Notes: generated from the letters alone by a model not told the origin. A DNA stretch of 41,610 nucleotides from Acidobacteriota bacterium (GCA_039930645.1 JBDTTJ010000003.1:1-41610), one strand, 5' to 3'; counted from the first letter of the stretch, positions 1 through 41,610 are shown. Program-made: numbers and translations.

Positions 1-1117
1 GGGGCTTGCCCTCCCACTGCGCGGCATACACCACCGTTTGGCCGTCCGGCGCAAATCGCGCCGTCGAGATGCCGGCGCCGCGAAACGTGAGCTGCCGGAA
101 GCGCGGCGGGGAGGTGCGCGACCTCTCGACGCGCCGGCCGAGCAAATAGACTCCGGCCAGCGCTGCGAGCAGCGCAGCCGCCAGACCGAGGCCTCCCCAG
201 CTCGCCCGGCGCCGCGGAACCTCGAGCGAGGCCCGGGCCTCGCCCGTGAGGTCCGAGACGTGCTCCCGCAGGGTCGCGAGGTCTCGTGCGAGGTCTTCCG
301 TCGCCCCGTAACGGTCTCGCGGCTCCTTGGCGAGGCACCGCTCGACGATCCAGCGCAATTGGGAAGGGACTTTGGAATTCAGTGGAGCAACGGGGTCCGG
401 CTCCGTCCGAATGATCGCCGCGAGGACTTCCGGCCGGGTCGCCCGGTCAAAGGCCCGTTTCCCCGTCACCATCTCGTAGAGGATCGAGCCGAAGGAAAAC
501 TGGTCGGACCGGAAGTCCACGCCCTGCCCGGCCGCCTGCTCGGGCGACATGTAGCCCGCGGTCCCCATGACGACGCCGGGTTCGGTCGCGCCGGCCATCG
601 TCGGGGCCTGCTCCGTCCGCCCGCGGTCCGAATCGGGATGCATCAACTTCGCGACGCCGAAATCGAGAATCTTGACGAAGCCGTCGCTCGTGACCATGAC
701 GTTCTCGGGCTTCAGGTCCCGGTGAACGATGCCGGCGGCGTGGGCCTTGGCGAGGCCGTCAGCGAGCTGAGCGGCAATCGAAAGCAGCTTGCGCAGCGGA
801 AGAGGACCGGCATAGAGCAGCTCCCGCAACGCCTTTCCATCCAGGAGCTCCATGACGATGAAAGAGGTGGAATCGCTCTGCCCGACCTCGTGGATCGTCA
901 CGATATTGGGATGGTTCAAGGCGGAGGCCAGACGCGCCTCCATCTCGAAGCGCTTCAAGCGAGCCGCGTCAGAAGACAGCCCGGCCGGCAGGACCTTGAT
1001 CGCGACGTCGCGTTGAAGCCGCGTGTCCCTGGCCCGGTAAACCTCCCCCATGCCGCCCGCCCCGAGCGGGCTCAGCACCTCGTACGGGCCAAGCCGCGAA
1101 CCCGGGGAGAGGGTCAT
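1..1117 (-). CDS. Hanks-type Ser/Thr protein kinase with TM segment and start of a beta-propeller-like domain (3' end runs off the window)
   Basis: Not in the ORF track because it has no stop in the window. Manual translation from ATG 1117: MTLSPGSRLGPYEVLSPLGAGGMGEVYRARD..VAIKVL..HPNIV..HRDLKPENVM..KILDFG..GTAGYMSPEQ..SDQFSFG, then hydrophobic GGLGLAAALLAALAGVYLLG and FRQLTFRG..ARFAPDGQTVVY. ATG overlaps the upstream TGA (ATGA). Confidence 0.95.
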   Translation of the reverse strand, partial: MTLSPGSRLGPYEVLSPLGAGGMGEVYRARDTRLQRDVAIKVLPAGLSSDAARLKRFEMEARLASALNHPNIVTIHEVGQSDSTSFIVMELLDGKALRELLYAGPLPLRKLLSIAAQLADGLAKAHAAGIVHRDLKPENVMVTSDGFVKILDFGVAKLMHPDSDRGRTEQAPTMAGATEPGVVMGTAGYMSPEQAAGQGVDFRSDQFSFGSILYEMVTGKRAFDRATRPEVLAAIIRTEPDPVAPLNSKVPSQLRWIVERCLAKEPRDRYGATEDLARDLATLREHVSDLTGEARASLEVPRRRASWGGLGLAAALLAALAGVYLLGRRVERSRTSPPRFRQLTFRGAGISTARFAPDGQTVVYAAQWEGKP

Positions 1118-2103
1118 ACGACCGGGGAAAGAGAGCCGGAGGCCCCATCCGCGGGCCGAGCGTCGGCTTCCCCCCCCACCTCTTCCGCCACGAGGTAAAG
1201 CGGCCGGCCCTTCACCTCGTCGTAAATCCGGCCGAGGTATTCGCCGAGGACGCCGATCATGAGGAGCTGGACGCCGCCGAGGAGAAGGATCCATCCCATG
1301 AGCGTCGTCCAGCCGCGCTCGTTGATCCCGAGCACCTTGAGAAGAACGACGACGAGGATGTAGAGGAACGCGAAGCCCGAGACGAGAAAGCCGAGCCACG
1401 TCGCGAGCTGGAGCGGCACGTGGCTGAAGGACGTGAGGCCGTCGAGCGCGAAGCGCAGCATCTTGCGCAGCGGGAACTTCGTCTCGCCGCGCGTCCGGGG
1501 CGGCCGCACGTACGGGACGCCGATCTGCCGGAAGCCGACCCAGGCCGTCATCCCGCGGATGAAGCGGTGCCGCTCGCGCAGCCTCCGGAACGCGGCGACG
1601 GCCTTCGGCCCCATGAGCCGGAAGTCGCCGACGTCGACGGGGATGTCCACGTTCGTCCAGCGCTTGAGGAGCCGGTAGAAGACGTGCGCCGTCCAGAGTT
1701 TGAAGGCGCTCTCGCCCTCGCGCTTCGTGCGCTGCGCGTAGACGACCTCGTAGCCCTCGTCGATCTTTTTCAGCATGTCGACGAGGAGCTCGGGCGGATC
1801 CTGCAGGTCGGCGTCCATCACGGCGACGACGCGCCCGCGCGCCGCGTCGACGCCCGCCGTGAGCGCCATCTGGTGGCCGAAGTTGCGCGAGAAGCGGAGG
1901 GCGCGAATGCGGCGGTCCACGCGCGCGAACGCGGCCATCTTCTCGAAGGAGCCGTCCTGGCTGCCGTCGTCGACGAAGACGATCTCCCAGGTCCGGCCCG
2001 CGGCGTCGAGCGCCTTCACGAGGCGGTCCTTCAGCTCGTCGAGGTTGTCGGCCTCGTTGAAGACGGGCAGGGCGACGGAGATCTCGGGCGCACTCGCCGT
2101 CAT
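1114..2103 (-). CDS. Glycosyltransferase family 2, GtrB/ArnC-like polyprenyl-phosphate glycosyltransferase
   Basis: C-terminal part of ORF 1114..3309; start MTASAPEISVALPVFNE at 2103 overlaps the upstream stop. Motifs VDDGSQD, FSRNFGHQ, MDADLQDPP, GDFRLM, RFIRG; two C-terminal TM helices ending GEYLGRIYDEVKGRPLY. Confidence 0.93.
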   Translation of the reverse strand: MTASAPEISVALPVFNEADNLDELKDRLVKALDAAGRTWEIVFVDDGSQDGSFEKMAAFARVDRRIRALRFSRNFGHQMALTAGVDAARGRVVAVMDADLQDPPELLVDMLKKIDEGYEVVYAQRTKREGESAFKLWTAHVFYRLLKRWTNVDIPVDVGDFRLMGPKAVAAFRRLRERHRFIRGMTAWVGFRQIGVPYVRPPRTRGETKFPLRKMLRFALDGLTSFSHVPLQLATWLGFLVSGFAFLYILVVVLLKVLGINERGWTTLMGWILLLGGVQLLMIGVLGEYLGRIYDEVKGRPLYLVAEEVGGEADARPADGASGSLSPVV

Positions 2104-3821
2104 GACGGAGCCTTCGGCTCGGCGGCCGGGGAATCCTGCGGCGGCGACGGAGGCGGTGCGGGCGGAGGAGAACCGGCCGGGTATTGCCGGCGGAACACGG
2201 TGACCCAGACGGCGCCGATCGGGTTGTTGCCGTCCTGGCGATCCCACGCGTCGCGCGTGAAGAGGTAGCGCAGGAGCTGGCCCGGATTCGGGCGCAGCGG
2301 CGAGATCGCGGTGTCGGGGATCCACCAGGCACGGAACGGCACATGGTCGCGCGCGTAGCCCGGGCCGAGGGCCTGCGCCTGCTTGTCGGCGTCGGCGTCG
2401 TCGCAGACGACGATCGGCGGGTGCATTTCGCCCGTCGGCGGCTGCCAGTTCACGGGCGCCGGCCGGACGTACCAGCTCAGCGGCCAGCCGGCCTCGCCCG
2501 AGACGATCGCGGCCGGCACCTCGCCGGCGCGGCCGGACCGCAGAATCTCGTCCACGACCCCGAGCACCTCGGGACACGTCTGGACCTGGATCGTGGACTC
2601 GGCCTTGCGGGAGTTCGGACTCAGGTCGGGGTAGACGAACGAGAGCGTGAGCGCCGTCGCCACCGAGACGAACGCGGTCGCCGCGCCGGCGAGCCGCCAC
2701 CCGGCGGCCTTCTCCGCGAGGAGCGCCCACGCGGCTCCCGCGAGCGGGAGGAACGGGAGGACCTGGTGCACGATGAGCCAGCCGGCCTTCTCGCCGAGAT
2801 ACGCGTACATCGCCACCGAGGACAGAGCCCAGCCCGCGACGAAGCGCTCGGCGAAGGAGAGCTTCCGCCAGCGCAGCACGATGTACGCGAGCGCCGGGAG
2901 CAGGATCGCGAACTCGTACTGGAGGAGGCGCGGGAGGTAGAACGTCTTCGGCCCGCCGACGCGCTCCATCTTGTGCTGGCCCCACCAGTACGAAATCGCG
3001 TCGAACGCGGGGTTGCCCGACTCCGGATGGACGAGGAAGACCGTGTAGAGGACCTCGGACGTGACGAAGAAGAGAAGGAGCGCGCCCAAGACGGCGGTCG
3101 CGTTCTCCTCGAACCAGTCGATGAGGCGCCTGAGGCGGTTCCAGACGTCGAGGCCGCGCCCGGGCTCCATCCACGCGGCCGCGACGGACGGGACCATGAG
3201 CGCGAGGAGGACGTAGAAATTCTCCTTCGATGCGAACGCGACGGCTGCCCAGAGGCCCGCGACCGCGAGGTCCCGGACGCGCCGCGTCGCGAGGTACTCG
3301 TCGAGCCACAAGAAGAGCCCCGCGGTCCCGAGAAGGCTCCAGGCGTCGTCCCGGCAGAAGCGCGTGTAGTAGAGGATGTTCGGCGAGAGCGCGCAGAGCG
3401 CTCCCGCCGCGAACGCGGCGCGCCAGCCGAACCGCCGGCGCAGGAGGAAGGCCATCGCGGTAAGGGCGACGCCCGCGAGCGCGGGAGCGAGGCGAGCGGT
3501 GAAGTCGGACGTTCCGTCCCAGGTCTTGGCCGCGGCGAATCCGGTCAGGACTCCAACCGCCTTGCCGACCACCGACGAAACCGCGAACACGGCCGTGACG
3601 GCGAAGTACTGCACGGGCCCGTGGTAAATCGGGTCGTACTTGTAGGCGCCTTCCTTGAGGAGCCTGACCGACGCGTACGCGTGGATCGACTCGTCGTGGT
3701 GGAACGCGTGCGTTCCAAGCCGGGCGAGGTGCAGGAACAGCGAGAGGGCGATCAGGCCGATCCAGGCCCTCTTCTCGAACGCGGAGAGCGGCGGCGCGGC
3801 GGGAGCGGTCGCGGCCGTCAT
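2100..3821 (-). CDS. TIGR03663/Agl23-like GT-C fold membrane glycosyltransferase
   Basis: Start MTAATAP at 3821 (ATGA overlap). Motifs HHDESIHAY, YKYDPIYHGP, SPNILYYTRFCRDD, FASKEN, YWWGQH, GEKAGWL; many TM segments. Confidence 0.85.
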   Translation of the reverse strand: MTAATAPAAPPLSAFEKRAWIGLIALSLFLHLARLGTHAFHHDESIHAYASVRLLKEGAYKYDPIYHGPVQYFAVTAVFAVSSVVGKAVGVLTGFAAAKTWDGTSDFTARLAPALAGVALTAMAFLLRRRFGWRAAFAAGALCALSPNILYYTRFCRDDAWSLLGTAGLFLWLDEYLATRRVRDLAVAGLWAAVAFASKENFYVLLALMVPSVAAAWMEPGRGLDVWNRLRRLIDWFEENATAVLGALLLFFVTSEVLYTVFLVHPESGNPAFDAISYWWGQHKMERVGGPKTFYLPRLLQYEFAILLPALAYIVLRWRKLSFAERFVAGWALSSVAMYAYLGEKAGWLIVHQVLPFLPLAGAAWALLAEKAAGWRLAGAATAFVSVATALTLSFVYPDLSPNSRKAESTIQVQTCPEVLGVVDEILRSGRAGEVPAAIVSGEAGWPLSWYVRPAPVNWQPPTGEMHPPIVVCDDADADKQAQALGPGYARDHVPFRAWWIPDTAISPLRPNPGQLLRYLFTRDAWDRQDGNNPIGAVWVTVFRRQYPAGSPPPAPPPSPPQDSPAAEPKAPS

Positions 3822-5899
3822 TTCAGGATCTCGTAGATGGCGGTGCCCCTCGTTTCGAAGGCGCGCCGGAAGTTTGCGCGAAGCGGGAAGGCGTTCACCC
3901 CAAAATCCTTCTTCTCGAACGAGCCGACCACCACGTAACGGACGTTGTACCGGTGGAGCGTCGCGAACACGGCGTCGGCATTCTCGGAGGTGTAGAGGAG
4001 CCGCAGGTCCCGGCGGCGGCCCTCGAGCTCGGAGCCCGCGCTGCCGCCGCGCCAGAGGCCCTCGTGGTTGTCCCAGCCGAGGACGATCGGCAGCCCCGCC
4101 GCGCCGCCGATGCGGCTGTAGTCGGAGTAGGCGTTGCCCGTCGCCTCCGCGAGGACGGCGCCCTCGACGGCGTGCGTGCGCAGCCACTCGACGGCCGCGC
4201 GGTCGCCCGGGGCCTCGCGCGCCATCCAGGCGAGGCCGTTCAGCCCGTCGACCGGGCCCGTCCACTTCCACCTGAGGACGACGGCCGCGAGCGGGTGCGC
4301 GAGGAGGCCGCCGGCCGTGACGAGAAGGGCCACGCGAATGAAGGTGCGGGCGCGTCGCGTCGAAAGTGCGAGCGGCAGGAGGAGCGCGCCGCCGATCACG
4401 AGAAGCGGCCACGCGCCCATGAACGTCTTGAAGACGGTGTTCATCCGGCGCATCTGGTCGCCGTACGAGTCCGAGACGAGGACGATGTCGGGCACGGAGG
4501 CGAGGATGGCGCCCGCGGCCGCATAGAGAAACCCCGCTCGCAGCGCGCCCGTCGGGGCGGGCGCCTCATCCGCGGCGCTCTCCCGGAAGAGCAGCCAGAG
4601 GACGCCCGCGGCGAGTCCCGCCGCGAGGCCGAAAACCGGCCGCTTCGTCAGGACGGCGAGCGCAAGGCCGAGAGCGGGAAACGCCGTGGCCGCGACGAGC
4701 GCGCGGTCCGCGCGGGATTGCGAGCGCACGAGCGCGACGCCGAACGCGAGCGCGGGGACGACGGCGAGGACGCCGAAGTGAAGGAACGCCTCTCCCGCGG
4801 TCGTCGCTTCCTTCCAGAACGTCAGGCCGTGCAGCGCCGGCCGCGGCGAACGGAGGAAAGGCAGCAGGAACGGGACGGCGAGAACGACCGAGAAGACGCT
4901 CCGGACCACGGCCGGACGAAACGGTCGCGCGGCGAGGTTGCCGGCCGCGAGGACGAGCAGGCACGCCGGGAGGTCCCAGGGATTCGCCGAGAGGACGGCC
5001 GCGAGGAGGATGCCGTCGAGCAGAGTTCCCCGGACGGTTCCGATTCGTCCGGCGAGCCCCGCGAACGCGAGGAGGAACGGGAACGTGACGGCGTGCGGGT
5101 GGAGGTCCCCGAGGCGGAACGTGAAGAACGGCCACTCCGTGATCGCATTCTCGACGCGCCGGGAGGAGATCCACCAGGGGTCGACGAGGGGCTTGTCGTC
5201 GAGGACCTGGCGCGCGCCGTCGAACGTTCCGCCAAGGACGAGGACGGAGCCCGCGAGAAGCGCGAGGCGGCGGCCGCCCCCGCGCGTGCGCACGGCCCCG
5301 AAACCCGCGAGCGCGGCGAGGGCGGGCAGGAGGGCGGCGAACAGGTTGTACGCGTACTCGGACGGGACGCCCGCCGCCCGGGCCGGCAGCGCGAAGAGGT
5401 ACGTCCCGAAGTGATAGTAGGGGAAGCGCGTGCCCGAGAGCCACGGGTCCGGAAAAGGCAGGCGCGGCGTCGTCATGAGGCCCGAGAGGACGGCGAAGTC
5501 CATCGGCTTCTCGGTCTGCCGGATCTCGCCGAGGGGCCCCCGGATCCACAGGAAGAACGCGAAGATTGCGAGAAAAAGGACGAGCGGCGCGAGGAGCGCG
5601 CGGCCGCGCGCGAGGACGTCGAGAAGCTCCCGCCCGCCCCAGAGGAGAAGCGCCGCGAGCGCGAGGCCCGCCAGCGGCAGCGCGAGGGACCGGATCGGCG
5701 TGGACGGGAGGACGCCAGAGACGAGCCACCCGGGGAGCGCCGCCGCGACGAGTCCGACCGGGAGGGAGAACGCGAAGACGCTCTCGGCGGCCGCGTCGTC
5801 CACCGCGTCGCCCCGGAACAGGCGGGCGAGCAGGGCCATTCCCGACGCGCTCGCCAGGAGAAGAACCGAGGCGAAGAGGAACGCGGACAGGGCCGTCAC
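3818..5899 (-). CDS. DUF2298 (YYY membrane protein) family GT-C-like protein
   Basis: Motifs EKPMDFA, DPWLSG..YYHFG, ITEWPFFTFRLGDLHPH, RMNTVFK, VLAEATG.AYSDYSR, VLGWDNHEGLWRG, YNVRYVVVGSFE. Start is GTG 5899 or TTG 5911. Confidence 0.87.
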   Translation of the reverse strand: MTALSAFLFASVLLLASASGMALLARLFRGDAVDDAAAESVFAFSLPVGLVAAALPGWLVSGVLPSTPIRSLALPLAGLALAALLLWGGRELLDVLARGRALLAPLVLFLAIFAFFLWIRGPLGEIRQTEKPMDFAVLSGLMTTPRLPFPDPWLSGTRFPYYHFGTYLFALPARAAGVPSEYAYNLFAALLPALAALAGFGAVRTRGGGRRLALLAGSVLVLGGTFDGARQVLDDKPLVDPWWISSRRVENAITEWPFFTFRLGDLHPHAVTFPFLLAFAGLAGRIGTVRGTLLDGILLAAVLSANPWDLPACLLVLAAGNLAARPFRPAVVRSVFSVVLAVPFLLPFLRSPRPALHGLTFWKEATTAGEAFLHFGVLAVVPALAFGVALVRSQSRADRALVAATAFPALGLALAVLTKRPVFGLAAGLAAGVLWLLFRESAADEAPAPTGALRAGFLYAAAGAILASVPDIVLVSDSYGDQMRRMNTVFKTFMGAWPLLVIGGALLLPLALSTRRARTFIRVALLVTAGGLLAHPLAAVVLRWKWTGPVDGLNGLAWMAREAPGDRAAVEWLRTHAVEGAVLAEATGNAYSDYSRIGGAAGLPIVLGWDNHEGLWRGGSAGSELEGRRRDLRLLYTSENADAVFATLHRYNVRYVVVGSFEKKDFGVNAFPLRANFRRAFETRGTAIYEILK

Positions 5900-5940
5900 G
5901 GAACGAATCAAGGTAACACAAAGCGCGGTCCGCGCCGGGC

Positions 5941-5955
5941 TAGACTGGGCCCGTG
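5941..5955 (+). promoter_or_regulatory. -10 hexamer TAGACT 6 nt before the GTG start (probable leaderless promoter)
   Basis: TAGACT at 5941-5946, GGGCCC, then GTG 5953; no Shine-Dalgarno motif. A divergent TACCTT lies on the minus strand near 5910-5915. Confidence 0.55.
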
Positions 5956-7293
5956 AGCGCCGCTTCTCCTCGTGTCGCCGTGATCGGCGGAGGCCTCGCG
6001 GGGCTCGTCGCGGCGGACCGCCTCCTCGGAGCGGGTCTCCCCGTGACGGTCTTCGAGAAGTTCCCCGAGGCCGGCGGGCTCGTGGGCGTCGTGGAGGTGG
6101 GCGGGACGGCCCTCGAGCGCTACTACCACCACCTCTTCACGAGCGACATCGACTACGTGTCCTTCGCCGAGGAGTTCGGCCTCGGCGGCGACCTGCAATG
6201 GCTCAAGTCGCGGATGGGGTTCTTCGCGGGCGGGAAGCTCTGGGACTTCGGCACGCCCGCCTCGCTTCTCTCGTTCGCGCCGCTCGGGATCGTGGGGCGG
6301 CTCCAGTTCGTCCTCTCGACGCTGAAACTCCGGCAAAGCAAGGACTGGCAGAGCCTCGAAGGCGATACCGCGATCGGGTGGATGCGCCGCAGCGGGTACT
6401 CCCGCGCGCTCGACGCCGTCTGGGGCCCGCTGCTCTTCCAGAAATACGGGCGGCGCGCCGAGGACGTCGGGCTCGTGTGGCTGTGGGGGAAGATCGCGCT
6501 CCGCACGCGCTCGCGCGACAAGACCGGGCTCGGCGAGCGCCTCGGATACCTGAAGGGCTCGTTCGGGCGCGGCGTCGCCGCCGTGCTTGCGCGCGTGAAG
6601 GCGCGGGGCGGCGACGTCCGAACCTCGCGTCCCGTGAAGATCGTCAAGAAGGCCGCGGGCGGCTTCGACGTCGAGTTCGCGGGCGGGACGGAGACGTTCG
6701 ACCTCGTCCTCTCGACGGTCGCGATCCCCGAGCTCCTGAGGCTCGCGCCGGACCTCCCGGAAGACGTGCGGAAGACGTGGAGCGCGATCTCCTACTGCCA
6801 CGCGCTCTGCCCGATCCTCGAGCTCGACCGCTCGCTGTCGCCCTACTACTGGCTGAACGTCGGCGACGCGTCGATGCCGTTCGGCGGCGTCATCGAGCAC
6901 ACGAACTTCATCCCGAAGGAAGAGTACGGCGGCCGGCACGTCGTCTACATCTCGAACTACGTCCTCCCGGACGACCCGAAGTGGAAGAGCCCGGACGCGG
7001 CGCTCTGGGCCGAGTACCTGCCCGCGCTGAAGCGGATCAACCCGGCGTTCGACGAGAGCTGGATCCTCAAGAAGCAGATCGGCCGCGCCGAATACGCGCA
7101 GCCGATCGTCGTCCCCGGCTACTCGAAGCTCCTGCCGCCGCTCGAGACGCCGGTTCCGGGCCTGTGGTCCGCGTGCATGGCGCAGATCTACCCGGAGGAC
7201 CGCGGCCAGAACTATGCCGTGCGCATCGGGCGCGACGCTGCGAACGCGATACTGGCGAAGGTCCGGGAAACCCGTCAGGCGCCGCTGCGCTGA
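5953..7293 (+). CDS. NAD(P)/FAD-dependent oxidoreductase of the amine-oxidase/protoporphyrinogen-oxidase-like fold, polysaccharide-cluster type
   Basis: Rossmann motif VAVIGGGLAGL..VTVFEK..AGGL, LERYYHHLF, PYYWLNV..PFGGVIEHTNF, YAQPIV, IYPEDRGQNYAV. Confidence 0.88.
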   Translation: MSAASPRVAVIGGGLAGLVAADRLLGAGLPVTVFEKFPEAGGLVGVVEVGGTALERYYHHLFTSDIDYVSFAEEFGLGGDLQWLKSRMGFFAGGKLWDFGTPASLLSFAPLGIVGRLQFVLSTLKLRQSKDWQSLEGDTAIGWMRRSGYSRALDAVWGPLLFQKYGRRAEDVGLVWLWGKIALRTRSRDKTGLGERLGYLKGSFGRGVAAVLARVKARGGDVRTSRPVKIVKKAAGGFDVEFAGGTETFDLVLSTVAIPELLRLAPDLPEDVRKTWSAISYCHALCPILELDRSLSPYYWLNVGDASMPFGGVIEHTNFIPKEEYGGRHVVYISNYVLPDDPKWKSPDAALWAEYLPALKRINPAFDESWILKKQIGRAEYAQPIVVPGYSKLLPPLETPVPGLWSACMAQIYPEDRGQNYAVRIGRDAANAILAKVRETRQAPLR

Positions 7294-7841
7294 TCCGCCT
7301 CCCTTCCGCTCGGCCGCTGCGTCGGACCGGAAAGAGCGGTATTTGGATAACGCCTGAGCGCTCGCCCCACTAAGCCTGCCCGGGTCCTTGTGCCGGTCCT
7401 CTTCAGAGCGTTCGCGACGTGCTTCCTGACTGTCTCCACCGAGATCCCGAGCCGCTGGGCGATTTCACGGTTTGTCGCGCCCTTGACGAACCAGGTCACG
7501 ACGCCCCGTTCTCGGTCCGTCAGTTCCCTGAGGGCCGGGGCCATCGCAGTCTGCTTCACGAGGAAGCAGATGCGTGCTGAGTGGCCAGCTCGGCTTCTCG
7601 AGGGATAGAGCTCCAGGAGGAACCTGCACATTCCGAGCTGAAAGCACAGTCCCGGATCCGGGATGGACTCGGAAAGGACTGCCTTCAGAGCCCGAAGGAG
7701 AGCGCCCGCGGCTGGCGCAGACGCGAGGAGGCGCTTTGCGGCTTCGTTCGCGAGGACGAGACGGCCGTACTCAAGTACTAGGCCGGGCCGCGGGTCAGCG
7801 AGAAATGCGGCTTGAAAGATGTGAAGACGCTCCAGCGACAT
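7275..7841 (-). CDS. LuxR-family HTH transcriptional regulator with degenerate PAS-like N-terminus
   Basis: LTDRERGVVTWFVKGATNREIAQRLGISVETVRKHVANALKRTGTRTRAGLV is a LuxR C-terminal HTH; GRLVLANEAAKRLL is a PAS-like helix. Start uncertain (ATG 7841 or 7940). Confidence 0.85.
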   Translation of the reverse strand: MSLERLHIFQAAFLADPRPGLVLEYGRLVLANEAAKRLLASAPAAGALLRALKAVLSESIPDPGLCFQLGMCRFLLELYPSRSRAGHSARICFLVKQTAMAPALRELTDRERGVVTWFVKGATNREIAQRLGISVETVRKHVANALKRTGTRTRAGLVGRALRRYPNTALSGPTQRPSGREADQRSGA

Positions 7842-8016
7842 GGAGATGGAGCTCTCGACTTCCCTCTGTCGACGCACAAACCCCGGAGTCACCCCAATGG
7901 CCAGGGACCTTGCCGTCAAGATGGAATCCCCCTTACCCATGTAGACAGTTCTGACGGGCAGTTTTCAACCACCGATGACGAGAATCCGGTCAGATATCTG
8001 TGCCGAGTCGTCGCGT

Positions 8017-8034
8017 CTTACCCGATCGGGTTAG
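8017..8034. promoter_or_regulatory. Inverted repeat, candidate operator for the LuxR regulator
   Basis: Perfect 12-bp palindrome ACCCGATCGGGT at 8020-8031 (cttACCCGATCGGGTtag) between the divergent luxR and the exported-protein operon; a half site ATCGGGTA near 8146. Confidence 0.45.
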
Positions 8035-8181
8035 TACGGGTGCATCGCGGTCAAATCGGCCACCTGGAATTACCTTTCCCCTGCGCGCTTAGCGTAGAAG
8101 ACAACAGCTCCCACACGGCCGAACCGCTGCGCTGGGGGACGCGCAATCGGGTACGCCACAACCCAGTGGAGGACAGACACG

Positions 8182-9195
8182 ATGACTTTCCACGCGGTTT
8201 CAGAGGAACCATCCGGCTACCGCCGCGCTTGCAGTTCTCTCCGCGCCCTGGTCCTCGTTCTCATCGTGGGCGCATTTCTCGTAGCCTCACCTGCCGCGGC
8301 CATCTGCCACTACACCTTGTTGGAGCAGACAACGACCTTGTCCTGTTCTTCCTACGATGGTGTGAATTGGAGCTGCATTCTCTACATTACGAACTACTGG
8401 GATGTCGAGTGCCCAAGTGGTGGGGGCAACCCCGGGAACCCGCCAGGCGGTGGCGGCGCGTCTTGTCCGAGCTATGTATCGGTGACCCTCCCCGCCATTG
8501 ACGCGTCCGTCGTTGGAGGTACCGCTTTCCTTAGGGCCACGATCGACTCCGATGGATACGTTTCCTCACGTGCTAGCGGTCCCGGCGCGGATACGTCCAG
8601 CGTTTCCGGACCCGGGTCCTTTTCGTTCCCAGTCGACCTAAACGCGGTTCCTGTCGGCTCCAACACCTATACGGTGATCGCTACGGCCGGAGGATCAGGA
8701 GCCTGCCCGCCGGTGTCGAGTTTTGCCACGGGCCTGATCAGCCGGTCGTCCGCTACCGCGATAGCTCCATCGTCCTCCGGATTCGTCGTGATTCCAACAG
8801 GAGGCGCCTTCCTGCTGGGCCAGGTATCCATCGAGGGATACGATGCCTACGCCCGTATCACTGCATCGCCCGCGGGTAGCAACCTGCCGACCCTCTGGGC
8901 CGATCGTTCGGTTGCGCGGGTTGGCGTGACGCCCGTGTGGGCGCAGACCCAATTCAGCGACGTTACCGCAAATCACGGTATTGGAGGCATCGACTTCGCC
9001 TCTATGGTACCGATGCAGGGCTCGTACATTCCCGCCGACGACCCGTGGAACAAAACATATTCCGGGCAGCAGCAGCTGTGGGTGGGCTATCCGCCGGTGT
9101 CAACCGACTCACTTCTCGTGTGGATAATGTTCCCCGGGATTGGATCGGCACAAACACCCCTGCCCCAGCCGGACGCCGCGACGAGTCTTCAGTAG
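8182..9195 (+). CDS. Hypothetical exported protein: Cys-rich N-terminal module, Gly/Pro linker, beta-rich body
   Basis: GGAGG about 9 nt upstream of the ATG; hydrophobic signal ALVLVLIVGAFLVASPAAA; ICHY..SC..WSC..VECPSGGGNPGNPPGGGGASC; Ser/Thr/Gly/Val-rich remainder. Confidence 0.7.
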   Translation: MTFHAVSEEPSGYRRACSSLRALVLVLIVGAFLVASPAAAICHYTLLEQTTTLSCSSYDGVNWSCILYITNYWDVECPSGGGNPGNPPGGGGASCPSYVSVTLPAIDASVVGGTAFLRATIDSDGYVSSRASGPGADTSSVSGPGSFSFPVDLNAVPVGSNTYTVIATAGGSGACPPVSSFATGLISRSSATAIAPSSSGFVVIPTGGAFLLGQVSIEGYDAYARITASPAGSNLPTLWADRSVARVGVTPVWAQTQFSDVTANHGIGGIDFASMVPMQGSYIPADDPWNKTYSGQQQLWVGYPPVSTDSLLVWIMFPGIGSAQTPLPQPDAATSLQ

Positions 9196-9196
9196 T

Positions 9197-10006
9197 ATGT
9201 CCCTACGCGAAGTGTTCTTGCTACTTTGGCTAGCAGGCGCCTCCCCGGGACTACTCGGTGCGGGCGAGACGTCGGCTCCCGCTGGAGTGGTGGCAACCAT
9301 CGGGGACGAGCGGGTTGCGAGTGACGAGACGTTTCAGGACAACGTGCCGAGCAATCCGCGATATACACCGGAGCGCGCGTGCAAACTCGTCGTTGCGCGC
9401 GTTCGCGAAGCTCTTGTTCGACGCGTGTTACGGCAGGTCAAGCGGCTGCCCTCGGATGAGGAAATTAGCCGTTCCCTACAGGGACATCTCCCCTCCCCCG
9501 AGGCGCTCGAAAAGCATTACGCCTCTCTCAAGAGCACGCAGGACGCGCTTGAGGACGCACTCAATCGAAGCGAGTCGGACCCGACGCGGGACCACGAGAT
9601 ATGGCAGACCTCAGTAAGCCAGTACATGTCCTACGAGAAGTGGGTCGAGTATCGCACTAGGCTGCGAGGGCAGCATCGAGGCGTGCCTTTTCCTGCGAAG
9701 GTGTCTTCCGCAGAACTACTTGAATCGGCGCGCGGTTTGCGGGGCTTGGTCGTAGAGGAAAGTTTCCAGCGTTGGCTTCAGGCCGATTGGGCGCGTCAGA
9801 ACCCCGGGGAGGCAGCTCCGGCCGAGGAAGGCCGGGTCCCTACTCCAGACGATGGCCGGTCGTCGAGCGCATCCCTTCAACTTAGATTCTGGCGGCTCGA
9901 GTTGATCGCAACGGCGGTAACAATCCTTCCAGAGTGGCATTGTTCTCAGGTTCAGCCTGCCGATTTGATCGCACCGCAGGTCCAGTGGCCAGAAGTCTCG
10001 AAATAG
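9197..10006 (+). CDS. Hypothetical exported protein, weakly SurA N-terminal-like
   Basis: ATG 9197 is 1 nt after the upstream TAG. Signal-like MSLREVFLLLWLAGASPGLLGAG; VVATIGDERV ... REALVRRVL..LPSDEEI resembles SurA/PrsA N-domain patterns; no PPIase motif seen. Confidence 0.55.
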   Translation: MSLREVFLLLWLAGASPGLLGAGETSAPAGVVATIGDERVASDETFQDNVPSNPRYTPERACKLVVARVREALVRRVLRQVKRLPSDEEISRSLQGHLPSPEALEKHYASLKSTQDALEDALNRSESDPTRDHEIWQTSVSQYMSYEKWVEYRTRLRGQHRGVPFPAKVSSAELLESARGLRGLVVEESFQRWLQADWARQNPGEAAPAEEGRVPTPDDGRSSSASLQLRFWRLELIATAVTILPEWHCSQVQPADLIAPQVQWPEVSK

Positions 10007-10015
10007 GAGCGAAGG

Positions 10016-10834
10016 ATGAAGAGCATCACGTTTGCGACAGCCTTAATGCTGTCGATCGCGGCGGCCCACGTATGTGCGCAGGTAAAGGAAACGGGGCGGA
10101 AGGTGGAAGTGGAGGTGCCGACATTCAAGTCCCCGGAGGCGGCGCTGGGATGGGCGAAGAGCCAGATCGCGGCGGCGCAGAAAGTGGCGCCGCTACAGGC
10201 GCGCGAAGAATTTCTAATGAAGGCGGCGTCGGCCTCGCAGACGGCTGAGGCGTGGAGAGATGCCTCGACCGAGGTTAGGGTCGAGGCCGCGCTTGTGGGG
10301 GCCGAGGCCTTCCTCGGCCTGAGCGCGCCTCTGAATGCTCAGAGCGCCATGGCCAGGGTACGGCGCGAGGACGTAAGGAACACCCCGCTCGCGGCCGCTT
10401 TCTTTGAAAGAGCAGGCGAGGCTGCTGAATTACGCGGCGATCGGCGCAGCGCCCACGTCGCTTACCAGACTGGGCTAAGCGCGTCTCCTTCTGCGGATGT
10501 AAGGGTGCTTCTTCTGTTCCGAGCGGGGACGAATGCCTTTGCTCTCACCGAATATGAGAGATCCGCCGGGCTCTTGGAGGAAGCCCTCGCAAACTTGCCG
10601 GATGGAAGTGCGAGGGCTTCAATCGCCGAGGTGGATCTTGGTGGCGCCTATGCAAGGCTGAAGGACCGAGTTCGGGCAGAGGCATGGTTACACCGGGCAA
10701 CACAATCTCTCGACCGTAGTTCGAAGGGCGGGAGTTCGACGACGACGGGAAAGGACACCTTTATTCCCGAGCCCTCTAGCGATGAATTGCGGAAGCGGAT
10801 TTCTGACGTGGCGAATTCCCTGCGAGGTCTTTGA
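10016..10834 (+). CDS. Exported alpha-helical, TPR-like protein
   Basis: AGGAG RBS; signal peptide MKSITFATALMLSIAAAHVCAQ; TPR-like helices (FERAGEAAELRGDRRSAHVAYQTGL; FRAGTNAFALTEYERSAGLLEEAL; DLGGAYARLKDRVRAEAWLHRA). Confidence 0.7.
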   Translation: MKSITFATALMLSIAAAHVCAQVKETGRKVEVEVPTFKSPEAALGWAKSQIAAAQKVAPLQAREEFLMKAASASQTAEAWRDASTEVRVEAALVGAEAFLGLSAPLNAQSAMARVRREDVRNTPLAAAFFERAGEAAELRGDRRSAHVAYQTGLSASPSADVRVLLLFRAGTNAFALTEYERSAGLLEEALANLPDGSARASIAEVDLGGAYARLKDRVRAEAWLHRATQSLDRSSKGGSSTTTGKDTFIPEPSSDELRKRISDVANSLRGL

Positions 10835-10956
10835 TCCAGAGATAGGTCCGATCAAGACCGCATTCCAAATCTGTGATTGCAAAGACGAGCAGGTGGGATC
10901 CGTTATGGCTGCCCCCCAGGGTGCCTTGGTAAAGTGACCTTGGCCCCGAAAGCTAG

Positions 10957-11233
10957 TGTGATTAGCAGAGGTTTCGCGGACAGGCCCCCGGGTTCTCCGG
11001 CGGATGTTATTCACAGATCAGGCGGCGGAGTTCACCACCTCCCCAGAGCCTTCGGCGCCGGCCGCCTTACCGTCGAGGAAGGCTTGGTAAGGCGTGCGGC
11101 CCTGGGTGCGGCAGCCGCGGTAGGCGCGATCGCGGTCGTAGAAGTCGAGGTGGGTGTCGAGGTCGGGCTGAAACTGGTTGATCGAAGTGTAAAGCGTCTT
11201 GCGGAAGGCGACGGAGGGGAACGCCTCCTTCAC
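10957..11233 (-). mobile_element. IS481-family insertion sequence remnant (transposase C-terminus plus terminal repeat)
   Basis: ORF 11018..11233 VAFRKTLYTSINQFQPDLDTHLDFYDRDRAYRGCRTQGRTPYQAFLDG resembles the IS481 transposase C-terminus (..LY.S..LQ.DLD..L..YN..R.H.G....GRTP). Downstream lies a 26-bp TGT...ACA segment (10957-10982) like IS481 ends. N-terminal and DDE portions are missing. Confidence 0.72.
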
Positions 11234-11328
11234 GCGGGAGGAACCCAGGCACCTTTCCCACTTTTCGACAGCGCGACGGCCATTATTGGATTCTTGAACC
11301 TGTCCGCTGATCTCCCGCTACGACCAGA

Positions 11329-12411
11329 TTAGTCCACCCAGAGCGGCAGCTGGCCGTCCGGGCCGGGAGCGCCCGGCGAGACGAGGCCGTGGACGCCTAC
11401 CCCGAGGAGCCGCACGGGCCGCGCCCCCGCCTCCGTCCGGTCGAGCAGCGCCGCCGCGCGCGCGGCGAGCTCGTCGGCGTCGCGCGTCGGCCGCGCGCTG
11501 TCGCTGCGCGTCACGGTCGTGAAGTCCGCGTACCGCACCTTGAGCGTGACGGTGCGCGCGAGGAGCCGCTTCTCGGCGAGGAACGAGGCGTCGTGCCGCG
11601 CCATCGACTCGACGATCGTCCGCATCGCGCGCGCGTCCACGAGGTCCTCGCGGAACGTGTCCTCCGTGCTGACGGACTTCCGGGTCCGGTCGGGCACGAC
11701 GGGACGGGCGTCGTCGCCGTGCGCGAGACGCACGAGCGACTCGGCCCAGCTGCCGACGACACGGCGCAGCGCGCCCTCATCCGCGGTGCGCACGTCCACG
11801 AGCTTCGCGCAGCCGATGGCCCGCAGGCGCTCGGCCGTCTTCGGCCCGACACCCCAGAGCGCGTCCACGGGGAGCGTCGCGAGAAACGCCTCCATGCGCT
11901 CCGGCGCGATCACCGTGAGGCCGTCCGGCTTCTTCCAGCCCGAGGCGATCTTCGCGAGGAACTTGTTTGGGGCGACGCCGGCCGAGACGGTCAGGCGCGT
12001 CGCCTCCTTCACCTGGGCCTTGAGGCGGCGCGCGACCTGCATCCCGAGCGGCTCGCCCCACGCGTTCTCCGTGACGTCGAGGTAGGCCTCGTCGAGGGAG
12101 AGCGGCTCGACGAGCGGCGTCACCGCGCGGTAGAGGGCGAAGACCTCCTTCGACACGGCGGAGTACTTCCGGAAGTCGGGCTTGACGATCACGAGGTCCG
12201 GGCAGAGGCGCAAGGCGCGCGCCATTGGGATCGCGGAGCGGACGCCGAACTTGCGGGCCTCGTAGCTCGCCGCCGCGACGACGCCCCGCCCCTTCGGGTC
12301 GCCGCCCACGGCGACGGGACGGCCCTTGAGCGCGGGGTCGTCCCGCTGCTCGACGGACGTGTAGAAGGCGTCCATGTCGAGGTGGAGGATGCGTCGAGGG
12401 AGCGGGGCCAC
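11329..12411 (-). CDS. dinB: DNA polymerase IV (Y-family)
   Basis: RILHLDMDAFYTSVEQRD, GVVAAASYEARKFGVRSA, EPLSLDEAYLD, SAGVAPNKFLAKIAS..KPDGL, LWGVGPKT, RKSVSTEDTF, VRLLGV. Confidence 0.96.
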   Translation of the reverse strand: MAPLPRRILHLDMDAFYTSVEQRDDPALKGRPVAVGGDPKGRGVVAAASYEARKFGVRSAIPMARALRLCPDLVIVKPDFRKYSAVSKEVFALYRAVTPLVEPLSLDEAYLDVTENAWGEPLGMQVARRLKAQVKEATRLTVSAGVAPNKFLAKIASGWKKPDGLTVIAPERMEAFLATLPVDALWGVGPKTAERLRAIGCAKLVDVRTADEGALRRVVGSWAESLVRLAHGDDARPVVPDRTRKSVSTEDTFREDLVDARAMRTIVESMARHDASFLAEKRLLARTVTLKVRYADFTTVTRSDSARPTRDADELAARAAALLDRTEAGARPVRLLGVGVHGLVSPGAPGPDGQLPLWVD

Positions 12412-12430
12412 GCGGCCGATTCTGCGCCGC

Positions 12431-13672
12431 TCAGGCGGCGCGGAGGGCGCGCTCGAGCCCCCAGGTCACGACGAGGGCGGCCGTGAGTGCGGGCAGCGTT
12501 CCGCCAGTCGACCCGGCGAGGAAGTACGCGGCCGCTCCCGCGGCCCAGCCGCACATCCCCGGGATCGCGAAGCCGCCATTCCGGCTTGCGGGCCCCTTCT
12601 CGTCGTACAGCTCCGGGACGCGGACGGGCATTCTGAGCAGGAAGAAGTGCGCGAGGAGGACGCCGCCCACGGGCACGAGGAGGCCGCCGAGGAGCAGCAT
12701 GAAGTCCGCGTATCGATCGAGCCAGCCCGAGAAGAGCGACAGGAGCGCGCCGACGACGCCGATCGTCCAGACGGACGCGCGGTCCTTCGCGGCCGGCACG
12801 AGGCTCTTCCACGCGAGCGCCGACATGTAGATGTTCACGAAGTTCGTCGTGAGCGTCGCGAGAGCGAGGAGGAGGGCGCCGAGGCCGCCGAGCCCCGCCG
12901 CCGCGAGCATCGCGCCGGGATTCGTCGACCCCGCGGCGCGTGCCGCGACGAAGCCGAGCGGCACGAACCACAGGCTCGTGAGCGCGAGGCCGAAGAACAC
13001 GGCGGCCGCGGCCTTCCCCGGCGAGCGCGTGTAGCGCGGGTAATCGCCGAAAACGAGGAGCCACGAGACCTGGTAGCCGATCACGACGTCGAGGCCGCGC
13101 ACCGCCGTCATCGAACCGTTCCCGGGCGCCGCCGTGACGGCCGCCGGGAGGCGCAGAAACGCGAACGTCAGAATGCCGCCGACCACGAGGAGAAGGGGCA
13201 CGGCAAGGCGGTCCGCGTGGCGGACGGCCCGCGGCCCTCCCGCGACGACAGCCGTCGCGAGGAGGCCGAGCCCGAACGCCCAGAGCCGGACGCTCGCGGG
13301 TCCGCCGAAGACCCGCGCGCACGCGGACGCCGCGATCACGTTGTTCACGGCGATCCATGCGAAGTTCGTGACGTAGAGGATGAGCGAGACGAGCGCCCCG
13401 CCGCGCAGGCCGAGCGCCGCCCGGCAGGCGATGACGGACGGAACGCCGAGGCGCGGCCCGAGAGGTGTGAGCGCGGCGACGAGCGCGGTGCCGAGGACGA
13501 TGCCGCCGCCCGCGAGAAGCGCGGCTTGCCCGAAGCCGAATGCGGGCGCGAGGCTCGCGCCCGTCTGAAGCGTCGTCGCCACGAGATTCGCGCCCGCGAT
13601 GATGAGGAAGAGATCGACGGGCGACTGCGTCTTCTCGGCTTCGGAGACGGGCCCGAGGTCGGCGGCCTGCAT
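12431..13672 (-). CDS. NCS1-family purine/cytosine permease (CytX/CodB-like)
   Basis: About 12 TM helices; GPRLGVPSVIACRAALGLRGG, FAWIAVN, SWLLVFGDYPRY, TLTTNFVNIYMS. ATG overlaps the upstream TGA. Confidence 0.85.
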   Translation of the reverse strand: MQAADLGPVSEAEKTQSPVDLFLIIAGANLVATTLQTGASLAPAFGFGQAALLAGGGIVLGTALVAALTPLGPRLGVPSVIACRAALGLRGGALVSLILYVTNFAWIAVNNVIAASACARVFGGPASVRLWAFGLGLLATAVVAGGPRAVRHADRLAVPLLLVVGGILTFAFLRLPAAVTAAPGNGSMTAVRGLDVVIGYQVSWLLVFGDYPRYTRSPGKAAAAVFFGLALTSLWFVPLGFVAARAAGSTNPGAMLAAAGLGGLGALLLALATLTTNFVNIYMSALAWKSLVPAAKDRASVWTIGVVGALLSLFSGWLDRYADFMLLLGGLLVPVGGVLLAHFFLLRMPVRVPELYDEKGPASRNGGFAIPGMCGWAAGAAAYFLAGSTGGTLPALTAALVVTWGLERALRAA

Positions 13673-14697
13673 CAGCTGCCGAGCCTAACCGCGCCGGACT
13701 GCCCCGCGAGAAAGGAAATGACCGCCTCTTCTCCCCAGTAGACCGGGCGGAGCCCGCGTGCGGCCACCCAGCCCGCGTGGCCGCCGCGCTCCGTGACGAG
13801 GAAGCGGACGGAGGGGGAAGCCGCGGCACGCGCCGCGTCGATGGACGCGGGGGGCACGAACGGATCGTCGAGGGCCGACAGGCAGAGCGTCGGCACGTCG
13901 ATCGCGCCGAGGACGCGGAGCGAGCTCGACCGGGCGTAGTAATCGTCCGCGCCCGCGAAGCCGTGCAGCGGCGCTGTCGCCGCGTCGTCGAACTCGCGGA
14001 ACGTCCAGGCGCCGCGCGCGCGATCGAGATCCATCCCCGCCGCCGCGGCCGGAAAGCGGCGCGCGATCGACTCGCCCTTGGGCACGAGAGTCTTCACGAA
14101 CGCGCGGACGTAGAGCGCGGAGGGGAAGGATGCCATGTAGCGGTCGCCGGCCGCGAGGTCGTACGGGACCGAAAGCGTCGCCGCCGCGGCGACGAGCCGC
14201 TCGCCGGGATGCTCGCCGAGCCACTTGAGGAGGACGTTTCCGCCGAGCGACACGCCCGCGGCGAGGATGGGCCGTCCGTGGCGCGCCGCGAGAGTCCGGA
14301 GGACGAAGTCGAAGTCCGCCGTCTCGCCGGAGTGGTAGAGCCGCGGCCGCTCGTTCGGGAGCGGGCGCGAGAGGTCGAGGGGATCGCGCGCGCAGGAGCG
14401 GAAGTTCAGGACGGACGGCCGGAACCCGGCGGTGAGTCCGAGCGCCAGAAGGCCCTGCGCGTAGGCCGAATGCGAGCTCCCCTCCAGCCCGTGGAGGATC
14501 AGGAGCGGCGGCGCGCCGTCCGGGACGGGCGCATCCGCGTGGTCGAGGACGATCGTGTCGCCGTCGGGCGCCGTGAGCGCCTCGCGGCGGAGCCGCACCT
14601 GCCGCCGGGAGCGCGCGAGACGCCCCCAGACCGTCTGGGCGTGCGCGCCCCGCAGCCACCAGGCGGGGGAAAAGCCCGTGCGGGTTCCTCCGTCCAT
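13672..14697 (-). CDS. YheT-family alpha/beta hydrolase
   Basis: WWLRGAHAQT, ILHGLEGSSHSAY, NFRSC, RLYHSGETAD, GVSLGGN nucleophile, FREFDDAATAPLHGF..DYY, ALDDPF, GGHAG. Start ATG 14697 chosen over GTG 14745. Confidence 0.9.
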   Translation of the reverse strand: MDGGTRTGFSPAWWLRGAHAQTVWGRLARSRRQVRLRREALTAPDGDTIVLDHADAPVPDGAPPLLILHGLEGSSHSAYAQGLLALGLTAGFRPSVLNFRSCARDPLDLSRPLPNERPRLYHSGETADFDFVLRTLAARHGRPILAAGVSLGGNVLLKWLGEHPGERLVAAAATLSVPYDLAAGDRYMASFPSALYVRAFVKTLVPKGESIARRFPAAAAGMDLDRARGAWTFREFDDAATAPLHGFAGADDYYARSSSLRVLGAIDVPTLCLSALDDPFVPPASIDAARAAASPSVRFLVTERGGHAGWVAARGLRPVYWGEEAVISFLAGQSGAVRLGS

Positions 14698-14773
14698 CGC
14701 GTCGCGCCTTTCGTCCCGCCGCGCGGGGCGCTCGTCCCGCCGCACGCCTTCCGGGGAGCGGGGATTCTATTGT
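14690..14773 (+). promoter_or_regulatory. LytTR-type triple direct repeat plus -10 (site 1)
   Basis: ccGTCCa (G at 14692), tcGTCCC (14713), tcGTCCC (14734): exact 21-bp period; boxes 2 and 3 share TCGTCCCGCCGC. TATTGT at 14768-14773. Confidence 0.65.
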
Positions 14774-14831
14774 CGGCCGGCGCCGCCGGCTGAACGTCCG
14801 GAAAACCGGAGCGAACTCTGTCTGGCCGTCT

Positions 14832-14915
14832 TCGTCCCCGCGGAGGGGAAGCCCGGCACGCTCCGCCCACGCCCGTCCCGGACCGGTCGCAAGACCCGCG
14901 GGGCTGCCCCACCTT
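14832..14915 (+). promoter_or_regulatory. LytTR-type repeat plus -10 (site 2, upstream of TBDR1)
   Basis: tcGTCCC (G at 14834), degenerate ccGGCAC (14855), ccGTCCC (14875); CACCTT at 14910-14915, 35 bp after the last box. Confidence 0.55.
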
Positions 14916-14973
14916 CCGGCTCGAGGCGCGAGTCCCGTATCCACGGGCCGTCGCGCCGCTCAGGAGGATGTGC

Positions 14974-17937
14974 ATGCGTCGAATCGGACTCCGCGTCCTG
15001 GTCTCCTTCGCTCTTCTTCTTTCCGCCGTGGCGGTGCGCGCCCAGAGTGTGACGACCGCGGCGCTTCGAGGCCGCGTCACGAACGAGGGTCAGGGCCTTC
15101 CCGGCGTCCTCGTCACGGTGAAGTCAGGCTCGCTGCAGGGCGCGCGCACGGCTTCGACGTCCGCGAACGGCGACTTCGTGTTTCCGGGCCTGCCGCCGGG
15201 CGAGTACACGGTCGGGTTCGCGCTGCAGGGGTTCAGGGCGGAGAGCCGCACGCAGCCGGTCACGGTCGGACAGGAAGCGCGGCTCGACGTCGTGCTCAGC
15301 CTCGCGGGCGTCGAGACGGCGACGACGGTGGTCGCGAAGTCCGAGACCGTCGCCACGTCCACGCCTCAGGCGGCGCAGACGTTCACGAAGGAGCTCACGG
15401 ACAAACTGCCCGTCACGCGCACCCTGCTGTCGTCCGTCGCCCTCGCCGCCGGCGTGAACACGAACGGCCCGGGCTCGAGCGACCGGATCGGAAACGGGAC
15501 CAGCCCCGTCGTGACGATCTCCGGCGGCCAGTCCTTCGACAACCTCTTCACCGTGGACGGCGCTGTCGTGACCGACAACATCCGCGGCACGCCGAACAAT
15601 CTCTTCATCGAGGACGCGATCGCCGAGACCACGACGTCCACCTCGTCGGTGTCCGCCGAGTTCGGCCGCTTCACGGGCGGCGTCGTGAACACCGTCACGA
15701 AGTCGGGAGGCAACGCGTTTTCGGGCTCGTTCCGGACGACGTTCACGAACGCCGCGTGGTCGGCGACGACGCCGGCGAACGAGGCGACCCCGCAGAAGGT
15801 GAATCCCCAGTACGAGGCGACGCTCGGCGGGCCCATCTGGAAGGACCACGTCTGGTTCTTCGGCTCCGGCCGGTACTTCGACCAGACGGCGTCGGGGCAG
15901 ACGAGCTTCACGAGCCAGTCGTACCCGGTCGGGGACACGGAGAAACGCTACCAGGCCAAGCTCACGCTGACGCCTTTCGCGAACCACACGATCACGGGCA
16001 ACACCCTCCACGTCGACGAAGAGCAGACGAACTCGTCGTTCGGGACGATCATGGATCTCCTCAGCCTGGTGCCCGCGCGCCAGCTTCCGCAGGACATCCT
16101 CACCGTCAATTACAACGGCGTCCTGTCGAACACGTTCTTCGTCGAGGGCCTCTACTCGCGCCGGCAGTTCACGTTCCAGAACGCGGGTTCCCCGTACAAA
16201 GACCTGATCCAGGGCACGCTCATGCGCGATCTCTCGCGCGGCCGCGCCCGCTACAACGCGCCGACGTTCTGCGGCGTCTGCGATCCGGAGTCCCGCGACA
16301 ACCGCGACTTTCTCGTGAAAGGCACGTGGTTCCTCTCCACGGGCGCCCTCGGCTCGCACAACATCGTCGCCGGCTACGACAACTTCGCCGGGCAGCGCAA
16401 GGCGAACAACTACCAGTCGGGCAGCAACTACCGGATCTTCACGACGTCGACGGTCTTTGCGAACAACGACATCTATCCCGTGATGGACGGGAACTCGTAC
16501 ATCTACTACACGCCGATCACGAACCTGAGCAAGGGCACGGACGCGCTCACGCATTCCGTCTTCCTGAACGACTCCTGGCGCGTGAACGACCGGCTCTCGG
16601 TGAATCTCGGCGTCCGCTGGGACAAGAACCACGCCCAGGACAGCAACGGGGTCGTCCGCGCGGACGACAGCGCGTTCAGCCCGCGCCTCGCGGCGTCGTT
16701 CGACGTGACCGGAAAAGGCACGCTCCGCGTCGGCGCGAGCTACGCGAAGTACGTCGGCGCCATCCAGGACAGCCTCGTGGACTCGGCCTCCGACGGCGGT
16801 TCGCCGTCGACCTTCATCTGGTACTACCAGGGCTCGGGAGCGACGCCGATCAACGTGAACCCGGCTCCCGGGACGCCGCTCGTGACGCGCGCGCAGGCCC
16901 TCCAGCAGGTCTTCAACTGGTTCTTCGCGCAGGGCTGCCCGGACCTCACGACGTGCCGGCTCCCGCTCGGCTACGCGAACATCCCCGGCCTCACGACTCT
17001 CATACAGGGTTCGCTGTCCTCGCCGTCGACGGTCGAGTATGCCGCGACGGTCGCGGGCAACGTGGGGTCCTCGTTCGCCTACCGGGTCGACCTCGTGCGG
17101 CGCGAAGGCCGCGACTTCTACAACAGCGTGATCAACGGGTCGACGGGCACCGGCCAGGACGAGTTCGGGAACACGTTCGACGTCGGTTACATCAACAATT
17201 CGAACACCGCGGAGCGCAACTACACGGGCCTCCACACGAGCCTCTCGTACCGCAGCGGCGCCTTCAACGGCGGCGTGAACTGGACGTGGTCGCACACGCT
17301 CGGCAACCTGAACGGGGAGACGGCCGCTTCGGGCCCGGTGCCGAACGCGGGCGAGACGTATCCCGAGTACAAGAACCCGGCCTGGAACAACCCGTACGGG
17401 TCACTCGGGACGGACGAGCGCCACCGCGTGAAACTCTTCGCCTCGTACACGCTGCCGTTCATTCCGGCGAAGGTCGGATCGATCAACGTGAGCGCGATCC
17501 AGTCGATCGACACGGGCGTGCCGTACGGCGCCGTCGGGCTCGTGGACTCGCGGCGGTACGTCACGGGCGCGCCGGCTTACATCACGCCCCCGACGTCCGT
17601 GAACTACTACTTCACGGCCCGCGACGCGTTCCGGACGGACACGATCTACCGGACGGACCTCTCGCTCAACTTCACGACGCGGATCGCCGGCAGCGTCGAG
17701 ATCTTCGTGCAGCCGCAGGTCCTCAACGTCCTGAACCGCCAGGGACTCGTCGGCGTCAACACCGCGGTCCGCTCGGCCGTGAACGCGGGGACGGTGTATC
17801 AGCGCTTCAACCCGTTCACGACGGCGCCGGTGCAGGGCGTGAACTGGGACACCAGCTCGACGTTCGGCACGGCCCGCAACAACCTCGACTACCAGCTCCC
17901 GCGCACGTTCACGCTCGCGGCCGGCGTCAGGTTCTGA
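14974..17937 (+). CDS. TonB-dependent receptor with N-terminal carboxypeptidase-regulatory-like domain (Oar-like)
   Basis: AGGAGG at 14962-14967 favours ATG 14974. Signal peptide, LRGRVT..LPGVLVTV..G.F.F.GLPPGEY, plug motif SAEFGRFTGGVVNTVTKSGGN, FLNDSWRVNDRLSVNLGVRWD, C-terminal PRTFTLAAGVRF. Confidence 0.93.
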   Translation: MRRIGLRVLVSFALLLSAVAVRAQSVTTAALRGRVTNEGQGLPGVLVTVKSGSLQGARTASTSANGDFVFPGLPPGEYTVGFALQGFRAESRTQPVTVGQEARLDVVLSLAGVETATTVVAKSETVATSTPQAAQTFTKELTDKLPVTRTLLSSVALAAGVNTNGPGSSDRIGNGTSPVVTISGGQSFDNLFTVDGAVVTDNIRGTPNNLFIEDAIAETTTSTSSVSAEFGRFTGGVVNTVTKSGGNAFSGSFRTTFTNAAWSATTPANEATPQKVNPQYEATLGGPIWKDHVWFFGSGRYFDQTASGQTSFTSQSYPVGDTEKRYQAKLTLTPFANHTITGNTLHVDEEQTNSSFGTIMDLLSLVPARQLPQDILTVNYNGVLSNTFFVEGLYSRRQFTFQNAGSPYKDLIQGTLMRDLSRGRARYNAPTFCGVCDPESRDNRDFLVKGTWFLSTGALGSHNIVAGYDNFAGQRKANNYQSGSNYRIFTTSTVFANNDIYPVMDGNSYIYYTPITNLSKGTDALTHSVFLNDSWRVNDRLSVNLGVRWDKNHAQDSNGVVRADDSAFSPRLAASFDVTGKGTLRVGASYAKYVGAIQDSLVDSASDGGSPSTFIWYYQGSGATPINVNPAPGTPLVTRAQALQQVFNWFFAQGCPDLTTCRLPLGYANIPGLTTLIQGSLSSPSTVEYAATVAGNVGSSFAYRVDLVRREGRDFYNSVINGSTGTGQDEFGNTFDVGYINNSNTAERNYTGLHTSLSYRSGAFNGGVNWTWSHTLGNLNGETAASGPVPNAGETYPEYKNPAWNNPYGSLGTDERHRVKLFASYTLPFIPAKVGSINVSAIQSIDTGVPYGAVGLVDSRRYVTGAPAYITPPTSVNYYFTARDAFRTDTIYRTDLSLNFTTRIAGSVEIFVQPQVLNVLNRQGLVGVNTAVRSAVNAGTVYQRFNPFTTAPVQGVNWDTSSTFGTARNNLDYQLPRTFTLAAGVRF

Positions 17938-17957
17938 GCCCTCGGCGACGGAGTTCG

Positions 17958-17994
17958 ACGCACCGGCCGGCAACCCGGACCCCGGCCGGTGCGT
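17958..17994 (+). terminator. Stem-loop after TBDR1
   Basis: 13-bp perfect stem ACGCACCGGCCGG / CCGGCCGGTGCGT with an 11-nt loop; no U-tract. Confidence 0.55.
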
Positions 17995-18004
17995 ATCCGA
18001 TCCC

Positions 18005-19132
18005 GTGGCCGTCGCCCTCGGAAGGAGACCCGTCTTCATCTTCGGCGTGTGGACGGCCGCGGGCGTCTTCTTCGCGAGCCAGCTCTACTTCCTTTACCCG
18101 ATCACGTCCGGCGGCCGGGAGATCTCCTTCGGCCGCGCGCTCCTCATCAACGTGCCCTTTTACTGGCTCTGGGCGCTCCTGACGCCCGCGATCCTCGGTC
18201 TCGCGCGGCGCTTTCCGCTGGAGCGCTCGCGCTGGAAGAGGAGCCTCGCGGTGCACGCGGGGGCCAGCGTCGCCCTCTCGGCGATCCAGCTCCTCGTCGC
18301 GGGAGCGCTCCTTTACGCGGTGGTCCACTCGGGTGGCCCGAGCACGCTCTCGTGGGCGCTCGGCAGCTTCTTCCGCCTGAACTTCCACGCGAACGTTCTG
18401 ACCTACGCGGCCCTCGTCGCGCTCGCGTGGGCCGCCGAGACGTACGCGAAGTACCGCGACCGCGAGCTCGCGGCGTCGCGGCTCCAGACGCAGCTCGTGA
18501 GCGCTGAGCTCGGCGCGCTGAAGATGCAGCTCCAGCCGCACTTCCTTTTCAACACGCTCAACGCGATCGCGGCGCTCCTGAAGCGGAAGCCCGACGCGGC
18601 CGAGAGCATGGTTCTGCAGCTGGCCGAGTTCCTGCGGCTCACGCTCCGCAACACGGGGCGGGCGGAAGTGACGCTCCGCGAGGAGCTGGACTTCCTCGAG
18701 CGGTACCTCGCCATCGAGAAGACTCGCTTCGGGGAGCGCCTCTCGACGCGCTTTCGCATCCGCTCGGACGTCCTCGACGCGCGCGTGCCGAACCTCCTCC
18801 TTCAGCCCCTCGTCGAGAACGCGATCCGCCACGGAATCGCCCGCGACGCGAACGCAGGGCGGCTCGAGGTGAGCGCGACGCGCGAGGGCGGCCGCCTTCT
18901 CCTGCGCGTGGCGGACGATGGGCCCGGACTCGGGCCCGCGCCGGTCATCGAGGGGATCGGCCTCACGAACACGCGCGAGCGCCTCCGCCACCTTTTCGGC
19001 GAGGACTTCTCGCTGTCCTACGCGAACGCCCCGGGGGGAGGGTTCGCGATCGCGCTCGCCTTCCCGCTCGTCGCCGACCTTCCGGCCGCGGACGGCGACG
19101 CCGGCGAGACGCCCACCGCGTACGACGTCTAG
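18005..19132 (+). CDS. LytS/YehU-type sensor histidine kinase
   Basis: N-terminal multi-TM sensor; H-box LKMQLQPHFLFNTLNAI; EELDFLERYLAIEKTRF; LQPLVENAIRHG; VADDGPG; GIGLTNTRERL. Confidence 0.94.
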   Translation: MAVALGRRPVFIFGVWTAAGVFFASQLYFLYPITSGGREISFGRALLINVPFYWLWALLTPAILGLARRFPLERSRWKRSLAVHAGASVALSAIQLLVAGALLYAVVHSGGPSTLSWALGSFFRLNFHANVLTYAALVALAWAAETYAKYRDRELAASRLQTQLVSAELGALKMQLQPHFLFNTLNAIAALLKRKPDAAESMVLQLAEFLRLTLRNTGRAEVTLREELDFLERYLAIEKTRFGERLSTRFRIRSDVLDARVPNLLLQPLVENAIRHGIARDANAGRLEVSATREGGRLLLRVADDGPGLGPAPVIEGIGLTNTRERLRHLFGEDFSLSYANAPGGGFAIALAFPLVADLPAADGDAGETPTAYDV

Positions 19133-19137
19133 CGCGT

Positions 19138-19222
19138 TCCTCCCGCGCCCGCCCGCGGCCGTCCCGCGACGCGCCGCCGCGGTCCCCGAGGGCGCGACGC
19201 GGACGCGATCGCGACCGAGATT
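19138..19222 (+). promoter_or_regulatory. LytTR-type triple direct repeat plus -10 (site 3, upstream of the JAB-LytTR pair)
   Basis: tcCTCCC (19140), ccGTCCC (19161), cgGTCCC (19182): exact 21-bp period. GAGATT at 19217-19222, 35 bp after the last box and 8 nt before ATG 19231. Confidence 0.68.
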
Positions 19223-19230
19223 CAGGGGCG

Positions 19231-19845
19231 ATGACACGCCCCCGCAGCGCCTCGTGCCTCGCCGTTGCCGCGATCGCCGGGTGGAGCGCGCTCTCGACCG
19301 CCGCGCCGGGCGTCACGGGCGAGCCGGGTCTCGGCGCCGTCGGGCGCCGCGTCGCACCCGCGGATGCCCAACGTCTCCTCGAGGCGGAACTGCGCGACGA
19401 AGCGTTCCGGCTCTGGGAGGCGGGCGGATTCGGCGCGGACCGGACGGAACGCGCCGCGTGGGTCCTGCGGGCCCCGTCCGGCGTGGCGTGGCGGGTCTGG
19501 CCCTGGGACCGGCGGTACGAGCAGACGCGTTGGCTCGGTCCGACGCCCGCGGGCGCGTTCGCGATCGTCCACACGCACCCGGCCGTCGTCGACCCCCGGC
19601 CGTCTCCCGCAGACCGCGAGATCGCGGCACGCCTCCGGATCGCGGTCTATACGGTTTCCCGCAGCGGAATCTGGAGGACCGGACCGGACGGGGTGCTGAG
19701 CCGGATCCGGGACGAACGCTGGTGGGCCGGGTGCCGCAAGGGCCAGCCTTGTGGCGAGAGAGCCTCGGACGCAATCCCGGTCGCGATCGCCGGAAATCGT
19801 GAAGGCGCCGAAACCACGGCGGCCGCCTTGCGTATCACGGAGTGA
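19231..19845 (+). CDS. Exported protein with JAB/MPN (JAMM)-like metalloprotease motif
   Basis: Signal-like MTRPRSASCLAVAAIAGWSALSTAA; upstream Glu (TERAAWV) and IVHTHPAVVDPRPSPAD match E..HxH..SxxD; TGA overlaps the LytTR ATG (TGATG). Confidence 0.72.
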   Translation: MTRPRSASCLAVAAIAGWSALSTAAPGVTGEPGLGAVGRRVAPADAQRLLEAELRDEAFRLWEAGGFGADRTERAAWVLRAPSGVAWRVWPWDRRYEQTRWLGPTPAGAFAIVHTHPAVVDPRPSPADREIAARLRIAVYTVSRSGIWRTGPDGVLSRIRDERWWAGCRKGQPCGERASDAIPVAIAGNREGAETTAAALRITE

Positions 19846-20624
19846 TGCGCCCACACGTCCGCACGCTCATCGTGGACGACGAGCCTCTCGCGCGCGAGCG
19901 GCTGCGTACGCTCCTCGCCGAGGAGCCTGGCGTCGAAGTCGTCGGGGAGTGCGGCGACGGCTGCCAGGCCGTCGTCGCCATCGAAGAGCTCAAACCGGAC
20001 CTCGTGTTCCTGGACGTCGAAGTGCCGAACCTCGACGGGTTCCGGATCCTCGAGAGCGTCGGGGCAGACCGCATTCCCGCGATCGTGTTCGTGACGGCGT
20101 ACGACCATTACGCGCCTCGGGCGTTCGACGTGCGCGCCGTCGACTACATTCTGAAGCCGTTTGGCCGCGAGCGGCTCCAGAAGGCCCTCGAGCACGCGCG
20201 CGCTCAGATTACGCGCGGGAAGTCGACGGACATCTCCGGGCAGCTCGTGGCCCTTCTCGAGGGAATCCGCCCCCAGAAGAGCTATCTCAAGCGGATCATG
20301 ATCAAGTCGGGCGGGCGCCTGTATTTCCTGCGCACGGCCGAGATCGACTGGGTCGAGGCGGCGGGCAATTACCTTCGGCTCCACGCCGGCGCCGAGTCCC
20401 ACCTCTTGCGCGAGACGATGAACGGACTCGAGGCGAAACTGGACCCGGACCGCTTCATCCGGATCCACCGCTCGACGATGGTGAACATCGAGCGGATCAA
20501 GGAGCTCCAGCCCTGGTTCCACGGCGATTATGTCGTGATCCTCCGGGACGACCGCCAGCTCACCATGAGCGCGACGTACCGCGAAAAGCTCGACGAGCTG
20601 CGCGGCCGTGCGCTGCCTGCGTGA
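19845..20624 (+). CDS. LytTR-family response regulator (REC plus LytTR)
   Basis: IVDDEPLARERL, FLDVEVP, FVTAYD, VDYILKPF; LytTR domain IDWVEAAGNY..LRETMNGLEAKLDPDRFIRIHRSTMVN. Confidence 0.96.
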   Translation: MRPHVRTLIVDDEPLARERLRTLLAEEPGVEVVGECGDGCQAVVAIEELKPDLVFLDVEVPNLDGFRILESVGADRIPAIVFVTAYDHYAPRAFDVRAVDYILKPFGRERLQKALEHARAQITRGKSTDISGQLVALLEGIRPQKSYLKRIMIKSGGRLYFLRTAEIDWVEAAGNYLRLHAGAESHLLRETMNGLEAKLDPDRFIRIHRSTMVNIERIKELQPWFHGDYVVILRDDRQLTMSATYREKLDELRGRALPA

Positions 20625-20674
20625 CCCGCGGCGAGAGGACGGCGCCCGCGCCAAAGTCTTGAATGGGGGGGCGG

Positions 20675-20759
20675 CGGTCCCGGCCTCGCGCGACATCGCC
20701 CCCGCGGCGCTCGCGCCCGTCCCAAACCAGGTGTGGGGGAACCGGCGCGGACGCACGCT
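20675..20759 (+). promoter_or_regulatory. LytTR-type triple direct repeat plus -10 (site 4, upstream of TBDR2)
   Basis: cgGTCCC (G at 20677), tcGCCCC (20698), ccGTCCC (20719): exact 21-bp period. CACGCT at 20754-20759, 35 bp after the last box. Confidence 0.68.
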
Positions 20760-20802
20760 GCCCCGCAGGATCCGGCCTTTCGCCGGTCCGCGGGAGGAGT
20801 CC

Positions 20803-23800
20803 ATGCGTCATCGAGGTCGCATCGTGTTGTTTCTTTTTCTCACGGCGCTCGTTCCCGGCCCCGCGTTTGCGCAGACGACGGGCGACCTGGACGGGACCGT
20901 CGCAGACCAGAACGGCGGGCCGTTGCCCGGCGTGTCCGTCGAGCTGAAGTCGCCGAGCCTCCAGGGGTCCCGCGCGGCGGTCACGGACGGGGCCGGCCGC
21001 TACCGCTTTCCGGCGCTCGCTCCCGGTGTTTACGCGGTGACCGCGAAGCTCGCGGGCTTCTCGTCTGCCGAGCGGACGGGCTTGAGGGTCTCGCTCGGGG
21101 TCACGACGACGGCGGCCCTGCAGCTCGTCGTCTCCGTGAAGGAGAGCCTCGTCGTCACGGCCGAGGCGCCCGCGATCGACACGACGCGGACGACGATCGG
21201 GACGAACGCGACGCTCGAGACGATGCAGCGCCTGCCGATCGGGCGGAACTTCGTCTCGATCGCGAACACGGTCTCGGGGACGGGCACGGACGTCACGGGC
21301 AACATCACGATCTACGGCGCGACGGGTCTCGAGAACGCGTACATCATCGACGGCGTCAATACGACGGGCGTCAAGACGGGCACGCAGGCCAAGTCGCTCA
21401 ACAACGAATTCGTCCAGGAAGTCGAGGTCAAGACCGGAGGCTACGAGGCCGAGTACGGCCGTGTGCTCGGCGGCACGATCAACGTCGTCACGAAGTCCGG
21501 CGGCAACGAGTTCCACGGCGACGCATTCGGCTACTACGACGGGTCGTCCCTCGCGGCGAGCGACGCGCGCACCGCGGATCGCTCGGCCGTGAACCAGGGC
21601 CAGTTCTACAGCCCGAAGCGGGTCGACTTCGGTGCGGACCTCGGCGGGTACTTCGTGAAGGACCGCCTCTGGTTCTTCGGCGCCTACGACCGCGTGAACC
21701 AGGACCAGGACTACACGCGCACGCTCGCCCAGATCCGGACCGGGGCCGGCGGCACGACGCAGACCGGCGACACCGACACGTCCCGGAACAACCTGTTCTC
21801 CGGCAAGCTCACGTTCCGCCTCGGCGAGTCGAACACGGTCACGGCCTCGGTCTTCGGCGACCCGGGCACGTTCCACGGCCGGTACGACCTCACGCAGATC
21901 CCGGTCATGATCGGCGACAGCGGCGCCTGGATCGTGGACCGCGAGCTCGGCGGCACGGACGGGTCCCTCAAGTACGACGGGATCTTCGGGGCCGGGTTCC
22001 TCATCCAGGGCCAGTTCGGCTATCACACGGAGAAGCGCAGCGACACGAGCCCGGTCGCGAACCAGCCCTTCCGCGAGGTCCAGCAGGCCGGCTTCTCGAA
22101 CGAGGCGCTGCCGGGCTCGGGGCCCATCTACCTCGTCGACGAGAAGTACCAGCGCTCCGTCTACAAGCTCGCGGGCTCGATCTTCACGGGCGGTCACGAG
22201 ATCAAGGCCGGGATCGACTGGGAGCACCTGAACTCGGACTTCAACGAGTCCTATGGCGGGACCGACCGCATCCGGACGCGTCTCGCGACCGACGGCACTC
22301 TGCGCAACTACCAGCATCGTTACTTCGCCAAGACGCCCCTCAACGGCGCGAACTGCGTCGGGAAGATCGATCCGAACGGCCCGGCGGCGTTCCCGAACTG
22401 CACGGGCTACTCGATCGCGGCGACGGTCGACAACAACCCGATCACGGACAACGCGGCCCTTTTCGTCCAGGACTCGTTCCGGGTCACGAAGAACCTCACG
22501 ATCAACGCGGGCCTCCGCTACGAGCAGCAGGCCCTCAAGGACTACACCGGCGCGACGCTCATCAAGGTCACGGACGAGTGGGCTCCGCGCCTCGGCGTCG
22601 TCTGGGACTTCATGAACAACGGCAAGTCGAAGCTGTACGGCAACGTCGGCCGCTTCTACGAGGTCATCCCGCAGGACATCCAGACGCGCGCGCTCGGCAA
22701 CGAGTTCACGATCATCACGCGCAACTCGAGCGCGAACCCGAACCCGGTCGACCTCTTCCTCGGCGGGCCCGTCGTCCAGGGCGGCGAGCTCACACAGAAC
22801 GGCCTCAAGGGCATGTACCAGGACGAGGCGATCCTCGGCTTCGAGTACGAGATCGCGAAGAACTGGGCGGTCGGCGCCAAGGGCATCTATCGCTCGCTCG
22901 GGCGCGTGATCGAGGACCGGTGCGACCTCGCGATCAACCCCGACCTCGCCTCCTACTTCAATCCGGCGAGCCCCGCGACGTGCGCCCTCATCAACCCCGG
23001 CCAGGGCGACGCGCTCGGGAGCATCAAGGACCCGTCTGACACGCATTGCTATCCGAACGGGTCGACGGACGCGGCCGGCAACCTCGTCCCGAGCTCTCCT
23101 TGCGACTCGACGCAGCCGCGGCGCTACTTCCGCGGCGTCGAGGTCACGGCCTCTCACCGCTTCTCGGACCGCTTCTACGTCCTCGCGAGCTATCTGTATT
23201 CGAAGCTCGAGGGCAACTACTCCGGCAACCTCTCGCAGACGCGCGAGGGCGGCCAGGCCGACCCGAACATCAACGCGGACTTCGACTACCCCGGCCTCGT
23301 CGTGAACGCGTCGGGCCGGCTCCGGAACGACCGCACGCACCAGGTGAAAATGTCGGGCTACTACGCGTTCTCGTTCGGCCTCACGGTCGGGGCGAACGCG
23401 AACTTCGCGACGGGACGCCCGTACTCGATCCGCGGCTGCGCGGCGGACGTCACGGCGTGCGCCGCGGGCTACAACCAGGAGGGCTACCTCGTGCCGCGGG
23501 GCTCCGCGGGCGACCTCCCGTCCACGTTCGAGGCGGACCTGCACCTCGAGTACGGCTTTCGCCTCGGAGGACTCACGGTCACGCCGCTCCTGGACGTCTT
23601 CAACATCGTGAACCGGCAGGGCGTCACGAGCCGGGAGGAGCTCTTCAACAACACGAGCGGCCTCGCCGGCAACGACGCGCGCAGCGGCATCGGACAGGCG
23701 GGGTGCACCGCGCAAAACGCGAGCCTCTCGAACGCGGCGTGCGCCTCGAACCCGACGTACGGCAAGGACATCAACTGGCAGTCGCCGAGGGTCGTGCGCG

Positions 23801-23823
23801 TGGGCGCGCGCCTCTCGTTCTGA
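20803..23823 (+). CDS. TonB-dependent receptor with N-terminal carboxypeptidase-regulatory-like domain
   Basis: GGAGGAG RBS before ATG 20803; signal MRHRGRIVLFLFLTALVPGPAFAQ; GGYEAEYGRVLGGTINVVTKSGGNEFHG; FVQDSFRVTKNLTINAGLRYE; C-terminal PRVVRVGARLSF. Confidence 0.94.
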   Translation: MRHRGRIVLFLFLTALVPGPAFAQTTGDLDGTVADQNGGPLPGVSVELKSPSLQGSRAAVTDGAGRYRFPALAPGVYAVTAKLAGFSSAERTGLRVSLGVTTTAALQLVVSVKESLVVTAEAPAIDTTRTTIGTNATLETMQRLPIGRNFVSIANTVSGTGTDVTGNITIYGATGLENAYIIDGVNTTGVKTGTQAKSLNNEFVQEVEVKTGGYEAEYGRVLGGTINVVTKSGGNEFHGDAFGYYDGSSLAASDARTADRSAVNQGQFYSPKRVDFGADLGGYFVKDRLWFFGAYDRVNQDQDYTRTLAQIRTGAGGTTQTGDTDTSRNNLFSGKLTFRLGESNTVTASVFGDPGTFHGRYDLTQIPVMIGDSGAWIVDRELGGTDGSLKYDGIFGAGFLIQGQFGYHTEKRSDTSPVANQPFREVQQAGFSNEALPGSGPIYLVDEKYQRSVYKLAGSIFTGGHEIKAGIDWEHLNSDFNESYGGTDRIRTRLATDGTLRNYQHRYFAKTPLNGANCVGKIDPNGPAAFPNCTGYSIAATVDNNPITDNAALFVQDSFRVTKNLTINAGLRYEQQALKDYTGATLIKVTDEWAPRLGVVWDFMNNGKSKLYGNVGRFYEVIPQDIQTRALGNEFTIITRNSSANPNPVDLFLGGPVVQGGELTQNGLKGMYQDEAILGFEYEIAKNWAVGAKGIYRSLGRVIEDRCDLAINPDLASYFNPASPATCALINPGQGDALGSIKDPSDTHCYPNGSTDAAGNLVPSSPCDSTQPRRYFRGVEVTASHRFSDRFYVLASYLYSKLEGNYSGNLSQTREGGQADPNINADFDYPGLVVNASGRLRNDRTHQVKMSGYYAFSFGLTVGANANFATGRPYSIRGCAADVTACAAGYNQEGYLVPRGSAGDLPSTFEADLHLEYGFRLGGLTVTPLLDVFNIVNRQGVTSREELFNNTSGLAGNDARSGIGQAGCTAQNASLSNAACASNPTYGKDINWQSPRVVRVGARLSF

Positions 23824-23847
23824 ACCGGCCCACGACCTCCTGAACCA

Positions 23848-23880
23848 CGGGGCCGGCCCGGGGGGCCGGTCCCGCTTTTT
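23848..23880 (+). terminator. Rho-independent terminator after TBDR2
   Basis: GC stem CGGGGCCGGCCC / GGGCCGGTCCCG followed by CTTTTT. Confidence 0.75.
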
Positions 23881-23909
23881 CATTTCTCCGCCGTCGCCGA
23901 GAATGCCGC

Positions 23910-25244
23910 ATGACGTTTGCCGCGCTCGCGCTCGTCCTCGCGTCGACGAAGCTCCTTCCGCCCACTCCTGCGACGCCGTTCGCGCCGGGCCAGATCCTCC
24001 GCGTTCCCTCCGCCGCGATGGGCGGCGTGCGAGAGGTCGTCGTCCGCGTGCCGGAACCCCGCCCCGGCGGTCCCACCCGCTTTCCGGTCGTTTACGTCCT
24101 GGACGCAGGAGAGGGGTTCCTGCCGGCGGCGGCGGCGGCGGGCTTTCTCGCGGCGCACCTGTCGATGCCGAACGCGATCGTCGTCGGAATCCGGCACGCG
24201 GACCGCGGCTACGAGCTCACGCCGGCGCCGGCCGTTTCCGGCCCCGTGCCCGGCGTGCCGCGTCCGGGAGGCGCGGACGCGCTCCTCGCGCATCTCGCGG
24301 AGGAGGTCATTCCCCTCGTCGAGAGCCGCTATCCCGTGCAGCCCTACCGGGTCCTCGTCGGGCACTCGCTCGGAGGCCTCTTCGCGGTCCACGCGCTCGT
24401 GTCGCGGCCGGCCCTCTTTCAGGGATACGTTCTTCTCGACCCCGCCCTCTGGTGGGACGGAGGCGCCGTCGCGCGCCGGCTCGAGGCCTTCTTCCGCGGC
24501 CACCCCGACGCGCGCGCGCGGCTCGTCCTCGTGGAGAGCCCGGGCGGCGACGGCGGCCCGGCGGATCCAAGGCTCCCCGGCGTGCGCTTCCGGCGCGTCG
24601 TCGTGGAGGGCGAGAGCCACGAGACGCTCGCCTACCGCGGGATCTACGAGGGTCTGCGCGCGCTCTTCTCCGATTACCCGCCGGCTTACCGGCGCGATGC
24701 GGAGGCGGCGACGGCCGCCGCTCTCGAGGCGCAGTACGCCGCGCTCTCGCGGGAGCTCGGGTTCGCGATCGCCGTGCCGGCGGCGGCGCGCGCCGAGGTC
24801 GAGGAGCGGATCGCGGCGCGCGCGGCGCGGGCGGCCACGGCCACGGCCTCGGCCGCACCGGCCGTTCCCCCGATCGCAGCGGCGGCGGCCGCGCCGTTCG
24901 TCGGGACGTGGACGGGCACGCTTCGCACCGAGCCCGGGCGTCCGGTCCGGGAAACCCTGACGTTCACCTTCACGGACGGCCGCCTGTCGGGGTCTTGCGT
25001 CGCACACGGGGTCGCAATGGACGGGGGCGACTTCCGGTTCGGCCTTTCCGCGGTGAGGGTCACGGCCGACGGAATCGAATGGGAGCGCGAGAACCGCGGC
25101 GGCGGAGTCTGCGCTTCTCGCGGGCGCCTGAGTCCGGACGGCGTCCTGGCGGGCACCGAGGAGCTGCGCGGCGGCCCGGCGCCTCCGCCCGGCTTCGTGC
25201 TGCCGGTCGTCACGTTCTCCTTCACGCGCGTTTCCGCGCCCTGA
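23910..25244 (+). CDS. IroE/Fes-like alpha/beta esterase with Ala-rich linker and C-terminal beta domain
   Basis: RFPVVYVLDAG, NAIVVGI, GGADALLAHLAEEVIPLVESRY, LVGHSLGGLF nucleophile elbow, PALWWD, EGESHET; tail begins FVGTWTGTL. Confidence 0.85.
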   Translation: MTFAALALVLASTKLLPPTPATPFAPGQILRVPSAAMGGVREVVVRVPEPRPGGPTRFPVVYVLDAGEGFLPAAAAAGFLAAHLSMPNAIVVGIRHADRGYELTPAPAVSGPVPGVPRPGGADALLAHLAEEVIPLVESRYPVQPYRVLVGHSLGGLFAVHALVSRPALFQGYVLLDPALWWDGGAVARRLEAFFRGHPDARARLVLVESPGGDGGPADPRLPGVRFRRVVVEGESHETLAYRGIYEGLRALFSDYPPAYRRDAEAATAAALEAQYAALSRELGFAIAVPAAARAEVEERIAARAARAATATASAAPAVPPIAAAAAAPFVGTWTGTLRTEPGRPVRETLTFTFTDGRLSGSCVAHGVAMDGGDFRFGLSAVRVTADGIEWERENRGGGVCASRGRLSPDGVLAGTEELRGGPAPPPGFVLPVVTFSFTRVSAP

Positions 25245-25254
25245 ATCGACCGCG

Positions 25255-28200
25255 TCAGCGCGGGAGGTCGATCACGACGAGGCGGCCCTCGAAGTCCGCG
25301 ACGGCGAGCCGGCCGCCCGGGAGCAGCGCCACTCCCGAGGGGTGCTCGAAGCGCCGGCCCTCGGGCTGGTCCTTCCCACGGATGGTCGTGACGAGCTTTC
25401 CATCGGGCGTGTAGCCGCGGACCTCGCCGTCGAGCGGCACCGAGACCCAGACGCGGCCCGACGCGTCGACGGCGAGGTACGGCTCGCTCATCACCTGCCG
25501 CCTCCAGCCCGCCACGTCGAACGCGCGCACGAACGAGCCGTCCTTCGCGAAGACCGCGACGCGCCCGTTGCCGTTGTCGGCGACGTAGAGGAGGCCGTCC
25601 TTGCCGAGCGCGAGGCCCTGCGGTTCGGCGAGCTTGCCCGGGCCCGGCTCGCGTCCCCACGCGGCCTCCTTCAGCCCGGCCGGTCCGAACCGGACGATGC
25701 GGCTGTTGCCCGTGTCGGCCACAAAGACCGTGCCGTTGACGTCGACCGCAACGCCGCGCGGCCCGAAGAAGTCCGACGAGAACTCGCGTTGGAAGGCGCC
25801 CTTGTCGTCGAACACCTGGATGCGGCTGTTCCAGGTGTCCGCGACGTAGAGCAGGCCCCTCGCGTCCACGACGACCGCGCAGGGGTCCCGGAACTCGCCG
25901 GGGCCGGAGCCGAGCGAACCGATCGAGAAGAGCGGCGACAGATCGGGCTTGAGCGCCTGCACGCGCACGTTGCCGAAGTCGGCGACGTAGACGTTTCCCT
26001 TCGCGTCCGACGCGAGGCCGCGCGGCTGGCGGACCTGCCCGGCGGGCTGCTGCGCGGGCGCGGCGGCCGGGGCGCCCGCTGGCCGGGCCGGCAGCTCCTC
26101 GACCTTGAGCGGCGGCGTCGCCGCGCCGGGCGCGAACGCGCCCTTCACGGCGAAGAGGGTCACCTCGGGGTTCCGGTAGACGGGTGTCAGGAGGTCCGAG
26201 AAGCCGCCGAAGCGGGCGAGGATCCCGGCGCCGTAAGTCTTTCTCTCGAGCGGCCCCACGGCCACGAGCGCGACGTGGTAGCGCCGGAGGATGGCCGCCA
26301 CCTCGTCCGGCGCGAGCGCCGTGTACGCCGCTTTCACGTCGGCCTTGCGGCGGTCGATCTCGGGCTGGCTGTGGCCGCGCTGGAACGTGTGGTACTCCCA
26401 GCCGAGGACGGTCGGGAGCCCCGTCATCATCGAGTAGCGCGAGAAGTCCTGGTACGCGTCGCCCTGCGCCTCGAGGATGACGGGGACGCCGCGCACGTTC
26501 GCGTTGATCCACTCGTACGCACCCCGGTCTCCCGGCGCCTTCGACTCGAGATACGCCGTCCCGTCGAGCGTCGCCCGCGGCCAGTCTTCGCGGGGAGCGT
26601 TGCGCAGGTAGCCGGGCAGGGCCGTCGCCGCCGTGAACAGGACGGCCGCGAAGGCAATTGCAACCGCCGATTTCCAGAGCGGGCCGCCGGCCGTCCGGAG
26701 GAGCCGCCACGCGGCCGCACTCGCCACCGCGAAGAAAAACCACACCTCGAGATGGAACTTGAAGATCGTGTTCATCCGGTCCCACACGTAGATGACCTCG
26801 CACCCCGTGAGGACGAGGAACCCGAACGCCGCGAGCGCGCAGGCGAGGCGAACCTCACGGCTCGCGCCGGGGCGCAGGGCCGCCCACGCGGCCGCCGCGC
26901 ACGCGAGCGCCGTGAACCCGCGGATCGACGCCGCCTGGTCGAGATGCCAGGGCTTCAGCGTGAGAGAGAGGAGGGACAGAGGGAGCAGGGCCGCGAGGAT
27001 TCCGCGGACGGTGCGCGCCGCGCGTCCGGGAGGCGGATCGCCCTGCCGGAGGGCCGTGAACACGAACGGCACGAGGAGCGCGAGGAAGAACGCCCACACG
27101 TTGAAAAAGTCCCACGGCGAGGCGAACGGCCCGACCTCGCGCCCCCAGTTGCGGGGCGGGGGCGTGAAGTGCGCCCAGAACGGGCGGGCGAGGCCGTACG
27201 CCACGACCGCGGCGCCCGCGATGGGGAGCGCGACACCGCGCAGGAAGCCGGGGAGGGACGCGGCGGCCCCGCCGGGGCGCGCCAGGACGTACGCGGCGAA
27301 AGGGACGAAGACGAGCGCGCAGGCGTACGTCGGCACGGCCCACCCGTTCGTGATCTGGATGGCGGCGAGGAGGAGGCCGAGGAGTCCGATCGTCGCGGCT
27401 TCCTCGCGCGGCGTCGGGACCGCGTCGCGCGTCGCGGCGAAGAGAAGGAGCGCGAGGAACGCGGTCGTGAACGGCATCGCGAGGGCGTGCGCGTGGAGGT
27501 CGGCGAAGAGGAACGTCCACAGCGGGTACTCGCTGATCCCGTTCGGCCCGATGACGCGCGACGTGGCCCAGAAGTAGTGCCAGTCGAGCGGCTGGCCCGC
27601 CTTCCACCGAAGGACGGCTTCCCGCACGCCCGACGGCGGCGCGGCGAACATCGCGAGGAGCGTGGCGACCGCGCCGGCCCGGAGGCGTCCGCCCAGCGCC
27701 GACCCGGCCGCGAGCACGCCGCACGCGGTGAGGCTCGCGACGCCCGCGATCCCGAGGTTGAAGAGGAGCCCGGGGTGGATGCCGAGGAGCTTGCCGATCG
27801 CGGCGAGCCCGTAGTGCCCGAAGTACGTGTAGGAGAGCGTCGAGCCCGCGAGCCACGGCTCGGGCGGCGGCAGGGTGGTCGACCGGAGGAGCGCGTTCAG
27901 GAACGCGAAGTCCATGGGCTTCTCGCCCGAGAAGATCTCGGGAGTGGCGGCGCGGAACGCGAGGAAGAAGAGGAACGTTCCCCACGCGACGAGCTCCGTC
28001 TTCCATCGCTCGGCGGCGGGCGCCGCGAACGGCCGGCGGCGCGCGAGAGCCCAGGCGCCGGCGCCGAGGGCCGCCGCCCACGCCAGGAGCAGCGGCCGCC
28101 CGAACGGCGCCCAGCGCCAGGACACGAGGAGCCACGACCCGAACGCGAAGAAGAGGACGCCGCACGTCTTCCCGAGCGCGTAGAGGCCGGGGCGCTCCGG

Positions 28201-30036
28201 CAGTGCGGCGGCGAGGAGCGCGTAGCCGGCGAGGCCGAGAAGCTCGAGGAAGCCCGCGAAGAGGAGGAGCGCGGCGGGCCCGGATCTCAGCCCGGGCAGG
28301 CCCGGGCCCGGGCCTGCCTCCGCGGCGGCGCGCGCGGAGGCCGAGGGCTCGGCCAGCAGGAGGTCGTTGCGCGAGAGCGCACGCGACGGCGTGCGCGTCA
28401 GGAGCCGCGCCTCGATCTCGCCCGCCCCGAGCTTCTCGCGGTTCTCGAAGAGGAGGATCTTCGGGTGGTCGTACACGCTCAGGGACTCGTCCGCGAGCTC
28501 GTCCGGAAGCTCGAGGCCGAAGAGCGCCGGGCGCGATGCGAAGGACCGCGTGAGCGTGAACCCGAGGTCGCCGGCGAACAAAAGGCGGAACGCGCGGTTC
28601 GTGAGCGGAAACTTGTCCGGCGCCCGCGTCACGGCCCCGTAGAGCCGCTTCGTCTGGAGGACGACGCGGTCCGCGGCCGCCAGCTCCTTCGCGAGCTTCG
28701 CCATTTTCGCGGGCGAGTCCGGCTCGTAAAACCCGAACATCACGATCGGGTAGCGCTCGGCAGGCGAGCCGGGGAACGAGAACGGGAAGCCCTCGTCCCA
28801 GTCCTGCTCGAGGACGCGCGTCCCCTCGGGCACGTTCTCGTGGAACCAGCGCGAGGCCGTGACCGCGCTGTGGGGGCGCGTGTAGATCGCGAGGAACGCG
28901 AGCGTCCAGACGGCGGCGCCCGCGGCGACGGCGGCCCGGAGGATCCGCCCCGCGCGGGACGCGGCGGCCTTTTCGGTCAGCCACGCGGCCGTCCAGAGCG
29001 CGAGGATCGGGTAGACGGGCAGAAGGTACCGGGGGAACTTCACCTCGAACGTGCAGGTGATGAGGACGTACGGCACGAGGAACGACGCGAGCACCCACTC
29101 TCCAGGCCGGAAGCGGCGGAAGGACGCGAGCTTCGAGCCCGCGGCCCACAGCGCGGCGATCCCGAAAAGCGGCCCCAGCGTCCAGAGGACCAGTTCCTTG
29201 CCTTCGGTGAGGAAATGGGGGAGGCCGACGTACTGGTTCGTGTACGGCAGGAGGCCCGCGTGGCGGACCATCGCTCCCTGCTCGGAGATCGAGCGCCAGA
29301 ACTCGCGGAAGTCGAGGAACGCGTACGGCTCGCCGAGCGCGAACGCTCCGAGCGCCGCGGCGAACGCGAGGGCCGTGAGGGAAACGCCGCGGCCCCAGCG
29401 CCGCGAGGCGCCGGCGGACAGGAAGGCCGCCAGAGCGAGAGGCGCGAGGAGGGGCGCCGCGCTCGCCTTCGTCGCGAGGGCAAGGCCCGTCGCGGCGCCG
29501 GCGAAGAGCGCGTCGCGCGCGCGGCCGCGGTTCGCGAAACGCGAATCGCAGACGAGGGCGAGGAGGACCATGAACGTGAGCGCGACGTCCGTCGCCGCGA
29601 AATGGGAGGTCTGGACGTGCAGGACCGAGCACGCGAGGAGCCCGCCCGCGAGGAGACCGGCGGCCTCGCCGTACCAGCGCCTGCCGAGAAGCGCGACGAG
29701 GACGCACGTGAGAGCGCCCCAGAGCGCGGAGAGGAACCGCCCGACGTGGATGACGCCGTCGTAGGACGCGAACCATTCGCGCCGGGTCACCGCCGCGAGC
29801 GCCGAGGACGCGGCGCGCGTCACGTAGAACGGGAACGAGCCGTACGCGAAGAAGTGCGGGTTGAGCTGCGGCGGGAAGAACGAGAGGTGCACGATCGCCT
29901 CGCCGATCGCGCGCTCGTCGGGATGGAAGAAATGGTTCTGGTCGAAGTCCAGCCCCACGACGCGCACGGTGGCGGCCAGGAGGAAGACGACGGCGAGCCC
30001 GCGTCGGAAGTTCAGGGCGGGTCCTCGTGTCGACAT
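25255..30036 (-). CDS. Triple fusion: PMT-like GT-C domain, DUF2298 domain and six-bladed NHL propeller (1593 aa)
   Basis: N-terminal HPDERAI..NPHFFAYGSFP..SHFAATD..VKFPRY..VYDHPK; middle GEKPMDFAFLN, ISEYPLWTFLFADLHAH, RMNTIFK, VLGWEYHTFQRG; C-terminal repeats such as PRGLASD..VYVADFGN, YVADTWNSRIQVF, FGPRGVAVD..VADTGNSRI. Confidence 0.9.
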   Translation of the reverse strand: MSTRGPALNFRRGLAVVFLLAATVRVVGLDFDQNHFFHPDERAIGEAIVHLSFFPPQLNPHFFAYGSFPFYVTRAASSALAAVTRREWFASYDGVIHVGRFLSALWGALTCVLVALLGRRWYGEAAGLLAGGLLACSVLHVQTSHFAATDVALTFMVLLALVCDSRFANRGRARDALFAGAATGLALATKASAAPLLAPLALAAFLSAGASRRWGRGVSLTALAFAAALGAFALGEPYAFLDFREFWRSISEQGAMVRHAGLLPYTNQYVGLPHFLTEGKELVLWTLGPLFGIAALWAAGSKLASFRRFRPGEWVLASFLVPYVLITCTFEVKFPRYLLPVYPILALWTAAWLTEKAAASRAGRILRAAVAAGAAVWTLAFLAIYTRPHSAVTASRWFHENVPEGTRVLEQDWDEGFPFSFPGSPAERYPIVMFGFYEPDSPAKMAKLAKELAAADRVVLQTKRLYGAVTRAPDKFPLTNRAFRLLFAGDLGFTLTRSFASRPALFGLELPDELADESLSVYDHPKILLFENREKLGAGEIEARLLTRTPSRALSRNDLLLAEPSASARAAAEAGPGPGLPGLRSGPAALLLFAGFLELLGLAGYALLAAALPERPGLYALGKTCGVLFFAFGSWLLVSWRWAPFGRPLLLAWAAALGAGAWALARRRPFAAPAAERWKTELVAWGTFLFFLAFRAATPEIFSGEKPMDFAFLNALLRSTTLPPPEPWLAGSTLSYTYFGHYGLAAIGKLLGIHPGLLFNLGIAGVASLTACGVLAAGSALGGRLRAGAVATLLAMFAAPPSGVREAVLRWKAGQPLDWHYFWATSRVIGPNGISEYPLWTFLFADLHAHALAMPFTTAFLALLLFAATRDAVPTPREEAATIGLLGLLLAAIQITNGWAVPTYACALVFVPFAAYVLARPGGAAASLPGFLRGVALPIAGAAVVAYGLARPFWAHFTPPPRNWGREVGPFASPWDFFNVWAFFLALLVPFVFTALRQGDPPPGRAARTVRGILAALLPLSLLSLTLKPWHLDQAASIRGFTALACAAAAWAALRPGASREVRLACALAAFGFLVLTGCEVIYVWDRMNTIFKFHLEVWFFFAVASAAAWRLLRTAGGPLWKSAVAIAFAAVLFTAATALPGYLRNAPREDWPRATLDGTAYLESKAPGDRGAYEWINANVRGVPVILEAQGDAYQDFSRYSMMTGLPTVLGWEYHTFQRGHSQPEIDRRKADVKAAYTALAPDEVAAILRRYHVALVAVGPLERKTYGAGILARFGGFSDLLTPVYRNPEVTLFAVKGAFAPGAATPPLKVEELPARPAGAPAAAPAQQPAGQVRQPRGLASDAKGNVYVADFGNVRVQALKPDLSPLFSIGSLGSGPGEFRDPCAVVVDARGLLYVADTWNSRIQVFDDKGAFQREFSSDFFGPRGVAVDVNGTVFVADTGNSRIVRFGPAGLKEAAWGREPGPGKLAEPQGLALGKDGLLYVADNGNGRVAVFAKDGSFVRAFDVAGWRRQVMSEPYLAVDASGRVWVSVPLDGEVRGYTPDGKLVTTIRGKDQPEGRRFEHPSGVALLPGGRLAVADFEGRLVVIDLPR

Positions 30037-30101
30037 GGAGAGTTCGGCCGATTATCGGCGAGGCGCCGCGTCGGCGAAAGCCTGTGCTACCTTGAATCCC
30101 C

Positions 30102-32927
30102 GTGATCCAACCGGCGGCGGCGCTGCTCTCCCGGCCGCGTCTCGCGTGCGCGGCGGCCCTCGGGCTCGCGGCGGCGGGCGAGGCCGTGGTCCGGACGGGC
30201 CATGCGTGGTACGCGGGTGCGGCGCTCACGCTCCTGGGAGCGCTCCTCCTCGCGCCCGGTGCGTGGCCGGCGCCCGGGCCGGCCGGCGCAGCGGTCGCGG
30301 CCTCGCGGGGCGGGCGCCTCCTCGCGGGGTTCGCGGCGCTGGCGGCCGCCTCGGGGGCCGCGTCGGCGCTCTTCCTCTGGCGGGAGGCCGAAGGACCGGC
30401 CTTCACGTTCTGGCGTCTCTCGCTTGCGGCCCTGCTCGCCGCGGCCGTTTCCGCGGGGCGCGGCCTCGACGTGCCGGAGCGCTGGGGCGCGGCGCGGCTT
30501 CCGGCCGGCCGCGCCCCGCGACTCGCGCTCTTCGGCTTCGCCGTCGCGCTCTTCGCCGGGGCCGCCTGGGTGCGGTTCTGGAATCTCTCCCGCGTCCCGT
30601 TTGGCGTCAACCCGGACGAGGGCGACCAGGCCGCGCTCGCGATGCAGATCGCGGGAGGCTTCAACGCGGACGGGTGGTTCGCCTACGGCTGGTACCACCT
30701 GAGCATGGTGTATTTCAAGCTGCTCGCCGCCGTCATGTCGGTGGCCGGGCTGGACGTGGCGGGCGCGCGCGTCTTCGGCGCCCTCTGCGGGCTCACGACG
30801 GTCGCCGTCGTCACGGTCCTCGCGATCCGGCACTTCGGCTGGCGCGCCGGGCTCCTCGCGGGGACCCTCCTCTCCTTCATGGGCGGCGCGATCCAGTTCT
30901 CGCGCGTGACGACCGTTGCCGCGCCCACGCAGACGCTCTGGGCCCTGAGCGCGGCGGGGTTCCTCGAGGCGGCGCGCAGGGGCCGCGCGTGGGCCTGGGG
31001 ACTCGCCGGCGCCGCTGGCGGCCTGTCGATCTTTTTCTACCCGACCGGCCGGCTCTGGTGCCTCCTCGCAATCCCGTTCTCGGTCGCCGTCGTCCTCCGC
31101 GCGTCGCGCGAGACCCGCGCGCGGACCGCGGCCGGCGTGGCCTTCTCGGCGGTCGCGGCGCTCGCGTCGGCCGGGCCGTTCCTCGTCGGGGCCGTGAAGA
31201 ACCCGGGCGAGTTCACGGTCCGGGCGAGGGAGACGACGATCTTCATCCGAGAGAACACCGAGCGCCTGCCGTACGTCCGCCCGGAGTGGGGCACCGTGCG
31301 GCTCCTCGTCGCGCAGGTCGAGCACGGGATCGGCTTCTTCAATCGCTACGTGGACCAGAACATCGTCTGGCCGACCGACCGGCCGCTCTTCCCGCCCGTT
31401 TTCGCCGCGCTCGTGCTTCTCGGACTCCTCGCCGCGATGGCGCGCGCGCGCGACACGCGGCTTCTGCTCCTCGGCCTCTGGTTCTGGGCGGGCTTCATCG
31501 GCGTGATCGTCACCGTCGAGACGCCGAACATGCACCGCTCGGCGACGGCCCTCCCGGTCCTGCCGCTCTTCGCGGCGCTCGTCCTCGACGAGGCGGCGCG
31601 GCGTTTCGGCCCGGCGTCGGGGCGGGCGAGGACCGCGGCGACGGCCGCGGCCGCCGTCGTCGTGGCCTTCTGCGCCGCGACCGAGCTCGCGTACTACTTC
31701 GGGCCGTACGCGAAGCTGGACCGCTGGCCGTTCACGAACGTCGAGGGCGCGACGGTCGCGGAGGCCGGCGCCGGCGGCTGGGCGCTGACCGTCGGAAACG
31801 ACGCCCACATGGTGAACTCCGGCTGGGTGCGCCTGCTCGCACCCCGCGCGCACCGGATGGGCGTCGCGACGCCGGGCATCGCCCTCCCGCTCGCGATCCC
31901 CGCGGTGCGCGACCTCTCGTTCCTCGTCTACTCGCGGCAGCGTTACTACCTTCCGTACCTGAGGAGCGTCTACCCGGGCGGCGCGACGCGCGAGGCGCGG
32001 CACTTCCCGAACGAGCTCGTCGTGACCGAATACCGCGTCCCGCTCGCCGCATGGGCGGCGGGGCGCGGAGCGCTCGTGTCGGTCGCCGGGGGGCCGCCGG
32101 TGCGCGTGGACGCGATCGGCGACGCGCCACCCGGCGCCGCCGGGCGGGTGCGGGGGGCGAGGATCGCCCGGTGGAGCGCGGCCCTGCGCGTCCCACGCTA
32201 CGGAAACGTTCTCTTCTCGATCGCGGACGGCGTCCTCGCCGTGGACGGACGCGAGATCCTGCGCACCAGGGGTGGAGCTCGCGAGGCCCTGGTCGCGCTG
32301 CCGGAAGGGGACCACCGCGTCGAGCTGACCGCGCCTCTCGGGGGAGGCGCGGCGACGTTTCTCTGGCGGCCGGAGGGCGAGAGAGCGCTCCGGAGGACGC
32401 GCGCGACCGAGCTCCAGGCGGTGGACGGTCCGGCACAGGGACTCCTCGGGACGTACACGCATCCCCGGGCGGCGGTCCAGCTGCGCCTCGACGGCGCGCT
32501 CGCCGCGATGTCGCTCGGGGCGGACTTCGACTTCGACGACGCGTGGACGGCGACGTGGCGGGGCACGCTCCTCGCGCCGGGCGACGGGCCTTACGCGTTC
32601 GCCTTCTTCACGCACGGGGGGACGGTCGCGATGACGCTCGACGGCGGATCCCCCCGACGATCGGACGGCGACGGCGAGAAGCTCACCCGCTTCGAGGCCG
32701 TGCCGCTCGCCCGCGGCCCCCACGCGGTGGAGATCACGTACCGGGTCGTCCACAGGCCCGCCGCCATCGACTGGACCTGGACCCCCCCAGGCGGGGACGA
32801 GTCCGTCGTGCCGCCGTCCGCGCTCCGGCCTCCCGCCGACGCCGGGCCGCGGCCGCCGCTCTCGACCGACGATCTCGCGGCGCTGCGCCTGCGGCGGCGC
32901 AGCCCGCCGTTCCTCTTCATCCCCTGA
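30102..32927 (+). CDS. GT39/PMT-like GT-C glycosyltransferase with C-terminal PA14-like domain(s)
   Basis: RFWNLSRVPFGVNPDEGD, GARVFGALCGLTT, AIQFSRV, PNMHRS; C-terminal GLLGTY..WTATWRGTLLAPGDGPYAF..MTLDG..LARGPHAVEITY..WTPPGG..VVP. TACCTT 8 nt before GTG 30102. Confidence 0.87.
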   Translation: MIQPAAALLSRPRLACAAALGLAAAGEAVVRTGHAWYAGAALTLLGALLLAPGAWPAPGPAGAAVAASRGGRLLAGFAALAAASGAASALFLWREAEGPAFTFWRLSLAALLAAAVSAGRGLDVPERWGAARLPAGRAPRLALFGFAVALFAGAAWVRFWNLSRVPFGVNPDEGDQAALAMQIAGGFNADGWFAYGWYHLSMVYFKLLAAVMSVAGLDVAGARVFGALCGLTTVAVVTVLAIRHFGWRAGLLAGTLLSFMGGAIQFSRVTTVAAPTQTLWALSAAGFLEAARRGRAWAWGLAGAAGGLSIFFYPTGRLWCLLAIPFSVAVVLRASRETRARTAAGVAFSAVAALASAGPFLVGAVKNPGEFTVRARETTIFIRENTERLPYVRPEWGTVRLLVAQVEHGIGFFNRYVDQNIVWPTDRPLFPPVFAALVLLGLLAAMARARDTRLLLLGLWFWAGFIGVIVTVETPNMHRSATALPVLPLFAALVLDEAARRFGPASGRARTAATAAAAVVVAFCAATELAYYFGPYAKLDRWPFTNVEGATVAEAGAGGWALTVGNDAHMVNSGWVRLLAPRAHRMGVATPGIALPLAIPAVRDLSFLVYSRQRYYLPYLRSVYPGGATREARHFPNELVVTEYRVPLAAWAAGRGALVSVAGGPPVRVDAIGDAPPGAAGRVRGARIARWSAALRVPRYGNVLFSIADGVLAVDGREILRTRGGAREALVALPEGDHRVELTAPLGGGAATFLWRPEGERALRRTRATELQAVDGPAQGLLGTYTHPRAAVQLRLDGALAAMSLGADFDFDDAWTATWRGTLLAPGDGPYAFAFFTHGGTVAMTLDGGSPRRSDGDGEKLTRFEAVPLARGPHAVEITYRVVHRPAAIDWTWTPPGGDESVVPPSALRPPADAGPRPPLSTDDLAALRLRRRSPPFLFIP

Positions 32928-32930
32928 GCG

Positions 32931-32960
32931 TTGGAAATCCCGCCGCGGGGGCGGTATCCT
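32931..32960 (+). promoter_or_regulatory. Sigma70-like promoter of the lipoprotein gene
   Basis: TTGGAA (32931-32936), 18-bp spacer, TATCCT (32955-32960). Confidence 0.45.
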
Positions 32961-33032
32961 CGGGCTGCTTCCGGCGCGCAGTCCCGACCGGTGTTCCGGC
33001 GCGGGTGCAACCTGCCGGACGGAGTCTTGGAA

Positions 33033-33560
33033 ATGAAGCTCATGCGAACGAACGTCTGGGTCCCGGCATTCGCCGCCGTCCTGTTGCTCTCGGCCTGCGG
33101 CGGCAAGAAGGAAGCTCCGAAGCCCGCCCCGGGCAGCGCCGCGGCCGCCGCGAATCCGGGCGCGGCGACCGCTCCGGCGGCCGCCGCCCCGGCGTCGGCC
33201 CCGGCGCAGATCCGGCTGGACGCCTTCCGCCTCGGTTACGCGCTCGGGCCCGACGCGCAGGTGCGCGGGGAGGGCAACACGTTCGCGAAGGGCGACAAGG
33301 TGTTCGTCTCCTACGGCATGCGGGACGCGAAGGCCGGCTCCTCGACGAAGGTCGTGTGGGTGAAGAACCCCGCCGGCACGAAGGTGAGCGAGGAGTCCAA
33401 GCCGCTGCCTCCCGATCCGGGGACGGTGAGCTTCGTGGCGGAGACCGCGACATGGGCGAACGGCGAGTACGCCGTCGAGATGTGGGTCGTCGAGCCCTCG
33501 GCCGAGCCGCGGCGGCTCGGCGTCGCGACGCTCACGGTCTCGGCGGGCCGCGGCAAGTAA
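33033..33560 (+). CDS. Lipoprotein with Ala/Pro/Ser/Thr linker and Ig-like beta domain
   Basis: GGAG at 33021; lipobox LLLSA-C GGKK; linker KPAPGSAAAAANPGAATAPAAAAPASAPAQ; TFAKGDKVFVS..KVVW..WANGEYAVEMWV. Confidence 0.82.
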   Translation: MKLMRTNVWVPAFAAVLLLSACGGKKEAPKPAPGSAAAAANPGAATAPAAAAPASAPAQIRLDAFRLGYALGPDAQVRGEGNTFAKGDKVFVSYGMRDAKAGSSTKVVWVKNPAGTKVSEESKPLPPDPGTVSFVAETATWANGEYAVEMWVVEPSAEPRRLGVATLTVSAGRGK

Positions 33561-33564
33561 CCGC

Positions 33565-36500
33565 TCAGTCGATCACGAGAATCTTCGCCCACGGGCCGCC
33601 GGCTCCCGGCAGTTCCTCCACGCGCGCCTTCGGCCACGCGGCGAGGAGCCGCGGGACGTCGACGTCGATGCGTTCGCGCGGGACGACGATGGCCTTCGGC
33701 CCGGCCACGAGCGCCGCGGCCTGCTCCAGCTCGCGGATCTCGAGGACGTGGAGCTTCCACACGAAGGGGAGCATCTCGCCGAGGCGCGGCGGGCGCTCGC
33801 CGTTCACGTTGAGCGACCAGTCCGAACGGTCCGTCGAGACGAGGTAGATCGTCCGCCCGGGGCCGAGGGTGCGCAGCCGGCGGCCGAGCGCCGTGGCTTC
33901 CCACATCGGGCGCTGCTCGGTCTCGTAGGCGACGTATCGCCTGAGGTTCGCGGCGGGGGAAAAAGACAGCGCCGCGACGGCCGTGGCCGCCAGCGCAGCC
34001 GCGCGCAGGCGCGCGTTCGGAAGGCGCAGGGCGTCGAGTACCGACGCGGCGGCCGCGCCCATGAACACGCAGGCGATGGGGAGGCTCGGAAGCATCCGCG
34101 TGTACCACGGCGGCGAGCCCGCGAACGCGCCGAGGACGAGAAGAACGAGCCCCATGTAGAGGAGCAGAAGCACGTTCAACGAGAAGCCGGCCGCGAGAGC
34201 GACGGCGACCCCGGCGACGAACAGCGCCGCCTCGGCCGTGTTGAGCGCGGGCGACATCGAGCCCTGGCTGCTCTGGTCGGGCGTCGCGAAGAACCAGCCC
34301 GCGCTCATCGCGAGCGGCCGGCCGAACGAGGCGCGGAGGCGGTCCGTGTTCACGCCGCCCTGGGGCTTGTAGACCTCGAGGGATTCCTGGGCGCGGGGCA
34401 TCGCGAGGTTCGGCAGCGCCTTCCACAGCGGCAGGAGCGGGACGATCCAGAGCAGGAAGACGAGCGCCATGAGCGGCGGCCCCGCCCAGCGCCGGGCCGT
34501 CGCGCGCGGGGAGCGCAGCGCGAGGACGAGCCCCGCGAGGAAGCAGGCGACCGGCGCGACCCGCGAGGCGGGCCAGAGGTAGAAGCACCAGCCGGCGACC
34601 CACCCGCCGAGCAGCCACCAGCCCGCGCGGTTCGTCTTCAGCGCGAGCGCGAAAAAGACGATCAGCCAGAGCCCGGCGATGGCCGAGACGCCGGTCGCGG
34701 ACATGCGGTTGAAGTGGATCCACGGGACGGCGCCCGCGAGGAAGATCGCGCCCAGGAGTCCAGCCGCGCGCGAGCGCCACACCGTGCCGAGGACGTACGT
34801 CGCGAGGACGCCGGAGATGCCGGCGAGGACGGGCCCGAGCCGGAAGCCGACTTCCGTGGGACCGGCGAGGAGAAAGCCCGTGATCTCCGGCAGGAGGCCG
34901 ATGACCGGCACGGGCACGAAGCCCGGCTGGAAGATGCTCTGGAGCCGGCCGTCGAGGAGCTCGAGCGCCGAGACGGATGTGTAGACGAAGTCGAAGTGCA
35001 CGTTCGTCGGGACGTCGACGAGGTGCGCGAAAAGGGTCACGCACGCGGCGCCGAGCGGGACGAGGACGGGCCAGTGTTCCCGCGCGGCCTCCCTGAGCCG
35101 GAGCCGCCCGCGGAACGAAGCGGCGACCATCCCGAAGACCAGCACGTGGAGGGCGGCCCAGAGGCACGCCGAGTCCGTTTCGAGCTTCGCGGAGCGCCAC
35201 CGGTAGAGGAGCGCCAGGCCTCCCGCGAGCGCGGCGGCGCCTCCGAGGAGCGCGAGGAGAAGCCTCGGGTCCTCGGCCGGCGCGGCGATCACCGCCTGCC
35301 AGTACGGGTCCTTCCGGCGCGTCGCGGCCCGGTCCCAGAGCGCCGCGGCGAGCGCGAGGGAAAAGCCGGCGAGAAGCGGAACGTCGCGCTCCGGATGGAA
35401 GTCGGCCGTGAGCTCGAGGACGCCGTTCCACGAGAGGACGAGCGCGGAGGCGTAGAGCGCGAGCGGGACGAAGGCCGCCGCCGTGGTGAGGACGCGGCGC
35501 GCGAGGGTGTCGCGGCCCGTGGCCGGCGGATCCGGCGGGGCGGGCGCTTCGGCCGAGGGACGCGCCGAGGATGCGGGCGGGCGGCCGCGCGCGAAGAAAA
35601 CCGCCGCGCCTGCGGCGGCGCCCGCGAGAAGGAACAGCGCGAACCGCGGCCACGGGAACCGCGCCGCGGACGCGCCGGCCCGCCAGCTCTCCGGCCACGC
35701 CGCTGGAGGGATTCGAACATACGAGACCGCGTAGAGGTTGCGGCCGGGCAGGAAGACGGCGCCGAGGGGGGCGAAGGGCACGCGGAAACGCGCGATCGGG
35801 CCGTCGAGGTTGGCGTGGCGGATCTCGAAGTTGTCGGAGATCCCGACGATGCCGCCCCGCGTGTCGGCGGCCAGCTTCCACGCGAGCCCCATCGGGTAGT
35901 AGCCCTTGGCCACGAGCCGGCCGTTCACGAGGATCATCCGGGTGACGGCCTCGAGATCGTGGTGCCAGAGGAGGAACGCGTTGGACGCGGGCGCCTCCGG
36001 CTCGAGCCGAAGCGAGAAGCGCGTGTGGCCCCAGCCGTCGCCGAGCTCGAGTCGCTCGAAATCCTTCGAGCCCGGCGTGCGGCGCAGGATGGGCTGCGGC
36101 TCCTCGGTGGACGAGAAGACCGTGCTCCCGTCCCCAAGGCGCGCGGCCCCGAGAAGGTGCACGCCCGGCGGCGCCTCGAAATCGGCGACCGTGGCGCCGG
36201 ACGCGTCGACCTCCGTGACGCGGAAGTCGGCGGAGAAGAGGACGTGGCCGTTCTCGAGGAGGACCGCGCGGTCCGGGTGCGGATTTCCGGCCGGGCAGAC
36301 CTGGTCGCGCGTGATGCGCCCCTCAGCGTCCAGCTCGAGGAGCCGCCCGGTGGCGCGGTCGAGGACGAGGAACCGTTCGCCGTCCACCGGTGCGAGGTGG
36401 GCCGGCTCCCCGAGCCCCGTCAGGCGGCCCACACGGCGGCCCGTCGCGTCGAAGAAGCCGATCTCGCCCGCGGGGGCGCCGGCGCCCGGGACGGGGACCG

Positions 36501-36573
36501 TGAAAGGGCTCTCAGCGCGCGCGGACGTCGCGAGGAGGGCGGCGAAAACGGCCGCGACGACCCCTGCCCTCAC
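33565..36573 (-). CDS. GT39/PMT-like GT-C glycosyltransferase with N-terminal exported beta-propeller-like domain
   Basis: GTG 36573 overlaps the upstream TGA. Signal VRAGVVAAVFAALLATSARAE; repeats such as FLVLDRATGRLLELDAEGRI and VTEVDASGATV; then TM region with VPTNVHFD, GFRLGPVLAG, PWIHFNRM, PPWYTRML. Confidence 0.82.
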   Translation of the reverse strand: MRAGVVAAVFAALLATSARAESPFTVPVPGAGAPAGEIGFFDATGRRVGRLTGLGEPAHLAPVDGERFLVLDRATGRLLELDAEGRITRDQVCPAGNPHPDRAVLLENGHVLFSADFRVTEVDASGATVADFEAPPGVHLLGAARLGDGSTVFSSTEEPQPILRRTPGSKDFERLELGDGWGHTRFSLRLEPEAPASNAFLLWHHDLEAVTRMILVNGRLVAKGYYPMGLAWKLAADTRGGIVGISDNFEIRHANLDGPIARFRVPFAPLGAVFLPGRNLYAVSYVRIPPAAWPESWRAGASAARFPWPRFALFLLAGAAAGAAVFFARGRPPASSARPSAEAPAPPDPPATGRDTLARRVLTTAAAFVPLALYASALVLSWNGVLELTADFHPERDVPLLAGFSLALAAALWDRAATRRKDPYWQAVIAAPAEDPRLLLALLGGAAALAGGLALLYRWRSAKLETDSACLWAALHVLVFGMVAASFRGRLRLREAAREHWPVLVPLGAACVTLFAHLVDVPTNVHFDFVYTSVSALELLDGRLQSIFQPGFVPVPVIGLLPEITGFLLAGPTEVGFRLGPVLAGISGVLATYVLGTVWRSRAAGLLGAIFLAGAVPWIHFNRMSATGVSAIAGLWLIVFFALALKTNRAGWWLLGGWVAGWCFYLWPASRVAPVACFLAGLVLALRSPRATARRWAGPPLMALVFLLWIVPLLPLWKALPNLAMPRAQESLEVYKPQGGVNTDRLRASFGRPLAMSAGWFFATPDQSSQGSMSPALNTAEAALFVAGVAVALAAGFSLNVLLLLYMGLVLLVLGAFAGSPPWYTRMLPSLPIACVFMGAAAASVLDALRLPNARLRAAALAATAVAALSFSPAANLRRYVAYETEQRPMWEATALGRRLRTLGPGRTIYLVSTDRSDWSLNVNGERPPRLGEMLPFVWKLHVLEIRELEQAAALVAGPKAIVVPRERIDVDVPRLLAAWPKARVEELPGAGGPWAKILVID

Positions 36574-37352
36574 GCCGAGCCGCCCCGCGGGCCTGCCGCC
36601 CAGTAGTCCTGCGCCGCCAGGCGCCGGAGGCCCTCGGACTCGTAGAGCCCGCGCACCCACTTCCCGCGCATCTTCAGCACCTCGAGGAGCATTCCGGGCG
36701 CGTGGGCGCCGACGCGTACCGATGACGCGTCGTGGCGGCGGAGGCGAACCGGGATGCGGCGGAGCTCGAGGTTGTACTTCAGCGCGACGTAGAGGAGCTC
36801 GACGTCGCCCGCGAATCCGTCGACGGTGAGCAGCGGGAAGAGGAGGTCCGCGACGTCTCCACGGAATCCCTTGAGCCCGCACTGAGTGTCGAAGAGGCCG
36901 CCCGTCACGAAGAGCCGCACGAGGGCCGCGAACGCGCGACTGGCGGCCGCGCGCGGCCAGGGCCGGGGCTCGGTCTCGGCGGAGGCGTCCAGGGTCCGGT
37001 CCCCGACGACGACGTGAAACCCGCGCCCGTTGACGAGCGCCTCGACGTAGGCGAGCGCCTCGAGGTCGTACGGGACGTCCACATCCGTGAAGATGCGGCA
37101 GCGCCCGCGCGCCGCCGCCATGCCGGCCTTGAGCGCCCCGAACTTCCCGCGGTTCTTCGGCAGCGCGACGAGCCGGACGCGCTCCGACACGGGGACGCGC
37201 GCCGCCGTTGCGTCCGCCGAGCCGTCGTCCACGACGACGATCTCCCACGTGCCGGGTCGTCCGGCGAGCGTCGCCTCGAGGAGAGCGACGCCCGGACCGA
37301 CGAGCGAGGCGCCGTCGAAGACGGGCACGACGATGGAGAGGTCGACGCTCAC
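36570..37352 (-). CDS. Glycosyltransferase family 2, dolichyl-phosphate glucosyltransferase-like
   Basis: Start GTG 37352: DLSIVVPVFD, EIVVVDDGSAD, NRGKFGALKAG, IFTDVD, DTQCGLKGF, GFAGDVELL. Confidence 0.9.
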   Translation of the reverse strand: MSVDLSIVVPVFDGASLVGPGVALLEATLAGRPGTWEIVVVDDGSADATAARVPVSERVRLVALPKNRGKFGALKAGMAAARGRCRIFTDVDVPYDLEALAYVEALVNGRGFHVVVGDRTLDASAETEPRPWPRAAASRAFAALVRLFVTGGLFDTQCGLKGFRGDVADLLFPLLTVDGFAGDVELLYVALKYNLELRRIPVRLRRHDASSVRVGAHAPGMLLEVLKMRGKWVRGLYESEGLRRLAAQDYWAAGPRGGSA

Positions 37353-38095
37353 GCCTTCCTCCACAACGCGTACAGGAGGGAGCCGAGCGGGCAGCCGAGG
37401 CGGTGCTCGGCGCGATCCAGCGCTTCGGCGAGGCGCCATGACGCGGCGGCCGCGAACGGCGCCGCGCCCGCGAACCGGCCCTGGCGGACGACCGCGAAGC
37501 CGCTCTCCTCGGCGAGGGAGGCGAGGAGGCGCGGCGTCGGGTGTGAGACGTGCTGTTCGCCCTCCATGTGCGGCGCGAGGCCGAGGCGGTCCATGGCCCC
37601 CTCGAGAAGGGGCCAGGGGCTGCGGTAGTTCGGCGTCGTCAGGAACACCGTGCCGCCGGGCCTGAGCAGCGTGCGGAGGGAGGCGAAGAGCGACGCGAGC
37701 TGGCCGCCGTAGAGGTGCTCGATGAATTCGAGGACGTAGACGCGGTCGAAGCTCTCCGCAGGGAAAGGGAGCGCATCGGCCGAGGCGAGGTGGAACGTCA
37801 GGTTGCCGCGCGCGAACGTCTTGCGGGCGTACTCGACCGCCCGGGGGTTCGCGTCGACGGCGTCGACGGCGCGGGCGCGCGCGGCGAGCCAGTCGGCGAC
37901 GACGCCCGAGCCGCAGCCGAGGTCGAGCACGGCCATCTCCGGCTCCGGCGGCGCCACGCGCTCGATCGTGATCGTCTTCAGCCGGTGCCAGAACCGCTGG
38001 ACGACGAAACCTTCGGTGAGCGCGCGGTGCTGGTACCCGCCGTCGATGTCGATCGTGTCGCCGGTCCGGACGCCCTCCGTCCTCGTCGCCTGCAT
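37349..38095 (-). CDS. Class I SAM-dependent methyltransferase
   Basis: GGAGG RBS; VLDLGCGSG, DAVDAN, ASADALPFPAESFD, EFIEHL, LRPGG..LTTPNY. Confidence 0.92.
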   Translation of the reverse strand: MQATRTEGVRTGDTIDIDGGYQHRALTEGFVVQRFWHRLKTITIERVAPPEPEMAVLDLGCGSGVVADWLAARARAVDAVDANPRAVEYARKTFARGNLTFHLASADALPFPAESFDRVYVLEFIEHLYGGQLASLFASLRTLLRPGGTVFLTTPNYRSPWPLLEGAMDRLGLAPHMEGEQHVSHPTPRLLASLAEESGFAVVRQGRFAGAAPFAAAASWRLAEALDRAEHRLGCPLGSLLYALWRKA

Positions 38096-38115
38096 GTCCC
38101 TCCATAATGCAACAC

Positions 38116-38991
38116 GTGAAGCGGCTCCCCCCGGCGCTCGAGGCCCTGCGCCCCGCCCAGTGGGTCAAGAACCTCTTCGTCCTGGCGCCCGTCCTCTTCG
38201 GCAAGGTCGCCGACCGCGGGGAGCTGGCCGGCCGGACGGCCGCCGTCGCCGTCGCGTTCTGCGCGCTCGCGTCGGCGCTTTACCTCCTGAACGACGTCCG
38301 CGACGCCGGGGCGGACCGGCAGCACCCCCTCAAGAAACACCGGCCGATCGCGTCGGGCGCGCTCGCGCCCGGGGCGGCCCTCCTGATGGCCGCGATTCTG
38401 GGGCCGCTCGCGCTCCTCGCCATTTTTCTCGTCGCCCCCGCGGCGCTCCCTGCGACGCTCGTCTACGCGGGCGTCACGGTGCTCTACTCGCTCGGTCTCA
38501 AGAGGGTCGCGCTCCTCGACGTCTTCATCGTCGCGTCGGGATACGTGCTGCGCGTCCTCGCGGGCTCGGCGGCCGCGCAGGTCGCCCCGTCCCACTGGCT
38601 GCTCCTCTGCACGTTCTTCCTCGCTCTCTTTCTCGCGCTCAGCAAACGGCGCAGCGAGCTCGCCGCGCGCGGCGCGGCCGGGCGCGAGTCGCTGAAGGAC
38701 GTGCCAGTCGGCCTCCTCGAGGCGTTCGAGAACACCGCGCTCGGAACCACGATCGTCTGCTACGCGCTCTACACCGTCGCGCCGGAGACGATCGCGTGGT
38801 TCGGGACCGACCGGCTTCTCGTGACGGTGCCGATCGTTCTTTTCGGCCTCTTCCGCTGGCGTCTCATCGAGACGCGGGGAGGCGGCGAGGACGCGACGAA
38901 GGACCTCTTCACGGACGCCGGTCTGCTCGCGACCGTTGTGATCTGGGGCACGGTTTGCGCAGCGCTGATTTACGGCCCCGGACGGAGCTAG
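38116..38991 (+). CDS. UbiA-family prenyltransferase, polyprenyl-phosphate phosphoribosyltransferase (DPPR synthase-like)
   Basis: LRPAQWVKNLFV, YLLNDVRDAGADRQHPLKKHRPIASG, YSLGLK..LLDV, LRVLAG, SHWLLL, ALSKRRSE. Start GTG 38116 (CATAAT 7 nt upstream) or ATG 38107. Confidence 0.88.
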   Translation: MKRLPPALEALRPAQWVKNLFVLAPVLFGKVADRGELAGRTAAVAVAFCALASALYLLNDVRDAGADRQHPLKKHRPIASGALAPGAALLMAAILGPLALLAIFLVAPAALPATLVYAGVTVLYSLGLKRVALLDVFIVASGYVLRVLAGSAAAQVAPSHWLLLCTFFLALFLALSKRRSELAARGAAGRESLKDVPVGLLEAFENTALGTTIVCYALYTVAPETIAWFGTDRLLVTVPIVLFGLFRWRLIETRGGGEDATKDLFTDAGLLATVVIWGTVCAALIYGPGRS

Positions 38992-39011
38992 GCCGGAATA
39001 TCCTTCCCGCG

Positions 39012-39509
39012 ATGCCGACGAGGCGCGCGTTCACGCTCACCGCTCTCGCCGCGGGCGCCGCCGCGCTCACGTCGGTCGCCGGCGCCGCGCTTGCCTTCGC
39101 GCTCTCGCCGCTCGTGCGCCGCGCGTCCGCCGCGGGCGCGGCGCTCGACCTCGGCGCCGCGAAGGACTTCGACGTCGTGGCGAGCGGCGCCCTCGGCGCG
39201 GCTGAGGTCGTCGTCGAGCACAAAATCGAGGACGGCTACATGACGCGCAAGGTGAAGGAGCGCCTCGCGGTCGTGAAGGACGCGTCCTCGCCGTCCGGCC
39301 TCGCGGCCGTCTCGACGACGTGCACGCATCTCGGGTGCGGCGTCGCGTGGAGCGCGGCGGAGAACGCCTTCCTGTGCCCCTGCCACGGCGGCGTGTACGG
39401 CGCCGACGGGCGCGTCCTCGCGGGCCCCCCGCCGCGGCCGCTCGCGAAGGTTCCGCTCGTCTTCGCGGGCGGGCGCGTCACCGTCGACCCGGCGGCGTTC
39501 GAGGCATGA
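39012..39509 (+). CDS. Rieske [2Fe-2S] subunit of a quinol:cytochrome c oxidoreductase (QcrA/PetC-like)
   Basis: Tat-like MPTRRAF plus TM helix; CTHLGC and CPCHGGVY boxes; GPPPRPL. TATCCT 7 nt upstream. Confidence 0.93.
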   Translation: MPTRRAFTLTALAAGAAALTSVAGAALAFALSPLVRRASAAGAALDLGAAKDFDVVASGALGAAEVVVEHKIEDGYMTRKVKERLAVVKDASSPSGLAAVSTTCTHLGCGVAWSAAENAFLCPCHGGVYGADGRVLAGPPPRPLAKVPLVFAGGRVTVDPAAFEA

Positions 39510-41122
39510 AGCGTCTCCTGGAATTCCTCGAGTCGCGCGCAGGCGCGTCGTCGCTCTGGCGCGCGTTCGCCGACGAACCCGTGTCCGTGCGTCGCGCCTG
39601 GCTCTTCACACTCGGCTCGGCGGCGCTCTTCGCGCTCGTCGTCCAGGTCGTCACTGGCCTCGCGCTCGCGCTCGCGTACGCGCCGACGCCGGACCACGCA
39701 TGGGAGAGCGTGAAGGCGATCCAGACGAAGCTCCCCGCGGGCGCCGTCGTCCGCGGCCTCCACCACTGGGGCTCCTCCGCGATGGTCGTCCTCGCCGCGC
39801 TCCACCTCGCGCGCACGTTTCTTTTTGGCGCATACCGCAAGCCGCGCGAGCTGAACTGGCTCGTGGGTGTCGCGCTGCTCCTTTTGATCCTCGCGTTCGG
39901 CTTCACGGGATACCTCCTTCCGTGGGACCAGAAGGCGTACTGGGCGACGGTCGTCGGGACGAAGGTCCCCGCGGCGCTGCCTGTCGTCGGCCCGGCCGCC
40001 TCGCGGGTGATGGCGGGCGGGAACGCCGTCGGCGCCGCGACGCTCACGCGGTTCTACGCCGTGCACGTGATCCTCCTGCCGATCCTCACGCTCGGTCTCG
40101 TCGCCGCGCACCTTCTCCTCCTCCGAAAGCACGGCCACGCGGGACCGACGGAGGGCCCCGACCCGCGGCAGCCGTTCTTTCCGTACCAGGCCGCACGCGA
40201 CGCCGGCGTCGGCCTCGCGGTCGTCGTCGTGCTCTTCGCGCTCGCCTTCGGCTCGCCCGCGCCGCTCGAGCGCCTCGCCAATCCCTCGGACACGTCGTAC
40301 GTGCCGCGGCCGGAGTGGTATTTCCTTCCGCTCTTCCAGCTTCTGAAGTTCTTCCGGGGGCCGCTCGAGCCGCTCGGCACGGCGGTCCTTCCCGGAATTT
40401 CAATTCTGCTTCTCGCCCTCGTGCCGTGGCTCGACCGTGGAGCGTCGCGGAGCCCGCGCGACCGTAGACCCGCCCTGGCTCTCGGCGCGCTCGTCGGCGC
40501 CGGGATCCTCGCGCTCATGGTCTTCGGGGCGCTCGACGCGCCGAAGGTGAAGGCGCGCTCGGGCCTCGGGTCGGGCGACGTACCGGATCCCCGCCTCCTC
40601 GGCGGCCTCGCGGCGTACGAACGCCGCCAGTGCGCGTCCTGCCACGGGAGCGAGACGTCCCCGCCGCCCGCCATCCCGGGTGCCGCGGCCCTGCCGCCTC
40701 TCTCTGCCCGGCCGATCGTGTGGAGCGCGGAGGCCGCCATCGCGCACGTTCGCGAGAAGACGCCGAAACCCGCGAACGCGGAAGAGGGTGGCGAGGACCC
40801 CGACAAGGACGTTCCGTCGCTGCTCGGCTACGTGGCGGCGCACAAGGACGGCGCGACGTTCGCGGGCCTTCCCGAGCCGATCCGCCTCGGCGGCGCGACG
40901 ATCGACCGCGAGGACTGCCGCCAGTGCCACCAGATCTACGGCGAGGGCGGCCGCCGAGGCCCCGCGCTCCAGCACCTTCTCGGCAAGCGCGACAAGGCCT
41001 GGCTCGTCGAGCACTTCAAGGATCCGAAAAAGCTCGTCGAGGGCTCGAAGATGCCGAAGTACGCGTTTCTTTCCGACGCCGAGCTCGCCGCGATGGCCGA
41101 CTACCTCCTCGCGCTGCCGTAG
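39506..41122 (+). CDS. Cytochrome b6-like / subunit IV / di-heme cytochrome c fusion
   Basis: ATG 39506 overlaps the Rieske TGA. RGLHHWGSS..LHLAR, YRKPRELNW, GYLLPWDQKAYWA, RFYAVH..AAH, PFFPY, PEWYF; two CxxCH motifs (CASCH, CRQCH). Confidence 0.93.
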   Translation: MKRLLEFLESRAGASSLWRAFADEPVSVRRAWLFTLGSAALFALVVQVVTGLALALAYAPTPDHAWESVKAIQTKLPAGAVVRGLHHWGSSAMVVLAALHLARTFLFGAYRKPRELNWLVGVALLLLILAFGFTGYLLPWDQKAYWATVVGTKVPAALPVVGPAASRVMAGGNAVGAATLTRFYAVHVILLPILTLGLVAAHLLLLRKHGHAGPTEGPDPRQPFFPYQAARDAGVGLAVVVVLFALAFGSPAPLERLANPSDTSYVPRPEWYFLPLFQLLKFFRGPLEPLGTAVLPGISILLLALVPWLDRGASRSPRDRRPALALGALVGAGILALMVFGALDAPKVKARSGLGSGDVPDPRLLGGLAAYERRQCASCHGSETSPPPAIPGAAALPPLSARPIVWSAEAAIAHVREKTPKPANAEEGGEDPDKDVPSLLGYVAAHKDGATFAGLPEPIRLGGATIDREDCRQCHQIYGEGGRRGPALQHLLGKRDKAWLVEHFKDPKKLVEGSKMPKYAFLSDAELAAMADYLLALP

Positions 41123-41125
41123 CGC

Positions 41126-41608
41126 TTATTTCTCCCTCTCCTTGAACCCCTTCAGCTCGAGTCGCTGGGAGAGGAAGCGGCGGAACTCGGCGGGCGGGAT
41201 GGACGCGACCTGGCGGCCGGTCTTGTTCTCGATCTCCTTGAGCGCCTTCTCCCACAGGTGCTCGCGGCGCGCGATCTCGTCGAGGTCGCGGACCTTGCCG
41301 AACTCCTGCACGTACTTGTTGTGCCGGCAGAGCATCCGGAACGCGTTCTCGGTATTCGGGCGCCGCACGGAAAGCCCGAGAATCCTCACGTCGTTGCCGA
41401 CGTCGTGGATCGGCTGGCCCCACTCGCCGTAGCCGCCGAAGATCGTCCCGAGCTTGTCGAGCGCGTTCGCGAGCTTCGGCTCGCCGCTCCTCTCGAGGAC
41501 GGCCTTGACGACGGGCAGCGTCACGTTGCGGAAGAGCGTCGGGTCGGCGAGGCGGACGTCGATGCCGATCTCCTCCCGCGTGATCCGCGCGATGTCCTCG
41601 GACCGGAT
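41126..41608 (-). CDS. Hypothetical protein, 5' end outside the window
   Basis: The frame of ORF 41126..41524 stays open to the window edge (IRSEDIARITREEIGIDVRLADPTLFRNVTLPVV..); host-like GC3 bias; no recognised motif. Confidence 0.7.
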   Translation of the reverse strand: MRSEDIARITREEIGIDVRLADPTLFRNVTLPVVKAVLERSGEPKLANALDKLGTIFGGYGEWGQPIHDVGNDVRILGLSVRRPNTENAFRMLCRHNKYVQEFGKVRDLDEIARREHLWEKALKEIENKTGRQVASIPPAEFRRFLSQRLELKGFKEREK

Positions 41609-41610
41609 CC

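Follow-up and report, generated by a model that had tools for sequence, protein, structure and literature searches.

Phased GTCCC-type repeat arrays as candidate operators of a LytTR response regulator at a TonB-dependent receptor locus in Acidobacteriota

The gene cluster and its repeat arrays

The window, the whole stretch of 41,610 nucleotides analysed here, comes from an Acidobacteriota bacterium and contains a cluster with the conserved order hydrolase, receptor TBDR1, kinase, 204-aa protein, regulator and receptor TBDR2. The hydrolase gene lies divergently on the minus strand, and the others are as follows:

14974-17937, plus strand: TonB-dependent receptor 1 (TBDR1), with CarboxypepD_reg and OMP_b-brl_4 domains (Pfam); putative target of array 2
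18005-19132, plus strand: histidine kinase with PF06580 His_kinase and HATPase_c domains (Pfam), 68 bp after TBDR1
19231-19845, plus strand: 204-aa protein of no firm family, with a weak Prok-JAB/DUF4329 likeness; overlaps the regulator gene
19842-20624, plus strand: response regulator with REC and LytTR domains (Pfam, LytTR 2.1e-25); proposed binder of the boxes
20803-23823, plus strand: TonB-dependent receptor 2 (TBDR2; Pfam); putative target of array 4

Pfam detected neither a 5TM-Lyt nor a GAF sensor domain in the kinase. For the 204-aa protein, which is probably the operon partner of the regulator, the best family match across Pfam and NCBIfam is Prok-JAB, with an E-value of 0.0013 that falls short of the cut-off. 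The regulator itself scores best against BtsR in NCBIfam (167.9 bits, cut-off 246) and 141.8 against LytR (cut-off 375), reaching neither cut-off; among the 60 PDB sequence matches listed, all are to receiver domains and none bears on DNA recognition. Besides the regulator, no DNA-binding protein was found by Pfam in the conserved cluster. The genome holds a second LytTR pair, on contig C103, where there is no YCCGTCCC array scoring at least 19.

Interspersed with these genes are four arrays of three GTCCC-type boxes, each followed by a -10-like hexamer. The coordinates given for all of them in the initial annotation proved right when the sequence was read directly:

14689-14738, plus strand: array 1, boxes TCCGTCCA (14689-14696), TTCGTCCC (14710-14717) and CTCGTCCC (14731-14738)
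14768-14773, plus strand: -10-like hexamer TATTGT of array 1, inside the invariant ATTCTATTGT
14774-14793, plus strand: deletion junction, about 370 bp removed including a small gene (alignment with 8 relatives)
14831-14879, plus strand: array 2, boxes TTCGTCCC (14831-14838), degenerate CCCGGCAC (14852-14859) and CCCGTCCC (14872-14879)
14910-14915, plus strand: -10-like hexamer CACCTT of array 2 (candidate TBDR1 promoter)
19137-19186, plus strand: array 3, boxes TTCCTCCC (19137-19144), GCCGTCCC (19158-19165) and GCGGTCCC (19179-19186)
19194-19222, plus strand: candidate promoter of array 3, partial -35 GCGACG (19194-19199), 17-bp spacer, -10 GAGATT (19217-19222)
20674-20723, plus strand: array 4, boxes GCGGTCCC (20674-20681), ATCGCCCC (20695-20702) and CCCGTCCC (20716-20723)
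20754-20759, plus strand: -10-like hexamer CACGCT of array 4 (candidate TBDR2 promoter)

The period is 21 bp in all four arrays, apart from a single 20-bp step in array 2, and the distance from the G of the last box to the hexamer is 34 bp in array 1 and 35 bp in arrays 2-4. The description of the boxes as GTCCC-type is borne out for most of them: 8 of the 12 are exact GTCCC (starting at 14713, 14734, 14834, 14875, 19161, 19182, 20677 and 20719) and 3 are one-base variants (GTCCA at 14692, CTCCC at 19140, GCCCC at 20698), but the site at 14855 reads GGCAC, agrees with GTCCC in 2 of 5 letters and by sequence is not a box. The informative positions of the repeat unit, taken from a matrix of 119 boxes, cover 8 bp, [T/C]C[C/G]GTC[C/A]C. 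Boxes 2 and 3 of array 1 fall within a longer direct repeat, TCGTCCCGCCGCNCG (at 14711 and 14732), and box 1 of that array shares bases with the start codon (ATG) of the divergent hydrolase gene, which means that its conservation is confounded by coding.

Conservation of the arrays and their co-occurrence with the regulator

A single box is weak by itself, as had been cautioned at the outset: it is short and carries about 7.7 bits, and each strand has GTCCC about 1.4 times per kb. Arrays were scored with an 11-nt weight matrix built from the 119 orthologous boxes of other genomes, as the sum of a box, a box at 21+/-1 and a box at 42+/-1; because the matrix derives from orthologues of the scored sites, the scores test arrangement and are not independent motif discovery. 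The window held four arrays scoring at least 18 on its two strands, exactly the four first described, and dinucleotide shuffles averaged 0.29, with 0 of 300 reaching four. When spacings of 12-31 were compared in the real window at a threshold of 21, there were four matches at 21, one each at 18 and 20, and none elsewhere.

On both strands of the whole 3.4-Mb genome, arrays 1-4 score 30.0, 25.3, 24.7 and 21.2 and rank 1, 4, 5 and 10. Low-threshold triples at 21 bp are not in excess of those at other spacings genome-wide (17 against 7-17 at a threshold of 20), and the 31 exact GTCCC pairs 21 bp apart represent a mild enrichment, multiples of 3 giving about 15-30. This weak genome-wide enrichment indicates that the box alone is a weak motif and that the regulon is small. 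One other triple, equally good and GTCCCC in all three boxes, is on contig C140 within a coding Pro/Ser-rich linker, and we set it aside as evidently due to chance.

Within the genus, the boxes, their 21-bp phase and the hexamer 34-35 bp downstream are kept in 9-15 genomes and the spacers diverge (9 genomes were compared for array 1, 11 for array 2, 15 for array 3 and 14 for array 4; these relatives are not independent, and the counts overstate support). The three box cores of array 1 are conserved in 7, 8 and 9 of 9 genomes. In array 2, GTCCC is kept in 9 of 11 genomes at the first box and in all 11 at the last; at the middle position it occurs in none (one has GTCAG), and the box originally placed there has no match in sequence and is conserved only weakly. 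The CA and CTT of the array 2 hexamer are invariant (11/11). Box 2 of array 3 is GTCCC in 14 of 15 genomes and box 3 is GTCCC in 10, GTCAC in 2 and ATCAC in 3, and both CGAGATT and the GACG of the -35-like element are invariant in all 15. The GTC of array 4 is conserved in 12, 10 and 13 of 14 genomes, with the A2 and T6 of its hexamer invariant (14/14). Arrays 3 and 4 hold an ungapped 21-bp register across 14-15 genomes. The three phased positions are conserved, yet some arrays have a weak box in the middle or distal position (scores 3.0-3.5 and 7.6), and the middle boxes at the two receptor promoters are poor in the source genome (3.5 and 3.0). Across 16 loci, namely 12 kb of the window and 5.9-11.8 kb from each of 15 relatives, all but one of the matches scoring at least 18 lie on the gene strand, and few fall outside promoter sites.

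In relatives, a gene of 122-126 aa has its ATG 7-14 nt downstream of the TATTGT of array 1; the source genome keeps a remnant of this gene, made up of its final codons and the TGA (14791-14793). No copy was detected in the rest of the source genome (best tblastn E 0.53), no family was found for the gene in Pfam or NCBIfam, and the Atlas rows for it and for the 204-aa protein serve as leads at most. The candidate promoter at array 1 has lost its gene in the source genome, and the relatives keep a putative avidin-like target.

YCCGTCCC arrays at 21 bp also accompany relatives of the regulator in other acidobacterial classes. In 80 loci encoding such relatives (497 kb), there are 15 distinct arrays scoring at least 20 at a spacing of 21, against 0-5 at the other spacings between 13 and 29. 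Arrays are found at 9 of the 21 loci whose regulator is at least 54% identical and at 3 of the 59 below 54%, and 6 of 9 loci from other genera or families of the order (L017-L025) carry arrays scoring at least 20. Arrays occur in genomes of 54-61% G+C as well, so richness in G+C is not their cause. At several loci with close relatives of the regulator, L048 and L050-L053 among them, no array lies nearer than 3 kb. Among regulator-positive genomes of the genus, TBDR2 orthologues have the array in 14 of the 14 examined, with a score of 21-30 in 13. In five same-genus genomes with no detected regulator orthologue, the nearest TBDR2 relatives, which are 61-71% identical and may be paralogues, have no array in the 400 nt upstream (best scores -0.2 to 11.3).

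A fifth array, the best intergenic match in the rest of the genome (C10:13941-13895, score 26.2), lies directly upstream of a third receptor of the same type, one of about 10-12 such genes in the genome. It is conserved in four regulator-positive genomes, and all three of its boxes are damaged in one genome, a single case (99% complete), in which a regulator orthologue was not found. Its geometry differs, in that the candidate -10 comes just 7 nt after the G of the last box.

Promoter geometry and a proposed mode of regulation

All four hexamers contain A2 and T6, as first noted, and both positions are invariant in same-genus orthologues; CACCTT and CACGCT are poor -10 matches. The accompanying remark that no -35 is obvious needs one correction: the elements are weak or absent, but array 3 does have a partial -35, GCGACG, 17 bp before GAGATT. 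Lower-G+C relatives have recognisable -35/-10 pairs at the same offsets, and a Blastocatellia locus (L046) reads box-7 bp-TTGCGG-17 bp-TAGATT. Outside the genus, 9 of 19 arrays show NANNNT at +35, counted from the G of their last box, and no other offset from 25 to 45 has more than 2. In the window arrays, about 6-7 bp separate the end of the last box from the -35 position downstream of it, and the predicted transcription start puts the box Gs at about -89, -68 and -47. At array 3, the ATG of the next gene follows the -10 GAGATT by 8 nt, which predicts a leaderless or near-leaderless transcript, with translation beginning at 19231. Promoters of the sigma-54 and ECF types were considered by eye and rejected: the GGCAC of array 2 is not conserved, the regulator has no AAA+ domain, and the GAAC after box 3 is not followed by a CGTC-type -10 at 16-17 bp. 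The comparative evidence, all of it computational, agrees with the original proposal of promoters of the activator type, in which a -10-like hexamer follows three phased boxes at a constant distance.

The excerpt of PMC6193735 describes the sites of LytTR regulators as a pair of 9-bp direct repeats that are separated by 12 bp (range 11-13) and lie 4-11 bp upstream of the -35; it adds that the regulators control their own genes. The excerpt of PMC4847170 gives repeats of 9-11 nt and spacers of 11-13 nt, and describes a LytS-type kinase and YpdB controlling a transporter gene. That of PMC11347149 gives three 8-bp repeats at 12-13-bp spacing for RcoM1 and CoxC and states that the majority of LytTR regulators are activators with sites upstream of the -35. 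Repeats of 8-11 bp with 11-13-bp spacers make a period of about 21 bp, as in the arrays, which resemble LytTR direct-repeat operators in repeat length, for which up to 13 bp is allowed, in spacer and period, and in being linked to a regulator with a LytTR domain.

We propose that the arrays are probably operators through which the cluster's LytTR regulator activates the sigma-70-type promoters that serve two TonB-dependent receptors and its own operon. One argument for this regulator is that it is the sole DNA-binding protein found in the conserved cluster. A period of 21 bp, or two helical turns, places all boxes on one face of the DNA, and each array would end shortly before the -35 position of a promoter of the sigma-70 type, the -10 of which retains just A2 and T6. 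On a signal, the kinase would phosphorylate the regulator, whose molecules would fill the repeats cooperatively and recruit RNA polymerase to otherwise weak promoters, with transcription starts predicted at about 14780, about 14922, 19229-19231 and about 20766. This would switch on the two outer-membrane receptors, the kinase probably being co-transcribed behind TBDR1, as well as the regulator's own two-gene operon, creating positive feedback. In relatives, the small avidin-like gene would be switched on too.

It is unlikely, in our estimation, that the regulator binds the arrays but represses in the manner of CoxC, or that its effect is activation at some promoters and repression at others. 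Three direct repeats are likewise bound by CoxC, which acts as a repressor (PMC11347149, in excerpt); array 1 abuts the divergent hydrolase start codon, where occupancy could hinder hydrolase expression; and the boxes of the fifth array would fall at about -61, -40 and -19 relative to a conserved candidate -10, (C/T)A(C/A)ATT, and overlap the core promoter, a position that would fit repression or a different promoter. However, the placement of the last box just upstream of the -35 in the window arrays is tied to activation in the excerpts of PMC6193735 and PMC11347149, and a weak or absent -35 is expected of promoters that need an activator.

We give still less credence to the idea that some other transcription factor with its gene elsewhere, such as a winged-helix response regulator, uses the boxes as its operators, and that linkage to the LytTR gene is coincidental synteny. 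Direct repeats do serve other regulator families as well. However, the arrays track the regulator's lineage into other classes and phyla, with different neighbour genes, they are missing or degraded in genomes with no detected regulator orthologue, and the conserved cluster encodes no other DNA-binding protein; a 21-bp period with 8-9-bp repeats is also the LytTR signature in the excerpts of PMC6193735, PMC4847170 and PMC11347149. Lastly, an origin in chance or composition in 70% G+C DNA, or in structured RNA in the leaders, is highly improbable: the frequency of GTCCC and the C140 triple speak for chance, but the conservation of boxes amid diverging spacers, the spacing-specific arrays in relatives, including those of lower G+C, and the shuffles together with the 0-1 arrays at other spacings effectively refute this explanation, and the region 14000-21500 has no Rfam match at E<=1 and folds at the arrays no better than shuffles (z +2.09 and -0.07).

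If the arrays are activating operators of the LytTR regulator, the predicted regulon is small, comprising two to three TonB-dependent receptors and autoregulation. We tentatively suggest a wider picture, which we regard as possible but doubtful: the cluster may form the centre of a LytTR two-component regulon that is common across Acidobacteriota. Its small membrane kinase, perhaps together with a co-transcribed secreted JAB/DUF4329-like protein, would sense an external nutrient, and the system would respond by switching on TonB-dependent receptors dedicated to it and an avidin-like binding protein of the cytoplasm, via three-site arrays and partly leaderless transcripts. If true, this would be receptor control distinct from the usual Fur, ECF-sigma/anti-sigma and hybrid two-component routes. 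Gene regulation is almost unexplored in Acidobacteriota, particularly in the uncultured class Thermoanaerobaculia, and a search of the open-access literature for LytTR together with acidobacteria or with TonB-dependent receptors found nothing relevant. The locus offers a testable operator (YCCGTCCC x3 at 21 bp), a promoter geometry and a putative cognate regulator.

Comparison with known LytTR systems

The initial annotation likened the boxes to AlgR sites. This pointed to the right family, since the cluster encodes a REC and LytTR regulator that the annotation did not mention and AlgR of Pseudomonas aeruginosa is likewise a LytTR response regulator, whose 9-bp site CCGTTCGTC starts with CCGT like many boxes here (PMC4064291). 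The boxes themselves are not AlgR sites. CCGT alone is shared with YCCGTCCC, the remainder being TCGTC in AlgR and TCCC here, and the boxes differ at 3-4 of the last 5 positions of a 9-bp core that tolerates one or two changes. AlgR sites also typically lack repeats 12 bp apart and can be hundreds of bp from the start (PMC4064291).

RcoM1 of Paraburkholderia xenovorans and CoxC of Afipia carboxidovorans have an arrangement like the present one, with three imperfect 8-bp repeats at 12-13-bp spacing, bound by LytTR at a sigma-70 promoter (PMC11347149, in excerpt). They are one-component proteins with a haem-PAS or MHYT sensor, whereas here a REC-LytTR response regulator is paired with a separate kinase; their repeat, as given in that excerpt, is TTCNNGCA or TTNNNGCN rather than YCCGTCCC; CoxC overlaps the -35 and represses; and their targets are genes of CO oxidation, whereas the putative targets here are outer-membrane receptors. 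The three-repeat LytTR operator, so far found in these one-component CO sensors, would by our reading of the sequence extend to a classical two-component system, although the principle is not new.

BtsS/BtsR (YehU/YehT) and YpdA/YpdB of Escherichia coli combine a PF06580 LytS-type kinase with a REC-LytTR regulator, as here, and switch on a nutrient transporter gene via direct repeats with a 21-bp period (PMC4847170, in excerpt). The repeat sequence differs, the putative targets here are TonB-dependent receptors and the operon of the regulator itself, and the cluster also encodes a JAB-like protein. The oligonucleotides given in the excerpt of PMC4847170 contain, on our reading and not that of its authors, a third imperfect repeat, which lies 20-21 bp upstream of the described pair.

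Regulators of the AgrA, ComE, PlnC/D and HdrR/BrsR type also use 9-bp direct repeats, set 12 bp apart and ending 4-11 bp before the -35, and show positive autoregulation; as described in the excerpt of PMC6193735, theirs are two AT-rich repeats (ACCNCTTAN and the like) in peptide-signalling or membrane-inhibitor circuits of Firmicutes. Here, by contrast, there are three GC-rich repeats in a member of the Acidobacteriota, with control of receptors as the putative function.

A receptor cluster with phased repeats

The window is an entire 41.6-kb contig from a genome assembly of 3.4 Mb (70% G+C, 79% complete); the nearest public relatives carry the label Thermoanaerobaculia or Acidobacteriota.

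Genes (Pfam assignments except the 204-aa protein) and -10-like hexamers
13672-14697, minus strand: alpha/beta hydrolase
14768: TATTGT, 34 bp past the G of the last box of array 1
14910: CACCTT, 35 bp past that of array 2
14974-17937, plus strand: TBDR1, a TonB-dependent receptor (CarboxypepD_reg + OMP_b-brl_4)
18005-19132, plus strand: histidine kinase (PF06580 + HATPase_c)
19217: GAGATT, 35 bp past the last-box G of array 3
19231-19845, plus strand: 204-aa protein of no firm family
19842-20624, plus strand: response regulator, receiver and LytTR domains
20754: CACGCT, 35 bp past the last-box G of array 4
20803-23823, plus strand: TBDR2, second receptor
23910-25244, plus strand: esterase

Hydrolase and TBDR1 are 277 bp apart, and both array 1 and array 2 fall in that gap; array 3 is found between the kinase and 204-aa genes, and array 4 between the regulator and TBDR2. 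The initial annotation described each as three GTCCC-type boxes at 21-bp period followed by a hexamer, and all four arrays and their hexamers are indeed where it placed them. GTCCC is exact at 14713, 14734, 14834, 14875, 19161, 19182, 20677 and 20719, and one base off at 14692 (GTCCA), 19140 (CTCCC) and 20698 (GCCCC), but the middle position of array 2, 14855, reads GGCAC and does not match the box.

An array's score was the sum over a box, a box at 21 +/- 1 and a box at 42 +/- 1, each rated with a weight matrix 11 nt wide that was built from 119 orthologous boxes in other genomes. With this matrix, which derives from orthologues of the very sites scored, the window holds four arrays of at least 18, identical to those first proposed, whereas its dinucleotide shuffles average 0.29 and none of 300 reaches four; the phased pattern thus stands up to shuffling. 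At threshold 21 there are four matches at spacing 21 and 0-1 at other spacings within 12-31, and genome-wide, on both strands, the four take ranks 1, 4, 5 and 10. At low thresholds, spacing 21 is not over-represented in the whole genome (17 matches at threshold 20, versus 7-17 at other spacings) and exact GTCCC pairs 21 bp apart are only mildly enriched (31 pairs), from which we conclude that the box is a weak motif by itself and that the regulon is small. Contig C140 of this genome (211-257) also has three perfect GTCCCC words at 21-bp period, within the coding sequence for a Pro/Ser-rich linker that follows a signal peptide, so a good triple can come up by chance.

Two side observations concern the surroundings. 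The 204-aa protein, probably co-transcribed with the regulator and showing a hydrophobic N-terminus, an HxH...SxxD motif, a sub-threshold Prok-JAB match (E 0.0013) and DUF4329/Prok-JAB as nearest Atlas clusters, might act as an accessory to the sensor. Window positions 7001-11000 (G+C 0.61-0.64 versus 0.68-0.76 elsewhere, with few long high-GC3 frames) might contain RNA genes or be of foreign origin.

Conservation and promoter geometry

Among 61 genomes searched, including the unpublished G037 and G042 (which contributed no locus and support no statement made here), 15 of the same genus carry regulator orthologues (82-95% identity) with gene order retained; TBDR1 is absent from four of the genus genomes compared. 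Intergenic alignments of arrays 1 to 4 comprised 9, 11, 15 and 14 genomes, the last omitting one locus with a 940-bp insert. Boxes and hexamers are conserved while spacers have diverged, and arrays 3 and 4, anchored on the hexamer, align gap-free. The proximal box is GTCCC in 9/9 (array 1) and 11/11 (array 2) and GTC in 13/14 (array 4), counts that come from related genomes and not independent samples. CGAGATT, ATTCTATTGT and the A2 and T6 of the remaining two hexamers are invariant; A2 and T6 are also the positions that the initial annotation stressed and saw in all four window hexamers. In array 2 the middle box is degenerate in every genome aligned; in array 1 the first box overlaps the start codon of the hydrolase gene and is therefore constrained by coding. 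Across 16 loci, 15 of them from relatives and one the 12-kb stretch of the window itself, all matches of at least 18 but one are on the gene strand, and few fall outside promoter sites. One genus subgroup has an extra array upstream of the kinase gene (L032, L034 and L036-L040, ~4600-4720 in oriented loci), between it and the TBDR1 or hydrolase gene; the corresponding TBDR1-kinase gap in the window is just 68 bp and has no array.

Numbering the hexamer -12 to -7 puts the Gs of the three boxes at about -89, -68 and -47. Of 19 arrays from outside the genus, 9 carry NANNNT at +35 relative to the last-box G, and at most two carry it at any other offset from 25 to 45. Promoters are legible in relatives of lower G+C: a Blastocatellia locus (box-7 bp-TTGCGG-17 bp-TAGATT), a Solibacteraceae locus (extended -10 TGgTATAGG at +33, ahead of a kinase gene) and a third locus (TACATT at +35). 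The initial annotation saw no obvious -35, and the window's are weak or absent; array 3 carries a partial one (GCGACG, 17-bp spacer). The array 3 -10 ends 8 nt ahead of the 204-aa gene, whose ATG is invariant and which in many relatives lacks a Shine-Dalgarno sequence, so we predict a leaderless or near-leaderless operon.

In relatives, array 1 stands in a like arrangement ahead of a gene of 122-126 aa, found after it in eight of them and missing here. An apparent ~370-bp deletion (true or an assembly artefact) straight after TATTGTCGGC leaves only the last codons and stop at 14774-14793, and no other copy was found in the 79% complete assembly (best tblastn E 0.53). Promoter 1 would thus be an orphan, now reading toward promoter 2 and TBDR1. 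The small gene (L026:1083-1463) has no Pfam or NCBIfam match; its nearest Atlas clusters carry Avidin_like PF26421 (score 0.96), as a lead only. Right after the remnant stop codon, ~20 bp ahead of array 2, a palindrome (TCCGGAAAACCGGA, 14797-14810) may serve as a second operator or form a hairpin at a 3' end; most relatives have similar TCCGGAnnnnCCGGA elements before array 2, and one subgroup has them before array 4. Both receptor genes have a hairpin in the predicted leader, immediately 5' of the ribosome-binding site (14925-14957 and 20768-20789), with energies not significant against shuffles (z -0.95, -1.55); a similar one precedes a third receptor on contig C10.

Association with the LytTR regulator

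Three papers describe LytTR proteins as binding direct repeats of 9 bp that are separated by 12 bp (range 11-13) and placed 4-11 bp before the -35, and as frequently autoregulating (PMC6193735, PMC4847170, PMC4064291). The period and repeat length of the window arrays fit such operators, as would their position. In other genera and families of the order, arrays of at least 20 adjoin the regulator gene in 6/9 loci. Across 80 loci with regulator relatives from several phyla (497 kb), 15 distinct arrays of at least 20 occur at spacing 21, versus 0-5 at each of eight control spacings; arrays are borne by 9 of the 21 loci with at least 54% regulator identity and 3 of the 59 below it, some of them in genomes with a G+C of 54-61%. 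Five genomes of the genus gave no regulator orthologue, and in these no array lies within 400 nt upstream of the nearest TBDR2 relatives, which are 61-71% identical and possibly paralogues. The arrays thus appear, from sequence, to travel with the regulator across loci and genomes. The genome has only one other LytTR gene, on contig C103.

The best intergenic match outside the window is a fifth array (score 26.2):
C10:13895-13941 (= L121:3895-3941), minus strand

It occupies a divergent gap of 140 bp ahead of the gene for a third CarboxypepD_reg TonB-dependent receptor, one of about 10-12 genes of the TBDR1/TBDR2 type in this genome, and four genomes that have the regulator retain it. Boxes 1 and 3 lack the core G in G001 (99% complete, regulator orthologue not found), where a 2-nt deletion also disrupts the spacing; as a single genome, this is no more than suggestive. 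The geometry of the fifth array differs from that of the window arrays. It is possible that the regulator represses at some sites, this one especially, as the boxes would overlap the core promoter if a conserved (C/T)A(C/A)ATT is its -10. Upstream lie a conserved perfect palindrome, CTGATGCAGACGCATCAG, and CATAGGATCATC, possibly another regulator's site.

Proposed mechanism and known systems

For the window we favour activation, in a model whose binding, sign of regulation, signal and transcription starts we infer. The phosphorylated regulator would fill the phased repeats on one helix face, immediately before a -35 that is weak or missing, and would bring in RNA polymerase. Both receptors would be induced, the kinase, 68 bp downstream of TBDR1, would probably be co-expressed behind it, and induction of the regulator's own operon would give positive feedback.

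Several known systems can be set aside. The resemblance to AlgR sites noted at first extends to a common CCGT alone, which excludes an AlgR site. The best NCBIfam matches of the regulator, BtsR and LytR, are both under the equivalog cut-off, and a BtsR or YpdB orthologue is excluded by score. RcoM1 and CoxC also use three repeats (8 bp, 12-13-bp spacing; PMC11347149) but are one-component, whereas this cluster is a classical two-component LytTR system; an RcoM/CoxC-type system is excluded for it.

In our own reading, not a claim of the authors, the oligonucleotide table of PMC4847170 has, in the E. coli promoter fragments, an imperfect third copy 21 bp upstream of the two described YpdB repeats (GGCATTTCAT), and in the YehT/BtsR fragment three ACCRCTYA-like words spaced by 20 and 21 bp. 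Three-repeat arrays may be common in this clade. The open-access literature searched, in its main texts, yielded nothing relevant linking LytTR with acidobacteria or with TonB-dependent receptors. By its sequence features, then, each array is a predicted LytTR direct-repeat promoter; what is new is the occurrence of three repeats with a LytTR system of the classical two-component kind, together with the GC-rich motif, the putative TonB-dependent receptor targets and the lineage.
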